64,000 nt of DNA from a plasmid. The notes beneath the pieces are model-generated. The model made no database searches. It worked only from the letters and a program-made list of their open reading frames with translations, and was not told where the DNA came from. Shown here piece by piece: positions 1-64,000 of this stretch; within the stretch, counting starts at the first letter, position 1, and each line of letters opens with the position of its first letter. Location of the stretch: sequence record NZ_CP070571.1; one strand, 5' to 3'. Made by a program: the position numbers and the translations under genes.

Positions 1-317
1 GCATGCTCACGGCGGGTATTTTCCCTCTGACCGTATTCTGCAAGAACGGTGATATCACGAATCCCGAGCTGTCTGGCGGTAAAATGCCGGACGCCGGAAG
101 GAATATGATTCATGTCAGTAAGAAAAGTGCCCAGAAAACGCACACACCCGATTTGCAGGGCAATACCAAGTCGATTGTGATCACCCCGGCTTTTCCCGAT
201 AAATTCTTTATCCGCTTCATCAAGATGAAAATAACGCGCCAGCTGAAGTTCATCGGGTTCGCCAGTGAACCTGCCATAACTCTCAACCTGCTCAGTGGTC
301 AAAAAATCAACGGGCAT
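1..317 (-). CDS. tnpA: Tn3-family transposase TnpA, N-terminal ~105 codons (continues beyond window start)
   Basis: Reverse-strand translation from ATG at 315-317 gives MPVDFLTTEQVESYGRFTGEPDELQLARYFHLDEADKEFIGKSRGDHNRLGIALQIGCVRF..., the Tn3/Tn1331 TnpA N-terminus. It is divergent from tnpR across a res-sized gap. Absent from the ORF track because no stop codon falls inside the window. Confidence 0.8.
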   Translation of the reverse strand, partial: MPVDFLTTEQVESYGRFTGEPDELQLARYFHLDEADKEFIGKSRGDHNRLGIALQIGCVRFLGTFLTDMNHIPSGVRHFTARQLGIRDITVLAEYGQRENTRREH

Positions 318-329
318 ATCGGCCTCCCT

Positions 330-1036
<707 letters not shown>

Positions 1037-1218
1037 TACGCCTATTTTTATAGGTTAATGTCATGATAATAATGGTTTCTTAGACGTCAGGTGGCACTTT
1101 TCGGGGAAAAGTGCGCGGAACCCCTATTTGTTTATTTTTCTAAATACATTCAAATATGTATCCGCTCATGAGACAATAACCCTGATAAATGCTTCAATAA
1201 TATTGAAAAAGGAAGAGT
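1037..1218 (+). promoter_or_regulatory. blaTEM promoter/leader remnant driving aac(6')-Ib (Tn1331 arrangement)
   Basis: Sequence ...ttcaaatatgtatccgctcatgagacaataaccctgataaatgcttcaataatattgaaaaaggaagagt ATG AGT ATT CAA CAT TTC C is the blaTEM-1 promoter and the first 6 codons. It then runs into aac(6')-Ib. Confidence 0.75.
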
Positions 1219-1824
1219 ATGAGTATTCAACATTTCCAAACAAAGTTAGGCATCACAAAGTACAGCATCGTGACCAACAGCAACGATTCCGTCACACTGC
1301 GCCTCATGACTGAGCATGACCTTGCGATGCTCTATGAGTGGCTAAATCGATCTCATATCGTCGAGTGGTGGGGCGGAGAAGAAGCACGCCCGACACTTGC
1401 TGACGTACAGGAACAGTACTTGCCAAGCGTTTTAGCGCAAGAGTCCGTCACTCCATACATTGCAATGCTGAATGGAGAGCCGATTGGGTATGCCCAGTCG
1501 TACGTTGCTCTTGGAAGCGGGGACGGATGGTGGGAAGAAGAAACCGATCCAGGAGTACGCGGAATAGACCAGTTACTGGCGAATGCATCACAACTGGGCA
1601 AAGGCTTGGGAACCAAGCTGGTTCGAGCTCTGGTTGAGTTGCTGTTCAATGATCCCGAGGTCACCAAGATCCAAACGGACCCGTCGCCGAGCAACTTGCG
1701 AGCGATCCGATGCTACGAGAAAGCGGGGTTTGAGAGGCAAGGTACCGTAACCACCCCAGATGGTCCAGCCGTGTACATGGTTCAAACACGCCAGGCATTC
1801 GAGCGAACACGCAGTGTTGCCTAA
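1219..1824 (+). CDS. aac(6')-Ib: aminoglycoside 6'-N-acetyltransferase AAC(6')-Ib, Tn1331-type TEM-leader fusion; W102 and D179, so not the -cr allele
   Basis: MSIQHF (TEM start) fused to ...[26 protein letters not shown]...[10 protein letters not shown]...[24 protein letters not shown]. Confidence 0.9.
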
Positions 1825-1893
1825 CCCTTCCATCGAGGGGGACGTCCAAGGGCTGGCGCCCTTGGCCGCCCCTCATGTCAAACGTTAAACATC
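1825..1893 (+). other. attC (59-be) of the aac(6')-Ib cassette
   Basis: Imperfect palindrome cccttccatcgagggggacgtccaagggctggcgcccttggccgcccctcatgtcaaacgttaaac between the aac stop and the aadA1 start. Confidence 0.5.
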
Positions 1894-2111
1894 ATGAGGG
1901 AAGCGGTGATCGCCGAAGTATCGACTCAACTATCAGAGGTAGTTGGCGTCATCGAGCGCCATCTCGAACCGACGTTGCTGGCCGTACATTTGTACGGCTC
2001 CGCAGTGGATGGCGGCCTGAAGCCACACAGTGATATTGATTTGCTGGTTACGGTGACCGTAAGGCTTGATGAAACAACGCGGCGAGCTTTGATCAACGAC
2101 CTTTTGGAAAC
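1894..2111 (+). pseudogene. aadA1: aadA1 5' fragment (first ~73 codons), truncated by IS26
   Basis: MREAVIAEVSTQLSEVVGVIERHLEPTLLAVHLYGSAVDGGLKPHSDIDLLVTVTVRLDETTRRALINDLLETA, then the IS26 IRL GGCACTGTTGCAAA at 2112. Confidence 0.85.
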
Positions 2112-2520
2112 GGCACTGTTGCAAATAGTCGGTGGTGATAAACTTATCATCCCCTTTTGCTGATGGAGCTGCACATGAACCCATTCAAAGGCCGGCATTT
2201 TCAGCGTGACATCATTCTGTGGGCCGTACGCTGGTACTGCAAATACGGCATCAGTTACCGTGAGCTGCAGGAGATGCTGGCTGAACGCGGAGTGAATGTC
2301 GATCACTCCACGATTTACCGCTGGGTTCAGCGTTATGCGCCTGAAATGGAAAAACGGCTGCGCTGGTACTGGCGTAACCCTTCCGATCTTTGCCCGTGGC
2401 ACATGGATGAAACCTACGTGAAGGTCAATGGCCGCTGGGCGTATCTGTACCGGGCCGTCGACAGCCGGGGCCGCACTGTCGATTTTTATCTCTCCTCCCG
2501 TCGTAACAGCAAAGCTGCAT
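2112..2520 (+). mobile_element. tnp26: IS26, left 409 bp (IRL plus first ~115 codons of tnp26), interrupted by Tn4401
   Basis: IRL GGCACTGTTGCAAATAGTCGGTGG at 2112. tnp26 ATG at 2175 (MNPFKGRHFQRDIILWAVRWYCKYG...SSRRNSKAA). Ends in TGCAT (2516-2520), which is repeated at 12428-12432. Confidence 0.9.
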
Positions 2521-2560
2521 GGGGGGGTAAGCGGGAACCCCAGAAAATTCCGCCATTCCG
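2521..2560. repeat. Tn4401 terminal inverted repeat (ISKpn6 side)
   Basis: GGGG-initiated IR matching the inverted copy at 12388-12427 in about 34 of 39 positions. Confidence 0.75.
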
Positions 2561-2816
2561 CATTGTGGAATTTTTTGGGGGGGTGGTCCGCGGCATGACG
2601 ACCCGCCAAAGGCTACCGCATCTATCTGAGGCGCTGTGGCGCGACGCTGAAACCCCGGGGAATTCCGCTACTCCAGTTCCAGGTCCGCAATAGTTCGTCC
2701 AGGTCGGGTGGCGTACGCCGGAAACGCCGATTTTTCCGCAACCGTTTCTGCGTTGTCGGCAAGGTGGTCTCAGAGAGCGCTCAAGAAGCGGTTTTTCTCG
2801 TATGTTTAGCTACGGT

Positions 2817-4367
2817 GGCCTAGGAGCCTGCGCGGCAGAAGCCAAATCGGCGGAAGATCGAGGACGATACGGGGATGGCTGCCAGTTACCTTCCTTACCG
2901 ACCCGACCAATCCTATCTGCTGCCCCCTTCTCTGGGAGAGTGGCTACCTGAAGGGCATCTTGCCTACTTCATCAGCGAGACTGTCGATACGCTGGACTTG
3001 AGCGCATTCCACGCCCGGTATGCCGGCGGTGGTCCGGGCAATCAGCCGTTTCATCCGGCGATGATGGTCAAAGTGCTGATCTATGGTTACGCGAGCGGCG
3101 TCTTCTCTTCGCGCAAACTAGCCAGGAAGCTGTACGAGGATGTCGCGTTGCGTGTGCTGGCCGCTGGAAACTTCCCGGCCCACCGCACGCTGAGTGACTT
3201 CCGTGCCCTACACCTGACCGAGCTTGAGAATTTGTTCGTTCAGGTGGTGCAACTGGCGCGCGAATGTGGGCTGGTGAAGCTTGGCACGATCGCGGTCGAC
3301 GGCACCAAGGTAAAAGCCAACGCCAGCCGCCACAAGGCGATGAGCTATAAGCGCATGAAGCCGGCCGAGGACGAATTGCATTGCGAGATCAAGGCGCTGC
3401 TTGATCGCGCCAAGGCTACCGACGACCAGGAGCGTAACGAGCCGGAGCTGGACATTCCTGCCGAGATTTCTCGCCGCGAGAAGCGCCTGGAGGCGATCCA
3501 GGCGGCAAAGGCGCGCCTGGAAGCGCGCCAGCGTGAAGCGGACCAGGCCCGGGGGCGCAGCGAAGACGATGGCCGCCGGCCTCGCCATCCGGATGGCTCG
3601 GACAAGGGCGGTGGCTCGTACAAACGCGAGTTTGGTGTGCCGGATGACCGTGATCAGGAAAGCTTCACCGATCCGGACAGCCGGATCATGAAACACGCCG
3701 GTGGTGGCTCCGAGCAGAGCTACAACGGGTACACAGCGGTCGATGCCGAGCACCAGATCATCGTGGCGGCGGAGTTGACCAACTGCGCCGCGGACAGTCA
3801 GGCGCTGCTGGGCATGCTGGCAGCAGTTCAGGCCAACACCGGAGAAATGCCGGCCCAGACGCTGGCGGATGCGGGATTCCGTAGTGAGGCTGTTCTGGCA
3901 AAGGTCGCCGATCACCACGGCGATGTCATCGTTGCCCTCGGCCGCGAGGGACGTGAAGATGCCAAGGTCAATGCCAAGACCCATCCGCATACGGCGGCGA
4001 TTGCGGCGAAATTGAAAACGGAGCAAGGCGATGCAGCTTACCGCCGGCGCAAGTCGATCGTGGAGGCTCCGAATGGTTGGATCAAGGCGGTGATGGGATT
4101 GCGTCAGTTCAGCATGAGGGGCCTGGACAAGGTGCAAGCCGAGTGGAAGCTCGTCTGCATGGCGCTAAATCTGAGGCGAATGGCGTATCTGTGAGGGCGA
4201 AGGTTAAATGGGGCGGCTCAAATGCACCCCAGTCGTCATAACACGCCGCGCGCCGCAAGATTGGTATCCTTGGCGCCGACGCCTTGCCAATTGCAGAGAG
4301 CGCCGCCGCCATCGTCAGTGCTCTACAGAAAACCGGTCACACGGCTCTGCCGCGCAGACTCCTAGCC
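2817..4367 (+). mobile_element. ISKpn6 (IS1182 family), ~1.55 kb
   Basis: Terminal IRs GGCCTAGGAGCCTGCGCGGCAG (2817) and CTGCCGCGCAGACTCCTAGCC (4347-4367) flank a single DDE transposase ORF. Confidence 0.75.
2875..4194 (+). CDS. ISKpn6 transposase (IS1182/IS5-superfamily DDE), 439 aa
   Basis: MAASYLPYRPDQSYLLPPSLGEWLPEGHLAYFISETVDTLDLSAFHARYAGGGPGNQPFHPAMMVKVLIYGYASGVFSSRKLARKLYEDVALRVLAAGNFPAHRTLSDFR... is the typical IS1182-family N-terminus. Position is immediately downstream of blaKPC as in Tn4401. Confidence 0.8.
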   Translation: MAASYLPYRPDQSYLLPPSLGEWLPEGHLAYFISETVDTLDLSAFHARYAGGGPGNQPFHPAMMVKVLIYGYASGVFSSRKLARKLYEDVALRVLAAGNFPAHRTLSDFRALHLTELENLFVQVVQLARECGLVKLGTIAVDGTKVKANASRHKAMSYKRMKPAEDELHCEIKALLDRAKATDDQERNEPELDIPAEISRREKRLEAIQAAKARLEARQREADQARGRSEDDGRRPRHPDGSDKGGGSYKREFGVPDDRDQESFTDPDSRIMKHAGGGSEQSYNGYTAVDAEHQIIVAAELTNCAADSQALLGMLAAVQANTGEMPAQTLADAGFRSEAVLAKVADHHGDVIVALGREGREDAKVNAKTHPHTAAIAAKLKTEQGDAAYRRRKSIVEAPNGWIKAVMGLRQFSMRGLDKVQAEWKLVCMALNLRRMAYL

Positions 4368-4443
4368 TAAATGTGACAGTGGTTGGTAATCCATGCCGCC
4401 CGCAAGGGCGGCGGTGGTGGGCCAATAGATGATTTTCAGAGCC

Positions 4444-5325
4444 TTACTGCCCGTTGACGCCCAATCCCTCGAGCGCGAGTCTAGCCGCAGCGGCGATGAC
4501 GGCCTCGCTGTGCTTGTCATCCTTGTTAGGCGCCCGGGTGTAGACGGCCAACACAATAGGTGCGCGCCCAGTGGGCCAGACGACGGCATAGTCATTTGCC
4601 GTGCCATACACTCCGCAGGTTCCGGTTTTGTCTCCGACTGCCCAGTCTGCCGGCACCGCCGCGCGGATGCGGTGGTTGCCGGTCGTGTTTCCCTTTAGCC
4701 AATCAACAAACTGCTGCCGCTGCGGCGCAGCCAGTGCAGAGCCCAGTGTCAGTTTTTGTAAGCTTTCCGTCACGGCGCGCGGCGATGAGGTATCGCGCGC
4801 ATCGCCTGGGATGGCGGAGTTCAGCTCCAGCTCCCAGCGGTCCAGACGGAACGTGGTATCGCCGATAGAGCGCATGAAGGCCGTCAGCCCGGCCGGGCCG
4901 CCCAACTCCTTCAGCAACAAATTGGCGGCGGCGTTATCACTGTATTGCACGGCGGCCGCGGACAGCTCCGCCACCGTCATGCCTGTTGTCAGATATTTTT
5001 CCGAGATGGGTGACCACGGAACCAGCGCATTTTTGCCGTAACGGATGGGTGTGTCCAGCAAGCCGGCCTGCTGCTGGCTGCGAGCCAGCACAGCGGCAGC
5101 AAGAAAGCCCTTGAATGAGCTGCACAGTGGGAAGCGCTCCTCAGCGCGGTAACTTACAGTTGCGCCTGAGCCGGTATCCATCGCGTACACACCGATGGAG
5201 CCGCCAAAGTCCTGTTCGAGTTTAGCGAATGGTTCCGCGACGAGGTTGGTCAGCGCGGTGGCAGAAAAGCCAGCCAGCGGCCATGAGAGACAAGACAGCA
5301 GAACTAGACGGCGATACAGTGACAT
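4444..5325 (-). CDS. blaKPC-2: KPC class A carbapenemase, 293 aa; H272 present, so KPC-2-type rather than KPC-3
   Basis: [293 protein letters not shown] matches KPC-2 as remembered. The ORF-track start at 5328 adds one extra Met. Confidence 0.9.
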
Positions 5326-5544
5326 CAACGATATTCCTTGTTTGAAGGTGGAGCTAGGTGTAGCGGCCGGATGTAATCAGGCCGCTACAGCTGGGATTAT
5401 CACCGAGCTTGAAAAACGAATCAGGTCGGCGTTCATGGGTCGGCCACCTCGCCTGACCTCGGCATCCACGTTACGGACGGCCTCAGGAAGTCCTGGCCAA
5501 GCCCCGACTATTGGGGCGCGAAGATAGCACCGAGGGTACGCCGG
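5326..5544 (-). promoter_or_regulatory. blaKPC upstream promoter region (219 bp between ISKpn7 IRR and the KPC ATG)
   Basis: The spacing fits the 99-bp-deleted Tn4401a upstream region. Individual -35/-10 boxes not assigned. Confidence 0.4.
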
Positions 5545-5612
5545 TGTCAACACCAACTGAAAACTGACCCACTTTACCCCTGAATCACCAAAGTAATACT
5601 GACCCACCTGGA

Positions 5613-7438
<1,826 letters not shown>

Positions 7439-7520
7439 ACTAGCCCAGGTGGATCAGTTTTACTTCGCTGGGGTGGGTCAGTTTTACACTGCTGCTAACA
7501 CGGAACCGCTGAAAATTCCG

Positions 7521-10500
7521 TCACTCCAGTTCCAGGCCTGCGACGATCGCATCGAGATCGATCGTCTTGCCGCTGCTTTGAAAGGTGTAGTGCCCGTTGA
7601 GCAGGATGTGCCGCCATGCCGCAGGCGAAATTTTTGTGATGAGTGCCAGCGCCTTGCTGTTGCCGGCCGCCTCGTACTTGGTCACCAGCCGCGACAAGAT
7701 TGCCGAGTTGTAGAAAATGATCGTGTTGGCGATCAGCCGTGCGCACTGGTTGCTGATCTCGATTTCAATGTCGGTGCGACCGGTCAGTTCCTTCTTACCG
7801 CCGACCTGGGCAATGGCCGAGCGTAGCTGATGGTAGGACTCGAGGCGATTTTGCGAGCGGTGCACGTTGCGTTCCAGTTGCGGATCGCGCAGGTAGCGAA
7901 GCGTGTAGATGCTGCGGATGAGCTTGTCGAACTCGAAGATCGCGCGCCGCGTCGGGTTCGTCGTGGTGTAGGTGCACAGCTTGCGGATCAGCGTGCCCTG
8001 CGTCATTTCCTTCAGCCCGAGTGTGGCGACGATCCGGTCGATGTTCGGCTTCTCGCGATGGATGAGATCGCAGTCGATTTTCCCGACTGGCCGAATCAGG
8101 CACGCCTGATACTGTGCTGGATCGTCAGCGCAGTAGAGTTCTTTCAATTGCGCGTTGAGGTCGGTGAAGCGCGGCTCGAACCGCCGGCCAAACCAATGCA
8201 GGATGGCGAAGTTGGCCTTGTTGACGCTGTGCATGTCGCCGGTGATCGCGGTCGGCATGATGTCCGACGTGTTGCGATACCAGATGTCGAACACGTGGTG
8301 GGCCTCGTAGTCGTGCGCGCCGATCAGGTAGCCGTTGAGCGGGATGTGGTTGCACAGCAGCGTGTAGGCGACCACGCCCTTGCCGCGCCCGAAGTACTTG
8401 CGCGAATAGCGCGCCTTCACGGTCGGCCGTTCGACGCTGAATTTCTGCCCGTCGACGGCACCGTACAGCGTTTCGAGGTCGAACGAGTAGTATGGGAAGA
8501 TCGGTAGCGTGGCGATGGCGTTGCTGATGCAGTCGTTGGCCGCGTGCAGCGTTGCCTGGCGCAGGTACTGCTGGTAGCCGCTATCCAGCACGTGGTACGG
8601 GATGTCGCTGGTGCGCGCCATGACGTGGTTGCCGTGGTTCATCGCTTGCGCGATGATGACCGCCATCAGGCTGTCAGCGTCGGCGACCTTCTTCGCGTAG
8701 CGCGGCTGCATGGGCGTGAACGCCGACAGAAACTTGCACTCGTCGTTGACGAAGCGAAACACGTCGGCCACGTCGCAGAACGGAAGCTTCTCGTAGAATG
8801 CCTTTTCGCGCGCTTTCTCATTCTCGCTCTTGGGCTTGCGCCAGGTCAGTTTCTGCGTGTCCTTGTTGTATTCGAGGTGCGTCAGCTTGCCCTGTTTCAG
8901 CTCGCGGTTGAACGCCAGCCACTGCGTGCGCAGTTCGGCAGTCAGCGCATCGAGTTGGGCATGGACGGGTTGCTGCAGGAAGGGGATCTCCATTTTTGCG
9001 AGCACATCGATCTTCCTGTCCATCTCAACCAGTTCATCTGAGAAGTGCCGGTGTTGCAGGCTGTCGTCGAGGTAGAGTTCACCCGATTGGAGACGCTTCC
9101 TGATCTGGCGGTACAGCCAGAACTCGTAGCGGTCAGCGTGCAGGCCGGTTGGTTTACCGTCGGCGTCGAAGGTCAGCAGGTACGGCCGCAAGCGTTTCGG
9201 AAGTGTCGCCGCGGGCCACTCGTCGAGTGGCCGTTGCGACAGCCGCTGCTGCTTGGCAAAAACACCTTTGGCCCAGGCCAGCGCGGCAAGCCATGGACTG
9301 TCTGGATTGGAGCCGGAGAGGTCGAGCGCAACGTACAGTGGACGAAGATGGCGGCGCATGCGGTCGGCCAGCCCGTCCACCGCCTGCCACTGCAAGGCCA
9401 GCTTGCTCGCCGGCTTCACGCTCATACGCTGCGCCGTGGTTTGCAGCGTATCGCGAGGCATGATCTTGTAGGCGCGCTGCCGCACCTCGCCGAAGGGCGT
9501 GGGATCGGCCACGCTATCATCAACGTAGAGTGACAGCAGGCGGCCTACCCGCGGCGTTTCCTGCTGACGGCGCACCTGCTCGTCGGCAAAGGATTGTTTG
9601 GCACCAGCGCTGCTTTCGTCCTCCAACTGCTTCATGTGGTACGCCATCGCATCGACCAGGTTGTCGGAGAGCTGCCGGTAGCGTACCCAGGCATAGCACA
9701 GCAGGTAGAGTTGGGTCTGATCGGCCTTCAGATTGCGCAGGTCGTGGACGGTGTAGAAGTTTGCCAGGCTCGCGTAGTACAGCAGGTTCTGCTGCGAGAC
9801 GTCGAGTTTAGGCAGCAGTGTCTTGGCGATTGCGTGCAGCGGCTCCAGCGTGGCGCGCTTTTCGCGCTCGCGGACCATCTGGCGCCAGCCGAAATTCTTG
9901 GCGTCCTGCTTGAGCGCCGCCAGTTGCGACAGGGTGTCATCACGGACCAGAAGCTGGCTCAGCGCGGCCTTGGCAGATTCGTCCAACGCTTGCTCCAGCA
10001 GATTGCCCAGGCGCCGGCGCTCGGCGGATAGCGTTTCGCTGACCAACTCTTGCAAGGTCGTATAGCCGGGCCGGATAATCTTGTGCTCATTGAGCCAGAC
10101 GATCAGCTCGGCGGCGACGAACCCCGGCGTTACGTCACGCCGCACGGTCCGTGCGGCCTGCTGCTCGAGCTGCGGCAGGAAGGCGGCCGACCACGGCCAG
10201 TAGCCGAATAGTTTGGCGATCTGCTCGCGCTGGGTGTAGCGTTCATGCTTGGTGATCGCCTTGGGTTCGAACACCTCGCCGTGGAAATAGCGGCTCAGCA
10301 CGAAAGCGCAATCGTCCTCGACTTCGTCCCAGTCGAAACTGAAGAAGGCATGCTTGGCCTTGAAGTAGCCGATCTGCAAGAGGCAATAGACCTTGGCATG
10401 AAGACTGGGCCGGCTGTTGGCAAGCGCCAACTCGGTTTCTGTCACAGCCAGATATTCCAGCTGCTGCGCATCATCGAACTCCGGCAGGCCATACAAGGCC

Positions 10501-10550
10501 TCCTGTTCGGCGTCGGATAGGACGCTGAGTAGCTTGTTCTTCTTGCTCAT
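7521..10550 (-). CDS. tnpA: Tn4401 Tn3-family DDE transposase TnpA (1009 aa)
   Basis: About 1,000 aa with the Tn3-family C-terminal catalytic domain. Divergent from tnpR across a 110-bp putative res region. Confidence 0.85.
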   Translation of the reverse strand: MSKKNKLLSVLSDAEQEALYGLPEFDDAQQLEYLAVTETELALANSRPSLHAKVYCLLQIGYFKAKHAFFSFDWDEVEDDCAFVLSRYFHGEVFEPKAITKHERYTQREQIAKLFGYWPWSAAFLPQLEQQAARTVRRDVTPGFVAAELIVWLNEHKIIRPGYTTLQELVSETLSAERRRLGNLLEQALDESAKAALSQLLVRDDTLSQLAALKQDAKNFGWRQMVREREKRATLEPLHAIAKTLLPKLDVSQQNLLYYASLANFYTVHDLRNLKADQTQLYLLCYAWVRYRQLSDNLVDAMAYHMKQLEDESSAGAKQSFADEQVRRQQETPRVGRLLSLYVDDSVADPTPFGEVRQRAYKIMPRDTLQTTAQRMSVKPASKLALQWQAVDGLADRMRRHLRPLYVALDLSGSNPDSPWLAALAWAKGVFAKQQRLSQRPLDEWPAATLPKRLRPYLLTFDADGKPTGLHADRYEFWLYRQIRKRLQSGELYLDDSLQHRHFSDELVEMDRKIDVLAKMEIPFLQQPVHAQLDALTAELRTQWLAFNRELKQGKLTHLEYNKDTQKLTWRKPKSENEKAREKAFYEKLPFCDVADVFRFVNDECKFLSAFTPMQPRYAKKVADADSLMAVIIAQAMNHGNHVMARTSDIPYHVLDSGYQQYLRQATLHAANDCISNAIATLPIFPYYSFDLETLYGAVDGQKFSVERPTVKARYSRKYFGRGKGVVAYTLLCNHIPLNGYLIGAHDYEAHHVFDIWYRNTSDIMPTAITGDMHSVNKANFAILHWFGRRFEPRFTDLNAQLKELYCADDPAQYQACLIRPVGKIDCDLIHREKPNIDRIVATLGLKEMTQGTLIRKLCTYTTTNPTRRAIFEFDKLIRSIYTLRYLRDPQLERNVHRSQNRLESYHQLRSAIAQVGGKKELTGRTDIEIEISNQCARLIANTIIFYNSAILSRLVTKYEAAGNSKALALITKISPAAWRHILLNGHYTFQSSGKTIDLDAIVAGLELE

Positions 10551-10659
10551 GGCCCGTTCTTGCTATCTTGAGGTTTCGTAGAAACATGGGGCATTTTCGA
10601 TTCTACTGAAATAATCGTTATTATCGCGTTACTCGCTTTTCGAATCGCAACCTGTCCAT
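10551..10659. promoter_or_regulatory. putative res / divergent promoter region of Tn4401
   Basis: Intergenic gap between divergent tnpA and tnpR. Confidence 0.4.
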
Positions 10660-12375
10660 ATGAAAACGGGCCAGACTACGGCTTCGAGTTCTACCCCAGT
10701 CGGCTTTCCCGATGCGGATTCGCTGGCTGCCTTGCGCGGCTGGTACGCGGGACTCAGCTCTCGCGCGGCCGTTGAACACTACCTGGCGGCACGCAAGGCC
10801 GCCGGTCAATCAGCGCGAGGGATGCTGGGGCATATCCGCCGCCAGCTCATCGTTTTCGCCAACAGCCGCCACCGGCCGGATCTGGCCGACGTGTTCCAGC
10901 ACGCCCCCGAAGAGCGACAGGGGCGCGCGGGTGCCGTCGAACGCGCGATCCGGCTCTTGCCCACGCTGCCGGCGCCGAAGCCCCAGATCAGCGACAGCAT
11001 CGACCAGTGGCTGTCTCCGAGGACCGTCAGGGCACTGCAGGCGTACGGTATCCACACCCTCTCGGCGCTGACCGTGCGCATTCCCCGCCGGCGTGGCTGG
11101 TGGAAAGCCATCGAGGGACTCGGCATGACAGGCGCCCGGCAGGTCGAGGCTTTCTTTGCCGCACATCCGCAGCTCACCGAGCGCGCCCGGGCCCTGATCC
11201 CGATTATTCAGCCCAGCGGCATCGTGCCGTGGGAGCAGTTGCGTCTGCCGAACGAAGTCGACGGCTCGCAGGGCAATTTCCGGGCCCCGCGCAACGCTTG
11301 CACGCTGAATGCGACCAACGACTACGAGGCCGTGCAGGCCTGGCTGGCGCTGCACGAGACTGTCGCCACACAGCGCGCCTATCGCAAGGAGGCTGCGCGG
11401 CTAATCCTGTGGGCCATCGTCGAACGCGGACGGGCGCTATCATCCCTGACCACGGACGATGCAATCGCGTACCGGGCCTTTGTCCGGCACCCGACCCCGC
11501 GCGAGCGTTGGGTGGGGCCACCTCGACCACGCGATTCGGTGGAATGGCGCCCCTTCTCGGGCGGCTTGTCCGCACGCTCGGCAGCGTATGCGCTGACGGT
11601 GCTCTCGGCGCTGTTCCGGTGGCTCATCGAGCAGCGCTATGTGCTGGCCAACCCTTTCGCCGGCGTCAAGGTACGCGGTCACGCCTTGCGGCCCGCACTG
11701 GATACGGCGCGAGGCTTTACCGAGGGAGAATGGCTACTGCTGCGCGCCATTGCAGACGGCCTGGAATGGTCCTACGGCTGGTCCGAGCCGGCAGCACAAC
11801 GCCTGCGCTTCATGCTCGACTTCGGCTATGCCACGGGCCTGCGCGCTAGCGAACTGGTCGGCGCCGTCCTGGGTAATGTCCGCCTCGACGAGCACGGTGA
11901 CCACTGGCTGCATTTGGTTGGCAAAGGTGGCAAACCAGGTAAGGTGGCCTTGCCGCCGCTCGCGTATACGGCGCTGGACCAATACTTGGCACAGCGTCAA
12001 CTGCCAGTCAGCCGGGAACGGTGGAATCCGAAAACGCCCCTGGTGGGCAGTCTTGGGGAAGACGGTAATGCCGGCATCACCGGCCCTCACCTTTGGTGCG
12101 TGTTGCGAAGATTCTTTACGCAAGCCGCTGAGGCCATTGAGGCCGATCATCCGGTCGCCGCCGAAAAGCTGCGCCGTGCCACGCCTCATTGGATGCGTCA
12201 CAGTCATGCCAGCCATGCGTTGGCCCGGGGAGCTCAGCTCACCGCGGTGCGCGACAACCTACGCCATGCGTCGATCGCCACGACGTCGATGTATTTGCAT
12301 GGCGATGAGCTCGAGCGCGCCAGGCAGATGCGGCAGGCTTTTGGCGCTCGTCACGTCAAGCGAGGAGTCGACTGA
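10660..12375 (+). CDS. tnpR: Tn4401 tnpR product: large (571 aa) tyrosine-recombinase-type resolvase
   Basis: C-terminal R...H..R...Y signature (RATPHWMRHSHASHALARGAQL ... NLRHASIATTSMYLH). Sits in the resolvase position of the transposon. Ends 12 bp before the IR. Confidence 0.75.
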   Translation: MKTGQTTASSSTPVGFPDADSLAALRGWYAGLSSRAAVEHYLAARKAAGQSARGMLGHIRRQLIVFANSRHRPDLADVFQHAPEERQGRAGAVERAIRLLPTLPAPKPQISDSIDQWLSPRTVRALQAYGIHTLSALTVRIPRRRGWWKAIEGLGMTGARQVEAFFAAHPQLTERARALIPIIQPSGIVPWEQLRLPNEVDGSQGNFRAPRNACTLNATNDYEAVQAWLALHETVATQRAYRKEAARLILWAIVERGRALSSLTTDDAIAYRAFVRHPTPRERWVGPPRPRDSVEWRPFSGGLSARSAAYALTVLSALFRWLIEQRYVLANPFAGVKVRGHALRPALDTARGFTEGEWLLLRAIADGLEWSYGWSEPAAQRLRFMLDFGYATGLRASELVGAVLGNVRLDEHGDHWLHLVGKGGKPGKVALPPLAYTALDQYLAQRQLPVSRERWNPKTPLVGSLGEDGNAGITGPHLWCVLRRFFTQAAEAIEADHPVAAEKLRRATPHWMRHSHASHALARGAQLTAVRDNLRHASIATTSMYLHGDELERARQMRQAFGARHVKRGVD

Positions 12376-12387
12376 ATTTTCATCATA

Positions 12388-12427
12388 CGGAATGACGGAA
12401 TTTTCTGGGATTCCCGCTTAGAACCCC
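12388..12427. repeat. Tn4401 terminal inverted repeat (tnpR side)
   Basis: Reverse complement reads GGGGTTCTAAGCGGGAATCCCAGAAAATTCCGTCATTCCG. Confidence 0.75.
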
Positions 12428-12432
12428 TGCAT

Positions 12433-12843
12433 ACCGGTTTCTGGGTAAAATCCTCAACAACGTGAAGAAGTGGCAGATCCCGCGATTCATCAACACGGAT
12501 AAAGCGCCCGCCTATGGTCGCGCGCTTGCTCTGCTCAAACGCGAAGGCCGGTGCCCGTCTGACGTTGAACACCGACAGATTAAGTACCGGAACAACGTGA
12601 TTGAATGCGATCATGGCAAACTGAAACGGATAATCGGCGCCACGCTGGGATTTAAATCCATGAAGACGGCTTACGCCACCATCAAAGGTATTGAGGTGAT
12701 GCGTGCACTACGCAAAGGCCAGGCCTCAGCATTTTATTATGGTGATCCCCTGGGCGAAATGCGCCTGGTAAGCAGAGTTTTTGAAATGTAAGGCCTTTGA
12801 ATAAGACAAAAGGCTGCCTCATCGCTAACTTTGCAACAGTGCC
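12433..12843 (+). mobile_element. tnp26: IS26, right 411 bp (tnp26 3' part plus IRR), continuation of the element interrupted at 2520
   Basis: Resumes ...YRFLGKILNNVKKWQIPRFINTDKAPAYG... through the stop at 12791. IRR TTTGCAACAGTGCC at 12830-12843. Left plus right parts total 820 bp plus the 5-bp TSD. Confidence 0.9.
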
Positions 12844-12912
12844 GGATTGAATATAACCGACGTGACTGTTACATTTAGGTGGCTAAACCCGTCAAGCCCT
12901 CAGGAGTGAATC

Positions 12913-13818
12913 ATGACCGTAGTCACGACCGCCGATACCTCCCAACTGTACGCACTTGCAGCCCGACATGGGCTCAAGCTCCATGGCCCGCTGACTGTCA
13001 ATGAGCTTGGGCTCGACTATAGGATCGTGATCGCCACCGTCGACGATGGACGTCGGTGGGTGCTGCGCATCCCGCGCCGAGCCGAGGTAAGCGCGAAGGT
13101 CGAACCAGAGGCGCGGGTGCTGGCAATGCTCAAGAATCGCCTGCCGTTCGCGGTGCCGGACTGGCGCGTGGCCAACGCCGAGCTCGTTGCCTATCCCATG
13201 CTCGAAGACTCGACTGCGATGGTCATCCAGCCTGGTTCGTCCACGCCCGACTGGGTCGTGCCGCAGGACTCGGAGGTCTTCGCGGAGAGCTTCGCGACCG
13301 CGCTCGCCGCCCTGCATGCCGTCCCCATTTCCGCCGCCGTGGATGCGGGGATGCTCATCCGTACACCGACGCAGGCCCGTCAGAAGGTGGCCGACGACGT
13401 TGACCGCGTCCGACGCGAGTTCGTGGTGAACGACAAGCGCCTCCACCGGTGGCAGCGCTGGCTCGACGACGATTCGTCGTGGCCAGATTTCTCCGTGGTG
13501 GTGCATGGCGATCTCTACGTGGGCCATGTGCTCATCGACAACACGGAGCGCGTCAGCGGGATGATCGACTGGAGCGAGGCCCGCGTTGATGACCCTGCCA
13601 TCGACATGGCCGCGCACCTTATGGTCTTTGGTGAAGAGGGGCTCGCGAAGCTCCTCCTCACGTATGAAGCGGCCGGTGGCCGGGTGTGGCCGCGGCTCGC
13701 CCACCACATCGCGGAGCGCCTTGCGTTCGGGGCGGTCACCTACGCACTCTTCGCCCTCGACTCGGGTAACGAAGAGTACCTCGCTGCGGCGAAGGCGCAG
13801 CTCGCCGCAGCGGAATGA
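12913..13818 (+). CDS. mph(A): macrolide 2'-phosphotransferase Mph(A), 301 aa
   Basis: MTVVTTADTSQLYALAARHGLKLHGPLTVNELGLDYRIVIATVDDGRRWVLRIPRRAEV...HGDLYVGHVLID... APH-like kinase fold. Located in the canonical IS26-mph(A)-mrx-mphR-IS6100 module. Confidence 0.9.
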   Translation: MTVVTTADTSQLYALAARHGLKLHGPLTVNELGLDYRIVIATVDDGRRWVLRIPRRAEVSAKVEPEARVLAMLKNRLPFAVPDWRVANAELVAYPMLEDSTAMVIQPGSSTPDWVVPQDSEVFAESFATALAALHAVPISAAVDAGMLIRTPTQARQKVADDVDRVRREFVVNDKRLHRWQRWLDDDSSWPDFSVVVHGDLYVGHVLIDNTERVSGMIDWSEARVDDPAIDMAAHLMVFGEEGLAKLLLTYEAAGGRVWPRLAHHIAERLAFGAVTYALFALDSGNEEYLAAAKAQLAAAE

Positions 13819-15053
13819 GCGAACGTCGATATAGCCCGCTCGCGACGCTGTTCGCGGCGACCTTTCTCTTCCGGATCGGCAACGCGGTGGCGGCCCTCGC
13901 GCTTCCATGGTTCGTCCTGTCTCATACAAAGAGCGCGGCCTGGGCGGGCGCCACGGCCGCTAGCAGCGTCATCGCGACCATCATCGGCGCGTGGGTTGGT
14001 GGTGGCCTCGTCGATCGGTTCGGGCGCGCGCCCGTCGCATTGATCTCGGGTGTGGTGGGCGGCGTGGCCATGGCGAGCATCCCACTGCTCGATGCCGTTG
14101 GCGCCCTCTCGAACACTGGGCTGATCGCTTGCGTGGTGCTCGGTGCCGCGTTCGACGCACCCGGTATGGCCGCGCAGGACAGTGAGCTGCCCAAACTCGG
14201 CCACGTCGCCGGGCTCTCCGTTGAGCGCGTCTCGTCACTGAAAGCGGTGATCGGGAACGTCGCGATTCTAGGTGGCCCGGCCCTTGGGGGGGCCGCAATC
14301 GGCCTGCTTGGCGCTGCGCCAACGCTCGGGCTGACGGCGTTCTGCTCCGTCCTTGCAGGTCTGCTCGGCGCGTGGGTGCTTCCCGCGCGTGCCGCTCGGA
14401 CGATGACCACGACGGCGACTCTCTCCATGCGCGCCGGCGTCGCTTTTCTCTGGAGCGAACCCCTGCTGCGCCCTCTCTTTGGTATAGTGATGATCTTCGT
14501 GGGCATCGTTGGCGCCAACGGCAGCGTCATCATGCCTGCGCTGTTTGTAGATGCAGGACGCCAAGTAGCAGAGCTCGGGCTGTTCTCCTCAATGATGGGG
14601 GCTGGTGGTCTCCTTGGCATTGCCATTCATGCGTCGGTCGGCGCCCGGATATCAGCGCAGAACTGGCTGGCGGTGGCATTTTGTGGCTCTGCGGTGGGCT
14701 CGCTTCTGCTTTCACAGTTGCCAGGCGTGCCGGTGCTGATGTTGTTGGGCGCGCTCGTGGGACTGCTGACCGGCTCAGTCTCTCCCATTCTCAACGCTGC
14801 CATCTACAACCGCACGCCGCCAGAACTTCTCGGCCGGGTACTCGGCACGGTCTCGGCGGTGATGCTGTCAGCCTCGCCCATGGTTATGCTTGCGGCCGGC
14901 GCGTTTGTCGACCTTGCTGGTCCGCTCCCTGGCCTCGTTGTATCGGCCGTGTTTGCGGGGCTCGTGGCTCTACTCTCGCTCCGTCTTCAATTTGCTACAA
15001 TGGCGGCGGCAGCCACAGCCTCCGCCCCAACCCATACAGAAGGTGAACACTGA
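13815..15053 (+). CDS. mrx: MFS transporter Mrx(A), 412 aa
   Basis: Polytopic membrane protein between mph(A) and mphR(A). Start overlaps the mph(A) stop. Confidence 0.85.
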   Translation: MSERRYSPLATLFAATFLFRIGNAVAALALPWFVLSHTKSAAWAGATAASSVIATIIGAWVGGGLVDRFGRAPVALISGVVGGVAMASIPLLDAVGALSNTGLIACVVLGAAFDAPGMAAQDSELPKLGHVAGLSVERVSSLKAVIGNVAILGGPALGGAAIGLLGAAPTLGLTAFCSVLAGLLGAWVLPARAARTMTTTATLSMRAGVAFLWSEPLLRPLFGIVMIFVGIVGANGSVIMPALFVDAGRQVAELGLFSSMMGAGGLLGIAIHASVGARISAQNWLAVAFCGSAVGSLLLSQLPGVPVLMLLGALVGLLTGSVSPILNAAIYNRTPPELLGRVLGTVSAVMLSASPMVMLAAGAFVDLAGPLPGLVVSAVFAGLVALLSLRLQFATMAAAATASAPTHTEGEH

Positions 15054-15637
15054 TGCCCCGCCCCAAGCTCAAGTCCGATGACGAGGTACTCGAGGCCGCC
15101 ACCGTAGTGCTGAAGCGTTGCGGTCCCATAGAGTTCACGCTCAGCGGAGTAGCAAAGGAGGTGGGGCTCTCCCGCGCAGCGTTAATCCAGCGCTTCACCA
15201 ACCGCGATACGCTGCTGGTGAGGATGATGGAGCGCGGCGTCGAGCAGGTGCGGCATTACCTGAATGCGATACCGATAGGCGCAGGGCCGCAAGGGCTCTG
15301 GGAATTTTTGCAGGTGCTCGTTCGGAGCATGAACACTCGCAACGACTTCTCGGTGAACTATCTCATCTCCTGGTACGAGCTCCAGGTGCCGGAGCTACGC
15401 ACGCTTGCGATCCAGCGGAACCGCGCGGTGGTGGAGGGGATCCGCAAGCGACTGCCCCCAGGTGCTCCTGCGGCAGCTGAGTTGCTCCTGCACTCGGTCA
15501 TCGCTGGCGCGACGATGCAGTGGGCCGTCGATCCGGATGGTGAGCTAGCTGATCATGTGCTGGCTCAGATCGCTGCCATCCTGTGTTTAATGTTTCCCGA
15601 ACACGACGATTTCCAACTCCTCCAGGCACATGCGTAA
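15053..15637 (+). CDS. mphR(A): TetR-family repressor MphR(A), 194 aa
   Basis: N-terminal TetR HTH (FTLSGVAKEVGLSRAALIQRFTNRDTLL). Position matches the known module. Confidence 0.85.
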   Translation: MPRPKLKSDDEVLEAATVVLKRCGPIEFTLSGVAKEVGLSRAALIQRFTNRDTLLVRMMERGVEQVRHYLNAIPIGAGPQGLWEFLQVLVRSMNTRNDFSVNYLISWYELQVPELRTLAIQRNRAVVEGIRKRLPPGAPAAAELLLHSVIAGATMQWAVDPDGELADHVLAQIAAILCLMFPEHDDFQLLQAHA

Positions 15638-16075
15638 ACGGAGGTGTGCAGAGTCCCTGCGGCAGGCGACGAACACGACCGTCGTCGATTAGTACCGGTA
15701 CGGTCGGTGGTATCGAAGTCTTGATCACCACTCAGGTCTACGGCTTACAAATGGTGACCATCCCGATACTTGCGTCAGAGCACCGGGCCGATTCTTTGAC
15801 AGTGAATCACTCCCGTAAGGTTGTGCCGGTGTGGGTGTCCCGGGTCGAGACGATACTCCGCCAATGCGCCCAGCAAACAACCTGGCCATCGCAGGTGGTG
15901 GGGAGCGGTGTGGCGGATGAGTTGGACAAGTTGGTGTAGCAGCACGAGCACGGCGAGATAACATCGCAGGAGTTCGACATGCTCAAGAGACAGCTGATTG
16001 CGAATCGCGATGCAGATTCATAACCCGATTGCGGGTTGGCTTCACTCCACCATCACCGAGCAGACTAGCACGGCG

Positions 16076-16955
16076 GGCTCTGTTGCAAAGATTGGCGGCA
16101 GTCAGAGGTAGGCTGTCGCTCTGCGCCGATCAGGCGGCTGCTGCGAAATGGTGGTTGAGCATGCCCATGGCCTCCGTCAGCGCCGAGGGCCCAATGCCAA
16201 AAGCTCTCTCCACAAGGCGCACCTCGCCCCTGATGCCGGGCTGCAGGCACCAGGGGCGAGCCTGTCCTTTGCGCAGGGCTCGCATGACTTCGAATCCCTT
16301 GATCGTGGCATAGGCCGTGGGGATCGATTTGAAACCGCGCACCGGCTTGATCAGTATCTTGAGCTTTCCGTGATCGGCCTCGATCACGTTATTGAGATAC
16401 TTCACCTGCCGGTGGGCCGTCTCCCGGTCCAGCTTTCCTTCGCGCTTCAATTCGGTGATCGCTGCACCATAGCTCGGCGCTTTGTCGGTATTGAGCGTGG
16501 CAGGCTTTTCCCAGTGCTTCAGGCCTCGCAGGGCCTTGCCCAGGAACCGCTTCGCTGCCTTGGCGCTGCGGGTCGGCGACAGGTAGAAATCGATCGTGTC
16601 GCCCCGCTTGTCGACTGCCCGGTACAGGTAGGTCCACTTGCCCCGCACCTTGACGTAGGTTTCATCCAGGCGCCAGCTCGGATCAAAGCCACGCCGCCAG
16701 AACCAGCGCAGCCGCTTCTCCATCTCCGGGGCGTAGCACTGGACCCAGCGATAGATCGTCGTATGGTCGACCGAAATGCCGCGTTCCGCCAGCATTTCCT
16801 CAAGGTCGCGATAGCTGATCGGATAGCGACAATACCAGCGCACCGCCCACAGGATCACATCACCCTGGAAATGGCGCCACTTGAAATCCGTCATCGTTCC
16901 GTCCGTCCAATCTCCGCCAAGCATGCTCAAGCTTCACGATTTTTGCAACAGAGCC
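16076..16955 (-). mobile_element. IS6100 (IS6 family), 880 bp
   Basis: 14-bp IRs GGCTCTGTTGCAAA at 16076 and its complement at 16942-16955. Length is exactly 880 bp. Confidence 0.9.
16130..16930 (-). CDS. IS6100 transposase
   Basis: ...MTDFKWRHFQGDVILWAVRWYCRYPISYRDLEEMLAERGISVDHTTIYRWVQCYAPEMEKRLRWFWRRGFDPSWRLDETYVKV... is the IS6-family DDE transposase, distinct from Tnp26. Confidence 0.9.
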   Translation of the reverse strand: MSMLGGDWTDGTMTDFKWRHFQGDVILWAVRWYCRYPISYRDLEEMLAERGISVDHTTIYRWVQCYAPEMEKRLRWFWRRGFDPSWRLDETYVKVRGKWTYLYRAVDKRGDTIDFYLSPTRSAKAAKRFLGKALRGLKHWEKPATLNTDKAPSYGAAITELKREGKLDRETAHRQVKYLNNVIEADHGKLKILIKPVRGFKSIPTAYATIKGFEVMRALRKGQARPWCLQPGIRGEVRLVERAFGIGPSALTEAMGMLNHHFAAAA

Positions 16956-17053
16956 CACACGAGTATTGAGCATAGTCGAGATTGGTGCAGATCACTTCTG
17001 ATATTGAACTGTCAGGAGCTGGCTGCACAACAGCCATTACGCCCAATCAACTG

Positions 17054-17078
17054 GTGCAGTCGTCTTCTGAAAATGACA
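17054..17078. repeat. class 1 integron IRt (25 bp)
   Basis: GTGCAGTCGTCTTCTGAAAATGACA is the reverse complement of TGTCATTTTCAGAAGACGACTGCAC. Lies ~100 bp from IS6100 as in In4-type 3' ends. Confidence 0.8.
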
Positions 17079-17120
17079 ATCCAGTTAGGGTATAGCTCAA
17101 CCTGACATAGAAGCAAAAAC

Positions 17121-17426
17121 TCAACCACCTTCTACCAACTCTCCGAACAGCTCCTTGACCTTTGTTTTCGCATCAGCAAGTGCAGTTCTGCCTTGTTCAG
17201 TGATGTCATAAACACGCCGTTCACGTCGCCCGGTGCGTTCGTGGCGTGAGGTCAGATAGCCTTTTTTTTCCAGGCCGTGCAGCATCGGGTACACGGTGCC
17301 AGCGCTCATCTCGTAGCCGTGTCGGCGTAGCTCTTCGATGATCCCCAGCCCAAAGACAGGTTCCTCGGCTGCATGGTGAAGGATGTGCAGGCGGATCAAA
17401 CCGCCGTAGAGGTCTTTGTCAGTCAT
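17121..17426 (-). CDS. padR: PadR-family transcriptional regulator (101 aa), the orf98 partner of chrA
   Basis: MTDKDLYGGLIRLHILHHAAEEPVFGLGIIEELRRHGYEMSAGTVYPMLHGLEKKGYLTS is the PadR winged-helix signature. Confidence 0.8.
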   Translation of the reverse strand: MTDKDLYGGLIRLHILHHAAEEPVFGLGIIEELRRHGYEMSAGTVYPMLHGLEKKGYLTSRHERTGRRERRVYDITEQGRTALADAKTKVKELFGELVEGG

Positions 17427-17436
17427 TTTTTGTGCC

Positions 17437-18642
17437 TCACAGAGCGACGCTCAACAGCCACCCAGCTGCACCGCTACCGAGGACAACCAGCCACGGCGGG
17501 AGCTTCCAGAACATAAGTGCGACAAGGGCAACTAATGCCAAGCCGAAGTCTTGCGGCTGAAAGATGGCGCTAGTCCATACAGGCTGATACAGCGCGGCCA
17601 GCAGCAAGCCGACTACAGCGGCATTGATCCCGGCCAGCGCAGCTTGGATGCCTGTATTGCGGCGCAAACGCTCCCAAAATGGCATTGATCCGACGACCAG
17701 CAAGAACGAGGGCGCGAAGATAGCCAGCAGACACACAATGCCGCCGATCCAGCCCGACGGGGCGGTGTTCATCGAGGCACCAAGAAACGCGGCGAACGTG
17801 AACAAAGGGCCGGGCACCGCTTGAGCTGCCCCGTACCCCGCGAGAAAGGATTCATTGTTGACCCAGCCGGAGGGCACCACTTCGGCTTGCAGTAATGGCA
17901 GCACAACGTGACCACCGCCGAACACCAGTGATCCGACACGATAGAAGGAATCCACCATTGCCATGGTTTGACTTGGCATCAGTTCGGCCAACACCGGCAG
18001 GCCAATCAGCAAGACAAAGAACAGCGAGAGCCAAAGCACGCCGGCCCGGTGACTGACCGTGATAGGTAGGGGGTCATGCTCAACAACTTTCGCTGGCTTG
18101 AACAATAACCGGCCTGCGATGCCTGCGATAGCAATCACGCCAACCTGTCCCCACGCGGACGGCACAAGTAAAACGACGCAGGTAGCAATTGCCATGATGG
18201 TGACTCGCAGCCCATCCGTGCATAGGTTACGCGCCATGCCCCATACTGCTTGAGCGACCACGGCCACAGCCACCACTTTTAAGCCATGCAACGCGCCCTG
18301 CGAGACGTAATCGCCATAGCTGGAGATGCCGAGCGCAAAAAGGATCAAGGCTATGGCAGACGGCAGCGTGAAGCCAGCCCAAGCAGCCAGCGCCCCGCTG
18401 TATCCAGCCCGAGACAGTCCTACCGCTATGCCGACCTGGCTGCTTGCAGGCCCTGGCAAGAACTGACAAAGCGCGACCAAGTCAGCATAGCTCCGTTCGG
18501 AGAGCCAGCGCCGCCGTGTGACAAATTCGGCGCGGAAGTAGCCCAAGTGCGCAATGGGGCCGCCAAAAGATGTCAATCCAAGCCGCAGAAAAATAAGAAA
18601 GACCGACCATGGTCTGCTGTCATCGGTAGGGTTATTCGTCAT
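17437..18642 (-). CDS. chrA: chromate efflux transporter ChrA (401 aa)
   Basis: CHR-family duplicated membrane domains. N-terminus MTNNPTDDSRPWSVFLIFLRLGLTSFGGPIAHLGYFRAEFV. Confidence 0.85.
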   Translation of the reverse strand: MTNNPTDDSRPWSVFLIFLRLGLTSFGGPIAHLGYFRAEFVTRRRWLSERSYADLVALCQFLPGPASSQVGIAVGLSRAGYSGALAAWAGFTLPSAIALILFALGISSYGDYVSQGALHGLKVVAVAVVAQAVWGMARNLCTDGLRVTIMAIATCVVLLVPSAWGQVGVIAIAGIAGRLLFKPAKVVEHDPLPITVSHRAGVLWLSLFFVLLIGLPVLAELMPSQTMAMVDSFYRVGSLVFGGGHVVLPLLQAEVVPSGWVNNESFLAGYGAAQAVPGPLFTFAAFLGASMNTAPSGWIGGIVCLLAIFAPSFLLVVGSMPFWERLRRNTGIQAALAGINAAVVGLLLAALYQPVWTSAIFQPQDFGLALVALVALMFWKLPPWLVVLGSGAAGWLLSVAL

Positions 18643-18786
18643 ACTTTCGCCTTCATGATCTGCAACGAGTTGATCAATAATAAGCGAAATTCGATAACGA
18701 AATTCGATATAAATCTAGAAAAAAATACCTCTATGTGTACTACGCAGTTTTAGCTGTGGCTTTCACAGGAGCACGCTTACTTACGG

Positions 18787-18803
18787 CTTAGCGTGCTTTA
18801 TTT
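18787..18803. repeat. outer 17 bp of a Tn21-family 38-bp terminal IR, split by IS5075
   Basis: CTTAGCGTGCTTTATTT. Joined to 20132-20152 it reconstitutes CTTAGCGTGCTTTATTTTCCGTTTTCTGAGGCGATCCC, about 2 mismatches from the Tn21 IR. Confidence 0.7.
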
Positions 18804-20131
18804 AATGAGATGGTCACTCCCTCCTTCCCAGTACTATGCTGAGGACAGGCTTTCATTCGGAGAACCATCATGGAAAACATTGCGCTTATTGGTATCGATC
18901 TGGGTAAGAACTCTTTCCATATTCATTGTCAGGATCATCGTGGGAAGGCCGTTTACCGTAAAAAATTCACCCGACCAAAGCTAATCGAATTTCTGGCGAC
19001 ATGCCCGGCAACAACCATCGCGATGGAAGCCTGTGGCGGTTCTCACTTTATGGCACGCAAGCTGGAAGAGTTAGGGCATTTTCCAAAGCTGATATCACCG
19101 CAATTTGTCCGCCCATTCGTTAAAAGCAACAAAAATGACTTCGTTGATGCTGAAGCTATCTGTGAAGCAGCATCACGTCCATCTATGCGTTTCGTGCAGC
19201 CCAGAACCGAATCTCAGCAGGCAATGCGAGCTCTGCATCGTGTCCGTGAATCCCTGGTTCAGGATAAGGTGAAAACAACTAATCAGATGCATGCTTTTCT
19301 GCTGGAATTTGGTATCAGCGTTCCGCGAGGTGCTGCCGTTATTAGTCGACTGAGTACCCTTCTTGAGGACAGTAGTTTGCCTCTTTATCTCAGCCAGTTA
19401 CTGCTGAAATTACAACAGCATTATCACTATCTTGTTGAGCAGATTAAAGATCTGGAATCTCAGTTGAAACGAAAGTTGGACGAAGATGAGGTTGGACAGC
19501 GCTTGCTGAGTATTCCCTGCGTTGGAACGCTGACTGCCAGTACTATTTCAACTGAGATTGGCGACGGGAAGCAGTACGCCAGCAGCCGTGACTTTGCGGC
19601 GGCAACAGGGCTGGTACCCCGACAGTACAGCACGGGAGGTCGGACGACATTGTTAGGGATTAGCAAGCGGGGCAACAAAAAGATCCGAACTTTGTTGGTT
19701 CAGTGTGCCAGGGTATTCATACAAAAACTGGAACACCAGTCTGGCAAGTTGGCCGACTGGGTCAGGGAGTTGTTGTGTCGGAAAAGCAACTTTGTCGTCA
19801 CCTGTGCTCTGGCAAACAAGCTGGCCAGAATAGCCTGGGCACTGACGGCGCGACAGCAAACTTACGAAGCATAAAGGCAGAAATACACCAGTTTAAACAA
19901 TCATTCATCTGGTTTTGCGAATACTGATATTGATGATACTAACGGCCCACCGGCCTGTTGAGGAACCTGTAAAACGGAAAGGCTCATTGAAGCCGTATAT
20001 TTTCTGGAGGTTCATCAGGCGCGGAACTCATCGAGGCGCGGGAATAAAATCCCATTCAGACGCCGGATAGATTCAAGCAAGCCAACTTGTCGTCAAAATC
20101 GGTGTTGCAAAAACGGGAGTGACCATAGATT
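18804..20131 (+). mobile_element. IS5075/IS4321-type IS110-family element (~1,328 bp) inserted at its preferred site in a Tn21-family IR
   Basis: Single 334-aa IS110-family transposase, no terminal IRs, and a precise split of the 38-bp IR at the position characteristic of IS4321/IS5075. Confidence 0.75.
18870..19874 (+). CDS. IS5075/IS4321 transposase (IS110 family), 334 aa
   Basis: MENIALIGIDLGKNSFHIHCQDHRGKAVYRKKFTRPKLIEFLATCPATTIAMEACGGSHF... N-terminal DEDD RuvC-like motif typical of the IS110 family. Confidence 0.8.
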   Translation: MENIALIGIDLGKNSFHIHCQDHRGKAVYRKKFTRPKLIEFLATCPATTIAMEACGGSHFMARKLEELGHFPKLISPQFVRPFVKSNKNDFVDAEAICEAASRPSMRFVQPRTESQQAMRALHRVRESLVQDKVKTTNQMHAFLLEFGISVPRGAAVISRLSTLLEDSSLPLYLSQLLLKLQQHYHYLVEQIKDLESQLKRKLDEDEVGQRLLSIPCVGTLTASTISTEIGDGKQYASSRDFAAATGLVPRQYSTGGRTTLLGISKRGNKKIRTLLVQCARVFIQKLEHQSGKLADWVRELLCRKSNFVVTCALANKLARIAWALTARQQTYEA

Positions 20132-20152
20132 CCGTTTTCTGAGGCGATCCCT
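20132..20152. repeat. inner 21 bp of the split Tn21-family IR
   Basis: TCCGTTTTCTGAGGCGATCCC, directly abutting the orf5 remnant. Confidence 0.7.
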
Positions 20153-20328
20153 AGGAGCTCGGATCTCAGGACGAAGGTCTCCGCGAATGTCCGGTCGATC
20201 CGCGCGACGTCCCAGGCGGGCGTTCCCTTGGCGGACATCCACGCCGCAGCGTCGTGCATCAGCCGCACAACCTCGTCGATATCACCCGAGCAGGCGACCC
20301 GAACGTTCGGAGGCTCCTCGCTGTCCAT
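20153..20328 (-). pseudogene. orf5: orf5 of the 3'-CS (putative GNAT), first ~56 codons only
   Basis: MDSEEPPNVRVACSGDIDEVVRLMHDAAAWMSAKGTPAWDVARIDRTFAETFVLRSELL, then reading continues into the IR/IS5075 end. The track ORF 20056-20328 is a chimera. Confidence 0.8.
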
Positions 20329-20455
20329 TCGCTCCCCTGGCGCGGTATGAACCGCCGCCTCATAGTGCAGTTTGATCCTGACGAGCCCAGCATGTCTGCG
20401 CCCACCTTCGCGGAACCTGACCAGGGTCCGCTAGCGGGCGGCCGGAAGGTGAATG

Positions 20456-21295
20456 CTAGGCATGATCTAACCCTCGGTCTCTGGCGTCGCGACTGCGAAA
20501 TTTCGCGAGGGTTTCCGAGAAGGTGATTGCGCTTCGCAGATCTCCAGGCGCGTGGGTGCGGACGTAGTCAGCGCCATTGCCGATCGCGTGAAGTTCCGCC
20601 GCAAGGCTCGCTGGACCCAGATCCTTTACAGGAAGGCCAACGGTGGCGCCCAAGAAGGATTTCCGCGACACCGAGACCAATAGCGGAAGCCCCAACGCCG
20701 ACTTCAGCTTTTGAAGGTTCGACAGCACGTGCAGCGATGTTTCCGGTGCGGGGCTCAAGAAAAATCCCATCCCCGGATCGAGGATGAGCCGGTCGGCAGC
20801 GACCCCGCTCCGTCGCAAGGCGGAAACCCGCGCCTCGAAGAACCGCACAATCTCGTCGAGCGCGTCTTCGGGTCGAAGGTGACCGGTGCGGGTGGCGATG
20901 CCATCCCGCTGCGCTGAGTGCATAACCACCAGCCTGCAGTCCGCCTCAGCAATATCGGGATAGAGCGCAGGGTCAGGAAATCCTTGGATATCGTTCAGGT
21001 AGCCCACGCCGCGCTTGAGCGCATAGCGCTGGGTTTCCGGTTGGAAGCTGTCGATTGAAACACGGTGCATCTGATCGGACAGGGCGTCTAAGAGCGGCGC
21101 AATACGTCTGATCTCATCGGCCGGCGATACAGGCCTCGCGTCCGGATGGCTGGCGGCCGGTCCGACATCCACGACGTCTGATCCGACTCGCAGCATTTCG
21201 ATCGCCGCGGTGACAGCGCCGGCGGGGTCTAGCCGCCGGCTCTCATCGAAGAAGGAGTCCTCGGTGAGATTCAGAATGCCGAACACCGTCACCAT
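20456..21295 (-). CDS. sul1: sulfonamide-resistant dihydropteroate synthase Sul1 (279 aa)
   Basis: [74 protein letters not shown]... Start chosen at MVTV, internal to the longer track ORF. Confidence 0.95.
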
Positions 21296-21636
21296 GGCGT
21301 CGGCCTCCGCAGCGACTTCCACGATGGGGATCGGGCGAGCAAAAAGGCAGCAATTATGAGCCCCATACCTACAAAGCCCCACGCATCAAGCTTTTGCCCA
21401 TGAAGCAACCAGGCAATGGCTGTAATTATGACGACGCCGAGTCCCGACCAGACTGCATAAGCAACACCGACAGGGATGGATTTCAGAACCAGAGAAAGAA
21501 AATAAAATGCGATGCCATAACCGATTATGACAACGGCGGAAGGGGCAAGCTTAGTAAAGCCCTCGCTAGATTTTAATGCGGATGTTGCGATTACTTCGCC
21601 AACTATTGCGATAACAAGAAAAAGCCAGCCTTTCAT
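21289..21636 (-). CDS. qacEdelta1: QacEdelta1 SMR efflux protein (115 aa)
   Basis: [115 protein letters not shown]. Its 3' end overlaps the sul1 start as in the 3'-CS. Confidence 0.95.
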
Positions 21637-21858
21637 GATATATCTCCCAATTTGTGTAGGGCTTATTATGCACGCTTAAAAATAATAAAAGCAGACTTGA
21701 CCTGATAGTTTGGCTGTGAGCAATTATGTGCTTAGTGCATCTAACGCCGCCATAAACGGCGACAGGGTGGCGCGCCTATTGCGCATAAAATGGCGAAGCC
21801 ATGCGCAACAGGCGCGGAATCTCTGGCGTCCGGTTTGATGGCTTTGTTATGCAAAGGA

Positions 21859-22311
21859 CTAGTCTTCAATGACGTGTAAACCACGGCGCTTTAAGTCCTC
21901 CAACGAATCCAACATTCCCCTTATTAATTCAACAGGATGCCCCTCCCAGTCTTCAACAACGCCAACAATTCTCAAGGGTTCGCAGGTTCTATAGGACTGT
22001 GTTGGATTACCGGGAAATCTTTTGTTCGTAAGATTCGGATCGTCTTCGAACGGTCCTGTTGGCTCAACTATGTATATGTAGCCGCGACCCTCGAGGCCAG
22101 ACAGTGACATAGCAAGTTCAGCTCCCCAAACTGCTGGCTCCATCAAGGCTGAAAAGTAGATGTGCTTAAGAATACGACCGTCCTCGAAATGAGAGATGAA
22201 CCCTGTGGTTAGCAAGTCACCAATCGCCAAATTGGCTTTGGTTCCATGATAGAACGGTCCTTGCACCTGCTTGTAATTATCATGAGAGATGGGAATCCAA
22301 TCTTTTACCAT
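21859..22311 (-). CDS. arr-3: rifampin ADP-ribosyltransferase Arr-3 (150 aa)
   Basis: MVKDWIPISHDNYKQVQGPFYHGTKANLAIGDLLTTGFISHFEDGRILKHIYFSALMEPAVWGAELAMSLSGLEGRGYIYIVEPTGPFEDDPNLTNKRFPGNPTQSYRTCEPLRIVGVVEDWEGHPVELIRGMLDSLEDLKRRGLHVIED. Confidence 0.9.
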   Translation of the reverse strand: MVKDWIPISHDNYKQVQGPFYHGTKANLAIGDLLTTGFISHFEDGRILKHIYFSALMEPAVWGAELAMSLSGLEGRGYIYIVEPTGPFEDDPNLTNKRFPGNPTQSYRTCEPLRIVGVVEDWEGHPVELIRGMLDSLEDLKRRGLHVIED

Positions 22312-22395
22312 TTTAAGACCCTTAATTGTTGGGATTTGGCTGCATAACGCCTGAAATAAGCCGTGCCGCGAAGCGGCATCGGCTTGATTGAATTG

Positions 22396-23028
22396 TTAGA
22401 CGGCAAACTCGAGCCAATACTTGTGCAGGCCAACAATATTAGACGAGCACAGCATGGGCATTGCCGCTTTGATCTTCTCCAGTGACCAATTCCACCACTC
22501 CATCTCCAGAAGCAATGAAATTTCCTCATCGGTGAAGCGTTTCTTAATCTTCTTAGCGGGATTGCCGCCAACGATAGCGTAAGGCTCCACATCTTTTGTC
22601 ACCAACGAGCGGCTGCCTATCACCGCACCGTGCCCGATCTTGATTCCGGGCATGACCATTGCCTCAGAGCCGATCCAAACGTCATTGCCAATGACAGTAT
22701 TACCTGCTTTTTGGAAGGCATCGAGTGCGCTTGAGAATGCAGGTTCTTCCTGCATATAAAAGAACGGGAAAGATGATGCCCAGTCGTACCGATGCCCCTG
22801 ATTGCCAGCCATGATAAAGGAAGCCCCACTCCCGATAGAGCAGAAACTACCGATGATCAACTTATCAACGTCATCACGGTCCGGAAACAGATACCGTGCG
22901 CAGTCATCGAATGAGTGCCCATGATAGTAGCCAGAGTAATAGCTGTACCGCCCAACTTTGATATTGGGGTTCTTCACTTGCTCAGAAAGCAGCTTGCCTT
23001 TGAAGGGGCTATCAAAGTAGTTGGTCAT
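22396..23028 (-). CDS. catB3: xenobiotic (chloramphenicol) acetyltransferase CatB3 (210 aa)
   Basis: [90 protein letters not shown]... is a hexapeptide-repeat CatB protein. Confidence 0.95.
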
Positions 23029-23165
23029 AAGAGATCCCGCGGTCTGTGACTTTGCCGTCTAACGTTTGAAATAAGGGGCGCCGAGCGCCAGCGAGGGGAG
23101 CCAAAAGCTTGCTTTTGGCCGTCCCGACTTGATTGAAGGGTTGGGCGATTTTGCCATTAGATTTT

Positions 23166-23996
23166 TTATAAATTTAGTGTGTTTAGAATGGTGATCGCAT
23201 TTTTCTTGGCTTTTATGCTTGATGTTAAATTCGACCCCAAGTTTCCTGTAAGTGCGGACACAAAAACATATTTATGTCCTGATTTGCTTATAATAAACCC
23301 TTCAAACCATCCGTTTTGTAAGGTTCTATTTGCTGTGAATCCTGCACCAGTTTTCCCATACAGTTTTGTACTATTATCCAGATCTTGTAGATACATGTTC
23401 TCTATGGTGTTTTCTATGGCTGAGTTTTTAACTGGGAGATTGTGATTAATAATTTTACGCAGGAATTGAATTTGTTCTTCTGGTGAAATTTTTAAGCTAC
23501 TTTCGAGCCATGCTTCTGTTAATCCGTTGTTTCTTTCTTTATCTCCAGAGAAGTCTTGATTTCCATAATCAAAATCTTTGAGATAATTCTTGATTTTATT
23601 TAATCCAATTTTTTGGGTTATTTCTTGCGAAACCCAAACAACAGAAAATTGCATCCACGTCTTTGGTGTATGATTGCTGTTCCAGATCTCCATTCCTTTG
23701 GGGGTTTTATCCCATTTGAATATGGTTTTCTGATCTATTATTTCCGCATCAAATGCCATAAGTGATAATGCGATCTTGAAAGTTGAATCTGGTGCCATTT
23801 GCGTTGCACACTTTGCTTTATTGAATTGAGCAATTTCAGCGTTTGTGGATGCATCGTAAAGTAAAAAACAACCTTCAGTTCCTTCAAATAATGGAGATGC
23901 AACAGTAGAGATATCTGTTGATGCACTGGCGCTGCTGTAGATAATATTTGCAATTATTAAAAAAATAGCGAAGTTGATATGTATTGTGTTTTTCAT
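23166..23996 (-). CDS. blaOXA-1: class D beta-lactamase OXA-1 (276 aa)
   Basis: MKNTIHINFAIFLIIANIIYSSASASTDISTVASPLFEGTEGCFLLYDASTNAEIAQFNKAKCATQMAPDSTFKIALSLMAFD... STFK and KTG motifs. Start taken at MKNT rather than the upstream track Met. Confidence 0.95.
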   Translation of the reverse strand: MKNTIHINFAIFLIIANIIYSSASASTDISTVASPLFEGTEGCFLLYDASTNAEIAQFNKAKCATQMAPDSTFKIALSLMAFDAEIIDQKTIFKWDKTPKGMEIWNSNHTPKTWMQFSVVWVSQEITQKIGLNKIKNYLKDFDYGNQDFSGDKERNNGLTEAWLESSLKISPEEQIQFLRKIINHNLPVKNSAIENTIENMYLQDLDNSTKLYGKTGAGFTANRTLQNGWFEGFIISKSGHKYVFVSALTGNLGSNLTSSIKAKKNAITILNTLNL

Positions 23997-24126
23997 AATA
24001 AGTATTGGTTTGGTAAAGGGCTTAATTTTAACGGCTAACAATTAATGAGGCTCCGGGTTCGCCCAACGTTTGACATGAGGGGCGGCCAAGGGCGCCAGCC
24101 CTTGGACGTCCCCCTCGATGGAAGGG

Positions 24127-24726
24127 TTAGGCATCACTGCGTGTTCGCTCGAATGCCTGGCGTGTTTGAACCATGTACACGGCTGGACCATATGGGGTGG
24201 TTACGGTACCTTGCCTCTCAAACCCCGCTTTCTCGTAGCATCGGATCGCTCGCAAGTTGCTCGGCGACGGGTCCGTTTGGATCTTGGTGACCTCGGGATC
24301 ATTGAACAGCAACTCAACCAGAGCTCGAACCAGCTTGGTTCCCAAGCCTTTGCCCAGTTGTGATGCATTCGCCAGTAACTGGTCTATTCCGCGTACTCCT
24401 GGATCGGTTTCTTCTTCCCACCTTCCGTCCCCGCTTCCAAGAGCAACGTACGACTGGGCATACCCAATCGGCTCTCCATTCAGCATTGCAATGTATGGAG
24501 TGACGGACTCTTGCGCTAAAACGCTTGGCAAGTACTGTTCCTGTACGTCAGCAAGTGTCGGGCGTGCTTCTTCTCCGCCCCACCACTCGACGATATGAGA
24601 TCGATTTAGCCACTCATAGAGCATCGCAAGGTCATGCTCAGTCATGAGGCGCAGTGTGACGGAATCGTTGCTGTTGGTCACGATGCTGTACTTTGTGATG
24701 CCTAACTTTGTTTTTGCGTTGCTCAT
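24127..24726 (-). CDS. aac(6')-Ib-cr: AAC(6')-Ib-cr (199 aa) with both -cr substitutions: W102R (GDGRWEEE) and D179Y (TTPYGPAV)
   Basis: [39 protein letters not shown]...[16 protein letters not shown]...[27 protein letters not shown]. First cassette after attI1. Confidence 0.9.
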
Positions 24727-24831
24727 GATGTCTAACTCCCAATTTGTGTAGGGCTTATTATGCACGCTTAAAAATAATAAAAGCAGACTTGACCTGATAG
24801 TTTGGCTGTGAGCAATTATGTGCTTAGTGCA

Positions 24832-24900
24832 TCTAACTTTGTTTTAGGGCGACTGCCCTGCTGCGTAACATCGTTGCTGCTCCATAACATCAAACATCGA
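24832..24900 (-). other. attI1 recombination site of the class 1 integron
   Basis: On the cassette strand the sequence reads ...GCAGGGCAGTCGCCCTAAAACAAAGTTAGAT | GCACTAAGCACATAATTGC, i.e. the GTTAGAT boundary followed by the cassette start. Confidence 0.75.
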
Positions 24901-24972
24901 CCCACGGCGTAACGCGCTTGCTGCTTGGATGCCCGAGGCATAGACTGTACAAAAAAACAGTCATAACAAGCC

Positions 24973-25986
24973 ATGAAAACCGCCACTGCGCCGTTACCAC
25001 CGCTGCGTTCGGTCAAGGTTCTGGACCAGTTGCGTGAGCGCATACGCTACTTGCATTACAGTTTACGAACCGAACAGGCTTATGTCCACTGGGTTCGTGC
25101 CTTCATCCGTTTCCACGGTGTGCGTCACCCGGCAACCTTGGGCAGCAGCGAAGTCGAGGCATTTCTGTCCTGGCTGGCGAACGAGCGCAAGGTTTCGGTC
25201 TCCACGCATCGTCAGGCATTGGCGGCCTTGCTGTTCTTCTACGGCAAGGTGCTGTGCACGGATCTGCCCTGGCTTCAGGAGATCGGAAGACCTCGGCCGT
25301 CGCGGCGCTTGCCGGTGGTGCTGACCCCGGATGAAGTGGTTCGCATCCTCGGTTTTCTGGAAGGCGAGCATCGTTTGTTCGCCCAGCTTCTGTATGGAAC
25401 GGGCATGCGGATCAGTGAGGGTTTGCAACTGCGGGTCAAGGATCTGGATTTCGATCACGGCACGATCATCGTGCGGGAGGGCAAGGGCTCCAAGGATCGG
25501 GCCTTGATGTTACCCGAGAGCTTGGCACCCAGCCTGCGCGAGCAGCTGTCGCGTGCACGGGCATGGTGGCTGAAGGACCAGGCCGAGGGCCGCAGCGGCG
25601 TTGCGCTTCCCGACGCCCTTGAGCGGAAGTATCCGCGCGCCGGGCATTCCTGGCCGTGGTTCTGGGTTTTTGCGCAGCACACGCATTCGACCGATCCACG
25701 GAGCGGTGTCGTGCGTCGCCATCACATGTATGACCAGACCTTTCAGCGCGCCTTCAAACGTGCCGTAGAACAAGCAGGCATCACGAAGCCCGCCACACCG
25801 CACACCCTCCGCCACTCGTTCGCGACGGCCTTGCTCCGCAGCGGTTACGACATTCGAACCGTGCAGGATCTGCTCGGCCATTCCGACGTCTCTACGACGA
25901 TGATTTACACGCATGTGCTGAAAGTTGGCGGTGCCGGAGTGCGCTCACCGCTTGATGCGCTGCCGCCCCTCACTAGTGAGAGGTAG
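24973..25986 (+). CDS. intI1: class 1 integron integrase IntI1 (337 aa)
   Basis: [92 protein letters not shown]...[61 protein letters not shown]. Confidence 0.97.
25060..25088 (-). promoter_or_regulatory. cassette promoter Pc, variant PcH1 (TGGACA -17- TAAACT), inside the intI1 coding region
   Basis: Reverse complement of 25060-25088 is TGGACATAAGCCTGTTCGGTTCGTAAACT. The -35 TGGACA combined with the -10 TAAACT gives the hybrid-1 form. Confidence 0.75.
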
Positions 25987-26163
25987 GGCAGCGCAAGTCA
26001 ATCCTGGCGGATTCACTACCCCTGCGCGAAGGCCATCGGTGCCGCATCGAACGGCCGGTTGCGGAAAGTCCTCCCTGCGTCCGCTGATGGCCGGCAGCAG
26101 CCCGTCGTTGCCTGATGGATCCAACCCCTCCGCTGCTATAGTGCAGTCGGCTTCTGACGTTCA

Positions 26164-26188
26164 GTGCAGCCGTCTTCTGAAAACGACA
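26164..26188. repeat. class 1 integron IRi (25 bp)
   Basis: GTGCAGCCGTCTTCTGAAAACGACA is the reverse complement of TGTCGTTTTCAGAAGACGGCTGCAC. Confidence 0.85.
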
Positions 26189-26539
26189 ATGGAGGTGGTA
26201 GCCGAGGGTGTGGAAACACCCGACTGCCTTGCGTGGTTGCGGCAGGCGGGTTGCGACACGGTGCAGGGTTTCCTGTTCGCCAGGCCGATGCCGGCGGCGG
26301 CCTTCGTCGGCTTCGTCAACCAATGGAGGAACACCACCATGAACGCCAATGAACCGAGCACCAGTTGCTGCGTGTGCTGCAAGGAAATCCCGCTCGATGC
26401 CGCCTTCACGCCGGAAGGGGCCGAGTACGTGGAGCATTTCTGCGGGCTGGAGTGCTATCAGCGCTTCCAGGCGCGGGCCAGCACTGCGACCGAAACCAGC
26501 GTCAAACCGGACGCTTGTGATTCGCCGCCGTCAGGTTGA
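26188..26539 (+). CDS. tnpM: urf2M / tnpM-type remnant (EAL-domain C-terminus) of a Tn21-subfamily transposon, 117 aa
   Basis: [56 protein letters not shown]... begins exactly at the IRi boundary, the hallmark of an integron inserted in urf2. The track ORF 25925-26539 reads through IRi. Confidence 0.7.
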
Positions 26540-26714
26540 GGCATACCCTAACTTGATGTCAGGCAGGGCCGCGCCGCTTCGTCAGAATAGAGTCTGCTTT
26601 CCCATTTTTTGACACATGCCCGCGAAGGTTATAGATTTCAGCCTGACAGAAATGGGCTTTGAGGCACAACGGAACAGAAAGTGCACTTAAGCCGCCTTCA
26701 ACCAAGGAGACATC
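26540..26714. promoter_or_regulatory. res site region of the Tn21-subfamily module
   Basis: Gap upstream of tnpR in the position of res I-III. Subsites not mapped. Confidence 0.45.
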
Positions 26715-27275
26715 GTGCAGGGGCACCGCATCGGCTACGTCCGGGTCAGCAGCTTTGACCAGAACCCGGAACGCCAGCTGGAACAAACCCAGGTGAGCAA
26801 GGTGTTCACCGACAAGGCATCGGGCAAGGACACCCAGCGCCCCCAGCTCGAAGCGCTGCTGAGCTTCGTCCGCGAAGGCGATACAGTGGTGGTGCACAGC
26901 ATGGATCGGCTGGCCCGCAACCTCGATGACCTGCGTCGCTTGGTACAGAAGCTGACTCAGCGCGGCGTGCGCATCGAGTTCCTGAAGGAGGGCCTGGTGT
27001 TCACTGGCGAGGACTCGCCGATGGCCAACCTGATGCTGTCGGTGATGGGGGCCTTCGCTGAGTTCGAGCGCGCCCTGATCCGCGAGCGGCAGCGTGAGGG
27101 CATCGCCTTGGCCAAGCAGCGTGGCGCGTACCGGGGCCGCAAGAAAGCCCTGTCCGATGAGCAGGCTGCTACCCTGCGGCAGCGAGCGACGGCCGGCGAG
27201 CCCAAGGCGCAGCTTGCCCGCGAGTTCAACATCAGCCGGGAAACCCTCTACCAGTACCTCCGCACGGACGACTGA
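26715..27275 (+). CDS. tnpR: serine resolvase TnpR of a Tn1721/Tn501-type (Tn21-subfamily) transposon, 186 aa
   Basis: MQGHRIGYVRVSSFDQNPERQLEQTQVSKVFTDKASGKDTQRPQLEALLSFVREGDTVVVHSMDRLARNLDDL... N-terminus differs from the Tn21 TnpR (MTGQRIGYIRVSTFDQ...) as remembered. Confidence 0.85.
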   Translation: MQGHRIGYVRVSSFDQNPERQLEQTQVSKVFTDKASGKDTQRPQLEALLSFVREGDTVVVHSMDRLARNLDDLRRLVQKLTQRGVRIEFLKEGLVFTGEDSPMANLMLSVMGAFAEFERALIRERQREGIALAKQRGAYRGRKKALSDEQAATLRQRATAGEPKAQLAREFNISRETLYQYLRTDD

Positions 27276-27278
27276 CAC

Positions 27279-30245
27279 ATGCCGCGTCGCTTGATCCTCT
27301 CGGCCACGGAGCGGGACACCCTGCTTGCGCTGCCGGAAAGCCAGGATGACCTGATCCGCTACTACACCTTCAACGACTCCGACCTGTCGCTGATCCGCCA
27401 GCGACGCGGCGACGCCAACCGCCTCGGCTTCGCCGTGCAGCTCTGCCTGCTGCGCTACCCCGGTTACGCGCTGGGAACCGACAGCGAGCTGCCCGAGCCG
27501 GTCATCCTGTGGGTGGCGAAGCAAGTCCAGGCCGAGCCGGCGAGCTGGGCAAAGTACGGCGAGCGCGACGTGACCCGTCGCGAGCATGCCCAGGAACTGC
27601 GCACCTACCTGCAACTGGCCCCGTTCGGCCTGTCCGACTTCCGCGCCCTGGTGCGCGAGCTAACCGAGCTGGCCCAGCAGACCGACAAAGGCTTGCTGCT
27701 GGCCGGTCAGGCCCTGGAGAGCCTACGGCAGAAACGACGCATCCTGCCGGCGCTGAGCGTGATTGACCGGGCCTGCTCGGAAGCCATTGCGCGAGCCAAT
27801 CGGCGGGTCTACCGCGCCCTGGTCGAACCACTCACGGACTCGCATCGGGCCAAGCTGGACGAGCTGTTGAAGCTCAAGGCCGGCAGCAGCATCACCTGGT
27901 TGACCTGGCTGCGCCAGGCACCGCTGAAACCCAACTCTCGGCACATGCTGGAACACATCGAGCGGCTGAAGACATTTCAGTTGGTGGACTTGCCCGAAGG
28001 CCTGGGCCGGCACATCCACCAGAACCGCCTGCTCAAGCTGGCCCGCGAGGGTGGGCAGATGACGCCCAAAGACCTCGGTAAGTTCGAGCCGCAGCGCCGC
28101 TACGCGACCCTGGCCGCCGTGGTGCTGGAGAGCACCGCGACCGTGATCGATGAGCTGGTCGATCTGCATGACCGCATCCTGGTCAAGCTGTTCAGCGGCG
28201 CGAAGCACAAGCATCAGCAGCAGTTCCAGAAGCAGGGCAAGGCGATCAACGACAAGGTGCGCCTGTACTCCAGGATCGGCCAGGCGCTGCTGGAAGCGAA
28301 GGAAAGCGGCAGCGACCCCTATGCCGCCATCGAGGCGGTGATTCCCTGGGACGAGTTCACCGAGAGCGTCAGCGAGGCCGAGCTGCTGGCCCGGCCGGAA
28401 GGCTTCGACCACCTGCACCTGGTCGGCGAGAACTTCGCCACCCTGCGCCGTTACACGCCGGCCTTGCTGGAGGTGCTGGAACTGCGCGCCGCGCCGGCCG
28501 CGCAAGGCGTGCTGGCAGCCGTGCAGACCCTGCGTGAGATGAACGCCGACAACCTGCGCAAGGTGCCGGCCGATGCACCCACGGCCTTCATCAAGCCGCG
28601 CTGGAAGCCGCTGGTGATCACCCCGGAAGGCCTCGACCGGAAATTCTACGAAATCTGCGCCCTGTCCGAGCTGAAGAACGCCCTGCGCTCCGGCGACATC
28701 TGGGTCAAGGGCTCGCGGCAGTTCCGCGACTTCGACGACTACCTGCTGCCGGCCGAGAAGTTCGCCGCACTCAAGCGCGAGCAGGCCCTGCCCCTGGCGA
28801 TCAACCCGAACAGCGACCAGTACCTGGAAGAGCGTTTGCAGCTGCTGGACGAGCAGTTGGCCACCGTCACCCGCCTGGCCAAGGACAACGAGCTGCCCGA
28901 TGCCATCCTCACCGAGTCAGGGCTGAAAATCACCCCGCTGGATGCGGCGGTGCCGGATCGGGCGCAGGCGCTGATCGACCAAACCAGCCAGTTACTGCCG
29001 CGCATCAAGATCACCGAACTGCTGATGGACGTGGACGACTGGACGGGCTTCAGCCGCCACTTCACCCACTTGAAGGACGGGGCCGAGGCCAAAGACAGGA
29101 CGTTGCTGCTGTCCGCAATCCTCGGTGATGCGATCAACCTCGGGCTGACCAAGATGGCCGAGTCGAGCCCCGGCCTGACCTACGCCAAGCTGTCCTGGCT
29201 GCAAGCCTGGCACATCCGCGACGAAACCTATTCGGCGGCCTTGGCCGAGCTGGTCAACCACCAGTATCGCCACGCCTTTGCCGCCCACTGGGGCGACGGC
29301 ACGACCTCATCCTCCGATGGCCAGCGCTTCCGCGCGGGTGGCCGGGGCGAGAGCACCGGGCACGTCAACCCGAAGTACGGTAGCGAGCCGGGACGGCTGT
29401 TCTATACCCATATCTCCGACCAGTACGCGCCGTTCAGCACCCGCGTGGTGAATGTCGGCGTCCGCGATTCCACCTATGTGCTCGACGGCCTGCTGTACCA
29501 CGAGTCCGACCTGCGGATCGAGGAGCACTACACCGACACGGCCGGCTTCACCGATCACGTCTTTGCCCTGATGCACCTGCTAGGCTTCCGCTTCGCGCCG
29601 CGCATCCGCGACCTCGGCGAAACCAAGCTGTACGTGCCGCAGGGCGTGCAAGCCTACCCGACGTTGCGCCCGCTGATCGGCGGCACCCTGAACATCAAGC
29701 ACGTGCGTGCCCACTGGGACGACATCCTGCGCCTGGCCAGCTCGATCAAGCAGGGCACCGTCACCGCCTCGCTGATGCTGCGCAAGCTCGGCAGCTACCC
29801 GCGCCAGAACGGACTGGCCGTGGCCCTGCGCGAGCTGGGCCGGATCGAGCGCACGCTGTTCATCCTGGACTGGCTGCAAAGTGTTGAACTGCGCCGCCGC
29901 GTGCATGCCGGCCTGAACAAAGGTGAGGCGCGCAACTCGCTGGCCAGGGCGGTGTTCTTCAACCGCCTTGGGGAAATCAGGGATCGGAGCTTCGAGCAGC
30001 AGCGCTACCGGGCCAGCGGCCTCAACCTGGTGACGGCGGCTATCGTGCTGTGGAACACGGTGTACCTGGAACGCGCCACCCAGGGGTTGGTCGAGGCCGG
30101 CAAGCCGGTGGACGGCGAGCTGCTGCAATTCCTGTCGCCGCTGGGCTGGGAGCACATCAACCTAACCGGCGATTACGTCTGGCGGCAGAGCCGCAGACTG
30201 GAAGACGGGAAGTTTCGGCCCTTACGGATGCCCGGAAAACCTTAG
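27279..30245 (+). CDS. tnpA: Tn21-subfamily (Tn1721/Tn501-like) transposase TnpA, 988 aa
   Basis: 988-aa Tn3-family TnpA. The C-terminus runs into the 38-bp IR. Confidence 0.85.
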
Positions 30246-30278
30246 CGTACGATTTTTTCCGAATTCTGCGGGCTCCCC
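30241..30278. repeat. 38-bp terminal IR (IRtnp), Tn1721/Tn501 type
   Basis: Reverse complement is GGGGAGCCCGCAGAATTCGGAAAAAATCGTACGCTAAG. Overlaps the tnpA stop. Confidence 0.8.
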
Positions 30279-30543
30279 TTAATGACCAGCACAGTCGTGA
30301 TGGCAAGGTCAGAATAGCGCTGAGGTCTGCCTCGTGAAGAAGGTGTTGCTGACTCATACCAGGCCTGAATAGCTTCATCATCCAGCCAGAAAGTTATGGA
30401 GCCACGGTTGATGAGGGCTTTATTGTAGGTGGGCCAGTTGGTTATTTTGAACTTTTGCTTTGCCACGGAACGGTCTGCGTTGTCGGGAAGATGCGTGATC
30501 TGATCCTTCAACTCAGCAAAAGTTCGATTTATTCAACAAAGCC
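30279..30543 (-). mobile_element. IS903-type fragment (IRL plus first ~75 codons of tnp), 265 bp, directly abutting the Tn IR
   Basis: IR GGCTTTGTTGAATAAATCGAACTTTTGCTGAGTTGAAGGATCAG (reverse strand, ending at 30543). Encodes MKDQITHLPDNADRSVAKQKFKITNWPTYNKALINRGSITFWLDDEAIQAWYESATPSSRGRPQRYSDLAITTVLVIK, then diverges. Confidence 0.85.
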
Positions 30544-30847
30544 CATTCAGTCCTCAATTTGTGCATTTTTTAAACGAAAAAAGGGTGTCTAATACGGTGA
30601 AATCATAGTATTACCAAAGTAATAAATAAAAAGTTATTTAAATCAGTAATTTAGATTTGATTTGTAATACCTGGGTAATACCGCAGCATGGCTAAATTTT
30701 GTTTTTTTTCTTTTAAATCAGTGCGATAGCGTGATTTATCACGCTGCGTTAGGTGTATAGCAGGTTAAGGGATAAAAAATCATCTTTTTTTGGTAGGGCG
30801 ATCTCCGTAGGTTAAGGGGCATTTGGCTAAAAAGCGTCCTATTCTTT

Positions 30848-31092
30848 GATGGTCATGCTTGCATGACCATCTGAGCAACCAAAAACTACAGATAAACTAC
30901 AGATAAACTACAAAAAACGTTTTGCCTTAGTGTTGTAAGACTACAAATAGACTACAATAAAACTACAAATAAACTACAAAAAAACGTGACAGACTACAAA
31001 TAGACTACAATAAAACTACAGATAAACTACAAAACTCGATTGACCCCTTCTTACGAGTGTTGTAGAGTCATTTTCATACAACGGAGGGGGTT
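30848..31092 (+). promoter_or_regulatory. orphan oriT-like / StbA-binding region: 24-bp perfect palindrome plus about ten 11-bp direct repeats CTACA(A/G)ATA(A/G)A
   Basis: Palindrome GATGGTCATGCTTGCATGACCATC (30848-30871). Repeats ctacagataaa ctacagataaa ctacaaaaaac ... ctacaaatagactacaataaaactacaaataaa ... (30885-31047) lie immediately upstream of the stbA-like gene. The same architecture recurs at 55144-55303 beside the relaxase operon. Confidence 0.6.
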
Positions 31093-31479
31093 ATGAATAA
31101 ACCAGCAGATCTGAAACCCCGCAACTTATCGGCTGCTGTCAGATTGCGCCTAAATGAAATCGAGAACTGGCTGGACAGAGGGCTAACGCGGCATGAAATT
31201 GCTGAAATCCTCGACAGCGAATACAGCTTTTCGGTAACAGCCAAAGGGCTTGAGATGGCACTGTATAGAACGCGGCAAAACCGAAAAAATGTATTGCACA
31301 ATACGCATGATAAGAGTAGCGCGAAGGGTGCAGCGGAAAGTGTATTGCACAATACACAACCGTCTGAGCCTGAAGTGCAGGAAAGTAAAAAAGCAGAGAG
31401 TCCCGGCATTATTGATAAAGAATTCTTCAAGAAAATCGGTGAGAATTTCGACCCTAAGAAGTTCAACAAAAAATTCTGA
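31093..31479 (+). CDS. StbA-like DNA-binding protein, copy 1 (128 aa); about 60% identical to the copy at 54650-55084
   Basis: MNKPADLKPRNLSAAVRLRLNEIENWLDRGLTRHEIAEILDSEYSFSVTAKGLEMALYRTRQ aligns with MKKATELEPRNLSAAVRTRLDEIEGWLDKGVSRQEIAQLLDAEYSFSVTPKALEMALYRARL. Contains two GTATTGCACAATAC palindromes in its 3' half. Confidence 0.6.
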   Translation: MNKPADLKPRNLSAAVRLRLNEIENWLDRGLTRHEIAEILDSEYSFSVTAKGLEMALYRTRQNRKNVLHNTHDKSSAKGAAESVLHNTQPSEPEVQESKKAESPGIIDKEFFKKIGENFDPKKFNKKF

Positions 31480-31487
31480 GGTGATTT

Positions 31488-31562
31488 ATGAAAGTAGCGG
31501 TAATTAATTACAGTGGCAGTGTTCGTAAAACCTTAATTTCATCTTACCTGTTAGCCCCGCGC
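31488..31562 (+). pseudogene. StbB-like ATPase gene, first 25 codons, truncated by IS903B
   Basis: MKVAVINYSGSVRKTLISSYLLAPR (compare MKIAVMNYSGSVGKTIISSYLLYPR at 54637), then the IS903B IR at 31563. Confidence 0.7.
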
Positions 31563-32619
31563 GGCTTTGTTGAATAAATCAGATTTCGGGTAAGTCTCCC
31601 CCGTAGCGGGTTGTGTTTTCAGGCAATACGCACGCTTTCAGGCATACCTGCTTTCGTCATTTTGTTCAGCGCTCGTACCAGGGCCATAGCCTCTGCAACC
31701 TGACCATCGTAGTCACGCAGTGTCAGTGAACCTCCGAACAGCTGTTTTACCCGGTACATCGCCGTTTCCGCTATCGAGCGACGGTTGTAATCTGTTGTCC
31801 ATTTCCACCGCGCATTACTCCCGGTCAGCCGCTGATTCGCAACAGCACGGTTACGGTCTGCATATTCACCGGGCCAGTAACCCGCGCCTTTTCGGGGCGG
31901 GATAAGCGCGCTGATTTTCTTACGCCGCAGTTCATCGTGACAGAGTTGGGTGTCGTAAGCGCCGTCTGCCGATGCTGCCCTGATTTTTCTGTGAGTCTGC
32001 CGGATAAGACCCGGGAAGGCTTCTGAGTCCGTCACATTGTTCAGCGACAGGTTTGCACAGATGATTTCATGTGTGTTGCTGTCAACTGCCAGATGCAACT
32101 TTCGCCATATACGACGGCGTTCCTGGCCATGCTTTTTGACTTTCCATTCGCCTTCACCAAAGACCTTCAGCCCGGTGGAATCAATCACCAGATGCGCGAT
32201 TTCACCCCGGGTGAACGTTTTGAAACTGACATTAACCGACTTTGCGCGCTTGCTGACACTGGTGTAATCCGGGCAGCGCAACGGAACATTCATCAGTGTA
32301 AAAATGGAATCAATAAAACCCTGTGCAGCCCGCAGGGTCAACCTGAACACGCGTTTAATGACCAGAACGGTGGTGATGGCGAGATCAGAATAGCGCTGAG
32401 GTCTTCCCCGTGATGAAGGCGTTGCCGACTCATACCAGGCCTGAATAGCTTCATCATCCAGCCAGAAAGTTATGGAGCCACGGTTGATGAGGGCTTTATT
32501 GTAGGTGGGCCAGTTGGTTATTTTGAACTTTTGCTTTGCCACGGAATGGTCTGCGTTGTCGGGAAGATGCGTGATCTGATCCTTCAACTCAGCAAAAGTT
32601 CGATTTATTCAACAAAGCC
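31563..32619 (-). mobile_element. IS903B, complete, 1,057 bp
   Basis: 18-bp-plus IRs GGCTTTGTTGAATAAATC at 31563 and its complement ending at 32619. Length exactly 1,057 bp. Confidence 0.9.
31619..32587 (-). CDS. IS903B transposase (IS5 family, IS903 group)
   Basis: MKDQITHLPDNADHSVAKQKFKITNWPTYNKALINRGSITFWLDDEAIQAWYESATPSSRGRPQRYSDLAITTVLVIKRVFRLTLRAAQGF...KAGMPESVRIA. Confidence 0.9.
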   Translation of the reverse strand: MKDQITHLPDNADHSVAKQKFKITNWPTYNKALINRGSITFWLDDEAIQAWYESATPSSRGRPQRYSDLAITTVLVIKRVFRLTLRAAQGFIDSIFTLMNVPLRCPDYTSVSKRAKSVNVSFKTFTRGEIAHLVIDSTGLKVFGEGEWKVKKHGQERRRIWRKLHLAVDSNTHEIICANLSLNNVTDSEAFPGLIRQTHRKIRAASADGAYDTQLCHDELRRKKISALIPPRKGAGYWPGEYADRNRAVANQRLTGSNARWKWTTDYNRRSIAETAMYRVKQLFGGSLTLRDYDGQVAEAMALVRALNKMTKAGMPESVRIA

Positions 32620-33111
32620 GTCTGTGTTGTAAAATGGCGCCGAAAGCCCGGCGTAGCCGGTTGCCGGGCTATAAATTCTGCCACCCTACCCCCTGCCCTG
32701 ATTAGCCTTAACTCGCGAACAGCAATGAAGAAGTCAAAGTAATCCCTTTTAACCCCGGTGAGCGGGCTTTACGGCGTTTACGACGTAAAGGGCGTGATTT
32801 CCGGGGCCTAAGCGGCGGCAGCTTGCTGCTGACGCTTAGGGGGATGTTCATCAACTATTTCAGCGACACCAGGGAACTTAACACGGTAGCTGCAAAGCCC
32901 TAATCCCGCTCACCGCCACGCAGCTGCCGTACGTCCCCCACGGGGGTGCGCAGTGCTGCGCGCGGGAACGGCGGCCCGTCTGCGGGACGCGGCGCCGTAC
33001 TGCGCGTTAGCGGCCGCACGCGGCCGGTTACGGGGGACACTCCGCCATACGACCAGCGACCCGCTGAGCTGCACAATCCACAGATAACACAAGCTACATA
33101 CATGTCGATAT

Positions 33112-33940
33112 GGGAATCGGCCCACCTTGCCGGGCGCCGGTGCCGTGTGGAAATCCGCCCACCTTGCCGCGCGCCGGTGCCGTGTGGGAATCCGCCCACC
33201 TTGCCGCGCGCCGGTGCCGTGTGGGAATCCGCCCACCTTGCCGGGCGCCGGTGCTGTGTGGAAATCCGCCCACCTTGCCGCGCGCCGGTGCCGTGTGGGA
33301 ATCCGCCCACCTTGCCGCGCGCCGGTGCCGTGTGGGAATCCGCCCACCTTGCCGGGCGCCGGTGCTGTGTGGAAATCCGCCCACCTTACCGGGCGCCGGT
33401 GCCGTGTGGGAATCCGCCCACCTTACCGGGCGCCGGTGCCGTGTGGGAATCCGCCCACCTTACCGGGCGCCGGTGCTGTGTGGAAATCCGCCCACCTTGC
33501 CGCGCGCCGGTGCCGTGTGGGAATCCGCCCACCTTGCCGCGCGCCGGTGCCGTGTGGGAATCCGCCCACCTTGCCGGGCGCCGGTGCTGTGTGGAAATCC
33601 GCCCACCTTGCCGCGCGCCGGTGCCGTGTGGGAATCCGCCCACCTTGCCGCGCGCCGGTGCCGTGTGGGAATCCGCCCACCTTGCCGGGCGCCGGTGCTG
33701 TGTGGAAATCCGCCCACCTTACCGGGCGCCGGTGCTGTGTGGAAATCCGCCCATCTTGCCGGGCGCCGGTGCCGTGTGGGAATCCGCCCACCTTGCCGGG
33801 CGCCGGTGCTGTGTGGAAATCCGCCCACCTTACCGGGCGCCGGTGCTGTGTGGAAATCCGCCCATCTTGCCGGGCGCCGGTGCCGTGTGGGAATCCGCCC
33901 ACCTTACCGGGCGCCGGTGCTGTGTGGAAATCCGCCCATC
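33112..33940. repeat. tandem array of ~22 x 37-bp repeats (consensus TGGGAATCCGCCCACCTTGCCGCGCGCCGGTGCCGTG), head-to-tail with no spacers; iteron-like
   Basis: Read directly in the sequence. Unit variants (GGG/GGA, GCG/GGG, CCG/CTG, TTG/TTA/CTTG) recur with a 3-unit (111-bp) super-period. Lies about 50 bp upstream (on the coding strand) of the C-terminal fragment of a Rep_3-type repA. Confidence 0.85.
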
Positions 33941-33989
33941 TTCATGACAAAAATTTGTCAAATGACAGGCTCATGTGTGCTGATTTATG

Positions 33990-34292
33990 TCAGACGGGAT
34001 TTTGCTTATCAATTATTGAGAACAGAAATTTTCCTGAATCATCAATACTATACTTAGCAAGTAAAGGTGTTTTCTCATTTATCTGCTTGAGTGCAGGATC
34101 AAGGAAAGATCGTTTCAACTCTGCCAAGTTCTTCTGCTGGGATTCCGGTAAGACGAAACGGTCATTTAACCAAGCATGAGTAGTAACCCATAAGCCTGAA
34201 GATTTGAATTGAGCAAGACTTTCATAAAGGCGGATCGTCCGGGGATTTCGAAGACTGCCACAATCGCGGAGCGAGTAGGTGGTGAACTGGTT
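33990..34292 (-). pseudogene. repA: C-terminal ~100 codons of a second RepFIB-like (Rep_3 family) replication initiator, N-terminally truncated by IS1
   Basis: Reverse translation ...VITNQFTTYSLRDCGSLRNPRTIRLYESLAQFKSSGLWVTTHAWLNDRFVLPESQQKNLAELKRSFLDPALKQINEKTPLLAKYSIDDSGKFLFSIIDKQNPV* aligns at about 60% with the C-terminus of the intact RepA at 41874-42740. Confidence 0.7.
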
Positions 34293-34307
34293 GGTAATGA
34301 CTCCAAC

Positions 34308-34811
34308 TTACTGATAGTGTTTTATGTTCAGATAATGCCCGATGACTTTGTCATGCAGCGCCACCGATTTTGAGAACGACAGTGACTTCCTGCCCAGCCT
34401 TGCCAGATGCTGCCTCAGATTCTGGTTATGCCGCTCAATTCGCTGCGTATATCGCTTGCTGATAACGTGCAGTTCTCCCTTCAGGCGGGATTCATAAAGC
34501 GGCCAGCCATCCGTCATCCATACCACGACCTCAAAGGCCGACAGCAGGCCCGGAAGACGCTCCAGCGTGGCCAGAGTACGCTCACCAAAGACGCGTGCCA
34601 CCACCGTCCTGCACATCCTGCCATAGGCGTAAAATAACCAGCGCTGACGTGATTTAGCCCCGACGTAGCCCCACTGTTCGTCCATTTCCGCGCAGACAAT
34701 GACGTCACTGCCCGGTTGTATGCGTGAGGTTACCGACTGCGGTCTGAGTTTTTTAAGTGACGTAAAATCGTGTTGAGGCCAACGCCCATAATGCGGGCGG
34801 TTGCCCGGCAT
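34308..34811 (-). CDS. insB: IS1 InsB
   Basis: ...[30 protein letters not shown]...[70 protein letters not shown]. Confidence 0.9.
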
Positions 34812-35005
34812 CCAACGCCATTCATGGCCATATCAATGATTTTCTGGTGCGTACCGGGCTGAGAGGCGGTGTAAGTGAACTGTAGCTGCCATGTTTTACG
34901 GCAGTGAGAGCAGAGATAGCGCTGATGTCCGGCAGTACTTTTACCGTTACGCACCACGCCTTCAGTAGCTGAGCAGGAGGGACAACTGATGGAGATGGAA
35001 GCCAC
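34730..35005 (-). CDS. insA: IS1 InsA
   Basis: [91 protein letters not shown]. Confidence 0.9.
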
Positions 35006-35060
35006 TGGAGCACCTCAAAGACACCATCGTACACTAAATCAGTAAGTTGGCACCATTATC

Positions 35061-36950
35061 CGGCAGGCGATCTGGATTATCGTCACGCTGTTAAATATGT
35101 CGCGGTAGGGATACCCGTTACCGGATACCCCCCGCACAGATCCCGGCGTGCGCGATTTACGCACCGGGCTCCTGCCTCGGGTGTCTGGCGGTGAACCGCT
35201 CCACAGGCCATGGATGAAGAACCCGAACCCTTGGTAGCCATGCGGCTGCCAGTTTGTTTGCTTTCGTCCAGGTCGTATCATCCTTCTGGCTCCTGCGCCT
35301 GAGCGCCCGGCGCCAGAGGTTTGTTACGTGTGTCCTGAACTTCTGCATGGTGGGGAAGTTGCCCGGTACCGAGTGATAGTTCAGGTATCCCTGAACCACT
35401 CTCCTGAGCCATTTTCCCTGTTCGGGGATTGAGTAATGCCAGCGCCTTCGCAGACCGTCTTTGATGGCTTTCAGAGTTGCCGTCATCCGATCCCGGCGGG
35501 TCTTTCGTATCAGCATGAACCTGCCGTTGCGATCTTTCCCGCTGATGTGCGTGAACCCGAGGAAGTTGAACGTTTCTGGTTTGCCTTTTCCCCTGATGGC
35601 ACGGTTTTCGGCAGCGAAGCGGCCGAACTCCATCAGACGGGTTTTCTCCGGGTGAACCGTGAGTCCGAACTCCCTCAGTCTGCGCTGCATGGCTATACGG
35701 AAGCGCCGGGCATCGTATCGTTTGTCGAACCCGATGACGATGTCATCGGCGTATCTGACCATTACCACATTGCCTGTGGCATAGCGACGTCGCCACTGAT
35801 GCGCCCACAGATCGAAGACGTAGTGGAGGTATATGTTTGCCAGCAGCGGTGAGATGACCGCACCCTGTGGGGTGCCTTCCTCCGTTGCTCGCCATTGACC
35901 CTCCTCCAACGTCCCGGCTGTGAGCCACTTACGTATGAGCCTGATTACGCTCCGGTCGCCGATCCGATGCTCTGTGAACCTGATCAGCCATTCGTGGCTC
36001 ACCCTGTCGAAGAACTGACTGATGTCGGCATCCAGTACCCAGTTTACGTTAGTGCGTACCAGCCCTGTGGCCAGTGCGTCCAGTGCATCGTGCTGGCTTC
36101 GCCCGGGTCTGAACCCGTATGAGAACCCCATAAAGTCGTTTTCATAGACTGCGTTCAGGATTTTCACCAGCGCATACTGGACGATCTTGTCCTCCAGCGA
36201 GGCGATGCCGAGCGGGCGTTGTTTTCCATCCGCTTTTGGGATGTAGTGACGCCTGCCGGGCTGCGCCCTGTAGCTGCCCTAATGTAGCCTCCGGTGCAGA
36301 TCTGTTATGTTGTTCTTCATGTTTCCGGCGTAGTCCATCCACCTGATGCCATCCACTCCGGCGGCCGCTTTCCTGCTCAGGGAGAGGAATGCGGCTTCCA
36401 GTGCTTCGACTGTCAGCAGGTGGAACAATGCTGTAAACCGTTCTTTCTTCCGCTGCTTCGCAGCTTCCCGCACGCGTGACAGCCTCTGTGACATGCTTTC
36501 CCGGCTCTGTGTCCGGCGCATGTGTGGCTGTTCCGCGTTCCCCTTGGCCCCGCTCCTTCGCTCCACTGACTCCGCTCCTTTCGGGTTGTTCGCCTGCTTC
36601 GCCGCTACTATGAGCGAGTCCGACTTCTCCTCTCCGTACATCACCGGCTATGACTCCTCGTCTTCCCGGTGCGGGCCGTCTCCGACACTGGCAGATGGTC
36701 AGAGGGGAGATCTCCCGGTTCCCGCGTAGAGATCGTATTGACATGCCAGGGTCTCAGACCCCGCCGGGTCCATGTGGCACTCGCAGTATCGCACCCTATG
36801 ATGTTGCCTTCCGTTAACAGTACAACGTCGGCACCCGGTAATTTAATATACATTTCGTGGCTCAATGGCTGGCCTGTCAACACCCCTGTCAACGCTTCGC
36901 CCCATACCTCGCGGTATGCAACGCATGACTCGGGGACCTTGTGGATTGCT
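35061..36950 (-). mobile_element. group II intron remnant (approximate bounds); 3' end abuts IS1, 5' boundary not resolved
   Basis: Contains a reverse-transcriptase/maturase ORF (RT domains 0-7 with YADD, domain X motif QGYLNYHSVPGNF, no En domain). About 95 nt remain 3' of the ORF for domains V/VI. The 5' limit was placed about 430 nt upstream of the probable IEP start. Confidence 0.5.
35157..36644 (-). pseudogene. group II intron-encoded protein (RT-maturase) interrupted by a single in-frame amber codon (TAG at 36279-36281)
   Basis: The two track ORFs 36279-36644 and 35157-36167 are in the same frame. Direct reading gives ...[59 protein letters not shown]..., a contiguous RT domain 1-2. 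Confidence 0.75.
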
Positions 36951-37008
36951 GGTCCTTCAATGGTCGGGGACTTTCACCCCTTGATCTCTACCGGTCTCCC
37001 GGTGAACA

Positions 37009-37024
37009 CTGTATGTATAACCAG
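37009..37024 (+). promoter_or_regulatory. LexA (SOS) box upstream of the umuD-like gene
   Basis: CTGTATGTATAACCAG fits CTGT-N8-ACAG with one mismatch, 26 bp upstream of the ATG. RBS AGGAGG at 37040. Confidence 0.6.
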
Positions 37025-37049
37025 TAAAATTAGAGTGTCAGGAGGAAAG

Positions 37050-37481
37050 ATGAAACTACAACTTTTCAGCACCGGGAAAGAACTCCCGCCACAGGCCCAT
37101 CCATTGTTTGCCGATCTGGCCAGCTGCGGTTTTCCCAGCCCTGCTGCTGACTATGTCGAGTCCGATCTGGATCTCCATGATTACTGCATACGGCATCCGA
37201 GCGCGACGTACTACCTGCGTGCCAGCGGAGACAGCATGGCCGACGGCAGTCTGTACAATGGCGATCTGCTGGTTGTGGACAGTGCTGAAAAGCCGCGGCA
37301 CGGCGATATCGTTGTCGCCAGCATGCAGGGGGAGTTTACGGTGAAACGGCTTCTGCTGACGCCGCGACTGACGCTGCAGCCCATGAATGCCTCCTGGTCG
37401 CCGATTTATCCTGATCCCGACGAGCTGGATATCTTTGGCGTCGTCACGCATATCATCCACCGCCCGAGGGAGATGTACTGA
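37050..37481 (+). CDS. umuD: UmuD/MucA/ImpA-family protein (143 aa)
   Basis: [103 protein letters not shown]... Ser-Lys dyad (SGDSM...K) and a CG cleavage site. The track ORF 36669-37481 over-extends upstream. Confidence 0.85.
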
Positions 37482-38752
37482 TGTTTGCCCTGGCCGATGT
37501 GAACAGCTTCTATGCCAGCTGTGAACGTGTTTTCCGCCCGGATTTGAAAGGAAAGCCGATAGTCGTCCTGAGCAACAACGACGGGAATGTAATCGCTCGC
37601 AGTGCCGAGGCGAAGCCCTGGATCAAAATGGAAACTCCGTGGTTTCAGATAAAAAACGAAAGATACCCGGAAAAAATATATGCGTTTTCAAGTAACTATG
37701 AACTTTATGCCTCGATGTTGGCGCGCGTGATGAACAGCCTGGAGGAACTGGCCCCCAGAGTGGAACAGTATTCAATTGATGAGATGTTCCTCGATTTGAC
37801 CGGCGTGGAGCACTGTATGGAGCTTGAGGACTTCGGCCGGCAGCTGCGTCAGCACGTGTATGACTGTACCCACCTGACCATTGGCGTGGGCGCCGGACCA
37901 ACGAAGACCCTCGCAAAATCAGCCCAGTGGGCCTCAAAAGAGTGGAAACAGTTTCGTGGCGTACTTGCTCTGACCAGGGGAAATCCGCAGAGAACGCGGA
38001 AACTGCTTTCACTGCAGCCGGTTGAAGAAATCTGGGGGGTGGGTAACCGTATTGCACGCAAGCTGAATGTACTGGGCATTAAGACCGCGCTCGATCTCGC
38101 CCTGACGAACCCGGCCTTCATCCGCAAAAATTTTTCTGTGGTCCTTGAGCGAACGGTACGGGAACTGAACGGGGAAAGCTGCCTTTCGCTTGAGGAAGCC
38201 CCTCCGACGAAACAGCAAATTGTCTGCAGCCGCAGTTTTGGCGTGAAGATCACGGAGTACGAGTCACTCCGTCAGGCTATCTGTCAGCACGCAGAGCGGG
38301 CCTCTGAAAAACTGCGTAAAGAGCACCAGTATTGCCGGCATATTTCCGTTTTCATCAAAACGTCTCCGTTCGCCATTAAAGAGCCTTACTACGGCAACGT
38401 GGCTACGGAAAAACTTCTTACACCCACTCAGGACACCAGGGACATCATTGCAGCCGCTACAACGGCTCTGGAGCGTATCTGGAGGGATGGGCACCGGTAT
38501 GCCAAAGCCGGAGTTATGCTGAATGACTTCACCGGCTCCGGCGTTTCGCAGCTGCAGCTGTTCGACGAACGCCCGCCACGCCCTTACAGTGCTGAGCTGA
38601 TGAAGGTTCTGGACGGGATCAACAACTCAGGGCTGGGTAAAGTATGGTTTGCGGGGCGGGGTATTGCCCCGGAATGGCAGATGAAACGGGAGATGCTTTC
38701 TCCTGCTTATACGACACGATGGTCAGATATTCCTTCAGCGAAACTGGCGTAA
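37481..38752 (+). CDS. umuC: UmuC/MucB-family Y-family DNA polymerase V subunit (423 aa)
   Basis: [45 protein letters not shown]...[11 protein letters not shown]... Start overlaps the umuD stop (ATGA). Confidence 0.9.
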
Positions 38753-38833
38753 AACTTTGGCGATTTCACCTTGAAATTCTCAGCCTAAACTGCCTAATTA
38801 CAATAAGTTAGATGTGAAATCGCCATGGCGAAA

Positions 38834-39811
38834 TTATTGACTCAAATTTCTGTCAAGGACCTCGTTGATAGCCTTGTCCAGTTCATCCTGAATCACTTTT
38901 GACATACGGCTAAACTCATAAGTCAGCGTACGCCCTTTCACACGCTTACGCGCGAACTTGTCCTTTTCTTCAAAAGACCAGAGTGGGGAAACCACTGACT
39001 TTTCCTTGGGAGATGGATCTATCAATGCCTGAGATGCCTGAGAAATCAGCTTCAGTATACTGGCTTTCTGTTCGTCTTCTGGTCGCTCGCCTTCACTCAA
39101 AATTGCATCGAGCTGAGCTGATACAGACTGAATGAGTTCTTCAGGCGTTAATCCCTTTTCACTGAGTTTTTCATTAACTTCTAAAAGAAGTTTATAGTCA
39201 CTAAACGATAGCTCCGACTGAACCGGGAACAGAGAAATCAAGTCTTGCGGTACGGCCGCCGCCTGCAGCGCCCTGGTAACTTTAGCTTGAGATAACCCCT
39301 CCAGTTCAGCAATTTCCTTTTGATTAAATCCGGACTCTTTAAGAGCGATCAATCTCAGGCCAATCTCCCGAAGATTATGTTCTTTAGCTGTCTGGATATC
39401 TTTAGCCAGTTGGCGAGCTTCATCAGCTGATAAATGCTCTTCGGTAACCATTACATCAAGGCCTGTACGGACAAAAATTGCTGAGGCTCGCCGTCTTGAA
39501 CCATCCAGTATCTCAATCCTTTCACTTTGCTTAATACCAATACAGGGAAAGAACTGCTGAAACTTAATCGTCTGGATAATGGATTTCAGGGATTCCCTGG
39601 TCAGTGCAAGTTGATCTCTTCCGTTGTTTTCCTGGTTTACGAAGGTCTTACTTTCAACTTCAGATGCAGGCACCCGAACAAACCTGAACGTTACCTTCCT
39701 GCCGGTTTTTAAGGTAAATACCTGGCTTCTACCGGTGTCCGTCATTTCCGCAATTGACGCCTGGGTATTTAACTGTCTGCCGATGGTTTTTCTTTTCTCA
39801 TTCGACATCAC
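38834..39811 (-). CDS. parB: ParB/SopB-like centromere-binding partition protein (325 aa)
   Basis: ParB-type HTH and ParB/Srx N-terminal domain; translationally coupled to the upstream ParA. Confidence 0.8.
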   Translation of the reverse strand: MMSNEKRKTIGRQLNTQASIAEMTDTGRSQVFTLKTGRKVTFRFVRVPASEVESKTFVNQENNGRDQLALTRESLKSIIQTIKFQQFFPCIGIKQSERIEILDGSRRRASAIFVRTGLDVMVTEEHLSADEARQLAKDIQTAKEHNLREIGLRLIALKESGFNQKEIAELEGLSQAKVTRALQAAAVPQDLISLFPVQSELSFSDYKLLLEVNEKLSEKGLTPEELIQSVSAQLDAILSEGERPEDEQKASILKLISQASQALIDPSPKEKSVVSPLWSFEEKDKFARKRVKGRTLTYEFSRMSKVIQDELDKAINEVLDRNLSQ

Positions 39812-41013
39812 ATACCTCCGTTAGTACGAATGAACTCGATGCGATCAAAGACTGCCTTCGCAAAGTCTTCCGCTGCTGATTTTGCGCTTTTTAGTGCCTC
39901 TGTACTTCCATCATAGGTTGCTGGATTTGCTGAAATAACTGTGTCAAAAGTCTCCCCACAACGTTCGAAACCATCCAGTCTTGGCAGAACCATGTCTAGC
40001 ATATCGGCACCGAAAACCTCTTTGGCCTGACTATGGCAAATTTTGTGATCAGACTTGTTCAGGATCTTGGACATGAAGCCGACATTACCGATGAGATTGC
40101 AGGTGTGCCCATCCATTTCGATGGAATCTATGAGGGCAGGGAGGCTGGCCACAAACTTCAGGGAAGAATGAAAATCAACCGTCGCCGGTGGAAGAGGGGT
40201 CAACATCAGGTCTGCCGCCCCAATGCAGTTTTTCAGGAACGCATCAAGGTGAGGACCACTATCAAGGAAAATAAAGTCGTAGTCATGCTGGAGCTTGTCG
40301 ATAATGTTCTCTTTAAGCACCGCATGAATATTTTTCCCTGGCAGATGTTCTTCACACAATCCCTTCCAGCCTTCAGCAAGGAATGCATCGTCAATGGAAG
40401 CGGGGATTACATCAACACCAGGGATAATAGACGGTACTATAAAATCGGAAAGTAATTCTTCACGAGACACGTTCTGGAGCATGGCCTGAGCAGCCGTATT
40501 TTCAACCAAGCCCACTGAATTCTCATGGCTCAGGAACATTGTCAGAGATGCCTGCGGATCGAAATCGATGGCCAGAATACGCAGGTCTTCGAACAGAAGC
40601 TGAGGATGAGCTCGAAAAGCATGTGATAATGAAGCGGTAGAAACTGTCTTGGAACCACCACCTTTAAGATTACATACAAAAATCGTAAAGGCTTTATCGA
40701 AGCGATCCCTGTACTTCGGTACTTTACGATGGTTATACAGATCGATGACATTCTGAATCGTCATCGCGTATTTCATCGTATTACCAGAAGGTTTCTTTTT
40801 AAAAATGTAGCCACCGGCTTCCATTTCGGACACAGCATACTCAACACTGCCTTTACTGAGCTTAGGCAGCTTATACAGAGCGGCTTTGCTGTATTCCTGA
40901 TAGAACTCGGTAAGCTTCAATTCCTCTTTTTGCTGTCGGATACTTTCGCTCAAAGATGTCAGAAGCTTACCTGCACGTGTAGCGACTTTCCGTAACTGCT
41001 CAATATTGTCCAT
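39808..41013 (-). CDS. parA: type Ia ParA/SopA partition ATPase with N-terminal HTH extension (401 aa)
   Basis: Deviant Walker A KGGGSKTVSTASL. About 100-aa N-terminal regulatory domain as in P1 ParA / F SopA. Confidence 0.85.
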   Translation of the reverse strand: MDNIEQLRKVATRAGKLLTSLSESIRQQKEELKLTEFYQEYSKAALYKLPKLSKGSVEYAVSEMEAGGYIFKKKPSGNTMKYAMTIQNVIDLYNHRKVPKYRDRFDKAFTIFVCNLKGGGSKTVSTASLSHAFRAHPQLLFEDLRILAIDFDPQASLTMFLSHENSVGLVENTAAQAMLQNVSREELLSDFIVPSIIPGVDVIPASIDDAFLAEGWKGLCEEHLPGKNIHAVLKENIIDKLQHDYDFIFLDSGPHLDAFLKNCIGAADLMLTPLPPATVDFHSSLKFVASLPALIDSIEMDGHTCNLIGNVGFMSKILNKSDHKICHSQAKEVFGADMLDMVLPRLDGFERCGETFDTVISANPATYDGSTEALKSAKSAAEDFAKAVFDRIEFIRTNGGM

Positions 41014-41404
41014 TTATCACCTCATGACGTTTTTTGTCATTTTGAACAAAAAGTGTCATGTTGCAAGAAAAAAATCATATTGTTTTGATTTCGCTCTCAA
41101 CAGAAGGGGGATGAAGCTCGACGGGCGTGCTACTAAATCACACTGCAGCAACACGCAGACGCACTTTTGACCATCAACAGCAACTCATACAAAAGGGCTT
41201 TGAGAAAGGTATTCAACTTGCAAGACAGGAGAGTCATTCAGAAGGATTCTGATTTTAGTTACGACCAGTGCAATGCTGAGCCTTATGTATCAGCGCTCGC
41301 CGCAGCCATGTAACCGAGCGTAGCGAGCGAACTGGCGAGGAAGCGAAGAGGAACCGTTCCGGCAGATAGCTCTTACGCTCAGCACAAGAAGAGTTTTCCA
41401 TCCT

Positions 41405-41815
41405 CTGTGGGAAACAGGTCAACTTTAATGGACGCTCCGGACTATGGGAAACAGGTCAACTTCGCGGACGGCCCGGACTATGGGAAACAGGTCAACTTCA
41501 CGGGCGGCCGGGAGTGTGGGGAACAGGTCAACTTCGCGGACGGCCCGGATTATGGGAAACAGGTCAACTTCGCGGGCGGCCGGGACTGTGGGAAACAGGT
41601 CAACTTTGCAGACGGCCCGGACTGTGGGAAACAGGTCAACTTCGCGGGCGGCCGGGAGTGTGGGGAACAGGTCAACTTCGCGGACGGCCCGGACTAAGGG
41701 AAACAGGTCAGCTTCTCGGACGGCCCGGACTATGGGAAACAGGTCAACTTCTCGGACGGTCGGGAGTGTGGGAAACAGGTCAAGTTAGGCAAGCACTATG
41801 GGAAACACAGCAAGT
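41405..41815. repeat. RepFIB-type iteron array, about 11 x 36-37 bp (TATGGGAAACAGGTCAACTTCGCGGACGGCCCGGAC)
   Basis: Directly repeated units with the conserved core TGGGAAACAGGTCAAC on the 3' side of repA. Confidence 0.85.
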
Positions 41816-41873
41816 TCAGTATCCCCCCATATGTCAGCAACAAACTAAGGGGGGAGGAAATAAAAATTACAGA

Positions 41874-42740
41874 CTATTGTTTTTTATCAAGAAAATTAAA
41901 CAGCAAGCGACCATCTTCTTCAGTGGTATATGTTACCTTTAATGGCGTCTTCTCATTAATTTTCTTCAGAGCAGGTTCCAGGAAGGTACGCTTCATTTCA
42001 GCAATATTGTTTTTCTGCGAGGCAGGGAGCATAAACCTTTCACATAACCAGTCATGTGTGGTGATCCAGACACCAGTGCTCCGGAACTGACACAGGCTTT
42101 CATAAAGCCGGATGACACGAACACTATTAAGCTGGCCACAGTCATAGAGAGAATAGGTAGTGAACTGGGAGGTTAAGCCGACCAGGAATGGCATGACCTT
42201 GTAGTTAAATTCAATCTGCCAGGAACCCCGGCCTCGCTTCATTCCTGCTTCAGCCAGCCACGGACGTTTAACTTCTTCAAACTCACCTTCTTTTGGATAA
42301 AAGGTAACCGTTGATTCGCCCAGAGCATTTACCCCAGCCTTCACATCACGACTGGCGACAGACGTAGCGACATTGAAGTATTTGACGTAATCGGAAACGC
42401 TGATTTTGAAGAGCGGCAATACGTCAGAGTCATCTTCCTGGCTGTCATTAAAATAGGCCTGCATGAGGCATAACCACAGCACACGTTTTGCCTGAAGAGG
42501 CAGGTAATATGCAGCTTCGGTCAATTCGTTAGATTGCTTTATACTGGCGCGTTTTTTAAACGTTTTAGTAGCTGGCAAGAGTGCTTGAGTATCCATTTCA
42601 ATGCCTATGGGTAAATTTTTACCCACCCATAATGACAGTGAAAACAGAAATTGCAAGCTATCGCGATACTTATCCACCGGAAAAATCTGCACTTTATCCA
42701 CAAGTGGATAATTGAGAACTGAACTTGACCTCTTTCCCAT
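41874..42740 (-). CDS. repA: IncFIB-type replication initiator RepA (Rep_3 family), 288 aa
   Basis: MGKRSSSVLNYPLVDKVQIFPVDKYRDSLQFLFSLSLWVGKNLPIGIEMDTQALLPATKTFKKRASIKQSNELTEAAYYLPLQAKRVLWLCLMQ... flanked by iterons on both sides. Confidence 0.85.
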   Translation of the reverse strand: MGKRSSSVLNYPLVDKVQIFPVDKYRDSLQFLFSLSLWVGKNLPIGIEMDTQALLPATKTFKKRASIKQSNELTEAAYYLPLQAKRVLWLCLMQAYFNDSQEDDSDVLPLFKISVSDYVKYFNVATSVASRDVKAGVNALGESTVTFYPKEGEFEEVKRPWLAEAGMKRGRGSWQIEFNYKVMPFLVGLTSQFTTYSLYDCGQLNSVRVIRLYESLCQFRSTGVWITTHDWLCERFMLPASQKNNIAEMKRTFLEPALKKINEKTPLKVTYTTEEDGRLLFNFLDKKQ

Positions 42741-42800
42741 AGCTTGTTGATGCGTATCCCATAGCTTGTTGACACAAAACCCACTGATACGTGATTAATT
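42722..42800. repeat. upstream iteron-like repeats / repA operator (CCCATAGCTTGTTGA x2 plus related copies)
   Basis: tcccatagcttgttgatgcgtatcccatagcttgttgacacaaaacccactgatacgtgattaatttcccatatt overlaps the repA start. Confidence 0.6.
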
Positions 42801-43287
42801 TCCCATATTATGTTTACCAGTTGCCCATACAGGCCCCCTCTCAGGCCGCACTGTACGCGGCTTTCAGGCTCCCTAAAAGATGTAAAATAAAGAAAAAGAA
42901 TAAAAAAGTACTTTATAAAAATATGCCCGTGGATAAGTGGATAACCCCGAGGGGAGGTGATTTTTCAGGCATTGAGCGTAAGCAGAATTTATAAGTTTTG
43001 TTCCCTGGTGCTTCCTCGCTCACTCGGGGCTTCGCCCTGTCGCTCGACTGCGGCGAGCACTGCTGGCTCGATCATATCCGTGGCCGGAAGATACTACTCC
43101 TCCCCCGAGTCGCTCTCCAGAGCCGGCTACAGCGAGACAACCCGCACGAAGATTTCTATCGTCCCTGCAGACATATTCGAATCGTTTTTATTAACCCTGG
43201 CTTCCGTCGTGACAGAACACTACGTCCTGTAAAAGGGGGACTAAGGCCCCTGAATCACACACCTGAATAATGCGGAGTTTTACGATA

Positions 43288-43374
43288 ATGTCATTGCTGG
43301 AAACTTTCCTGACCGCTTCTCAGGGGGCAACAATCCTGTTCCTTGCCATGCTGATCTACTGGCAAAAGCGATAA
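43288..43374 (+). CDS. candidate small hydrophobic peptide (28 aa), possible type I toxin-like ORF
   Basis: ATG preceded by GGAG. MSLLETFLTASQGATILFLAMLIYWQKR: one predicted TM helix with a basic C-terminus. Below the ORF-track size cut-off. Confidence 0.3.
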   Translation: MSLLETFLTASQGATILFLAMLIYWQKR

Positions 43375-43502
43375 ATCCAAGCGGGCTGGCCTTTGGCCAG
43401 CTTCGCTGTATAAGGGGAAAAATGCGGCATATCCAGACATTTCACTAGGCAATTTGAATTCAGATATCTATGCTTGGGATCCGGTCAACAGGAGGTAACA
43501 AG

Positions 43503-43760
43503 ATGAAACTTGAAACTATACAGATAGATAATACCGTAAGGAGTGGTCTTAATTCTTTCACTGACGGGGTGATTATTCGTGATACAAAGGTATTGATCAC
43601 GCTCAATCTCCCGGATGGACAGAAAACCACTATTGAGGGGGAATGGCGGCATATGTCGGACGCCAACAGGTTGTCAGAACGTATTACGATGCTTCAGCAT
43701 GCGATCTATGAGCAGTATGAGGAATACAGAGCAGATATTCCCGTCAGCTGGTCCAGATAA
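43503..43760 (+). CDS. hypothetical protein (85 aa from MKLETIQ)
   Basis: RBS AGGAGG 8 nt upstream of the ATG at 43503. No recognisable motif. Confidence 0.5.
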   Translation: MKLETIQIDNTVRSGLNSFTDGVIIRDTKVLITLNLPDGQKTTIEGEWRHMSDANRLSERITMLQHAIYEQYEEYRADIPVSWSR

Positions 43761-43817
43761 CGTCTGACAGACCTCCCCGGCGAGCAGGACGTTCGCCAGC
43801 ATCATTCTCCTAAGTAC

Positions 43818-44594
43818 TTAAATATTCCCTTTCAGCATGGCTACCGCATCCGCTTCGGGCATCTGAAACTGAACTCGATGCCGCGCAGCAACATCAAGTG
43901 CGAACACCTTCGTATAGACTTCCGTCGAGCTAATCGATTTGTGGCCCATCAGGCTCTGCAAAACCTTCAGTGGTATGCCGGCATACAGCATATGCATCGC
44001 GTAGGAGTGGCGGAACGTATGCGGGGTGACCGGCACCGAGAATGTCACCCCGTCGACGGCGGCCGCTTCAACCGCTTCGCCAATCCAGGTCCGTACTGTC
44101 CGGTCGGTGATGTCCCAGATGCGGGCTTTCTCTGTTCTGCCGGTACGCTTGTTGCGTCTTTCCAGCGGAATTTTCAGGGTGGCCACCATCATCTGCAGCT
44201 GGCTGACGTAGTGGTGATCGGAAAGCGGAACCAGACGATGAGCCTGGCTACCGGCGGGAGCTCGGCCGGCTGTCCTGGCCGCTTTTTCGGTGCGCTGCTT
44301 AAGCGTGGCCAGCTGCACGAACGGATACGGTGGCACCAGCGAAAAATCCCCCCGGGTCAGCGCCAGCGCCTCGTTGATACGTGCGCCGGTGTTCCAGAGG
44401 GTTGCCAGCAGCATCTTGCGGTGCAAATCGGGCACATAATGGAGCAGGGCGCTGACTTCCGGTGCCAGCAGGTATTTCGGTAGTTCATCTTGAACGAGCG
44501 CCATCTGGCGCAGGGCCAGCGCGGCGGGATAGTCAATGGCCACCGGCATTTGCGCCGGCTGCTGCGGGTGAGAATATGATAAGAGGCCGCTCAT
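43818..44594 (-). CDS. tyrosine site-specific recombinase (XerC/ResD-like plasmid resolvase), 258 aa
   Basis: R...H..R...Y active-site pattern (TPHTFRHSYAMHMLYAGIPLKVLQSLMGHKSISSTEVYTKV). Confidence 0.8.
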   Translation of the reverse strand: MSGLLSYSHPQQPAQMPVAIDYPAALALRQMALVQDELPKYLLAPEVSALLHYVPDLHRKMLLATLWNTGARINEALALTRGDFSLVPPYPFVQLATLKQRTEKAARTAGRAPAGSQAHRLVPLSDHHYVSQLQMMVATLKIPLERRNKRTGRTEKARIWDITDRTVRTWIGEAVEAAAVDGVTFSVPVTPHTFRHSYAMHMLYAGIPLKVLQSLMGHKSISSTEVYTKVFALDVAARHRVQFQMPEADAVAMLKGNI

Positions 44595-45334
44595 TGGTTT
44601 GACATTCCATCAGGTATCACTAATTGATTCCACTCCCTGTTGCGGGTAGCTTCAGCAGCGCGCAGGGCTCTTTCGCGCCTCCAGACTTTACGAAACACGG
44701 AAACTGCAGACCATTCATCATGACCTGTAAGACGTGTTTCGGGCATCCCGGTTGCCTTGCGCAGACGGACGGCAAGAATGACAGCGTTGATGCCCAAGCG
44801 CGTGAACTGATACTGCCGTTCCCTGAAATAGTCCTTATGCCAAGGAGGGTCGGAGTATTCGGCGGCATATGCAATTGCCCTGTGGGCCTCATCCTGGAGC
44901 ACCGGCAGTTCACGGATGCGATACATAAGACGTGGCTCTAAAGTCCGCCAGTCACCGGAGACATCGATCAGATTCAGTTCAGGGTAATTCGTGACAGCTT
45001 TTCTCTCAGGCTGGGGGGCATCATCATCCTGGCCGTCATCCGTCACAACCCGGAAACAACCCTCAGCATACCGTTCAAGCATGAATACCAACTCGGTGGC
45101 AATGTAATGCAGTTCCTTTTTCATTTTATCTTCTGACGCCTGTCTCTCACGCTTAAGCGTGAAATAATGTGTCAGCCAGATGCCAGTGAGTGTTATACCC
45201 CCAGTAAGCAGGCCAGTGATAAGCCCGGTTGCCACGTTTCCCCAGATCCCCGCCCCTTGATTAATCAGCTGTACGGAAACCGGATGGGATGTCGCAGCAA
45301 CTATACTCTCAGTTGCGGCCTGTATATCAGTCAT
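44591..45334 (-). CDS. hypothetical single-pass membrane protein (247 aa)
   Basis: N-terminal hydrophobic helix (GIWGNVATGLITGLLTGGITLTGIWLTHYF) followed by a ~190-aa charged domain. Its stop overlaps the recombinase start by 4 nt. Confidence 0.55.
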   Translation of the reverse strand: MTDIQAATESIVAATSHPVSVQLINQGAGIWGNVATGLITGLLTGGITLTGIWLTHYFTLKRERQASEDKMKKELHYIATELVFMLERYAEGCFRVVTDDGQDDDAPQPERKAVTNYPELNLIDVSGDWRTLEPRLMYRIRELPVLQDEAHRAIAYAAEYSDPPWHKDYFRERQYQFTRLGINAVILAVRLRKATGMPETRLTGHDEWSAVSVFRKVWRRERALRAAEATRNREWNQLVIPDGMSNQ

Positions 45335-45384
45335 TGATCATTTACCCCTTTATATTCCTGAGAAATCCCGCCCTCTGTCCGTAG

Positions 45385-45735
45385 TCAGCGGCCGGCAGCC
45401 AGCTCTTCAGCCAGTTTCACAAACCTTTTGTGCTCAGTCTGCAGGTAATGGCTGTAAATCCGGGCATCACGTTCTGTCAGTCCGGATGGATTGCCGGTGA
45501 AGTAACGTTGCAGCACCGCAATACAGTGATTGTAGGTATCGAGATCATATTCCCAGTTTCCCAGCTCACCGGCCGCATCCAGTTCCTGGCGAAACTGCTC
45601 GTATTTACGGAGCAGAATGCCAAGACCTAATTCTGTTGCAGCATAAAGATTATTTTCTCCTGGCGCGGAAATCGCATTACGGATTTTTTCAAAAGCATAA
45701 CTGAAATCATTTCTCTCATTGAATGCAGTAAACAT
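45385..45735 (-). CDS. hypothetical cytoplasmic protein (116 aa)
   Basis: Clean ORF upstream of, and co-oriented with, the membrane protein and recombinase. No recognisable motif. Confidence 0.5.
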   Translation of the reverse strand: MFTAFNERNDFSYAFEKIRNAISAPGENNLYAATELGLGILLRKYEQFRQELDAAGELGNWEYDLDTYNHCIAVLQRYFTGNPSGLTERDARIYSHYLQTEHKRFVKLAEELAAGR

Positions 45736-46308
45736 GTCCTTTCCTCAGTTGAATAGTTAGCCGTGCAATTTTACCACACCTCAATCATCGTCAGATGAGT
45801 GCCACTCTGTCGCGACAGTGACTTTCACGAGAGTGATTTTCACATACTAAAATAATAAGCAGCCATATAACAACGTAATTAAATTACCTGACGGCCGCTC
45901 TGGCCGGATCCGACTTTTATGTTATTCCACAGTTTCCGGAAGTGTACCACGCACACGGAATAACCACAGCGCCCTTTCAGGGTGGTGAGCGGCCGGTCAC
46001 GGGGCAGGGGAGGGGCACAACATATATGGTCACTGACAGCTGGAAACACCGCTACATCTTGTGTTTCCGGGCCGCTGCGCGCCGGCGGGGCTGAATCAGA
46101 TCCGGAACTGCCTTTTTTCGGATCTGAGCGGGAAAAGTGAGAAACCAACATAGGTGTAACATATCCATATGCCGGGCATCTGCATAGGCAAAGCATACGC
46201 ATATACCTACCATCTGCATATGTAACACCTATACAAGCCGGGCTTGCAGGCATATACTTCACCTATGCGGGAATACTCCCTGGCACACTCAGCATATGAG
46301 GAAAAACC

Positions 46309-46539
46309 ATGCGCACAGTTTCGATATTTAAAAACGGCAATAACCGCGCCATCCGTCTGCCCCGGGACCTGGATTTTGATGGCGTCAGCGAGCTGGAGAT
46401 CGTCCGGGAAGGGGACAGCATCATTCTGCGTCCCGTCCGGCCGACCTGGGGCTCGTTCGCGCAGCTGGACAGGGCCGATCCGGACTTTATGGCGGAGCGT
46501 GAGGATGTGGTCAGCGATGAAGGACGCTTTGAGCCATGA
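46309..46539 (+). CDS. vapB: VapB antitoxin (AbrB/MazE-fold), 76 aa
   Basis: MRTVSIFKNGNNRAIRLPRDLDFDGVSELEIVREGDSIILRPV... SpoVT/AbrB swapped-hairpin motif. Overlaps vapC by 4 nt. Confidence 0.85.
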   Translation: MRTVSIFKNGNNRAIRLPRDLDFDGVSELEIVREGDSIILRPVRPTWGSFAQLDRADPDFMAEREDVVSDEGRFEP

Positions 46540-46952
46540 AGAAAACCTGGATGCTCGACACCAACATCTGCTCGTTCATCATGCGCGAGCAGCCGGCAGC
46601 GGTGCTGAAGCGCCTGGAGCAGGCGGTGCTGCGCGGTGATCGCATTGTGGTCTCGGCCGTGACGTATGCCGAGATGCGCTTCGGCGCCACCGGCCCGAAG
46701 GCCTCGCCGCGCCATATTCAGCTGGTCGACGCGTTCTGCGCGCGCCTCGATGCCGTCCTGCCCTGGGACCGCGCCGCGGTGGACGCCACGACGGACATCC
46801 GGGTGGCGCTGCGCCTAGCCGGGACGCCGATCGGCCCGAATGACACGGCCATTGCCGGGCACGCCATCGCGGCGGGCGCCATCCTGGTGACGAACAATGT
46901 GAGAGAGTTTGCGCGGGTCCCGGGCCTGGTGCTGGAAGACTGGGTGAAATAA
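46536..46952 (+). CDS. vapC: VapC PIN-domain toxin, 138 aa
   Basis: MLDTNICSF...VTNNVREF. Conserved acidic residues of the PIN domain. Confidence 0.85.
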   Translation: MKKTWMLDTNICSFIMREQPAAVLKRLEQAVLRGDRIVVSAVTYAEMRFGATGPKASPRHIQLVDAFCARLDAVLPWDRAAVDATTDIRVALRLAGTPIGPNDTAIAGHAIAAGAILVTNNVREFARVPGLVLEDWVK

Positions 46953-46983
46953 TCCCGTAATAATTTCCGTGACGGAGACGACA

Positions 46984-47047
46984 GACATGAATGGGCTTTG
47001 TTGAATAAATCGAACTTTTGCTGAGTTGAAGGATCAGATCACGCATC
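46984..47047 (+). mobile_element. 64-bp orphan IS903 end (IRL plus first codons of tnp)
   Basis: GGCTTTGTTGAATAAATCGAACTTTTGCTGAGTTGAAGGATCAGATCACGCATCCTCCCGAC matches the IS903 left end, then diverges. Confidence 0.75.
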
Positions 47048-47155
47048 CTCCCGACTGGATTTGCCCCTATATTTCCAGACACCTGTTATCACTTAATGGA
47101 GTGACCCCGAGCCCGTAGACAAATCTGCCCTATAGTTTGAGCATAGGAGGAGTCT

Positions 47156-47440
47156 ATGGGCACATCACGTTTTACCCCTGAATTTAAGGAAGAGGCCGTC
47201 CGCCAGATCACCGAGCGGGGCTATTCTATTGCTGAAGTATCTGAACGGCTCGGCGTGTCGGCGCACAGCCTATATAAATGGCTCCGGGCTGTTAAGCCTG
47301 ACAACAGTGGACAGCAGGCACAGGATTTACTGGATGCCAGAACAGAAATTCTCAGGCTGAAAGCACAGCTTAAACGCACTGAGGAAGAGCGGGATATTCT
47401 GAAAAAGGCAGCGCGGTACTTTGCAAGGGAGCCCGACTGA
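47156..47440 (+). CDS. IS3-family transposase OrfA (HTH), 94 aa
   Basis: MGTSRFTPEFKEEAVRQITERGYSIAEVSERLGVSAHSLYKWLR... leucine-zipper region. Followed by an overlapping -1 frame orfB. Confidence 0.8.
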   Translation: MGTSRFTPEFKEEAVRQITERGYSIAEVSERLGVSAHSLYKWLRAVKPDNSGQQAQDLLDARTEILRLKAQLKRTEEERDILKKAARYFAREPD

Positions 47441-48012
47441 AGTATCGCTTTATCAACGATCACCGTGAAATCTGGTCGATCGTTACAATGTGTCGGGTCC
47501 TTAAGGTTGCCCGTGCCGGATTTTATGTCTGGCTCCATAACCCTGTATCTGCCGGAGAAAAGGATAACCAGCGACTGCTGGAACTCATCCGCGACTCCTA
47601 TACGCTGAGTGGTGGAGTTTACGGTTATCGCAGGGTTCATGGCGATCTTCGCGAAATTGGCGAAGTGTGCAGCAGAAACCGGGTTGCCAAAATCATGAGG
47701 AAAAACAGGATTCAGGCTATACATGGTTATAAAGTGCCACGCGGGAGCCGGGGACGACCGTCACTGATAGCGCCTAATCACGTGCGGCGTGAATTTACTG
47801 TAGTGAAGCCCAATCAGGTGTGGGTCACCGACATCACCTACATCCGCACCTGGCAGGGCTGGCTGTACCTGGCAGTGGTTATCGATCTTTTTGCCCGTAA
47901 TGTGGTGGGCTGGTCGATGAAGCCGACACTGTCGCGCGAGCTGGCACTGGATGCGCTGCTGATGGCGGTCTGGCGACGTAAACCTGAAGAAAACGTCATT
48001 GTGCACAGCGAT
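47437..48012 (+). pseudogene. IS3-family OrfB (DDE integrase), 3'-truncated after the HSD motif
   Basis: ...VWVTDITYIRTWQGWLYLAVVIDLFARNVVGWSM...ENVIVHSD, then unrelated sequence. Lacks the downstream DDE 'E' region. Confidence 0.75.
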
Positions 48013-48293
48013 AGTAATAATGCCGATGTCAGTCTTTACCACCACTTAGTTTGCCGTTTAACCAGATTGGTGTGATTACTGATGCAGTGAAGACCTTCCC
48101 GCATCCTGACTCACACAGCGATCGACCTTTTGTGTCCTGCCCTGGACCCGTCGGTTGCCGGAAGCGCCTTCATGCGAGGCATCTCCTCACCGATGCGCGT
48201 GACTCAAGAAGGGCCTGACGGCTTGTCTCGTTACTGTCCTGTCCGGGTTATCTGTCTGGAGATTCAACTCTGTTTCCTCACAGGAGCTCTGTC

Positions 48294-49370
48294 ATGGTTG
48301 ATAAAGTTACCGAAGCTGCCGTTGTGGGTGGCGTGGATACACATAAAGATTTGCACGTTGCCGCTGTCGTAGATCAGAACAATAAAGTCCTTGGGACTCA
48401 GTATTTCTCCACAACACGACAAGGTTACCGGCAGATGCTGGCATGGATGACCTCGTTTGGGACATTAAAGCGAATTGGTGTTGAGTGCACAGGTACCTAT
48501 GGTTCCGGTTTGCTTCGTTATTTTCAGAACGCCGGGTTAGAAGTTCTTGAGGTGACTGCTCCAGACCGGATGGAGCGACGCAAACGGGGTAAAAGTGACA
48601 CAATTGATGCTGAATGTGCCGCTCATGCAGCATTCTCAGGCATCAGGACAGTTACTCCCAAAACGCGTGATGGCATGATTGAGTCCCTGCGGGTATTAAA
48701 AACTTGCCGAAAAACAGCAATATCAGCCCGCAGAGTCGCTCTCCAGATTATCCATTCAAATATTATCTCTGCCCCGGATGAATTACGTGAACAGCTCAGA
48801 AATATGACGCGCATGCAGCTCATCAGGACCCTGGGTTCCTGGAGACCTGATGCCAGTGAATACCGCAATGTAACCAACGTTTATCGCATTTCATTAAAGT
48901 CCCTTGCCCGACGCTATCTCGAGTTACATGACGAAATCGCTGATCTGGATGTCATGATTGCGGCAATTGTCGACGAGTTGGCACCTGAGCTGATTAAACG
49001 TAATGCTATCGGATACGAAAGCGCTTCACAGTTGCTGATCACTGCCGGAGACAATCCTCAACGGTTAAGATCAGAATCAGGATTTGCGGCACTGTGTGGT
49101 GTCAGCCCGGTCCCCGTTTCTTCTGGAAAAACGAACCGTTACCGACTTAATCGTGGTGGAGATCGTGCTGCAAATAGTGCACTTCACATCATCGCCATCG
49201 GACGCTTACGAACTGACGCAAAAACAAAGGAATATGTCGCCAGGCGTGTAGCCGAAGGACATACAAAAATGGAAGCGATACGCTGTCTAAAGCGATATAT
49301 CTCCCGCGAAGTTTACACGTTACTGCGCAATCAAAACAGGCGGATCAACAGTATCCCGATAACAGCTTGA
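48294..49370 (+). CDS. IS110-family transposase (358 aa), distinct from the IS5075 copy
   Basis: N-terminal DEDD RuvC-like domain ([17 protein letters not shown]) and C-terminal HhH, typical of the IS110/IS1111 group. Element ends not defined (roughly 48013-49380). Confidence 0.8.
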
Positions 49371-49380
49371 CTCTTAGAAG

Positions 49381-49500
49381 GGCGTCAGTTGCTGTCAGCA
49401 GCGTCAGTCCACTGGCGCGGTAGCTCTGATTTTCCGGTTTACGATCCCTGATTTCACCCAGACGGTGCAGGAATACCGCGCGCGCTAGAGAGAGCTCCCA
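49381..49500 (-). pseudogene. short fragment resembling a Tn3-family TnpA C-terminal segment
   Basis: Reverse translation ...[36 protein letters not shown] resembles the conserved ...[32 protein letters not shown] block of Tn21-type TnpA. Confidence 0.4.
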
Positions 49501-50010
49501 TCGCTGCGCGACGGGCCCCAACCGGAGAACCAAGTTAGTTACAGCATTCAAATGAAAATTCATCATAAAACCGGCGCCGGTTTGCCAGCCAGGAGCCCCT
49601 CCCCACCACTGAAAAGCGCCGCCGCCCCCGGCCGAAGGCCGGGAGTAGTGTCGCTTTTAATGATGGGTGTTGTAACTACTCTTCGTCATCTCTGTGAGTA
49701 GTGTCGCGGTAAGTTCTGGGATACACGCTCGTAAGCGGCCCTAACGGCCCGCTAACGCGGAGATACGCCCCGACTGCGGCTGTCGCCTTGCCGGGACCAC
49801 TCCGACCGCGTACAGAGGCATCTGAGCCGTTTTTAGCGGGTATAGCTTTGCAGGGAAGGGGGTGGGTGAGGCAGAACCTGTCAAAACAGCAGCCGGCTGC
49901 GCCGGGCGACGGCGCCATTTACCCGCAGTACTCCATTCAACTTCAGCTGGCGCCTCCATGCCGCTGACGCGGCATTATCTATACTTTAAGTCTGGCCACT
50001 GGAGGTAACC

Positions 50011-50095
50011 ATGTGCGGACGTTTTTCTCAGTCTATGACGCGGGAAGAGTATCTTTCTCTCCTCGCCAATGAAGCCGATCGAAATATTGCCTACG
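50011..50095 (+). pseudogene. 5' fragment (28 codons) of an SRAP/YedK-family gene, cut by an IS903B fragment
   Basis: MCGRFSQSMTREEYLSLLANEADRNIAY is the SRAP N-terminal catalytic Cys2 motif, then the IS903B end. Confidence 0.6.
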
Positions 50096-50223
50096 GGCTT
50101 TGTTGAATAAATCAGATTTCGGGTAAGTCTCCCCCGTAGCGGGTTGTGTTTTCAGGCAATACGCACGCTTTCAGGCATACCTGCTTTCGTCATTTTGTTC
50201 AGCGCTCGTACCAGGGCCATAGC
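50096..50223 (+). mobile_element. 128-bp IS903B end fragment
   Basis: Identical to 31563-31690 (GGCTTTGTTGAATAAATCAGATTTCGGGTAAGTCTCCCCCGTAGCGGG...CCAGGGCCATAGC). Confidence 0.85.
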
Positions 50224-50782
50224 GGGGTCGTTTGCGGGAGGGGGCGGAATCCTACGCTAAGGCTTTGGCCAGCGATATTCTCCGGTGAGATTGATGTGTT
50301 CCCATCCGAGCGGCGAAACATGGGCCAAGAGATCGGGCGATAGCAGCTTTCCATCGCGTTTCTGGTTTGCAACGACCTCGCCGAGCTTCATGGTGTTCCA
50401 GAAGATGATGATGGCGGCGAGCAGATTCATGCCGGCGATGCGGTAATGCTGGCCTTCGGCGGAACGGTCGCGGATTTCACCGCGGCGGTGGAAGCTGATT
50501 GCCCGCTTCAGCGCATGATGAGCTTCGCCTTTGTTGAGCCCGATCTGGGCACGCCGTTGGAGTTCGGCATCCAGAATCCAGTCGATCATGAACAGGGTGC
50601 GCTCGACGCGACCGACTTCCCGCAGGGCTGTCGCGAGCTCGTTCTGCCGCGGATAGGAGGCGAGTTTCCGCAGAATCTGGCTTGGCGCGACGGTCCCGGC
50701 AGCAATGGTGGCGGCGATGCGCAGGATGTCGGGCCAATTGCGCTCGATCATGGCTTGGTTGACCTTTCCGCCGATCAACGCT
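50224..50782 (-). pseudogene. tnpA: 3' end of a Tn3-family tnpA (Tn5393-like) with its terminal IR, truncated by IS26
   Basis: IR GGGGTCGTTTGCGGGAGGGGGCGGAATCCTACGCTAAGG at 50224. Reverse ORF encodes a TnpA C-terminus (...LNKGEAHHALKRAISFHRRGEIRDRSAEGQHYRIAGMNLLAAIIIFWNT...[14 protein letters not shown]). Confidence 0.7.
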
Positions 50783-51775
<993 letters not shown>

Positions 51776-51884
51776 CTGTCAGACCAAGTTTACTCATATA
51801 TACTTTAGATTGATTTAAAACTTCATTTTTAATTTAAAAGGATCTAGGTGAAGATCCTTTTTGATAATCTCATGACCAAAATCC

Positions 51885-51922
51885 CTTAACGTGAGTTTTC
51901 GTTCCACTGAGCGTCAGACCCC
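51885..51922. repeat. Tn3/Tn1331 38-bp right terminal IR
   Basis: Reverse complement is GGGGTCTGACGCTCAGTGGAACGAAAACTCACGTTAAG. Confidence 0.9.
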
Positions 51923-52080
51923 CTTACCAGATGAAATCCTCTCCGGTTCCGGTGACACCCCGCAAGCTGAAAGCTGAAATGGAGGCTATCGCCAGAACAG
52001 CCCGATAATCAATCACCCGCGCCGTTGGCGCGGGTATCCCTCATAGCGGCGGCAACCGCTTTTTGCGAAGGAGCAACGCG

Positions 52081-52338
52081 ATGTGTATTGATCACGTCCT
52101 CACCTTTCCCGTTCCCCTGGAAGATGCCAGCTTGCTGGCAGACTACTGCGGGTTTGAAGTGTATCCCACCTACAGCACGAACCGGGCCGATGAAACGCCC
52201 CGTTTTTCCGTGGTGGCACTTCATCGCCACAAAGCCAGGCTGGAAACGTTAGCCGTGGCCGACACGGAGAAAAGCGCCCATGCTTTCCGCGATATGGCCG
52301 AGATTACCGCCGCTTACTACTTACATTTTCGGCGGTAA
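52081..52338 (+). CDS. hypothetical protein (85 aa from MCIDHV)
   Basis: RBS GAAGGAG then ATG at 52081. No motif recognised. Confidence 0.45.
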   Translation: MCIDHVLTFPVPLEDASLLADYCGFEVYPTYSTNRADETPRFSVVALHRHKARLETLAVADTEKSAHAFRDMAEITAAYYLHFRR

Positions 52339-52342
52339 TACG

Positions 52343-52531
52343 ATGAACGATTATCTATCCCTCATGGAACAGGCACGACAGGCAGAGGATTTGCGCGACT
52401 GGAAAACCGCCGCGCAGCTCTACACTCAGGCAATGGCCGTTAGTCCAAAAGCCAGAACGATGCGCCAGCGCCGCGAAAGGCTGAACCTACAGCAGCGTAT
52501 CGACTTTTGCGAGCGTAACGCGAGAACGTAA
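52343..52531 (+). CDS. hypothetical protein (62 aa from MNDYLSL)
   Basis: Short ORF directly followed by a strong terminator. Confidence 0.4.
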   Translation: MNDYLSLMEQARQAEDLRDWKTAAQLYTQAMAVSPKARTMRQRRERLNLQQRIDFCERNART

Positions 52532-52537
52532 AAACTA

Positions 52538-52569
52538 AAAAAAACCGCCTCATACGGCGGTTTTTTTTC
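52538..52569. terminator. bidirectional rho-independent terminator
   Basis: AAAAAAAACCGCCTCATACGGCGGTTTTTTTT is a GC stem flanked by an A-run and a T-run, between convergent genes. Confidence 0.8.
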
Positions 52570-52572
52570 TGG

Positions 52573-53376
52573 TTAGGTTGGCTGGTATTCTGCCTTTCCG
52601 CAGTGTTCGCCACCACAGTACAGGATCAGGCCCGGCTTTCCCCACACGTTCGTATGGCATTTCGGGCAGGTGTATTTTGTCCGGTTTGATTTATTCACCG
52701 GCGTATCTGGCGGCGGGTTTACCAGCGAAAGGGCTTGTGTGATCTCATCGTCCAGCTCGCCATCGTCGCCGTATCCCTCGTCCTCATAATCTTCGTCATC
52801 AACATACCCTTTACCGTCTGCGCCGGTTGGCGTTGGTGGCGTTGGTTTGTGTGGCGGGAACCGATCCAGCCAGCTTAGTTTAAACTCCGTGGTAAGCAGC
52901 TCCTTGCAGGCGGTATCAAACGCGCCGCCGTCCTCGATGTAATGACTCATGGACTCACCGACGCGCTTACCTCCTGGCTGGCCGGTGTCGGATGGTATCA
53001 GGCCGATGCGCTCCATCAACGCCGCCCATTCTTTATTGTGGTATCCACGGCGGCCCGGTTTGCCGGTGTGTTGCTGCAACTGGTGAACCATTTCATGCAC
53101 AAGTGTGGAAAGCGTGTCGCGTATCGTGCGGATCGAGAAATAGACCGGATTCATGGCGATTTCATCAACGATTTGTCCGGTTGAGCGACCAACAAAGCGA
53201 CCATTCGAGAAATAGCCATACGTTCTTTTTTCGCGCTGAAGGGTGATAAGGCAAGGCGGCAGCGCACTTTCAAACAGGCGTTGATTGAAAAATTCGTAGG
53301 CGCGTTGAAGCTCGTCGTAAGTTTCCTGGGTAGGGATGATCATAGCGGCCTCACAATGGGTTTCTGGATTGCACAA
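52573..53376 (-). CDS. SprT-like zinc metalloprotease domain protein with acidic linker and C-terminal Cys4 zinc ribbon (267 aa); resembles IncN mpr
   Basis: HEMVHQ (HExxH) within a SprT/DUF45-like core (YHNKEWAALMERIGL), an acidic tract DDEDYEDEGYGDDGELDDE, and CPKCH...CGGEHC. Confidence 0.65.
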   Translation of the reverse strand: MCNPETHCEAAMIIPTQETYDELQRAYEFFNQRLFESALPPCLITLQREKRTYGYFSNGRFVGRSTGQIVDEIAMNPVYFSIRTIRDTLSTLVHEMVHQLQQHTGKPGRRGYHNKEWAALMERIGLIPSDTGQPGGKRVGESMSHYIEDGGAFDTACKELLTTEFKLSWLDRFPPHKPTPPTPTGADGKGYVDDEDYEDEGYGDDGELDDEITQALSLVNPPPDTPVNKSNRTKYTCPKCHTNVWGKPGLILYCGGEHCGKAEYQPT

Positions 53377-53407
53377 ACCATTTTATTGATTATGGATTGT
53401 GCAATCC
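53366..53407. promoter_or_regulatory. two copies of a 14-bp palindrome (GGATTGCACAAACC, GGATTGTGCAATCC) at the mpr-like start / promoter: putative operator
   Basis: The first copy overlaps the start codon and RBS of the minus-strand gene; the second lies 18 bp upstream. The identical motif occurs three times inside the stbA-like CDS at 54789-54883. Confidence 0.55.
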
Positions 53408-53512
53408 ACTTTTATTTTTGGGCGTTCCCTGCGGGCGGGCTTTCGTGCTGCGCATCGAGCCAGGCAAGCTGTCTCGCCCCTTCGGGCTTCAATCCCTAAC
53501 GCAATCGAGGCC

Positions 53513-53545
53513 AAAAAAAACGGCCCGGATAGGGCCGCTTCAGGT
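53513..53545 (-). terminator. rho-independent terminator after the stbC-like gene
   Basis: Minus strand reads CTGAAGCGGCCCTATCCGGGCCGTTTTTTTT. Confidence 0.7.
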
Positions 53546-53556
53546 CAGGCTTTTTG

Positions 53557-53925
53557 TCAGTGAAGCAGGAACGTTATAGCCGCCGCGCCGAGCGCTCCAC
53601 CAACGAAGGAACAGACAACCGTGATAATCAGAATCTGCCTGATAAGCGCTTGCGAAAACCCTGTTTGCGCTCCGGCCAGACGTTCAAAAAATTGGTCGCT
53701 AACCTTCTGCTCCTTCTTCAGAGTGTTGACCAGCTCGCGCTGGCTTGCGATCACTTCTGTTTTCGCCACCTCAGATGATTTCTTTATTTCATCGGAGGCT
53801 TTATCCAGCCGTTCTACTGTTTCGGTAACGCTTGTGGTTACGCTTTCCAGTTTTGAGGTGATTTCTTTCGCATCGCCTAAAAACCAGTCCATCAGGATAT
53901 CTAATTTATCAGGTTGCTTTTCCAT
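53557..53925 (-). CDS. StbC-like protein with C-terminal TM helix (122 aa)
   Basis: Third gene of the stbABC-like operon. Coiled-coil N-terminal part and hydrophobic C-terminus (ILIITVVCSFVGGALGAAAITFLL). Confidence 0.55.
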   Translation of the reverse strand: MEKQPDKLDILMDWFLGDAKEITSKLESVTTSVTETVERLDKASDEIKKSSEVAKTEVIASQRELVNTLKKEQKVSDQFFERLAGAQTGFSQALIRQILIITVVCSFVGGALGAAAITFLLH

Positions 53926-53926
53926 A

Positions 53927-54637
53927 TTATTCAGCCGTTAATATTTCAAAGGTACGATCAAGATTACGTTTAACCGGCAGCGCTAATTTCATCCAGCGAT
54001 AACGCCGCGCAGCCGCCGCGCGTTCGTCGGCATCAGTGCAGGATTTAGCTTTCGCTTTAAATGTTTCTGGATCTTCAGCCAGCAGTTCTTCAAACGAAAT
54101 TTTGTGATACGCGAGGTATTCATAAATTTCACTTTCAAAAACGGCGGCATCTTTATGAATAGAGGCTTTTTTAGAATCCTTCGCCCATTCATACACTGAA
54201 GCAATATCTTCCTGCGGAGTTGCTTTAATGCGGTTAGGCAGAAGAACAATTTTGGATTTTGGAACGCCAGCAGCGCTTAACGCGAGAGCGGTCTTAATAC
54301 TTTCCTGCCATGCTTTATCATCCGGGGTAACAGGAATAAGATATTTATCAAATTCATCAATTGCACCCTCGTATTTTGTCATGGTAGAAAGAAAACGCTC
54401 TACGTTCGACGCGCCAATATCCACGATGGCGTTATCTTCAAATACGATTTCTTCAACCAGTTGACCAAAATTATCCCCGGTCAAACTCATTACTTCATCA
54501 ACACCCAAATCAGCCGCCGACATATTGATTGTCTCGATGGCAAAGAATTTTGCGCCAGCCATGCGAGGATACAGCAGGTATGACGAAATAATAGTTTTGC
54601 CGACACTGCCACTGTAGTTCATTACTGCAATTTTCAT
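53927..54637 (-). CDS. StbB-like ParA-superfamily ATPase with deviant Walker A (236 aa)
   Basis: MKIAVMNYSGSVGKTIISSYLL is a Walker A-like P-loop. Located between the stbA-like and stbC-like genes next to oriT, as in IncW/IncN stb operons. Confidence 0.65.
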   Translation of the reverse strand: MKIAVMNYSGSVGKTIISSYLLYPRMAGAKFFAIETINMSAADLGVDEVMSLTGDNFGQLVEEIVFEDNAIVDIGASNVERFLSTMTKYEGAIDEFDKYLIPVTPDDKAWQESIKTALALSAAGVPKSKIVLLPNRIKATPQEDIASVYEWAKDSKKASIHKDAAVFESEIYEYLAYHKISFEELLAEDPETFKAKAKSCTDADERAAAARRYRWMKLALPVKRNLDRTFEILTAE

Positions 54638-54649
54638 CTATTCGCTCCT

Positions 54650-55084
54650 TTAGAAACCTTTTTTATTACCTACGCTACCTTTGAATGAGGACGCAACTTT
54701 TTTTGCCTCATCCCCGATTTTTTTAAAATCGGTATCGGACAGAAATTCTTTGTTCCCGCCCATATCCTCAACTAACTTTTCTGATTCTGGATTGTGCAAT
54801 CCAGTATCTTCCGGTTTTGCTTCTTCCTGCGGTTTTGGATTGTGCAATCCATTTTTTACCGTACTTTCTGGATTGTGCAATCCACCTTTTTTACGCTTTA
54901 ACCTGGCCCGGTACAATGCCATTTCCAGCGCTTTCGGTGTTACGGAAAAGCTATATTCAGCATCAAGCAGTTGAGCAATCTCTTGCCTCGATACACCTTT
55001 ATCCAGCCAGCCCTCGATCTCATCTAAACGAGTTCGTACTGCTGCCGAAAGGTTACGAGGTTCTAACTCGGTTGCCTTTTTCAT
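54650..55084 (-). CDS. StbA-like DNA-binding protein, copy 2 (144 aa)
   Basis: First gene downstream of the oriT direct repeats. N-terminal 62 aa conserved with copy 1 (31093). 3' half carries three GGATTGTGCAATCC palindromes encoding the repeated GLHNP peptide. Confidence 0.65.
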   Translation of the reverse strand: MKKATELEPRNLSAAVRTRLDEIEGWLDKGVSRQEIAQLLDAEYSFSVTPKALEMALYRARLKRKKGGLHNPESTVKNGLHNPKPQEEAKPEDTGLHNPESEKLVEDMGGNKEFLSDTDFKKIGDEAKKVASSFKGSVGNKKGF

Positions 55085-55559
55085 ACCCTCTCCTTCGTCT
55101 GCATTTGAATGTACGTTAACCCGTTTATCCCGTCAACCCGATTTTGTAGTTTTTTGGTAGTTTTTTAGTAGTTGGTTGCTTTTGTTTGTAGTCTATATGT
55201 AGTTATTCTGTAGTTTTTACCACAATTCAACTATCTAGGTGTGTAGTCTTTCTGTAGTCTATTTGTAGTGGCTGGTAAAAAAACTTTCATGCAAGCATGA
55301 AAGTGGTGAATGTGAACGCTTTTTGAGCGATTCACTTGCACGTAACACCGGTTTCTCCCTTAAAAAAGGCGTGGTATGGTATCCCTTAACGGCTATACAC
55401 CATACGCAATTACGATTTTCATCGTAAATGCTTGAAAACAAAACAAATTATTCTAATTTGTGTTTTAATGTGTAATACGCAACGTATTACACATGTGGAA
55501 TTAAGCCGCATATATGCTAGATTTGAATGTATTACATCGGTATTACACAAAGGAAACCT
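55085..55559. promoter_or_regulatory. oriT region with divergent promoters: 11-bp direct repeats (CTACA(A/G)A...), 20-bp palindrome CTTTCATGCAAGCATGAAAG (55284-55303), and 23-bp palindrome GTGTAATACGCAACGTATTACAC (55470-55492)
   Basis: Located between the divergent stb operon and the traK-like/T4CP/relaxase operon, as oriT is in IncW/IncN plasmids. The direct repeats 55144-55270 mirror those at 30885-31047. Confidence 0.65.
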
Positions 55560-55907
55560 ATGCCATCTATCAGTTTAAGAGTGACCGAAGCGCAAAAAAT
55601 CGACCTTGAATACCGTTCGGAGGGCAACGTATCGGAGTACATCAAGCAACAGCTTTTTGGACAAAAAGAGAGTGCCAGTGAAGTGATCGCCCGGCTTGAT
55701 AAACTGCTGGAACGTTCATCTTCAGAGCAGCAAGCCGCCGGACGAGATCGATACATCGAGGCAATGTTGATTGAGGTGTTATTGATACTTCGCCAGGTGA
55801 GTAAAGCAGATGCGCAGAAAGTTGCCGGTGGTGAAATTCGCCGGTTAGGGCTGGAGCCGTGGTCAGCAGAGCTGGCCCAGGAGAGAGAGGAACAGAGTCA
55901 TGAATGA
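55560..55907 (+). CDS. relaxosome accessory protein (TrwA/TraK-like, RHH), ~115 aa
   Basis: MPSISLRVTEAQKIDLEYRSEGNVSEYIKQQLF is an N-terminal ribbon-helix-helix. First gene of the Dtr operon; overlaps the T4CP start. The track start at 55527 is probably too early (RBS AGGAAA precedes 55560). Confidence 0.7.
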   Translation: MPSISLRVTEAQKIDLEYRSEGNVSEYIKQQLFGQKESASEVIARLDKLLERSSSEQQAAGRDRYIEAMLIEVLLILRQVSKADAQKVAGGEIRRLGLEPWSAELAQEREEQSHE

Positions 55908-57477
55908 AGCGGATAAGGGCAAAATCTGCCTGGGGGCATTGCTTTTTACCCCCCTTGTTACGTGGTTTATCGCGGCGAAAGCCTTGTATGGTTTTACGCC
56001 AAAAGATGCGCGTGAACGTCTGGTTTTACTTATTCAGCAGACTTTTGATTTATGGCCTTTATGGGGTGCTTTATTAGTCGGTGAAATTATTGCCATCATA
56101 GGCTTAATCATATTTTTCAAATTTAATCACCAGATATTTAAAGGTGCACCATTTAAGAAAATATATCGTGGTACGCGGCTTGTTTCTCAGCGGGCTTTAG
56201 CATCCATAACTAAAGAAAGAGAGCCGCAAATAACAATAGCCGATATTCCAATCCCTACAAAAGCGGAAGGTACACATATTTCAATAGCCGGGGCGACCGG
56301 TGTTGGTAAATCAACAATCTTTGCTGAAATGATGAAATGTTGCTTGATGCGTGGAAAAATGCAACGTGTTGCCTCAAATAAAGACCGCATGATAATCCTC
56401 GATCCAGATGGCGATTTCCTTTCTCGTTTTTATAAAAAAGGCGATAAGATTTTAAATCCCTATGATGCCAGAACAGAAGGGTGGGTATTTTTCAACGAAA
56501 TAAAAAGTGATTTTGACTTTGAGCGATTCGGTGTTTCTATCGTACCTACAGCGAAGGATTCGCAAACAGAAGAATGGAATGGATACGGTCGTCTTTTATT
56601 TACCGAGGTATCCCGTAAAGTATTTAACACAAGTCGAAACCCAACGATGGAAGAAGTATTCTACTGGACAAATGAAGTACCACTGGAAGAACTTGAAGAA
56701 TATGTCAGAGGCACTAAAGCACAGGCTTTATTTGCTGGTAGCGGTCGGGCCGTTGGTAGTGCTCGCTTTGTGCTTAGTAATAAACTTGCCGCTCACCTGA
56801 AAATGCCAGCAGGGAACTTCTCAATTCGTGAATGGCTGGAAGATCCGAAAGGCGGGAATCTGTATATCACCTGGACAGATGAAATGCGTGAAGCCTTGAA
56901 ATCGCTTATTTCATGCTGGACAGATAGCATATTTTCTATTGTGTTAGGTATGAGCAAGAGCAACTCCCGTAAAATCTGGACGTTTATAGATGAACTGGAA
57001 TCCCTTGATTACCTGCCATCATTACGTGATGCGTTAACAAAAGGTCGTAAAAAAGGACTACGGGTTGTCACCGGCTATCAGTCTTATTCGCAGGTCATTA
57101 GCATCTATGGCAGTGATGTAGCTGAAACCCTTCTGTCTAACCATCGTACATCGGTTGTTATGGCCGCTGGTCGCCTGGGTGAAAGAACCCTCGAATTTGT
57201 CTCTAAATCATTGGGGGAGATTGAGGGCGAAAGAGAAAAAACGGGGATTAGCCGCCGCTTTGGTCAGTTGGGAACCAAAAATACCAATGATGATCACAAG
57301 CGCGAGCGGGCTGTAACGCCAACCGAAATCGCCACGCTGGATGATCTGACCGGCTACATCGCGTTTCCAGGAAATCTGCCAGTGGCTAAATTTGAGACTC
57401 ATCACGTTAACTACACTCGTTCTAACCCTGTACCGGGCGTGGTCTTACGTGAAAGCACCGCATTTGCAGGAATGTAA
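55900..57477 (+). CDS. type IV coupling protein (TrwB/TraJ/VirD4-like), 525 aa
   Basis: N-terminal TM helices, Walker A GATGVGKS and Walker B. Located between the accessory protein and the relaxase. Confidence 0.85.
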   Translation: MNEADKGKICLGALLFTPLVTWFIAAKALYGFTPKDARERLVLLIQQTFDLWPLWGALLVGEIIAIIGLIIFFKFNHQIFKGAPFKKIYRGTRLVSQRALASITKEREPQITIADIPIPTKAEGTHISIAGATGVGKSTIFAEMMKCCLMRGKMQRVASNKDRMIILDPDGDFLSRFYKKGDKILNPYDARTEGWVFFNEIKSDFDFERFGVSIVPTAKDSQTEEWNGYGRLLFTEVSRKVFNTSRNPTMEEVFYWTNEVPLEELEEYVRGTKAQALFAGSGRAVGSARFVLSNKLAAHLKMPAGNFSIREWLEDPKGGNLYITWTDEMREALKSLISCWTDSIFSIVLGMSKSNSRKIWTFIDELESLDYLPSLRDALTKGRKKGLRVVTGYQSYSQVISIYGSDVAETLLSNHRTSVVMAAGRLGERTLEFVSKSLGEIEGEREKTGISRRFGQLGTKNTNDDHKRERAVTPTEIATLDDLTGYIAFPGNLPVAKFETHHVNYTRSNPVPGVVLRESTAFAGM

Positions 57478-57479
57478 AT

Positions 57480-60389
57480 ATGCTGAACATTACGACGATT
57501 ACCCGCCAGCGTGTCGATAAGGTTGTTGATTACTATGCTGATGGCGCAGACGATTACTATGCGAAAGACGGTAACGCGATGCAGTGGCAAGGCGCTGGCG
57601 CGGAAGAACTGGGCTTAACCGGCGAGGTAGAACAAAAACGGTTTGCGAAATTGCTTGATGGCAAAGTAACGGATGACATTTCCGTGATGCGTAAAACGGC
57701 CAACAGCGAAAGCAAAGAACGATTGGGATACGATCTTACGTTTTCCGCGCCGAAAGGCGTTACGCTTCAGGCACTGGTCAACGGTGATAAACGTATCATT
57801 GAAGCGCACGATCGGGCGGTCACTAAAGCCATCGAGGAAGCGGAACGGCTGGCACTAGGCCGCTTTACCGTCAATAAAAAAACGCACGTTGAAAACACGA
57901 ATAAGCTGATTGTCGGCAAATTTCGACACGAAACGTCACGCGAGCTAGACCCGGATTTGCACACCCATGCCTTTGTAATGAACCTCACCAAAACCAGCGA
58001 TGGTAAATGGCGTTCGCTCACGAATGACGGCATTGTGAATTCGCTTACGTTATTGGGTAACGTTTACAAATCCGAGCTGGCAAGAGAGCTGGAGCTGGCC
58101 GGTTACAACCTGCGTTATGATCGGAATGGTACGTTTGATTTGGCGCATTTCAGCCAGGAGCAGATAGCCCAATTCAGCCAGCGCAGCCAGCAGATTGAGG
58201 CCGAGTTAGCAAAGAATGGTTTAAGCCGTGAAACGGCCAGCCATGAGCAAAAAAATGCGGCCGCTCTGAAAACTCGTAAAAGCAAAGGCGAAGTAGATCG
58301 CGATGTACTCTATGAGGGCTGGAAAAACCGCGCCAAAGAGCTTCAGATTGATTTTGATAGCCGGGAGTGGAAAGGTGCGGCCAACGACGATATAGCGCGG
58401 AATACGCAGCCAGCGGCGCTGGAAAAGCCTATCGAGTACCAGGCTGACAAGGTAATGACCTTTGCCATTCGTTCACTTACCGAACGTCAATCGGTGATTA
58501 CCGAGCGGGAGCTGATGGACGTGGCGATGAAGCATGGCTATGGCCGCTTAACCCTCGATGATATTCGGGCTGCGAGAGAACGGGCCATAACCTCCGGCAA
58601 CCTCATCAAAGAAGAAGCAACATACGCAGCGGCCACGACCAATAAAAAACAGCAGAACGTAGCAATGACCCGCGAACAATGGGTAACGGAACTGGTGAAA
58701 GCTGGCCGCAATAAAGATGAGGCCCGTAAACTCGTAGATAAGGGCATCACAAACGGGCGGCTGGTACAGCAAAAGCCGCGTTTTACCACACAGTTAGCTC
58801 AACAACGCGAACGCAACATACTGAAGATGGAGCGGGAAGGGCGCGGAAAGATCCAGACCCCATACACTCGCGAGTTTAGCGAGGGCTGGTTAGCCAGCAG
58901 AACGTTAAAACCCGAACAGTTAAAAGCGGTTATGGGAATTATTCATACCCCCAACCAGTTTATTTCTGTACATGGGTTTGCCGGTACTGGCAAAAGTTAT
59001 ATGACCAAATCGGCAGCGGATTTTCTAAAAGAGCAGGGCGTACACGTCACCAGTCTTGCCCCCTACGGTAGCCAGGTTAAAGCGCTTCAGGCTGAAGGGC
59101 TGGAATCTCGCACACTCCAGTCTTTCCTCCGGGCCTCAGATAAAAAAATTGGCCCCGGCTCAGTAGTTTTTATTGACGAAGCAGGGGTAATCCCGGCCCG
59201 CCAGATGGAGGAAACCATGCGCGTGATCCGCGATGCGGGCGCACGAGCGGTATTCCTGGGCGATACTAAACAGACTAAAGCCGTCGAAGCGGGTAAACCT
59301 TTCGAGCAGCTTATTAAAGCCGGTATGGAAACGGCCTATATGAAAGATATTCAGCGCCAGAAAGACCCGGAATTGCTGAAAGCCGCGCTAAATGCAGCAG
59401 AAGGGAAAATAAAGGCGTCGTTGACCCACGTAACCAGCATCGTAGAGGAAAAAAATCATGATCAGCGCTACCGCCGCATTGTCGGGGATTACGTGGCAAT
59501 GCCGCCGACAGACCGGGCTAACGCCCTGATCATCACCGGCACGAACGACAGCCGGAAAAAAATTAATGAGTACATTCAGGCCGAGCTGGGGCTAAAAGGC
59601 CAGGGTATCAATTACCCGCTTCTGAACCGTCTTGATACCACTCAGGCCCAGCGGCAGCACAGCAAATATTACGAAAAAGGAGCCGTGATTATCCCGGAAC
59701 GGGATTACAGCAACGGGCTGAAACGCGGGGCCGTTTATACCGTTCTCGATACCGGCCCCGGCAATAAACTTACGGTAAGCGACGGCAGCGGCGACACAAT
59801 CGCATTTTCACCGGCGCGATTTTCCAAATTATCCGTGTACTCAGTTGAAAAAACGGAGCTGGCCGTAGGCGACCAGGTAAGGATCACCCGTAACGATGCG
59901 CATCTGGATTTAGCGAACGGCGACCGTTTTAAGGTAAAAGGCGTCCAGAGTGGTGAGGTACTGCTGGAGAACGAGAAAGGGCGACTGGTAAAAATTGATG
60001 CCAACAAACCTATGTATTTAGGGCTGGCTTACGCTTCGACCGTTCATAGCGCTCAGGGGCTAACCTGCGACAAGGTTTTTATCAATATGGATACCCGATC
60101 ACTCACAACGGCCAAAGATGTTTATTACGTGGCTGTCACCCGCGCTAAACACGAAGCCGTCATTTACACAGACGATGAGAAGAAGCTGGATAAAGCGGCC
60201 AGCCGTGAAGGGTTCAAAACCGCCGCGCTTGAGCTGGAACAACTCAAACGCTATGCCAAAGAGCAGCAGCATGATGCCCGCGAAAAAGGCCGAGACAAAA
60301 CCGAGCCGACGCAGGAAAAAGACAATTCCAAGCGTAAAGGCAAAGGTCATGACAAAAATAACGACGAGAGAGCATTTACCTCGCTCTAA
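57480..60389 (+). CDS. MOBF relaxase-helicase (TrwC/TraI-like), 969 aa
   Basis: N-terminus MLNITTITRQRVDKVVDYYADGADDYYAKDGNAMQWQGAGAEELGL...FSAPKGVTLQAL...GKFRHETSRELDPDLHTHAFVMNLT closely parallels R388 TrwC as remembered (catalytic Tyr pair region and HxH metal site). C-terminal RecD-like helicase Walker A GFAGTGKS. Confidence 0.9.
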   Translation: MLNITTITRQRVDKVVDYYADGADDYYAKDGNAMQWQGAGAEELGLTGEVEQKRFAKLLDGKVTDDISVMRKTANSESKERLGYDLTFSAPKGVTLQALVNGDKRIIEAHDRAVTKAIEEAERLALGRFTVNKKTHVENTNKLIVGKFRHETSRELDPDLHTHAFVMNLTKTSDGKWRSLTNDGIVNSLTLLGNVYKSELARELELAGYNLRYDRNGTFDLAHFSQEQIAQFSQRSQQIEAELAKNGLSRETASHEQKNAAALKTRKSKGEVDRDVLYEGWKNRAKELQIDFDSREWKGAANDDIARNTQPAALEKPIEYQADKVMTFAIRSLTERQSVITERELMDVAMKHGYGRLTLDDIRAARERAITSGNLIKEEATYAAATTNKKQQNVAMTREQWVTELVKAGRNKDEARKLVDKGITNGRLVQQKPRFTTQLAQQRERNILKMEREGRGKIQTPYTREFSEGWLASRTLKPEQLKAVMGIIHTPNQFISVHGFAGTGKSYMTKSAADFLKEQGVHVTSLAPYGSQVKALQAEGLESRTLQSFLRASDKKIGPGSVVFIDEAGVIPARQMEETMRVIRDAGARAVFLGDTKQTKAVEAGKPFEQLIKAGMETAYMKDIQRQKDPELLKAALNAAEGKIKASLTHVTSIVEEKNHDQRYRRIVGDYVAMPPTDRANALIITGTNDSRKKINEYIQAELGLKGQGINYPLLNRLDTTQAQRQHSKYYEKGAVIIPERDYSNGLKRGAVYTVLDTGPGNKLTVSDGSGDTIAFSPARFSKLSVYSVEKTELAVGDQVRITRNDAHLDLANGDRFKVKGVQSGEVLLENEKGRLVKIDANKPMYLGLAYASTVHSAQGLTCDKVFINMDTRSLTTAKDVYYVAVTRAKHEAVIYTDDEKKLDKAASREGFKTAALELEQLKRYAKEQQHDAREKGRDKTEPTQEKDNSKRKGKGHDKNNDERAFTSL

Positions 60390-60622
60390 CTGACTAATCC
60401 CCCGAACAGCACCGGCAGAACAAACCCACCCCGGATTATTGGGAGCCGGTATTGTCCGGGGGGCATTATCGTAGCATTTGTGTTGCATACAGCCCGTAAA
60501 AACTCATTCAGTGAACTTGAACAACCGTTTGTGTGGCCACGTCGCCGGCAGCAGCTGGCCAACGCCGGCGCCGAAAACGAGAAGTGAATAAAAACATAAA
60601 GTTATGAGGGGAGGGGATAAGA

Positions 60623-60653
60623 AAAGGGCATTCAAAAATTTCGATGCCCTTTT
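60623..60653 (+). terminator. rho-independent terminator downstream of the relaxase gene
   Basis: GGGCATTCAAAAATTTCGATGCCCTTTT. Confidence 0.65.
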
Positions 60654-60666
60654 GTGGAAACCTGCG

Positions 60667-60861
60667 CTATCGCGGGGAAAAACCTTCTTCGGCCATTGCC
60701 CTCTGTAATTTATCGACGGCATCCTTGATGACATACGCCTCGTCATCATCAACAGCACACCCCCGTAAATCACTCCACGTCAACCGCTTAACAAACTGCG
60801 CCAGCGCCAGCGCTTCTTTGTCATCCAGCTCTAAAGACAACGTGTTGATACCTTGACCCAT
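60667..60861 (-). CDS. small hypothetical protein (64 aa)
   Basis: MGQGINTLSLELDDKEALALAQFVKRLTWSDLRGCAVDDDEAYVIKDAVDKLQRAMAEEGFSPR. Co-oriented with and 12 bp downstream of the GNAT gene. Confidence 0.45.
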   Translation of the reverse strand: MGQGINTLSLELDDKEALALAQFVKRLTWSDLRGCAVDDDEAYVIKDAVDKLQRAMAEEGFSPR

Positions 60862-60872
60862 AACCCACCTCG

Positions 60873-61367
60873 TTAGTCTGTAAAACGGTACGTTTTCTTA
60901 CCGCCCTGCGTTTCATGAATCAGCTTAAACCCGCTTCCGGCCAGCAGTCTCATCATTTTTGTGGCCGGGGGGAGACAGGAGGCTTCCAGCCGGTGTCCGG
61001 GCGTGGCTTCGATGATTGAGGCAAGCATACTCTTTCCAATGCCTTTACCCTGCTCATCAGCCGCAACAGCGAACATACGGATCTCAAGATGAGATGCCCG
61101 GCCCGCAAAATCATTGCGGCCGGTTAACAGCGAAAATCCCACCGGCTGCCGCGTTAACTTCTCGGCAAAGACAAAGAGATAATCCCCTACGGGGATATTA
61201 TCTCTGTATTGTTGGGTGACACTTTGTAGCTCAGATCTCACTGTTTCAAGACCGTTGCCCTCGGCATAGAAAAATGCGCCAGATGTTATCCCATCGCGCA
61301 CCAGGTTCATGATGAAAGGAATATCGCCGCTGTTTCCTAATCGCATATCAAGCATATCGTTCTCCAT
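60873..61367 (-). CDS. GNAT-family N-acetyltransferase (~164 aa from MENDMLDM)
   Basis: Acetyl-CoA binding motif region ...RMFAVAADEQGKGIGKSMLASII... Start ATG overlaps the nuc stop (TGATG), so the two are translationally coupled. Confidence 0.65.
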   Translation of the reverse strand: MENDMLDMRLGNSGDIPFIMNLVRDGITSGAFFYAEGNGLETVRSELQSVTQQYRDNIPVGDYLFVFAEKLTRQPVGFSLLTGRNDFAGRASHLEIRMFAVAADEQGKGIGKSMLASIIEATPGHRLEASCLPPATKMMRLLAGSGFKLIHETQGGKKTYRFTD

Positions 61368-61921
61368 CAATAAGACGGGGTAAAATCCCGGCCCTGATTC
61401 CAGCGTGATTGCCAGTGCTTCAGGTACTGCCCGGCCAGTTCTGGCGCGTCCCACATCACAATCGCGTTTTCAGAGTTATATTTCTCGGCACTGGCCGTGT
61501 AGTTAAAACTGCCAGTTTCCACATGACGGCCATCAACGATGATCACCTTGTCATGCTGGATTTTGTAGTTACTGTTAACCCGCAGCGGAATACCCGCGTT
61601 CGTAACAAGATTCATTGCCGCACGACTTGCGCGGCCCGTATTGCCATTCTCATCAACGACAATTTTCACGTCTACACCGCGGCGTTTGGCCGCAATCAGC
61701 GCTTTCATAATATCGGGGGCGGTAAAGCTGTAGGCCATCATTCTGATGTTATCTTTTGCCGAGCCGATTACGTTGATAACGAGCTGCTGCGCGGTTCCTT
61801 CCGGCGAGAAACCTACTTGCGCCGATGCAGCAAAAAGAGACGGGGCCGAAGCCCCGTAAAGTACGGCGGCAACCAGTGCCGCTTTAAAGAGAAAGTTGCG
61901 CTTTTTTAAACGCTGGATCAT
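61367..61921 (-). CDS. nuc: phospholipase-D-family periplasmic endonuclease Nuc (pKM101 Nuc-like), ~184 aa with signal peptide
   Basis: [31 protein letters not shown] signal sequence. HxK motif (KIQHDKVIIVDG) of the PLD family. Start chosen internal to the track ORF. Confidence 0.75.
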   Translation of the reverse strand: MIQRLKKRNFLFKAALVAAVLYGASAPSLFAASAQVGFSPEGTAQQLVINVIGSAKDNIRMMAYSFTAPDIMKALIAAKRRGVDVKIVVDENGNTGRASRAAMNLVTNAGIPLRVNSNYKIQHDKVIIVDGRHVETGSFNYTASAEKYNSENAIVMWDAPELAGQYLKHWQSRWNQGRDFTPSY

Positions 61922-62915
61922 AAAGAACCTCAACAATCTGGCGGTGTTCCATGTACACCACAACATCTATCGTGGTGTACAGCGTTTTCATAATCACGTC
62001 ATAATCCAGCGTCTGGCCGACGCCGGTTTGCTTGATAAGCAGCGCAATACGGCTGAAAGTGGATTTTGCATCGTCGGCGTGGGTGGATGTGATCCCGCCC
62101 GGATGCCCGGTATTCAGCGAGTTTATGTAATCCCATGCTGCATCATCCCTAAGCTCTGTCATCATGATACGGTCGGGAGAAAGACGCATACACGCTTTCA
62201 GGCTGACCGCCGGGGCCAGACGGCCATCCTGATCGCCGTACAGCATATAAACCATTTCGTGATGCAGATCAGACCCAATTTCGTGAACGTCCTCTGAAAC
62301 TACAATGCGCTCGGTATAAGGCACTTCCCGAAGCAGGGAGCGGGTAAACGTTGATTTACCCGAACCGGTAGACCCTGATACAACGATGTTCAGCTTGTTG
62401 CGTACCGCAATTTTAAAAAACGAAACGAGGTCGTCTTTATCGAGCAACTCCAGCAATTCTTGCTCGAATGGCTGAAGGGCTACTTCACCCTGAACCTTTC
62501 GTTTCCAGCCAGTGAAACGGCCCTCATCGCGGAGTTGTTCAAGAGACTTATCAACGGGCAGATGCTTACGAAACGCGATGGCTACTGTTCCCTCCAGTAC
62601 GGCAGGGGGTAAGCAAATAATTCCCCTTGAGCCGTCCGGCAGAAGCACGTTATTAACGGACTCTTTCGGTAGTCCGTTATAACCACAAAGCGTGTCGGTT
62701 AAGCGTGATATATATTCAGCCGTAATTTTCTCATCGTCGTGGAAAATACGACCTTTCGACGTTTCACAGACAACCTGCTGATACTTGTTAATTCTCAGCT
62801 CCCACACATCGGGATCACTCAGGTAGCGCTGAAGTGGTTCGAGCGTCAGCCATACCCCCTGCTCACGGCGGGGGCGTTGGCGAATATCTTGAATATTACT
62901 GGTTAACTCAGTCAT
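61884..62915 (-). CDS. VirB11-family T4SS ATPase (343 aa)
   Basis: Walker [10 protein letters not shown] and the conserved His box. Overlaps virB10 by 8 nt. Confidence 0.85.
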
Positions 62916-64000
62916 TCATTTCTAACCCATATACAGTGCTGAAATCCAGATCGCGGGCTACGTAGATAGATACGGCATCGCCCTGCGCAGCGTAGAGCGT
63001 TGGCGGGATATTAATCTTCGCCCGTAATGCTTCAGTAGCAAGCTGGTCGGTACTGTTTTCCGTTGTGTTAAACGACACATCAGAGTTGTTGTTGTTAATC
63101 GACGCGATACCGGCTTTCATGCCATCAGTCAGCACAGAGAAGAAAATGGCATCGCCCATTCGTTCCCAAAAGTGAGAGTTGACCTGACCAGGTACGCCCG
63201 CACTACCTAAAGCGTTAGTGCCGCTGCTGTCGAGGTTAACAATGGTCTGATCCGGGTTACGCAAGCGTGACCAGAGAACGAACACACGATTCTGGCCGTT
63301 CTGGATACCGCTATTCTGCTCGCCAGTGACCACAGCCCCTTTATCAATCAGTTTTACAGTACCATCAGCAGAGTACACATCACGGCTTACAGTACATTTC
63401 ACCTGGCCCGGAACCGTGGTATCCAGTTCCGTATTTGTACCGCAAGGAATCATTGTTCCCTGCGCAATGGTCAGATTTGGATGCGGCATTACAGATGCCT
63501 GGGCAACAGCCATACGCGCCGGTTTCATTCGGCTCGCCAGTGCCTGGCTGTTTGAGCTGGTTTCTGTATTGTCCTGACCTGACCGGCGTTCCTGTTCTTT
63601 CGCAGTCGTAGCCTGTTTCTCAGGATCAACACCGTTGAAGGACACCCCTAACCGGGCGCGCATAATTTTTTCTTCCGGTGATAATTCCTTTTTCTGGTTA
63701 TTCAATGTTTGACGCGCAACCTGCTGCTGCGGCTCCTGCGTTGTCTGCAACGGAGGAACAACGCTATTTTTCGGCGTGTTGTCGATGGTCGGCGGCACAT
63801 CATCAAAAGACTGGCGCGGTAAGGAGCTGGTCATAACCTGCTCTTTATCCTTTTTGGGATCGTCGGCCAGCTTCTTAACGTGCATCTGGTTATAGATGAA
63901 CCACCCCACCATTGCCGAACCGATCAACACCATCAGCCCGACAAAGGCCCGCGCACCGGCAATACGTTTTTTGGGGGAACCACTGAAGCCCTGACGCTCA
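62908..64000 (-). CDS. VirB10-family T4SS protein, C-terminal ~360 codons (N-terminus lies beyond window end)
   Basis: Pro/Gln-rich linker then the conserved C-terminal beta-barrel (…[30 protein letters not shown]). The reading frame stays open to position 64000. Confidence 0.8.

Follow-up and report, generated by a model that had tools for sequence, protein, structure and literature searches.

How did the carbapenemase transposon of the plasmid NZ_CP070571.1 come to lie inside an insertion sequence, and is this arrangement peculiar to that plasmid? We addressed both questions in a stretch of 64,000 nt of the plasmid, read on one strand and hereafter called the window, on which all coordinates are based. 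An initial annotation, made from the letters alone, had described a complete Tn4401 carrying blaKPC-2 that had entered an existing IS26. Our analysis confirms the arrangement: a complete Tn4401a (blaKPC-2) lies within IS26, and the window is carbapenem-resistance plasmid DNA of clinical relevance in which the transposon is intact. Judged from deposited sequences, the nesting is already known, as the sequenced hallmark of a lineage of Czech hospital plasmids. It reveals nothing new about the biology of Tn4401 or of IS26, and serves to illustrate how elements nest and how plasmids fuse by way of IS26.

An intact Tn4401a between two pieces of IS26

The IS26, an IS6-family element, is split between positions 2520 and 12433. 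Its left part (2112-2520, plus strand, 409 bp; IS26 nt 1-409) carries the left terminal repeat (IRL, 2112-2125) and the start of tnp26 at 2175, and its right part (12433-12843, plus strand, 411 bp; IS26 nt 410-820) carries the 3' part of tnp26 and the right terminal repeat (IRR, 12830-12843). The outer ends at 2112 and 12843 are the 14-bp terminal inverted repeats GGCACTGTTGCAAA, both perfect. The window also holds an intact IS26 in direct orientation (50783-51602, plus strand; its 234-aa Tnp26 scores 275.6 bits, cut-off 125), which served as an internal standard: the two pieces align to its positions 50783-51191 and 51192-51602 without a mismatch, and their lengths add up to 820 bp, as had been claimed. 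The only alignment columns in which the pieces overlap are TGCAT, a pentamer that adjoins both ends of Tn4401, at 2516-2520 (IS26 nt 405-409) and at 12428-12432, and that is found once in the intact copy, at nt 405-409. In the canonical orientation of Tn4401 this duplication reads ATGCA. Two 5-bp flanks are identical by chance in about 1 of 1024 cases; chance as the source of the match is irrelevant here because IS26 is reconstituted exactly. Intermolecular replicative transposition characteristically leaves a 5-bp target-site duplication. This, and the fact that the pieces restore IS26 exactly with TGCAT as the sole shared bases, bear out the proposal that a complete Tn4401 entered an existing IS26 by simple transposition.

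The insertion interrupts tnp26 after codon 115. The resulting frame encodes residues 1-115 of the 234 of Tnp26 and then reads on through Tn4401 DNA as far as a stop at 2693, so that no intact tnp26 (234 aa) is present in the split copy. Since Tnp26 is truncated after residue 115, the split IS26 is disabled: its sequence predicts an element that keeps both terminal repeats and cannot make its own transposase. Eight-base-pair target-site duplications were found neither around the split IS26 (flanks TTGGAAAC versus GGATTGAA) nor around the intact one (TCAACGCT versus CTGATAAA), a lack that is expected for IS26 copies with later recombination or deletion.

The insert itself (2521-12427, minus strand, 9,907 bp) is inverted with respect to the canonical map, with its ISKpn6 end at 2521 and its tnpR end at 12427. 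The terminal inverted repeats at 2521-2559 (ISKpn6 end, canonical IRR) and 12389-12427 (tnpR end, canonical IRL) pair imperfectly, with 34 of 39 positions complementary, the terminal repeat of Tn4401 being about 39 bp long. As a reference we used the 10,006-bp Tn4401b of Klebsiella pneumoniae plasmid 9 (NC_011383), whose ends are identical to those of the insert. The two elements align in two colinear blocks of 100% identity (insert nt 1-7019 and 7020-9907; Tn4401b nt 1-7019 and 7119-10006), leaving only nt 7020-7118 of Tn4401b missing, a 99-bp deletion with unambiguous ends. Aside from this deletion, the insert shows no internal rearrangement and not a single point change (0 SNPs) relative to the reference. 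In the TETyper supplement, deletion of 7020-7118 on the 10,006-bp reference corresponds to Tn4401a; both the length of Tn4401b given in the initial annotation and its assignment of the 9,907-bp element to isoform a were thus correct.

The gene order tnpR-tnpA-ISKpn7(istA, istB)-blaKPC-ISKpn6 is uninterrupted, and PLSDB records with the same sequence annotate it as Tn4401 genes. The tnpR gene (10660-12375, plus strand, 571 aa) is a Tn4401-family resolvase gene according to the annotation of identical records; the C-terminal half of its product resembles tyrosine recombinases below curated cut-offs, and all other proteins of the element score above their NCBIfam cut-offs. These include the Tn3-family transposase TnpA (7521-10550, minus strand, 1009 aa; NF033527, 855.8 bits against 500), IstB (5613-6392; 452.5 bits against 300) and IstA (6389-7414; 316.8 bits against 160) of the 1,956-bp ISKpn7 (5545-7500, minus strand), and the IS1182-family transposase (2875-4194; 398 bits against 270) of ISKpn6, whose approximate ends (2820-4365, plus strand) were set from 20-bp inverted repeats at 2820-2839 and 4346-4365 that are 95% complementary. 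With tnpA, tnpR and both terminal repeats whole and matching the reference at every base, the element is fully intact and presumably transposable.

The gene of the carbapenemase, a class A beta-lactamase (4444-5325, minus strand, 293 aa), scores 684.8 bits against the KPC family model NF012141 (cut-off 625), and its DNA is identical to that of plasmid pKpn-35786cz, which AMRFinderPlus calls KPC-2 at 100%; translation, family model and identical annotated DNA agree with the earlier naming as blaKPC-2. Between its start codon and the ISKpn7 end at 5545 lie 219 bp (5326-5544, minus strand), the distance first reported, with the boundaries of ISKpn7 now set by an independent copy on the Pseudomonas paraeruginosa plasmid CP029094, to which identity starts and stops at 5545 and 7500. 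This spacer lacks the 99 bp of Tn4401b: the joint falls between 5408 and 5409, and the alignment of the non-a isoforms ends exactly at 5409. A P2-like promoter is predicted on the minus strand from 5550 to 5521 (TTGACA-18-TATCTT), its -35 box lying inside the end of ISKpn7, and the deletion places this ISKpn7-end promoter 99 bp nearer to blaKPC. Isoform a belongs to a class of promoter-region deletions that have been linked in the literature to higher blaKPC expression.

Distribution of the IS26::Tn4401a junction

A search for other plasmids with the same joints, as suggested in the initial annotation, used the junction sequences AAAGCTGCAT/GGGGGGG and GAACCCC/TGCAT/ACCGG. The exact junction is present in 14 of 72,556 PLSDB plasmids, all of them Czech KPC-2 plasmids of the IncR, IncR-IncN3 or IncP6 type, from four genera (Citrobacter, Klebsiella, Escherichia and Morganella). 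Identical junctions occur on IncR plasmids (pKpn-35786cz, the pCfr-...cz series and p50821_KPC), on IncR-IncN3 fusions (pCfr-36049cz, and p52810_KPC per PMC8333104) and on IncP6 plasmids (pCfr-33795cz and pMmo-37590cz), and the junction-positive plasmids correspond to the Czech KPC-2 plasmid lineage described in PMC8333104. The left junction had no exact match in GTDB species-representative genomes or JGI metagenome contigs, and megablast found no match to the junction in 5,426 complete E. coli genomes. One additional right-junction match, in CP019010, consisted of two pieces spanning 374 bp and was judged an artefact of joined pieces. The resistance block of the IncP6 plasmid pCfr-33795cz was also considered as a compound IS26 transposon that employed the outer end of the split IS26, a reading that was set aside: the block lacks an 8-bp duplication and still has 10 bp of the former IncR flank attached.

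What distinguishes these plasmids is the site of insertion and not the transposon. Tn4401a as found in pKpQIL-type plasmids and in numerous further KPC plasmids (TETyper type Tn4401a-1) shares the 9,907-bp structure, the 99-bp deletion, the absence of SNPs against the Tn4401b of plasmid 9, and blaKPC-2; the sole difference is the target, TGCAT in IS26 (ATGCA in canonical orientation) as opposed to ATTGA in pKpQIL or GTTCT in Tn1/2/3-like elements, the two flanks that predominate for Tn4401 in public data. Within the examined part of the TETyper table (3,054 public read sets), ATGCA/ATGCA flanks do not occur with Tn4401a, the one combination present being ATGCA/GGCCA with Tn4401b. Because the IS26::Tn4401a junction is rare, it is useful in epidemiology for tracing one Central European plasmid lineage from genus to genus.

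The surroundings point to the same lineage. The window has the IncR backbone together with the In37-sul1-chrA-IS6100-mph(A)-IS26::Tn4401a region that define the Czech IncR lineage, and its mph(A)-IS6100-chrA-sul1-In37 neighbourhood is that of the Czech KPC-2 plasmids. Positions 2112-18803 (the multiresistance region) and 45355-51191 are 100% identical to pKpn-35786cz, and the whole of 2112-51191 is colinear with it at 99.8-100%, the exceptions being an inserted IS110-family element and additional 37-bp repeats. Whereas pKpn-35786cz, a 46.8-kb IncR plasmid, has the split IS26 only, the window adds an intact IS26, a truncated blaTEM and an IncN3-like segment, as well as the IS110-family element (18804-20129) and more of the 37-bp repeats; immediately to the left of the split IS26, a truncated Tn1331 flank stands in place of the IncR flank. 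No single PLSDB record covers the whole window.

The uninterrupted target is also found. KPC-free IncR plasmids with IS26-mph(A)-mrx-mphR-IS6100 share the order flank A-IS26-mph(A) at 99.8-100% identity, here with IS26 intact and without Tn4401a. At least 23 plasmids without Tn4401 present this empty site; they measure 28-59 kb, as do the IncR plasmids with matches to positions 25-50 kb of the window, and some records are common to both sets.

Flanking DNA and the history of the locus

On the left, the IS26 end cuts a 5' fragment of aadA1 (1891-2111, plus strand), whose best NCBIfam match is AadA1 over profile positions 1-67 of 258 only. The fragment is a Tn1331-type remnant, as are tnpR (479-1036) and aac(6')-Ib (1219-1824). 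On the right, the split IS26 is adjoined by mph(A)-mrx-mphR-IS6100-chrA, as annotated in identical records. To the left of the intact IS26 lies the IncR DNA that ancestrally flanked the split copy (the match of 45355-51191 to pKpn-35786cz extends as far as IS26 nt 409), and to its right the 3' end of blaTEM-1 (51605-51775), which translates to ...ASLIKHW and a stop; beyond it, from 51.9 to 64 kb, the window consists of IncN3-like transfer DNA with MobF/T4SS genes. More than 25 other plasmids have the joint of truncated aadA1 to IS26 with 100% identity, and more than 25 likewise have the arrangement truncated aadA1-IS26-truncated blaTEM.

These observations fit a history that we regard as very probable: a single transposition of Tn4401a into IS26, followed by fusion of an IncR and an IncN3 plasmid through IS26-IS26 recombination, the window being part of a fusion plasmid of the Czech hospital type. 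Tn4401a, a Tn3-family replicative transposon, transposed once and duplicated TGCAT at IS26 nt 405-409; the copy it entered would have been the one that bounded mph(A)-mrx-mphR-IS6100 in an IncR plasmid of the pKpn-35786cz/pCfr-type Czech lineage. An exchange probably followed between this split IS26, through its left 409-bp arm or its left end, and the IS26 within a Tn1331 derivative (truncated aadA1-IS26-truncated blaTEM) carried by an IncN3-type replicon, fusing both plasmids. Such an event would place truncated aadA1 beside the split IS26 and give rise to the intact IS26 at 50783 as its reciprocal joint, between the IncR flank and truncated blaTEM/IncN3. Two earlier descriptions need adjusting in this light. 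That IS26 truncates aadA1 holds for the present structure; in the most parsimonious history, the aadA1 flank was probably gained after the insertion of Tn4401a, arriving from the Tn1331 derivative. That the transposon sits in a highly recombinogenic IS26 fails insofar as the element has lost its own transposase, and stands insofar as one of its arms appears to have recombined with another IS26.

On a literal reading of the initial annotation, Tn4401a would instead have entered an IS26 by which aadA1 was already truncated in the Tn1331 derivative (truncated aadA1-IS26-truncated blaTEM), its right 411-bp arm then recombining with an IncR IS26 and the 46.8-kb IncR plasmids arising later by resolution through the left arm. 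This order of events yields exactly the structure of the window, and its starting arrangement is common in KPC-associated K. pneumoniae plasmids. We nevertheless hold it to be unlikely: the 46.8-kb IncR plasmids with a split IS26 only would require one extra event, the expected truncated aadA1-IS26::Tn4401a-truncated blaTEM was absent among the records examined, those examined in detail having mph(A) on the right, and in 12 of the 14 records with the junction the match continues rightward beyond IS26.

A further reading is that the IS26::Tn4401a block (10,732 bp) moves whole, as a giant IS26 mobilized in trans by Tnp26 from another copy, and came to its present place by IS26-type transposition and not by that of Tn4401. 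Both of its 14-bp terminal repeats are intact, and the directly oriented, intact IS26 of the window could supply the transposase; yet the 8-bp flanks of the block differ, mph(A) adjoins it on the right in every junction-positive record examined, no 8-bp duplication surrounds it in the IncP6 relative, and the junction is absent from the E. coli genomes, GTDB representatives and metagenome contigs searched, which makes such movement highly improbable. Mis-joining of IS26 repeats with Tn4401 ends during assembly deserves hardly any credence: a multi-copy IS26 repeat often breaks short-read assemblies, but the junctions recur unchanged in 14 complete plasmids that were deposited independently and represent four genera, and a precise 5-bp duplication with exact reconstitution of IS26 is not a product of mis-assembly.

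With the transposition of Tn4401a into the IncR copy of IS26 placed before the fusion, the fusion itself could have been catalysed by Tnp26 or have depended on RecA, the sequence being compatible with either. The two IS26 copies of the window are identical, with no SNP to mark a crossover, and the reverse order of events would fit the window equally well. It is conceivable, if rather doubtful, that the disabled IS26 served as a substrate for Tnp26 acting in trans, the fusion being a Tnp26-catalysed conservative reaction at its left end and not a RecA-dependent exchange within the 409-bp arm. Were this so, the 10.7-kb IS26::Tn4401a would form a trans-activatable hub, providing a second, IS26-type route for the spread of blaKPC.

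Structure of the Tn4401a insertion in IS26

The insert at 2521-12427 is 9,907 bp long, with ends that form an inverted repeat at 34 of 39 terminal positions. We reverse-complemented it to the canonical Tn4401 orientation and compared it with the 10,006-bp Tn4401b copy of K. pneumoniae plasmid 9 (NC_011383). Two blocks matched at 100%: insert nt 1-7019 (plasmid 9 positions 878-7896) and insert nt 7020-9907 (positions 7996-10883). The single difference is that the window copy lacks exactly nt 7020-7118 (99 bp). The 99 gap columns had unambiguous ends in local alignment, placing the deletion joint between window 5408 and 5409, with its blaKPC-proximal edge 83 bp upstream of the blaKPC ATG. The TETyper supplementary table, with a 10,006-bp reference, labels the '7020-7118' deletion Tn4401a. 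The isoform proposed from length in the initial annotation is thus established, and the Tn4401b length it gave was right. When a 300-bp query across the deletion region was searched, non-a isoforms ceased to align exactly at window 5409; among 60 rows sampled evenly from the 981 matching plasmids, the match broke at the joint in 26 and 12 bp further in 4, while 25 spanned it, making isoform a very common.

Tn4401a carries the ISKpn6 transposase gene (2875-4194, + strand; NCBIfam 398 bits versus a cut-off of 270) and, on the - strand, blaKPC (4444-5325; translated protein at 684.8 bits versus 625 for the KPC family), istB (5613-6392; NCBIfam 452.5 versus 300), istA (6389-7414; NCBIfam 316.8 versus 160) and tnpA (7521-10550; Tn3 family, 855.8 versus 500). 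The blaKPC DNA is the same as in pKpn-35786cz, a 46.8-kb Czech IncR plasmid, where AMRFinderPlus identifies blaKPC-2 at 100%. The remaining gene, tnpR (10660-12375, + strand), is annotated as the Tn4401 resolvase in identical records. Its 571-aa product is unlike the small serine resolvases that Tn3 elements typically encode, and shows similarity to Xer-type tyrosine recombinases in its C-terminal half (sub-threshold NCBIfam, E ~1e-25).

The 14-bp IS26 terminal repeat GGCACTGTTGCAAA lies at 2112 (+) and 12830-12843 (-), and again at 50783/51589 in a second, intact IS26 (50783-51602). Aligned with this copy, 2112-2520 and 12428-12843 show 0 mismatches and have only the TGCAT columns in common (IS26 nt 405-409), so that the IS26 pieces sum to 409 + 411 = 820 bp. 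The insert lies between copies of TGCAT at 2516-2520 and 12428-12432. The nesting of Tn4401 in a split IS26 between identical TGCAT flanks, as initially observed, is confirmed in all details, and the interpretation attached to it is supported with two refinements, one concerning IS26 activity and the other the IS26 in which the insertion occurred.

The insertion truncates Tnp26 of the split IS26 after 115 of its 234 residues, the frame continuing into Tn4401 sequence. The motifs HMDETY, NTDKA and ECDHG presumably carry the DDE triad; the truncated protein keeps the first acidic motif, HMDETY (from residue 76), which the insertion separates from NTDKA (from 136) and from the ECDHG region (from 173). 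Harmer, Moran and Hall (mBio 2014) reportedly found targeted cointegration to be ~30-fold lower when tnp26 was inactivated in either partner. Given this truncation and that drop, the split IS26, previously described as highly recombinogenic, is less so than an intact one would be, but its arms are still good substrates for homologous recombination.

Probable IS26 exchange and plasmid fusion

The window joins an IncR backbone (25-50 kb) to IncN3-like MobF/T4SS DNA (51.9-64 kb). Window 2112-18803, comprising the split IS26, Tn4401a and mph(A) through sul1, is 100% identical to pKpn-35786cz; the match resumes past a 1,326-bp window insertion and runs round the plasmid to window 51191, nt 409 of the intact IS26. 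This intact copy now adjoins the former IncR left flank of the split IS26 (flank A), with the blaTEM-1 3' end on its right (translation …ASLIKHW*).

The two hypothetical parental structures, rebuilt in silico, are each found in plasmids. Flank A-intact IS26-mph(A) without Tn4401, the empty target site, occurs in at least 23 plasmids (99.8-100%). Their sizes, 28-59 kb, fall in the range of the IncR plasmids that match window 25-50 kb, and the two match lists share some records. Truncated aadA1-IS26-truncated blaTEM, a Tn1331 derivative common in K. pneumoniae, occurs in more than 25 plasmids at 100%. The existence of both suggests that the window arose by one IS26-IS26 exchange between them, one already carrying Tn4401a. 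Had Tn4401a first entered the IncR IS26, the exchange would have fallen within the left 409 bp or at the left end; this order is favoured because pKpn-35786cz has the split IS26 only. Insertion first into the IS26 of the Tn1331 derivative, followed by exchange within the right 411 bp, is less favoured and would need an additional resolution step to account for IncR-only plasmids. The split IS26 does adjoin truncated aadA1 (profile positions 1-67 of 258), as initially annotated, but the IncR-first order would make this adjacency secondary to the Tn4401a insertion. Because the IS26 copies are identical, the crossover point is not mappable, and at sequence level RecA-dependent and Tnp26-catalysed routes would look alike. 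Neither IS26 copy in the window is flanked by an 8-bp duplication, as expected after IS26-IS26 exchanges.

The Tn1331-type element (tnpA, tnpR, aac(6')-Ib, truncated aadA1 ... truncated blaTEM-1) is in two parts, at 1-2111 and 51603-51775, separated by the whole IncR plasmid, a footprint of plasmid fusion. IS6100 (16076-16955, 880 bp; terminal repeats GGCTCTGTTGCAAA), which bears a one-mismatch form of the IS26 terminal repeat at 16076/16942, marks the end of the mph(A)-mrx-mphR module; beyond it come padR-chrA-sul1 and the In37 cassette array, a standard architecture. The 1,326-bp insertion (18804-20129), missing at the counterpart site of pKpn-35786cz, encodes an IS110-family transposase (ORF 18870-19874; 341.9 bits versus 140) and is presumably IS4321/IS5075, elements that target Tn21-type terminal repeats. 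In the IncR backbone, a 37-bp unit TGGGAATCCGCCCACCTTGCCGGGCGCCGGTGCCGTG forms 22.5 tandem copies at 33111-33942 (93% matches), a longer array than in pKpn-35786cz.

Distribution of the IS26|Tn4401 junction

Near-complete Tn4401 (at least 80% of a 10.7-kb query) is present in 718 PLSDB plasmids, and the left IS26|Tn4401 junction in only 14 (MF497780-82, MG557994-8000, CP070521, CP070535, CP070550 and OQ127401). All 14 are Czech plasmids of IncR, IncR-IncN3 and IncP6 types, with hosts in Citrobacter, Klebsiella, Escherichia and Morganella. The right junction gave an equal count plus one match made of two pieces, which we judged an artefact. The junction was not found in 5,426 complete E. coli genomes, GTDB representative genomes or metagenome contigs. 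PMC8333104 and its reference 16 describe this Czech KPC-2 lineage, from a Hradec Kralove outbreak in 2014-2016 to nationwide spread in 2018-2019, with Tn4401a throughout. The IS26::Tn4401a structure is thus already known, has been deposited since 2017-2018 and is still circulating; the junction is no surprise and is useful as a lineage marker.

Among the relatives, pCfr-33795cz (IncP6) keeps 10 bp of the ancestral IncR flank (GATCAACGCT, 4313-4322) at the left end of the split IS26; its ~22-kb resistance block terminates in an inverted intact IS26 and lacks a surrounding 8-bp duplication. In pKPC_57185 (OQ127401), a later Czech IncR plasmid, the nesting is one level deeper, a Tn5403-family element (recombinase and transposase, ~37.0-42.4 kb) sitting in the ISKpn6 part of the IS26-nested Tn4401a.

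The ISKpn7-blaKPC region

The ISKpn7 ends were set at 5545 and 7500 (1,956 bp) from the limits of identity to an independent ISKpn7 on a plasmid of Pseudomonas paraeruginosa, so the 219-bp spacer to blaKPC noted earlier (5326-5544) holds. On the blaKPC strand, a strong sigma-70-like site, TTGACA-18-TATCTT (5550 to 5521), spans the ISKpn7 end at 5545 and probably corresponds to promoter P2 of Tn4401. According to the TETyper paper, deletions upstream of blaKPC raise expression. ISKpn7 is bounded by the 3-bp direct repeat CGG (5542-5544 and 7501-7503), and the Pseudomonas copy by AAG. Both are shorter than the 4-8 bp expected of IS21-family elements.

Follow-up and report, generated by a model that had tools for sequence, protein, structure and literature searches.

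Architecture of the locus

Within the 64,000-nt window of plasmid NZ_CP070571.1, a segment of 1,019 bp (30544–31562) carries an IncN1-type transfer origin (oriT), an intact stbA gene and a stub of stbB, bordered by a truncated IS903 copy on the left and a complete IS903B on the right (Table 1). The preliminary description had recognised an orphan module of oriT, StbA repeats and stbA with no relaxase or T4CP gene attached, and this reading held; its start, given as 30848, did not, as the true unit begins 304 bp further left and the part containing nic had been omitted. Aligned with R46 and with intact IncN plasmids, pRHBSTW-00140_3 and NZ_CP072498.1 being among the sequences used, the relic is collinear from the ATG of traK to codon 25 of stbB. 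The traK–stbA intergenic oriT is complete, comprising candidate TraK sites, an IR2 hairpin, nic, an inverted repeat and 11 direct repeats.

Table 1. Features of the relic, its borders and the resident IncN3 module (positions in the window)
Feature	Position	Strand	Basis or remark
38-bp terminal inverted repeat of a Tn3-family (TnAs1/Tn1721-type) transposon	30241–30278		left border, truncates the IS903 fragment
Truncated IS903 copy, first 265 bp	30279–30543	-	terminal IR 30526–30543; alignment to 5′ end of right IS903B
traK remnant	30544–30546	-	ATG start codon alone left; traK runs leftwards from CAT in R46, pRHBSTW-00140_3 and NZ_CP028931.1
A+T-rich traK-proximal part of oriT	30547–30719	+	inverted repeat found here
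IR2-type recognition hairpin, AGCGTGAT-TT-ATCACGCT	30728–30745	+	directly 5′ of nic region
nic region, GCGTTAGGTGT then ATAGCAGGTTAAGGGATAAAAA	30746–30778	+	match to pKM101 TraI substrate
Inverted repeat, GATGGTCATGC-TT-GCATGACCATC	30848–30871		between nic and direct repeats
11 phased ACTACA direct repeats	30885–31038	+	11-bp register; clusters 3+4+4, gaps 33 and 20
stbA promoter-like site, TTGACC-17-TAGAGT	31040–31068	+	consensus match alone
stbA, intact, 128 aa	31093–31479	+	NCBIfam StbA_2 match
stbB pseudogene stub, 25 codons	31488–31562	+	alignment to R46 StbB, 24/25 identical
Complete IS903B	31563–32619	-	transposase 31619–32587; cuts stbB
Resident IncN3 module	53557–60389		for comparison; traK and T4CP gene also present
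IncN3 stbCBA	53557–55084	-	resident module
IncN3 oriT	55085–55559	-	predicted nic between 55397 and 55396
Full-length MOBF relaxase of IncN3 module	57480–60389

A complete IncN1-type transfer origin

The hairpin and nic region together (30722–30778) are identical at 55 of 57 bases to the experimentally nicked pKM101 oriT57 oligonucleotide, and they match the pre-nic 11-mer co-crystallised with pKM101 TraI (11/11) and the post-nic 22-mer (22/22). As in IncN1 origins, GCGTTAGGTGT|ATAGC is preceded here by the IR2 hairpin, and the origin lies between traK and stbA with stbA leading in the collinear alignment. Using the oligonucleotide table of the pKM101 TraI paper (PMC9868005), we predict a nick on the + strand at 30756|30757, which would place stbA at the leading end. 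The hairpin (DNA fold −7.5 kcal/mol, z = −2.4) has its counterpart in that of the pKM101 oriT35 substrate (PMC9868005 Table S1), and it is perfect in the relic, with an A at 30741 where the R46/pKM101 type has a G. The preliminary description had staked its case on a nic/IR2-like sequence being found in the region, and one is indeed present, though 92 bp upstream of the start that it gave.

On the side of traK, a relaxosome accessory gene, GTAATAC/GTATTAC repeats occur at 30608, 30664 and 30675. Seven of the 12 GTAATAC matches in the window fall in the traK-proximal parts of its two oriTs, where 2.5 would be expected in the window as a whole, and we regard these repeats as candidate TraK binding sites.

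The inverted repeat that follows nic (DNA fold −9.6 kcal/mol, z = −3.9) had been described as a perfect 24-bp palindrome; there is an inverted repeat at this place, but its arms are 11 bp long and the central TT is not self-complementary. The core that it was said to share with the second locus was borne out, TCATGCTTGCATGA being invariant in the relic, in the IncN3 copy (55284–55303) and in R46. The direct repeats, earlier counted as about ten, comprise nine strict CTACARWWARA matches (0.25 expected by chance) and two degenerate ones, making eleven ACTACA units. The phased pattern CTACA-N6-CTACA occurs 12 times in the window, always at one of the two oriT loci, compared with an expectation of 0.03, and pRHBSTW-00140_3, an intact IncN plasmid, has the same array ahead of its stbA.

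The relic thus resembles the R46/pKM101/pCU1 oriT (MOBF11; TraI, TraK) in its position between traK and stbA, the IR2 hairpin, the nic sequence, the TCATGCTTGCATGA inverted repeat, an 11-bp direct-repeat array between nic and stbA, and the stbA-leading direction of transfer. It differs in lacking traK, traJ and traI, in its traK-proximal third (about 73% identity to R46) and in the subtype of its repeats, of the form ACTACA(A/G)AT.. in 11 units where R46 has [AGT]TACA[AT]C in 13.

StbA and the stbB stub

StbA scores 204 bits against the NCBIfam equivalog StbA_2 (NF041290; cutoff 100), while a Pfam search returned no family for StbA, StbB or TraK. Its AlphaFold model has an N-terminal helix-turn-helix domain (pLDDT about 90) followed by a disordered C-terminal half (<55); the model was built on a two-sequence alignment, and therefore only the N-terminal domain is confidently modelled. 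The best structural match in the PDB is 7PC1, the DNA-binding domain of R388 StbA (prob 0.96, rmsd 1.9 Å), to which BLASTP aligns the protein with 30% identity over 57 aa. Searched by sequence against the PDB, StbA drew a single spurious hit, ribosomal bS20, and kinship with R388 StbA is drawn from the fold and the pairwise BLASTP. In accordance with membership of the StbA family, the gene lies next to oriT and upstream of stbB with its own direct repeats ahead, and the protein joins the conserved N-terminal tri-helical domain to a variable, disordered C-terminal half. This exact protein sequence is found on at least 1000 contigs.

R388 (IncW) has the same layout in its StbA/stbDR/StbB system: its StbA consists of two domains, the N-terminal one a helix-turn-helix, and arrays of short direct repeats in an 11-bp register lie ahead of the gene, between nic and stbA, with a ParA-like stbB behind it. 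The R388 repeat sequence, TTGCATCAT, is a different one. By this analogy the ACTACA repeats are putative StbA binding sites, the counterpart of the stbDRs; binding of StbA to its own repeats has been demonstrated only in R388, where StbA and the stbDRs are enough to keep the plasmid stable, and where losing stbB puts an end to transfer only if StbA and its repeats are there as well (PMC3098194). An inverted TACAAC half-site overlaps the promoter-like site ahead of stbA, which has a ribosome-binding site, GGAGGGGG, at about 31083, and the gene is probably autoregulated.

Compared domain by domain, StbA proves to be mosaic, with the N-terminal domain nearer to IncN3 and the C-terminal domain, like StbB, nearer to R46. 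The DNA-binding domain is 69% identical to that of IncN3 StbA and only 34% to that of R46, whereas the C-terminal domain is 43% identical to its IncN3 counterpart. An earlier estimate that 62 N-terminal residues could be aligned with the product of 54650–55084 was right as to the strength of that stretch, residues 1–62 having the 69% identity, but the alignment extends over the full length, at 51%. The specificity of StbA for DNA lies in its N-terminal domain (bioRxiv 10.1101/2022.04.29.490116).

The reported first 25 codons of an stbB-like gene cut by IS903B were found as described, the stub abutting the IS903 inverted repeat GGCTTTGTTGAATAAATC at 31563. A functional StbB has about 236–238 aa and a deviant Walker A, GSVGKT; the stub, a pseudogene, reads GSVRKT. 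The underlying GGT to CGT change is common to the independently truncated relic of NZ_CP028931.1 and to NZ_CP072498.1, and by this alignment stbB was crippled already before truncation. With 25 codons of stbB left, the relic corresponds to the ‘stable but non-transferable’ state of R388.

Insertion sequence and transposon borders

In identical contexts elsewhere, the right-hand IS903B carries the annotation of an IS5-family transposase. On the left, ORF 30242–30511 is the transposase N-terminus of the truncated IS903, which has the same orientation as the complete element. The preliminary description's IS903 fragment and transposon end were both found abutting the module: the 265-bp fragment adjoins the 38-bp terminal sequence, which we take to be a Tn1721-type IR. 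In NZ_CP027162.1, where the context is identical, the transposon's tnpA (27279–30245) has a TnAs1-family annotation, and the arrangement, ΔIS903B-stbA-IS903B beside ΔTnAs1, is the same as here. We considered an IS903 composite transposon and rejected it: the left copy has been reduced to 265 bp by the transposon end, and no matching 9-mers flank either element. Since no 9-bp target duplication was found around the right-hand IS903B, the context arose by IS-mediated rearrangement.

Lineage and distribution of the relic

The relic is 92–98% identical to IncN1-type sequences, its nearest intact relative being the IncN plasmid pRHBSTW-00140_3 (92% identical DNA, 96% identical StbA). With its junctions it is found, 100% identical, in IncR plasmids that carry no IncN3 segment. 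The two IS903 junctions are present in at least 550 PLSDB plasmids, the left one in at least 554 records and the right one in at least 592. Because of the identical copies in IncR plasmids without IncN3, we assign the orphan module, by sequence, to the IncR parent of an IncR–IncN3 fusion plasmid. The IncN3 segment begins near 51920, and about 20 kb of IncR backbone lie in between. The relic already resided in the multiresistance region of the IncR plasmid before that plasmid fused with an IncN3 plasmid, and the IncN3 partner supplied the window's working transfer module. The window belongs to the IncR–IncN3 KPC fusion family (PMC8333104); a search of PLSDB for the 89-kb fusion plasmid gave no full-coverage match.

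The segment is thus real but common, and it has been annotated before: in the IncR plasmid pC275-2 as ΔIS903B-stbA-IS903B (PMC11792461) and in the IncR plasmid pKPN945B through an oriT of the ‘oriT-R46 family’ (PMC11537061). Likened by description, pKPN945B, which is reported with RepE, fits a longer variant of the relic beside repE. The nic site, the completeness of oriT, the stbB stub and the StbA mosaic are not reported in those papers, and the new details are modest ones: the mosaic, the Walker-A change in stbB and a hybrid oriT with its crossover around nic. As far as the window is concerned, there is nothing unusual in this: plasmid fusion has brought an already known relic beside a related working module.

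Two further arrangements bear on the history of the segment. A second, independently bounded relic keeps the same oriT and stbA core in IncFIA/IncR plasmids, with IS26 on its left and, presumably, an IS1 end on its right. In NZ_CP072498.1, a natural hybrid, the left half of oriT is R46-like, as are the traI-traJ-traK genes there, and the right half is that of the relic, including the stbB::IS903B junction; the two halves cross over within a 50-bp interval (30742–30791) that contains nic. This hybrid is a hint that the oriT may still be active, while ordinary homologous recombination in the sole well-conserved stretch could also have produced it.

The preliminary description had taken the segment for a second copy diverged from the functional one. 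Instead, the two modules belong to the IncN1 and IncN3 lineages and were joined by plasmid fusion; the alternative that it had also offered, a trace left by another, related conjugative plasmid, was supported, the relic being of IncN1 type. Its figure of 30–40% divergence from the functional copy is sound (about 28–31% at aligned positions, about 40% with gaps counted), but this is not divergence within one lineage. The shared gene order and kinds of element, and DNA about 70% identical between the two modules, might be read as an in-situ duplicate of the resident oriT–stbA module that drifted apart in the plasmid lineage. We see virtually no chance of this, as an identical segment lies in IncR plasmids without the IncN3 module, identity is far higher to IncN1-type sequences, the identity pattern of StbA and StbB is mosaic between IncN3 and R46, and IncR backbone parts the modules. 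Nor do we give any real credence to the direct repeats being replication iterons of a nearby Rep gene, the objection foreseen in the preliminary description: short tandem repeats in an A+T-rich region do resemble iterons, and 2 kb off there is a 37-bp tandem array of another kind, but no rep ORF adjoins the repeats, intact IncN plasmids have the identical array in the nic–stbA interval with repA over 10 kb distant, and the layout parallels the StbA-binding stbDRs of R388.

Possible roles of the relic

IncR plasmids play a major part in carrying resistance genes, KPC and NDM among them; they have no transfer genes, and the route by which they spread is debated. MOB-suite and oriTfinder label such plasmids mobilisable since an oriT is found (PMC12607884, PMC11537061); much of this labelling rests on an oriT, and the relic is such an oriT. 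We are confident that it is best explained overall as a relic of an IncN1 plasmid (R46/pKM101/pCU1 family, MOBF11); its most likely role is that of a cis-acting oriT for IncN1 helpers, together with a stabiliser made of StbA and its repeats. The data establish its identity, borders, completeness, lineage and prevalence, whereas nicking, mobilisation, StbA binding and stabilisation are inferences. With TraI, TraK, StbB, the T4SS and the coupling protein provided in trans by an IncN1 helper, the + strand would be nicked after GGTGT and transferred with stbA leading, which would make an otherwise non-conjugative IncR replicon mobilisable. StbA bound to the repeats probably aids plasmid positioning and stability, while by analogy with R388 it would hold the relic oriT shut without StbB. 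With a complete IncN1 origin and a near-perfect nic, the helper to consider would be IncN1, not IncF, IncC or IncN3, and with StbA intact and StbB missing, StbB may be the limiting trans-factor.

Published transfer data set limits on this reading, and the papers that mention the relic describe a part for it in mobilisation as unverified. Reported IncR mobilisation is rare (about 1e-8), with IncC/IncHI1 and not IncN helpers (PMC12607884), which counts against a role in mobilisation. Compared by description, IncN3-driven movement of an IncFII/IncR KPC plasmid, at about 1e-6, was attributed to IS/Tn cointegrates (PMC9430514). The stabilising role may also be superfluous, as IncR plasmids already have parAB.

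Whether the relic serves its present hosts is a separate matter. It may be an inert hitch-hiker between IS903 copies in a successful resistance region, its oriT and stbA idle, which we think rather unlikely. Consistent with idleness, stbB is truncated and carries the Walker-A change, the context stems from IS-mediated rearrangement with the target duplication absent, and IncR plasmids have toxin-antitoxin systems besides their own parAB. Near-100% identity over hundreds of plasmids reflects recent spread, and selection for function, purifying selection included, therefore cannot be read from it. Against idleness, the cis elements of oriT, the stbA ORF, its promoter and the repeats are all intact while both neighbouring genes are destroyed; the independently bounded relic of IncFIA/IncR plasmids keeps the same core; and the hybrid oriT of NZ_CP072498.1 would record an interaction, in the interval around nic, between the relic and an incoming IncN1 plasmid. 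That the relic is a useful cassette rather than debris, in the joint form of the three readings that follow, is likewise only a tentative proposal. If it acts in mobilisation, any co-resident IncN1 plasmid would mobilise IncR resistance plasmids, and the relic may be a landing pad for relaxase-mediated oriT–oriT recombination (cf. NZ_CP072498.1). If it acts as a stabiliser, StbA and the repeats would add one that is independent of a motor. If its StbA cross-talks with the resident system, an idea that arises because the DNA-binding domain is IncN3-like and the C-terminal domain IncN1-like, orphan StbA could bind the IncN3 repeats, ignore IncN3 StbB and so alter how often the fused plasmid conjugates.

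The relic is redundant in this fusion plasmid, and the IncN3 relaxosome probably does not use its oriT. The resident IncN3 module, of the kind carried by 34–35 kb IncN3 plasmids such as pKP2648-34, is alike in architecture and differs in being complete, and functional in related 89-kb plasmids. The preliminary description had raised the possibility that the TrwC-like IncN3 relaxase still recognises the relic, so that transfer could start from either origin. Several features speak for this: GGTGT|ATAGC, the core of the nick site, is common to both origins, as is TTAAGGGATA downstream of it, with 9 of 11 pre-nic bases identical; the same GTAATAC heptamers lie on their traK side; the N-terminal domains of StbA are similar, and both arrays have the ACTACA core in a layout of three units and a 33-bp gap; and pCU1 TraI tolerated mutations in the hairpin or the TAG region alone in vitro (PMC2943615). 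Nevertheless, the proximal arm of the hairpin is unrelated (CACGCT in the relic vs ATCGTA in IncN3), the hairpin stands 11 nt from nic in the relic vs 14 nt in IncN3, and of the 14 bases 5′ of nic only 10 are shared; for R388 TrwC exactly these 14, the proximal arm and single-stranded stretch, tolerate no change in vivo (PMC4176350). IncN3 TraI is 52% identical to R46 TraI and 49% to TrwC, TraK is 25% identical, and the orphan StbA, for want of a StbB to match it, should hold this origin shut. Judged from these sequences, recognition by the resident relaxase is unlikely, and a live second origin distinctly improbable. A search of 72,556 PLSDB plasmids with 64-mers of IncN3/IncN1 hybrid oriTs gave no exact match, which is still compatible with cross-recognition; eight records match one of the hybrid 64-mers at about 90%, and these seem to represent a third lineage of oriT.

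Extent and lineage of the relic

The plasmid that holds the orphan module is a fusion of IncR and IncN3 and a member of the pCfr-36049cz / 89-kb Czech KPC family; its IncN3 segment starts near 51920, matches IncN3 plasmids of 34-35 kb at 99.3-99.7%, and is separated from the module by ~20 kb of IncR backbone. The preliminary description had presented the module as a second copy, diverged by about 30-40% from the functional one. That estimate agrees with our alignment to the 53557-55526 copy (about 30% divergence at aligned positions, about 40% counting gaps), but the reading does not hold, as the module and its junctions are 100% identical in IncR plasmids lacking IncN3 DNA (e.g. NZ_CP027162.1). 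Queries of 60 bases over the left and right IS903 junctions retrieved at least 554 and at least 592 PLSDB records, respectively, and the exact StbA protein is present in at least 1000 contigs. The closest intact plasmid is the IncN plasmid pRHBSTW-00140_3 (92% DNA identity), where the corresponding segment leads into traK-traJ-traI at one end and stbABC at the other. R46 also matches well around nic, but its array has 13 units of [AGT]TACA[AT]C, a different subtype, and its StbA is 139 aa long. Taken together, the identity in IncN3-free IncR plasmids, the prevalence of the junctions and the IncN relative indicate that the module was left in the IncR parent by an IncN1 (R46/pKM101/pCU1-type) plasmid and is not a diverged duplicate. 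The earlier observation is therefore confirmed with corrected boundaries, and its interpretation was right in part: the module is an orphan with a nic site, left by a second conjugative plasmid and truncated by IS903B. It was wrong in part, in that the module belongs to the IncR parent and did not diverge from the resident one.

The left edge of the relic lies at 30544, directly after the inverted repeat of an IS903 fragment. This fragment is truncated by a 38-bp terminal sequence (30241-30278) from the end of a Tn3-family transposon, which we take to be a Tn1721-type IR. Alignment with R46 and other IncN plasmids places the traK start codon at 30544-30546 (CAT), so the relic retains the entire traK-stbA intergenic region and, of traK, only the ATG. 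All features previously listed for 30848-31562 were found, although the unit begins further left. On the right, the stbB stub meets the IS903 terminal repeat directly at 31563. Since the relic's IS903 elements show no 9-bp target duplications, the relic and its IS903 copies are not a clean composite transposon. Just right of IS903B lies a G+C-rich tandem array (33111-33942; 37-bp unit, 22.5 copies, 93% matches) that yields long spurious ORFs in every frame, and near which published maps place 'delta-repB' and IS1X3.

The relic is common and already annotated: a deltaIS903B-stbA-IS903B arrangement was described in the IncR plasmid pC275-2 (PMC11792461), an 'oriT-R46 family' oriT in the IncR plasmid pKPN945B (PMC11537061; PMC12310702), and an oriT is the reason why over half of the IncR plasmids with a single replicon are classed as 'mobilisable' in typing (PMC12607884). 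Its novelty is accordingly low, and what is added here is the exact nic assignment, the completeness of the oriT, the stbB Walker-A lesion that the relic forms have in common, the domain mosaic of StbA and a natural hybrid oriT.

Features of the relic and related loci (window coordinates unless another record is named)
Feature	Position	Size	Remarks
IS903 fragment	30279-30543	265 bp	left neighbour of relic
stbA	31093-31479	128 aa	intact; NCBIfam StbA_2 equivalog
stbB stub	31488-31562	25 codons	truncated by IS903B
IS903B	31563-32619		complete; same orientation as left IS903 fragment
Resident relaxase	57480-60389	969 aa	MOBF, full length
Natural hybrid oriT	NZ_CP072498.1 18477-24732		crossover at window 30742-30791
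ATTGCACAAT core copies	31288-31305, 31339-31356		orphan stbA
ATTGCACAAT core copies	54788-54803, 54836-54851, 54869-54884		IncN3 stbA
ATTGCACAAT core copy	53393-53408		non-coding gap stbC/SprT-like gene; half-site after it
ATTGCACAAT core palindromes	R46 locus L003 20690-20800		R46 stbA

The nic site and a natural hybrid origin

The relaxase TraI of pKM101 binds, nicks and religates the oligonucleotide TGTGATAGCGTGATTTATCGCGCTGCGTTAGGTGT/ATAGCAGGTTAAGGGATAAAAA (PMC9868005, Table S1). Positions 30722-30778 are identical to it at 55 of 57 positions, with no difference in the 11-mer of the TraI co-crystal or in the 22 post-nic bases, and one of the two mismatches renders the hairpin at 30728-30745 (AGCGTGAT-TT-ATCACGCT) perfect. 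This match places the predicted nick on the + strand between 30756 and 30757; stbA would thus lead the transferred strand into the recipient, as it does in IncN and IncW plasmids (PMC3098194). The nic/IR2-like sequence, whose absence would by the preliminary description have refuted its reading, is thus present, 92 bp left of the start coordinate given there, and the oriT is complete.

A longer form of the relic, 98.2% identical, adjoins IncFIA repE in IncFIA/IncR plasmids, with IS26 on its left; of traK it keeps about 140 bp, and of stbB 63 codons; its right-hand end is presumably an IS1 end. The IncR plasmid NZ_CP072498.1 is identical to the window right of nic, including the stbB::IS903B junction, and R46-like left of nic, where it runs into intact traK, traJ and traI. 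The switch falls within a 50-bp interval that contains nic, which hints at relaxase-mediated oriT-oriT recombination. This is a hint and not proof, because homologous recombination would leave the same pattern if it took place in this stretch, the only one that is strongly conserved. Separately, when an artificial hybrid of IncN3 pre-nic and IncN1 post-nic sequence was compared with PLSDB, eight plasmids (e.g. NZ_CP025944.3 8992-9054 and NC_010261.1 7596-7658; one plasmid is 8 kb) matched it in their nic region at about 90%; they seem to represent a third branch of this family of oriTs.

Possible use of the orphan origin

By analogy with pKM101 and pCU1, an IncN1 helper would nick the relic and mobilise the replicon, and would also be the source of the ParA-like StbB. 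As in R388 (PMC3098194), StbA and its repeats would help stable inheritance and, without StbB, would hold the origin closed.

Use of the orphan oriT by the resident IncN3 relaxosome is unlikely. The two origins share the GGTGT/ATAGC core and traK-side GTAATAC heptamers, and pCU1 TraI tolerates hairpin or TAG changes in vitro (PMC2943615), but the nic-proximal hairpin arm is unrelated between them, the hairpin-to-nic spacing is 11 nt versus 14 nt, and of the 14 bases 5' of nic only 10 are shared, in exactly the stretch where the R388 relaxase TrwC permits no change in vivo (PMC4176350). Moreover, IncN3 TraI and TraK are 52% and 25% identical to the R46 proteins, the IncN3 relaxase is no nearer to R46 TraI than to TrwC, and PLSDB holds no exact hybrid origin.

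In the published plasmid pCfr-36049cz, which is otherwise identical, the MOBF relaxase (NZ_MF497781.1 72989-74833) is cut short, with IS26 after it. Given the full-length relaxase here, the window comes from a relative whose transfer module is intact, in agreement with the conjugative 89-kb plasmids from the Czech family.

The window has 12 GTAATAC heptamers, of which seven form two clusters, one on the traK side of each oriT (30608-30681; 55472-55546); both clusters contain two heptamers spaced by 11 bp. These heptamers are candidate targets of the relaxosome accessory protein TraK, common to IncN1 and IncN3 despite the divergence of TraK.

StbA, its repeats and the stbB stub

What had been called a perfect 24-bp palindrome at 30848-30871 is an inverted repeat, GATGGTCATGC-TT-GCATGACCATC, whose 11-bp arms flank a non-self-complementary TT centre. 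To its right, eleven ACTACA units (about ten in the earlier count) are phased strictly at 11 bp and grouped as 3 + 4 + 4. Nine units fit CTACARWWARA exactly versus 0.25 expected by chance, and the 64-kb window has 12 instances of phased CTACA-N6-CTACA (0.03 expected), all of them in the relic and the second oriT.

The stbA-like gene that follows is intact and scores 204 bits against the StbA_2 equivalog (cutoff 100). In the AlphaFold model, the N-terminal helical domain is confident (pLDDT about 90) and the C-terminal half disordered. Among 350,542 PDB chains the model comes closest to the R388 StbA DNA-binding domain (7PC1; prob 0.96, rmsd 1.9 A, 54 columns), with a weak E-value, as expected of a domain this small. 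In R388 StbA, specificity for the repeats resides in the N-terminal domain, and the C-terminal domain is believed to interact with StbB (bioRxiv 10.1101/2022.04.29.490116). Residues 1-62 of the orphan StbA are 69% identical to IncN3 StbA and 34% to R46 StbA; thereafter identity is 76% to R46 and 43% to IncN3. By these alignments, the protein is a mosaic of domains. Repeat type tracks the N-terminal domain, with ACTACA in the relic and the IncN3 copy and another unit in R46; relic and IncN3 arrays also both open with a cluster of 3 units and a 33-bp gap. Since the repeats follow the N-terminal domain and both copies carry ACTACA, the two StbA proteins of this plasmid may bind each other's repeats.

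In the stbB stub, CGT replaces GGT at codons 12-13 (31521-31526), and the Walker-A motif reads GSVRKT in place of GSVGKT. The short relic with its IS903 boundaries, the longer one bounded by IS26 (L004 5556-5747) and NZ_CP072498.1 all have this change, which is absent from stbB of intact IncN (G there) and IncN3. Thus, stbB was probably already disabled in the common ancestor of the short and long relics, or else the short relic arose from the long one.

The window holds six copies of the palindrome core ATTGCACAAT (0.15 expected), five of them within the two stbA genes, in which they specify a repeated 'LHN' motif. The arms of the core co-vary by lineage with symmetry kept (GTATTG..CAATAC in IncN1, TGGATTG..CAATCCA in IncN3), which suggests that the stbA coding sequence contains an operator acting at the DNA level.

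Follow-up and report, generated by a model that had tools for sequence, protein, structure and literature searches.

The IncN plasmid pCU1 reportedly carries an array of 13 iteron units, and footprinting by Papp and Iyer in 1995 is said, as cited in PMC9412624, to have shown that IncN RepA binds the units of this plasmid. Deletion analysis of pCU1, reportedly published by Krishnan and Iyer in 1990, is said to have identified the downstream array as a negative-control and incompatibility locus. The native IncN1 array has been named 'iteron I', and IncN1-F33 hybrids hold 28 to 31 repeats (PMC6052338). In an intact IncN1 replicon, RepA would be expected to bind five 22-bp iterons that lie upstream of repA by a DnaA box and an AT-rich stretch and form the origin and operator side. 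It would also bind the long array of 37-bp units that follows closely behind the gene. Judging from P1 incA and F incC, this second array would limit copy number and mediate incompatibility by titrating RepA and by handcuffing, the two effects described for iterons located downstream of rep (PMC12361487).

Pieces of this replicon have also been described on plasmids of another group. In at least 74 IncR plasmids, IS903B, an IncN repA remnant, 37-bp iterons and IS1X3 lie upstream of retA; pST1023 has 24.3 copies of the 37-bp iteron, and the iterons of the IncR replicon itself are 36 bp long and present in 10.4 copies (PMC9412624). Here we describe a 37-bp repeat array beside a truncated repA in a 64-kb stretch of plasmid DNA from record NZ_CP070571.1 (the window). 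The results lead us to conclude that the locus is most likely a native IncN1 iteron array, left as a hitchhiking relic between IS903B and IS1X3 on an IncR backbone.

The 37-bp array and the truncated repA

Tandem Repeats Finder (TRF) identified a tandem array at 33111-33942 (minus strand) with a period of 37, 22.5 copies, 93% matches, no indels and a score of 1405, that is, 22 full units followed by an 18-bp partial unit. An earlier note, made from the sequence alone, had described about 22 head-to-tail units without spacers, and this description holds, since neither TRF nor unit typing found unique sequence between the units. A CRISPR array, which the note had likewise dismissed, was rejected because there are no unique spacers between the repeats. 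Typing of the 37-bp units distinguished nine variants, which are arranged as A BCD BCD EFG BCD BCD HID HIG, ending with the 18-bp partial unit. Self-identity of the array is 97.2% at a lag of 111, compared with 93.8% at a lag of 37 and 93.5% at a lag of 74, so the three-unit 111-bp super-period that had been proposed is genuine.

Each unit consists of a 19-bp RepA box (TGGGAATCCGCCCACCTTG) and an 18-bp GC-rich constant spacer, a division we draw because the 22-bp iterons upstream of intact repA genes carry an identical core. In intact IncN1 replicons there are five of these upstream iterons. An AT-rich stretch and the DnaA-box-like ATATCCACA come before the five iterons, which share the core TGGGAATnnGCCCACCTT with the 37-bp units. 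The array in the window has this core and the same consensus as in four intact IncN1 plasmids, and in all four of the intact IncN1 replicons that were inspected the identical 37-bp unit begins 47 bp past the repA stop. The 18-bp core TGGRAATNNGCCCAYCTT occurs at 23 sites in the window, every one of them within the array, where 0.15 would be expected by chance; no IncN boxes were found outside the array in the 64-kb window. Taken together, these matches identify the array as the predicted initiator-binding iterons of an IncN1 replicon.

The repA fragment beside the array (33990-34292, minus strand) has no start codon and comprises codons 140-239 of IncN1 RepA plus the stop. These 100 codons match Pfam Rep3_C at 6.7e-10, plus the end of Rep3_N, and keep the tail of the WH1 domain and the whole of WH2. 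The product is 99% identical to the C-terminus of the intact 239-aa IncN RepA WP_001749982.1; plasmids with that intact gene are conjugative, are typed IncN, MOBF and MPF_T, and have the neighbours mucAB, ardK and resP of the IncN1 backbone. Furthermore, the fragment and its spacer together show 96.8% DNA identity to R46. Judged by homology, the fragment is thus a remnant of IncN1 RepA, where the earlier note had called it RepFIB-like. An assignment to RepFIB was rejected on the basis of the nearest intact proteins (IncN RepA at 99%, then IncR RepB at 57-61%, with F-type RepE at 32%) and of plasmid typing, a comparison that did not extend to a RepFIB reference protein.

IS1X3, so named in identical plasmids, occupies 34293-35061 (minus strand) and directly abuts the fragment. 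Its terminal repeat, GGTAATGACTCCAACTTACTGAT, starts at 34293, and its InsB ORF (34308-34811) matches Pfam DDE_Tnp_IS1. The truncation falls at nucleotide 417 of the 720 in repA, after codon 139, which bears out the claim that IS1 cut away the N-terminus and left the C-terminal 100 codons; in RefSeq it is listed as a pseudogene under the label 'replication initiation protein, incomplete, missing N-terminus'. The stop codon lies at 33990-33992 and the array edge at 33942. Because repA is on the minus strand, the array is located downstream of the repA stop, 47 bp away, and not upstream as had been stated. An intact repA with its promoter, DnaA box, AT-rich region and five 22-bp iterons is absent beside the array, where IS1X3 abuts, and there is no functional IncN1 replicon at 33990-34292.

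The 47 bp that separate the array from the repA stop (33943-33989, minus strand) form a spacer, which contains the palindrome TGACAAA-nn-TTTGTCA at 33945-33960 and is identical in intact IncN1 plasmids. A conserved upstream repeat (CUP) element at 32890-33110 (minus strand) flanks the far end of the array, and its positions 32890-33092 are about 83% identical to four dispersed positions in R46, one of them right next to the array of that plasmid. A DnaA-box-like CAATCCACA is present at this far end (33079-33087). Beyond the CUP element, where an IncN1 replicon has resP, this gene is absent, and a 270-bp stretch and IS903B stand in its place. The 270-bp stretch (32620-32889) is unannotated and non-coding; by megablast it is present in 2458 PLSDB records, 1832 of them from Klebsiella, with no annotated feature, and it has no match in R46.

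IS903B, a member of the IS5 family (31563-32619, minus strand), forms the left boundary of the IncN-derived fragment. Its terminal repeat, closing with CGATTTATTCAACAAAGCC, ends at 32619, and the left end at 31563 is deduced from the element length of 1057 bp. The ORF at 31619-32587 matches Pfam DDE_Tnp_1_5 and DDE_Tnp_1 and is labelled IS5 family transposase in identical plasmids, and the element name is that given in PMC9412624.

Replication of the plasmid itself is assigned to a working IncR replicon at 41408-42960 (minus strand), made up of repB, a 36-bp array and an origin module. The array, found by TRF, consists of 10.4 copies of a 36-bp unit (41408-41783, minus strand). Next to it lies an intact 288-aa repB (41874-42740, minus strand) with Pfam Rep3_N and Rep3_C, and DnaA boxes, an AT-rich region and 22-bp iterons can be recognized in the sequence at about 42741-42960 (minus strand). 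The earlier note was right that the plasmid has an intact replicon with about 11 units of a different sequence; the FIB type that it gave to this replicon has to be replaced by IncR. The host plasmids that are identical over the relic are typed IncR by PLSDB, where they are typed.

Array length and how it changes

The array had been called hyper-expanded. Intact IncN1 arrays contain 40.5 copies in NZ_CP093156, 30.5 in NZ_CP083447 and 34.9 in the auxiliary IncN1 replicon of p721005-KPC, and among these four intact replicons only that of R46, with 6.5 copies, is shorter than the array in the window. Cognate replicons therefore carry arrays at least as long, and the term is not warranted.

A wider survey gave the same picture. 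The unique flanks of the array were joined as one query and the intervening span was read in each matching record, a procedure that reproduces the window array to within 0.3 unit. Arrays next to an intact IncN1 repA measured 9.5, 12.5, 12.5, 15.5, 30.6, 33, 34, 35.6, 35.6, 41.4, 41.6, 41.6 and 41.7 units, lengths that, like all those taken from public assemblies, may be wrong where short reads were used or reads fail to span the array; one IncN record apparently lacked an array. IS1-truncated relic arrays elsewhere measured 8.5 (three records), 10.5, 11.5, 13.5, 14.5 (three), 16.5, 17.5, 22.5 (five), 25.5 (two), 26.5 (two) and 27.5 units. The 22.5 units of the window are thus mid-range, since intact IncN1 replicons span 6.5 to about 42 units, most of them 30-42: the array is longer than that of R46 and than the 13 units reported for pCU1, and most of the intact IncN1 arrays found today exceed it in length. 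The length and block structure of such arrays may favour assembly collapse, and caution is advisable with the copy numbers reported for them. Additionally, the range of 6.5 to about 42 units in intact IncN1 replicons is an under-explored variable for IncN copy-number control.

Unit strings were compared across plasmids by core-anchored parsing, with two intact arrays counted from TRF and published figures. In core-anchored letters the window array reads ABACBACDDCDDAEE-CDDCDDF (22.5 units), the relic of AP021971 reads ABACBACDDCDDAEE-BACBA-CDDCDDF (27.5 units) and that of NZ_CP024430 reads CDDCGDDF (8.5 units). The end units and both flanks of the relic siblings are alike, and their interiors differ by insertions and deletions of blocks. 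These differences are the expected product of unequal exchange or replication slippage between repeats, and they support, at the level of sequence, the proposal that the array grew by block duplication. Shrinkage is seen as well, and the relic array appears to shrink as readily as it grows.

Intact arrays also show higher-order blocks. A five-unit block of 186 bp is repeated five times in NZ_CP093156 and three times in NZ_CP083447, and some units in intact arrays are 38 bp long. Sampling of intact arrays did not turn up a donor IncN lineage with the 'D' unit variant. Units of the relic show no decay relative to those of intact arrays. Constraint could explain this; recent origin fits equally well, because the copies in hundreds of plasmids are 100% identical.

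Distribution and possible roles of the relic

The 1.7-kb segment 32600-34320 is 100% identical in dozens of plasmids from Klebsiella, E. coli, Enterobacter and Leclercia. The window and these identical plasmids share a gene order of stbA, an IS5-family insertion sequence, unannotated repeats, IS1X3, ltrA/retA (a group II intron gene), umuDC, parBA and repB. At least 669 PLSDB plasmids contain the junction between the truncated repA and IS1X3, and among 5426 complete E. coli genomes it was found in 156. Intact IncN1 was found in 289 of the same 5426 genomes, and from these marginal counts about eight overlaps would be expected under independence. The window contains each of the parts of region N as published, namely IS903B, the truncated repA, the iterons, IS1X3, retA and the IncR backbone genes umuDC, parAB and repB. 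We conclude that the relic block is already known as region N and that, by its sequence, the array corresponds to the iterons already described for IncN1.

Relic and intact replicon can occur together. In p721005-KPC the relic is on one molecule with the intact IncN1 replicon of 34.9 units, and further IncN repA pieces accompany the relic in other plasmids. IncR and IncN replicons are also known to coexist on single plasmids (PMC6353027). NZ_CP032067 and NZ_CP032075 were considered as a case of co-residence on separate replicons and rejected, as they come from different strains.

We propose that a single IS1/IS903B event, linked to the IncR backbone, gave rise to every copy of the relic, as their identical sequences indicate. 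IS1 deprived the IncN1 replicon of the repA promoter, of codons 1-139 and of its entire origin. With no RepA made, nothing would fire, and the array would therefore be silent and ride with the IncR replicon, its length drifting through unequal exchange between multi-unit blocks. Were an IncN1 plasmid to enter the same cell, its RepA should bind the 23 predicted boxes, and its copy number may drop. Such an effect would plausibly be a by-product and not a demonstrated function.

That an incompatibility array can act as a sink for initiator, as the earlier note suggested, is standard iteron biology, and the idea is plausible where an IncN1 plasmid is present. The orphan array is carried by hundreds of IncR and mosaic plasmids. 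We consider it unlikely that, through RepA titration or handcuffing, it measurably lowers the copy number of IncN1 plasmids in the same cell or makes them less stable. If it did, the array would shape which resistance plasmids coexist in Klebsiella and E. coli, and the length polymorphism of 8.5-27.5 units would tune the strength of the interference.

A first alternative is that the array is kept on IncR plasmids as a selected sink against IncN, which would titrate or handcuff incoming RepA and so exclude competitors. Its 23 predicted RepA boxes are intact and of native sequence, the relic is very widespread, and extra iterons in trans generally depress the copy number of a cognate plasmid (PMC12361487). 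However, common descent from one IS1/IS903B event linked to the IncR backbone accounts for the spread of the relic, given its 100% identical copies and the published distribution (PMC9412624). Tight constraint is also unlikely, because the arrays of different carriers range from 8.5 to 27.5 units, a threefold difference. The presence of relic and intact IncN1 replicon on the single molecule p721005-KPC, and of further IncN repA pieces in other relic plasmids, likewise argues against exclusion. We see no sign of selection for such a role and regard it as improbable.

A second alternative is that IncR RepB binds the IncN boxes, so that the array adds to the copy-control burden of the IncR replicon. 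The two initiators, RepB and IncN RepA, share 57% identity over 234 aa and across both winged-helix domains, and the IncR 36-bp unit, which begins TGGGAAACAGGTCAACTT, shares TGGGAA and its overall layout with the IncN unit. The box cores nevertheless differ at several positions (GCCCACC versus GGTCAAC), and a search that tolerated up to two mismatches detected no IncN-type core in the IncR array. Furthermore, IncR and IncN are distinct incompatibility groups whose replicons coexist on single plasmids, as noted above, and IncR plasmids with 8.5 to 27.5 IncN units all persist. Cross-talk of this kind is accordingly very unlikely.

Slightly less probable again is the suggestion that the relic is a dormant secondary origin that fires once RepA is provided in trans by an IncN1 plasmid. 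Zoueva et al. in 2003 (cited in PMC7826253) reportedly described a cluster of three origins in pCU1, of which one or more depend on RepA, and the DnaA-box-like sequence at the far array end would fit such an origin. The canonical module of DnaA box, AT-rich region and 22-bp iterons, however, lies upstream of repA in intact replicons and is deleted here, and there is no AT-rich unwinding element by the array, whose flanks are GC-rich.

Finally, the reading of the repeats as part of a repetitive protein-coding gene can be dismissed: long ORFs do run through the array in all frames (315-350 aa on the plus strand, shorter on the minus strand) and a hypothetical protein is annotated over it in one public record, but ORFs arise in every frame because the GC-rich 37-mer is stop-free and 37 is not divisible by three, so that they cycle through all three frames, four array ORFs that were scanned had no Pfam family above cutoff, RefSeq PGAP places no gene there, and sibling plasmids differ in copy number by non-multiples of three units. 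The earlier note's judgement that these ORFs are repeat artefacts was sound.

The reading of the locus as a hitchhiking IncN1 relic has a practical consequence for plasmid typing. Replicon-typing tools can report 'IncN' for plasmids that hold only the dead relic fragment, and multiple IncN calls were seen. As a subject in itself, a textbook-type iteron locus in a published and very common plasmid relic has little discovery value.

Comparison with known iteron loci

The closest described system is region N of the IncR plasmids, represented by pST1023 (PMC9412624). Its parts, their order and their position upstream of retA match the window, and only the number of repeats differs, with 24.3 in pST1023 and 22.5 here. 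The native IncN1 arrays of R46, pCU1 and pKM101 share with the window array the unit, the orientation, the 47-bp spacer and the CUP element at the far end. In contrast to these native replicons, repA in the window is reduced to codons 140-239, and the origin that should precede it has been lost. Higher-order blocks also differ in size, with three units in the window and five units (186 bp) in NZ_CP093156 and NZ_CP083447, and the unit variant GCGCGCGG of the window array was not seen among the intact IncN1 arrays sampled.

The IncR replicon of the same plasmid is a homologue of the IncN1 replicon and has its layout, with DnaA boxes, an AT-rich region, 22-bp iterons, rep and a long array of 36- or 37-bp units. 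It differs from the IncN relic in its box sequence and in being intact and working, and the copy number of its array is fixed in the literature at about 10.4.

P1 incA and F incC are, like the IncN array, clusters of initiator boxes located just downstream of rep and apart from the origin iterons, and by analogy the IncN array would be expected to share their mechanism of titration and handcuffing (PMC12361487). The P1 and F loci consist of 5-9 short repeats of 19-22 bp, whereas the arrays of IncN and IncR have 6-42 units, which are 36-37 bp long and include a GC-rich spacer that is constant.

Surroundings of the repA remnant and distribution of its junction

A spacer of 47 bp separates the repA stop codon from the first iteron of the IncN1 array and contains a perfect palindrome, TGACAAA-nn-TTTGTCA (window 33945-33960), which is kept in intact IncN1 plasmids and could serve as a protein site or as a weak terminator. 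At the other end of delta-repA, the IS1X3-truncated remnant of the IncN1 repA gene, the fragment and the IS1 InsB gene share a reading frame with one TAA stop between them (window 34293-34310). The fragment lacks a start codon of its own, and the shared frame is probably a coincidence. Among the matches listed from E. coli genomes, the delta-repA::IS1X3 junction was found in one chromosome, that of strain D4 (NZ_CP010143.1, 4742213-4742512), and in two strains it is present on two separate plasmids per cell (NZ_AP027856 and NZ_AP027857; NZ_AP027472 and NZ_AP027473).

Sequences flanking the IncN relic

IS903B and the CUP repeat are separated by an unannotated, non-coding stretch of 270 bp (window 32620-32889). 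Sequence comparison to the IncN1 plasmid R46 revealed no counterpart of this stretch in that plasmid. Matches at 95-100% identity are found in about 2,300-2,450 plasmids of the PLSDB database, three quarters of which are from Klebsiella.

The region to the left of IS903B (window 30544-31561) is a diverged IncN-like oriT-stbA module. It comprises an oriT-like region with 80% identity to the R46 oriT region (30544-30866), 11-bp tandem repeats (30883-31033) like those that precede stbA in R46, and stbA itself (31093-31479). The start of stbB is interrupted by IS903B. The presence of this module may be the reason that these IncR plasmids, which are not conjugative, are typed as 'mobilizable'.

Parts of a Tn21-family transposon were also observed upstream of the stbA module (window 25925-30245), namely a DUF3330/EAL urf2-like ORF and a 988-aa Tn3-family transposase. 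Elsewhere in the window, the ltrA/retA gene for a group II intron reverse transcriptase/maturase (35157-36644, minus strand) is interrupted in frame by a stop at codon 122 and is thus a pseudogene. The same defect is found in the annotation of E. coli p.E166-P1; the copy in NZ_CP020500 is intact.

Comparison with intact IncN1 and IncR replicons

Iteron number among intact IncN1 replicons has a more than 6-fold spread, with 6.5 units in R46 (32510-32749) versus 40.5 in NZ_CP093156 (768-2271). Block structure varies among these arrays as well, as illustrated by a 186-bp block of five units, one of them 38 bp long. The IncR replicon (window 41408-42960) is clearly homologous to that of IncN1 plasmids. 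IncR RepB is 57% identical to IncN1 RepA, and the two replicons have in common, in the same order, DnaA boxes, an AT-rich region, 22-bp iterons, the rep gene and a 36/37-bp tandem array.

Follow-up and report, generated by a model that had tools for sequence, protein, structure and literature searches.

A 16-bp palindrome shared by stbA coding sequence and the promoter of a SprT-like metalloprotease gene on IncN-type plasmids, a putative operator

Introduction

Auxiliary intragenic operators are known for classical repressors, with lac O2 inside lacZ and gal OI inside galE as examples. On mobile elements, ImmA/ImmR-type pairs consist of a zinc metalloprotease and a separate HTH repressor encoded by an adjoining gene. 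Proteins of the SprT/Spartan/Wss1 family bind DNA and are activated by it. To our knowledge, Spartan binds DNA irrespective of sequence and does not act as a transcription factor, and we know of no SprT-like protease that reads a specific sequence in double-stranded DNA.

The stbDR sites of plasmid R388 are 9-bp direct repeats with 2-bp spacers; they are located upstream of stbA and are read by the N-terminal domain of StbA (PMC3098194). R388 StbA needs its C-terminal domain to be fully active in segregation (bioRxiv 10.1101/2022.04.29.490116). StbA and ArdK both repress the R388 ardC promoter, and ardC encodes a zincin-like metallopeptidase (PMC3937220). In RK2 (IncP-1), the KorB (OB) and KorA (OA) operators are short perfect palindromes at several backbone places, some of them off promoters (bioRxiv 10.1101/2022.04.29.490116), and they are read by one autoregulating backbone protein.

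The window analyzed here is the whole 64,000-nucleotide stretch of plasmid DNA from record NZ_CP070571.1. It carries a 16-bp palindrome, which we named the Mpr box, both inside stbA and at the promoter of the metalloprotease gene mpr. The region resembles the R388 StbA system in its oriT-stbABC arrangement and leading-region neighborhood (PMC3098194; bioRxiv 10.1101/2022.04.29.490116); in R388, a plasmid regulator ties the stb operon to leading-region genes, including ardC. Unlike stbDR, the box is an inverted repeat located inside stbA and at mpr, and it is independent of StbA type. The likeness to RK2 lies in a short perfect palindrome at several backbone places, which by analogy might also be read by one autoregulating protein; unlike RK2, box-bearing plasmids have no ParB/KorB or matching KorA homologue accompanying the box, the sites number only 1 to 5, and the gene concerned encodes a protease. 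As with lac O2 and gal OI, copies of a promoter operator lie within neighboring coding sequence, which must keep the site, and the role expected by analogy would be looping and a raised local repressor concentration. Unlike lac and gal, 1 to 4 copies lie in an upstream gene that belongs to another operon, at a distance of 1.4 kb (9 kb in R46), the boxes occupy two reading frames depending on lineage, and the proposed binder is a protease and not an HTH repressor. Mpr has the HExxH...H zinc site and the fold of SprT/Spartan/Wss1 proteins (PDB 6mdx, 6mdw), along with an extra zinc-binding module, but a sequence-specific, self-repressing Mpr would be new compared with Spartan. As in ImmA/ImmR, a mobile-element zinc metalloprotease gene stands behind what appears to be an operator-controlled promoter; unlike ImmA/ImmR, no HTH repressor gene lies between the box and mpr at IncN-type loci or at most other mpr loci.

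Results

Exact search confirmed the motif copies noted in the original prediction. GGATTGTGCAATCC occurs exactly at 53394, 54789, 54837, and 54870, with a copy carrying one mismatch at 53366, and GTATTGCACAATAC occurs exactly at 31291 and 31342 (Table 1). Less than one match is expected by chance, and the observed count was reached in 0 of 100 shuffles. The repeated motif is therefore real, but the palindrome is not 14 bp long as first described; its true length is 16 bp (T-GGATTGYRCAATCC-A), and its general form is TG(G/T)ATTG-NN-CAAT(C/A)CA. The central dinucleotide is unconstrained (CA, TG, CG, and TA are all seen). The distal promoter site and the three sites in the stbA at 54650-55084 have an identical 14-bp core. 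Boxes within stbA are spaced 33 and 48 bp apart in the window, 45-51 bp apart in IncN1/N2, and 21-27 bp apart in the Pseudomonas plasmid L009, and no phasing rule is visible among these spacings. An RNA hairpin or terminator was considered and rejected: the stem (6-7 bp) and loop (2-4 nt) are weak, the would-be loop G and C are conserved, and copies of the motif lie in either orientation and also in promoter DNA that is not transcribed.

Table 1. Features of the window that bear on the Mpr box.
Feature	Coordinates	Strand	Description
mpr	52573..53343	-	256 aa, SprT/Spartan-like zinc metalloprotease; proposed box reader
Mpr box, promoter-proximal	53365..53380	.	TGGTTTGTGCAATCCA on mpr strand; one arm mismatch
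Candidate -10 of mpr promoter	53380..53385	-	TAAAAT; predicted from layout in other lineages
Mpr box, promoter-distal	53393..53408	.	TGGATTGTGCAATCCA
stbC	53557..53925	-	Last gene of stb operon; upstream of mpr promoter
stbB	53927..54637	-	ParA-like ATPase; between stbA boxes and mpr promoter boxes
stbA, IncN3-type backbone	54650..55084	-	144 aa; N-terminal DNA-binding domain
Mpr box in stbA, third in gene direction	54788..54803	.	Encodes T-G-L-H-N-P-E
Mpr box in stbA, second in gene direction	54836..54851	.	Encodes N-G-L-H-N-P-K
Mpr box in stbA, first in gene direction	54869..54884	.	Encodes G-G-L-H-N-P-E
Direct repeats	55143..55272	-	11 bp, (A/G)ACTACA on stbA strand; between oriT and stbA
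Second stbA	31093..31479	+	128 aa, mosaic
GT-type Mpr box, IncN1-type stbA fragment	31290..31305	.	TGTATTGCACAATACG; encodes N-V-L-H-N-T
GT-type Mpr box, IncN1-type stbA fragment	31341..31356	.	TGTATTGCACAATACA; encodes S-V-L-H-N-T

Selection on the box acts at the DNA level, as originally proposed. The three sites in the stbA at 54650-55084 all encode G-L-H-N-P, and the two in the second stbA both encode V-L-H-N-T. In the Pseudomonas plasmids L008 and L009, the box is in stbA in a shifted reading frame and encodes V-D-C-A-I-Q, and in L006 the palindrome is perfect and the peptide is LYN. Wherever L-H-N is encoded, its codons are TTG-CAC-AAT with no synonymous variation, and the codon before it invariably has T in third position, whichever amino acid it specifies. 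No relative was found to keep the LHN peptide without the palindrome, while the DCAIQ and LYN relatives keep the palindrome under other peptides. The boxes in stbA are cis sites placed within a gene body, and their symmetry looks like that of an operator for a dimeric DNA-binding protein.

The box is strongly positional in whole-plasmid scans and does not behave as a common repeat. On whole IncN1, IncN2, and IncN3 plasmids it is confined to stbA and the mpr promoter, plus, in IncN1/N2, a place just beyond the orf following stbC. An IncN3 plasmid (34.6 kb) has only five sites, three in stbA and two at the mpr promoter. IncN2 has five perfect sites (three in stbA, one after the orf following stbC, and one at the mpr -10), and R46 shows the same pattern even though its mpr is 9 kb from stb. 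The stbA genes of IncN1, IncN2, IncN3, and related Pseudomonas plasmids carry 1 to 4 boxes, and IncN1, IncN2, and L008-type Pseudomonas plasmids have one extra box between convergent gene ends. The suspected link between stbA and the mpr promoter is real and not previously described.

The box travels with mpr and not with StbA. Of 80 Mpr homologues in alpha-, beta-, and gammaproteobacterial genomes, approximately 62 have a box 25-100 bp upstream, and most of the remaining homologues are in operons with the box further upstream. It is also present on backbones without stb, including L010 (PromA-like), L012 (IncFII/MPF_T), and IncX3; a small orf lies between the box and mpr in L010 and IncX3, and it is possible that a regulator is encoded there. 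The IncX3 box is a symmetric ATCG/CGAT variant that reads CTGT-N10-ACAG. A LexA box was considered for this variant and rejected, because compared with what we take to be the LexA consensus its spacing is N10 and not N8, and the flanking C/G is missing in most boxes. In the reverse direction, an Mpr start lies within 212 bp in 32 of 54 metagenomic loci that were selected by paired boxes alone. Approximately 16 of the 54 have no Mpr within the available DNA, so either the box serves other genes too or another factor exists. Naive ORF calling in these GC-rich, Mpr-less loci gave a DNA methyltransferase-like orf in L101 and L133 and otherwise no interpretable genes. R388 (NC_028464), which has stbABC and lacks mpr, has no box. 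IncN3, L010, L011, and L012 have VirB4, VirB11, a lytic transglycosylase, and Mpr in common, and Mpr is the only shared candidate for the binder.

A centromere-like role had also been suggested for the palindrome, and it finds no support. The box is tied primarily to mpr and not to the stb operon, is present on stb-less mpr plasmids, and is missing from R388, which has the ParA-like StbB without mpr; it does not behave as a ParB/parS-type centromere, and the annotation of the IncN3, IncN1, and IncN2 plasmids shows no ParB homologue.

Mpr belongs to the SprT/Spartan metalloproteases. It matches Pfam PF10263 (SprT-like; E = 3e-10), and its top Foldseek match is human Spartan (6mdx; E = 3.6e-4). 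The zinc-site residues are H83-E-x-x-H87 and H102; H83, E84, H87, and H102 are invariant, and the profile match aligns H102 with the third zinc ligand of Spartan. Mpr also has an acidic linker and a C-terminal zinc ribbon, and no HTH or RHH domain is recognizable in it. Literature searches found no published function or regulator of Mpr and no description of the box, and nothing relevant on IncN stbA repeats or the motif string.

As expected of an operator, the box overlaps the core promoter of mpr or its operon. In the window, the mpr ATG (53343, - strand) is preceded at distances of 21 and 49 bp by the boxes at 53366 and 53394, which are 28 bp apart, center to center. The proximal box adjoins the candidate -10 and spans the expected transcription start, and the distal box overlaps the expected -35 region; a consensus scan of the window called no promoter at mpr, with a good -35 missing. 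A -10-like hexamer directly adjoins the box in 23 of 45 lineages. In many lineages it ends 0-3 bp before the proximal box, with TATAAT-T-box in L042 and L050.

Box type varies together with one residue of Mpr. By lineage, box symmetry is GG..CC in 21, GT..AC in 24, and hybrid in 5, and the GG and GT types are interspersed on the Mpr tree. Arg99 is found in 19 of the 21 GG-type lineages and 3 of the 24 GT-type lineages, which typically have Gly, Ala, or Pro. Residue 99 differs in 91% of cross-type pairs and 24% of same-type pairs (lineage pairs that are not phylogenetically independent), and it is the best column by far among alignment columns with <20% gaps. In a separate metagenome set, all 22 Mpr proteins adjoining GG-type pairs have Arg99. 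Site variants thus co-vary with the sequence of the putative regulator. The exception is the IncN1 lineage, which combines Arg99 with GT-type boxes, so the rule fails for the GG/GT pair present in the window. Residue 99 is three residues from the third zinc ligand, an odd location for a base-contacting residue. The two-arm change from GG..CC to GT..AC that was first read as compensatory covariation is real, but hybrid sites with one arm of each type (e.g., in L009) weaken that reading and indicate that a change in both arms is not strictly required. Template-switch mutation, too, can make perfect palindromes symmetric.

Discussion

We consider it probable (roughly 0.6) that the Mpr box is the operator of mpr, that Mpr itself is the autorepressor, and that the copies in stbA are auxiliary intragenic operators. 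A symmetric (dimeric) protein bound at the -10/start box, with or without the -35 box, would repress mpr, and from the comparisons above we infer that the binder is most likely Mpr acting on its own gene. The additional boxes appear to have been written into the part of stbA that encodes its variable, tolerant C-terminal region, approximately 1.4 kb from the mpr promoter; the three in the stbA at 54650-55084 place primary operator sequence within a nearby gene. The additional boxes would most likely serve as auxiliary operators through DNA looping and by concentrating the binder locally at the mpr promoter, and they may be roadblocks too, coupling stb operon read-through to the level of Mpr. 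Looping and roadblock functions for these copies are purely conjectural, and the 9 kb between the stbA sites and the mpr promoter in R46 counts against both.

Another factor, either a conserved host protein or a mobile-element regulator, might read the box, in which case the mpr promoter would merely be its commonest target and Mpr would not bind specifically. We regard this as unlikely. In its favor, the box varies unusually little, although the Mpr proteins that accompany it have dropped to 40-50% identity and the hosts span alpha-, beta-, and gammaproteobacteria, as a conserved host factor would predict. A DNA-reading domain of a classical kind is lacking in Mpr, and both the Mpr-less paired-box loci and the IncN1 exception to the Arg99 rule fit such a factor. 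However, IncX3 shares hosts with IncN and yet has a symmetrically altered box together with a more diverged Mpr. GG and GT types both occur in Enterobacteriaceae and in Pseudomonas, and type follows residue 99, not host. The box matches no host-regulator consensus known to us, and no further plasmid regulator is common to the box-bearing backbones.

Under the preferred reading, in which Mpr reads the box, a bolder extension is that Mpr is a sequence-specific, DNA-tethered dimer that uses a surface near its catalytic zinc (residue 99), represses itself, and is parked by the stbA boxes within a few hundred bp of stbS and the oriT nick site, where it would cleave a DNA-bound partition or transfer protein, such as StbA or the covalently attached relaxase. 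We consider this extension doubtful; if true, Mpr would be the first known site-directed DNA-protein-complex protease of a mobile element.

Recombination could also have shaped the stbA copies. The first box marks where the N-terminal HTH domain gives way to the variable C-terminal region, which carries all three boxes of the 144-aa StbA. The second stbA is a mosaic of an IncN3-like N-terminal domain, with ACTACA repeats, and an IncN1-type C-terminal half; direct repeats are also found upstream of it (30940-31033), its 3' stbB is interrupted by IS903B, and the cognate IncN1 mpr is not present within the window. The boxes might be mainly substrates for exchange of the stbS and StbA N-domain cassette, with regulatory use incidental, and short identical repeats would also change repeat copy number. 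Identity among IncN plasmids falls to unrelated levels over the direct repeats and the StbA N-domain and climbs back to 80-100% precisely where the first to third box lie, and the IncN1-type copy in the window differs from L005 by a box-to-box deletion. On the other hand, 16 bp of homology is short for RecA-mediated exchange, and the dyad symmetry, the -10-adjoining position on many backbones, and the occurrence on stb-less plasmids are left unexplained. As the main account of the boxes, recombination seems improbable, although it is compatible with an operator read by Mpr and the two are not mutually exclusive.

Binding of the palindrome by StbA or by a backbone ArdK/KorA-type repressor, which the original prediction put forward for testing, is very improbable. 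Both StbA and ArdK repress a zincin-like metallopeptidase gene, ardC, in R388 (PMC3937220), and the box core TTGCACAAT is similar to R388 stbDR TTGCATCAT (PMC3098194). However, stbDR-type sites are short direct repeats upstream of stbA, and the repeats at 55143-55272 and 30940-31033 fit this description; those at 55143-55272 are likely the real StbA binding sites, analogous to stbS. The N-terminal HTH domain of StbA and the 11-bp direct repeats vary in concert, and the domain is swapped without regard to palindrome type: N-domain types A, B, and C pair with ACTACA, TACATCA, and GACA, respectively, whatever the box type. In L001, L003, and L004 the N-domain and direct repeats change together and the palindrome stays constant, and the palindrome changes independently when the window copy at 31093 is compared with R46. 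The box is not present wherever StbA is, since R388 has StbA and ArdK and no box, and L010, L011, and L012 have the box without stbA. A KorA/TrfB operator would be expected at the regulator's own promoter and several leading-region promoters, and scans of the IncN3 plasmid and R46 showed no box at ArdK/ssb or other leading-region promoters; a TrfB-like gene is also absent from L010 and L012. Resolvase, H-NS-like, and TraK-like proteins were rejected as binders as well, because their own promoters have no box and their genes are missing from other box-bearing backbones.

We give almost no credence to the repeats mattering as peptide, with (G/V)LHN(P/T) a short linear motif in a disordered StbA C-terminal domain and the DNA symmetry and promoter copies secondary: the repeat number of 2-3 is conserved across IncN1, IncN2, and IncN3 StbA, and the segregation requirement for the R388 StbA C-terminus (bioRxiv 10.1101/2022.04.29.490116) would fit, but the shifted frame, the LYN site, the invariant codons and flanking wobble T, and the same 16-mer in non-coding promoter DNA of stbA-less plasmids largely refute it.

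The gene mpr is carried by IncN, IncX, IncU-type, and many other conjugative plasmids and by ICE-like elements as a "putative zinc metalloproteinase." The 16-bp box is a simple marker by which mpr loci can be recognized in plasmid and ICE-like sequences of Proteobacteria, and the deeply conserved operator candidate and single co-varying residue make reading of the box by Mpr cheaply testable. The stbA copies represent a cis element written into coding sequence in two frames, and through them Mpr is linked to stbABC, the partition/transfer switch of IncN resistance plasmids, which are of clinical importance. If Mpr reads the box, a Spartan-family protease would be a sequence-specific DNA binder and autorepressor, which would be a new activity for the family.

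Mpr Boxes in the Window and on Related Plasmids

The palindrome in stbA and at mpr is 16 bp long in comparison with relatives, TG(G/T)ATTG-NN-CAAT(C/A)CA with a free central dinucleotide, and we refer to it as the Mpr box. Its form TGGATTGTGCAATCCA stands beside GT-type (GT..AC arms) and hybrid forms; GG-type boxes have GG..CC arms. Fewer than one match to the motif is expected in the window by chance. The original prediction was correct in reporting the palindrome as repeated in stbA and the mpr promoter, with exact matches at all the reported positions except 53366, where one base differs.

Features of the window, and of compared plasmids where these are named
Feature	Position	Strand	Remark
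stbA	54650-55084	minus	144-aa StbA; three boxes, each encoding GLHNP
stbB	53927-54637		after stbA
stbC	53557-53925		after stbB
mpr (SprT-like gene)	52573-53343		after stbC; ATG at 53343
Second stbA	31093-31479		two boxes, each encoding VLHNT
Box, exact GGATTGTGCAATCC	53394, 54789, 54837, 54870
Box, one mismatch to GGATTGTGCAATCC	53366
Box, exact GTATTGCACAATAC	31291, 31342
Candidate -10 of mpr (TAAAAT)	53385-53380	minus	directly adjoins proximal box
GC hairpin, GGCCC-TATCC-GGGCC then T8	53506-53540	minus	3' of stbC
Non-coding block GGCTCGATGCGCAGCACGA(A/C)AGCCCGC	53421-53462	minus	just upstream of distal box
Repeat array/N-domain cassettes	55143-55272; 30888-31047
Box-to-box deletion in stbA	31290-31356; L005 2734-2845
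Tandem array	33111-33942		37 bp x 22.5 copies, 93% match
Tandem array	41408-41783		36 bp x 10.4 copies
Convergent-gene box	R46 (L002) 22548-22561; L005 4608-4621; L147 9283-9298; L008 10770-10785
Boxes inside virB11 (T4SS gene)	L012 8523, 10218
Small orf between box and mpr	L010 19708-19917; L011 26239-26418		69 aa; 59 aa; not mutually similar

Positions 52500-55600 of the window match the backbone of 34-35 kb plasmids typed IncN with the gene order stbABC-mpr, here labeled IncN3-type (whole-plasmid example L001). The copy at 31093 is an IncN1-type oriT-stbA fragment, interrupted within stbB by IS903B. Two tandem arrays, which give long spurious ORFs in every frame, may be iteron-like and belong to two replicons of a fused plasmid. 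The GC hairpin following stbC resembles a terminator for the stb operon, in which case mpr would require its own promoter; a terminator scan of the window did not call this hairpin. The non-coding block upstream of the distal box is kept in the IncN3 backbone and in Pseudomonas plasmid L008 despite diverged flanks.

On L001, a complete IncN3 plasmid, the sites number five: stbA holds three, and the other two precede mpr by 36 and 64 bp. The mpr gene of R46 (IncN1) is located behind mucAB at a distance of 9 kb from stb and has a single exact site 32 bp upstream; R46 stbA has two exact sites and one degenerate site, and a site with one mismatch is located 2 bp past the orf that follows stbC. IncN1-like plasmid L005 and IncN2 plasmid pYNKP001-NDM have perfect sites at these three locations. 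Box type at stbA matches box type at mpr within each plasmid (GG..CC in IncN3, GT..AC in IncN1 and IncN2).

IncN1, IncN2, and L008 have one more site where convergent genes end, consistent with a small cluster of binding sites near stb and mpr. It lies a few bp to approximately 25 bp from a stop codon, past the orf following stbC in IncN1/N2 and past mpr in L008, and may be left over from the rearrangement that separated mpr from stbC, or serve as a boundary or a roadblock. Box number in stbA varies (one, two, or three) through deletions spanning exactly one box to the next, which suggests unequal recombination or slippage between repeats.

Conservation of DNA Rather Than Peptide

Pseudomonas plasmids L008 and L009 share the stbABC-mpr synteny, with one or four boxes in stbA and two to four upstream of mpr. 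Their stbA boxes are in the other reading frame and encode V-D-C-A-I-Q. Compared locus L006 has the perfectly palindromic site GTATTGTACAATAC, which reads LYN. L-H-N is encoded by TTG-CAC-AAT in every IncN StbA variant, with the sole exception of one AAC in the third box of L004, and the codon preceding the box ends in T throughout, whichever amino acid it encodes (G, N, T, S, Y, P, or D). The DNA is conserved at the stbA boxes, not the peptide. Neither of the two outcomes that the original prediction named as refuting it was seen: the relatives carry the palindrome with other peptides instead of LHNP without the palindrome, and the motif is not a common repeat lacking positional bias, its sites being few and located at stbA, mpr, and the orf after stbC. 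The proposed DNA-level cis site linking stbA and mpr is borne out.

Association of the Box with mpr Across Backbones

Boxes also precede mpr on plasmids with unrelated backbones that have no stbA. PromA-like MOBP plasmid L010 has one site in 35 kb, just past a TTGCAA-16-TATCAT promoter; the 22-kb IncFII/MPF_T plasmid L012 has AATTGTATTGTGCAATACAATT 36 bp upstream of mpr; and IncX3 plasmid L011 has the symmetric variant TGTATCGTACGATACA. A small orf separates box and mpr in L010 and L011, and IncN-type loci have none there.

An Mpr profile scan using one genome per species yielded 80 alpha-, beta-, and gammaproteobacterial loci, and a box was found 25-100 bp upstream of the Mpr start in about 62 of them. 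Most of the non-conforming loci have Mpr in an operon with the box farther upstream, or symmetric variants such as TGTTTTGTGCAAAACA. In the reverse test, 54 metagenome loci were picked solely for two GG-type boxes 5-35 bp apart; an Mpr start lies within 212 bp in 32 of these, six are stbA-like genes adjoining stbB, and about 16 were assigned to neither. A good -10 hexamer ending 0-3 bp ahead of the proximal box is seen in many lineages, together with a second box over the -35 region, an arrangement typical of repression.

Boxes at genes other than mpr were seen in L096, L104, and L134. Boxes inside virB11 of L012 and upstream of a DNA methyltransferase-like orf in loci L101 and L133 raise the possibility that the Mpr box may define a small regulon beyond mpr.

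Candidate Readers of the Box

Proteins common to IncN3, L010, L011, and L012 are VirB4, VirB11, a lytic transglycosylase, and Mpr, and Mpr is the only plausible reader among them. Pfam identifies only an SprT-like domain in Mpr. An AlphaFold model (mean pLDDT 87) has a protease domain (1-165), a disordered acidic linker, and a C-terminal zinc ribbon, and the top structural and profile matches are to the human Spartan protease domain (6mdx and 6mdw). Spartan/SprT proteins bind DNA and depend on it for activity. Sequence-specific reading of DNA is not known for this family.

Sites are symmetric in nearly all cases; by lineage they are GG..CC in 21, GT..AC in 24, and hybrid in five, and the GG and GT types are interspersed on the Mpr tree. 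Perfect palindromes can also change symmetrically through template-switch mutation. Among the alignment columns, the one for residue 99 of the window Mpr (motif G-x-P-G-R-[R99]-G-Y-H-N; column score 0.67, next best 0.39) is the clear outlier. This residue is three positions before H102, which is invariant along with H83, E84, and H87. Arg is found at this residue in 19 of 21 GG-type lineages versus 3 of 24 GT-type lineages. With overall identity equal, residue 99 differs in 91% of cross-type versus 24% of same-type pairs, these pairs not being phylogenetically independent. Arg99 is present in each of the 22 distinct Mpr proteins beside GG-type pairs in the independent metagenome set. The IncN1 lineage is an exception, having Arg99 with GT-type boxes.

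The original prediction named StbA and KorA/ArdK-type regulators as candidate binders. Neither is supported: R388, which has stbABC and ArdK without an Mpr-type gene, has no box anywhere. The TrfB/ArdK-like repressor is identical in L001 and compared plasmids L003 and L004, and no box occurs at its own promoter in these three.

StbA is very unlikely to be the palindrome reader because palindrome type goes with the backbone and not with the StbA N-domain; in the window copy at 31093, GT-type boxes accompany an N-domain of the ACTACA type. StbA is a mosaic with three unrelated-looking N-terminal domains, and each is paired with a particular set of 11-bp direct repeats that lie between oriT and stbA: ACTACA (window copies, L001, and L005), TACTAC (L003), GACA (L004), and TACATCA (R46 and IncN2), which is near the R388 stbDR TTGCATCAT (PMC3098194). 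This pairing, independent of palindrome type, makes the direct repeats the likely StbA sites, analogous to stbS. The repeat array and N-domain behave as an exchangeable specificity cassette among IncN plasmids (both window copies; upstream of stbA in L001-L005 and L147), of which there are at least four repeat/domain types, with a conserved hairpin TCATGCTTGCATGA as the left breakpoint and the Mpr boxes as the right. Cassette exchange looks like diversification of partition or incompatibility specificity.

Significance

In RA3, mpr is described as a putative zinc metallopeptidase of unassigned function (PMC7414963, PMC7783346). In R388, StbA and ArdK control leading-region promoters, and no such palindrome is described (PMC3937220). 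Full-text searches with longer motif strings gave no match, so we regard the box, and its association with Mpr, as undescribed within the literature searchable for this analysis.

On comparative sequence evidence, the Mpr box is most likely a conserved operator for a plasmid protease gene that is widespread, and its most likely reader is that protease. Boxes in stbA are present only where mpr is present, within the variable C-terminal coding region and in two reading frames. They would act as auxiliary operators through looping and local concentration of the binder, or alternatively as roadblocks within the stb operon. More speculatively, the boxes may hold a DNA-activated protease close to stbS and the nick site of oriT.
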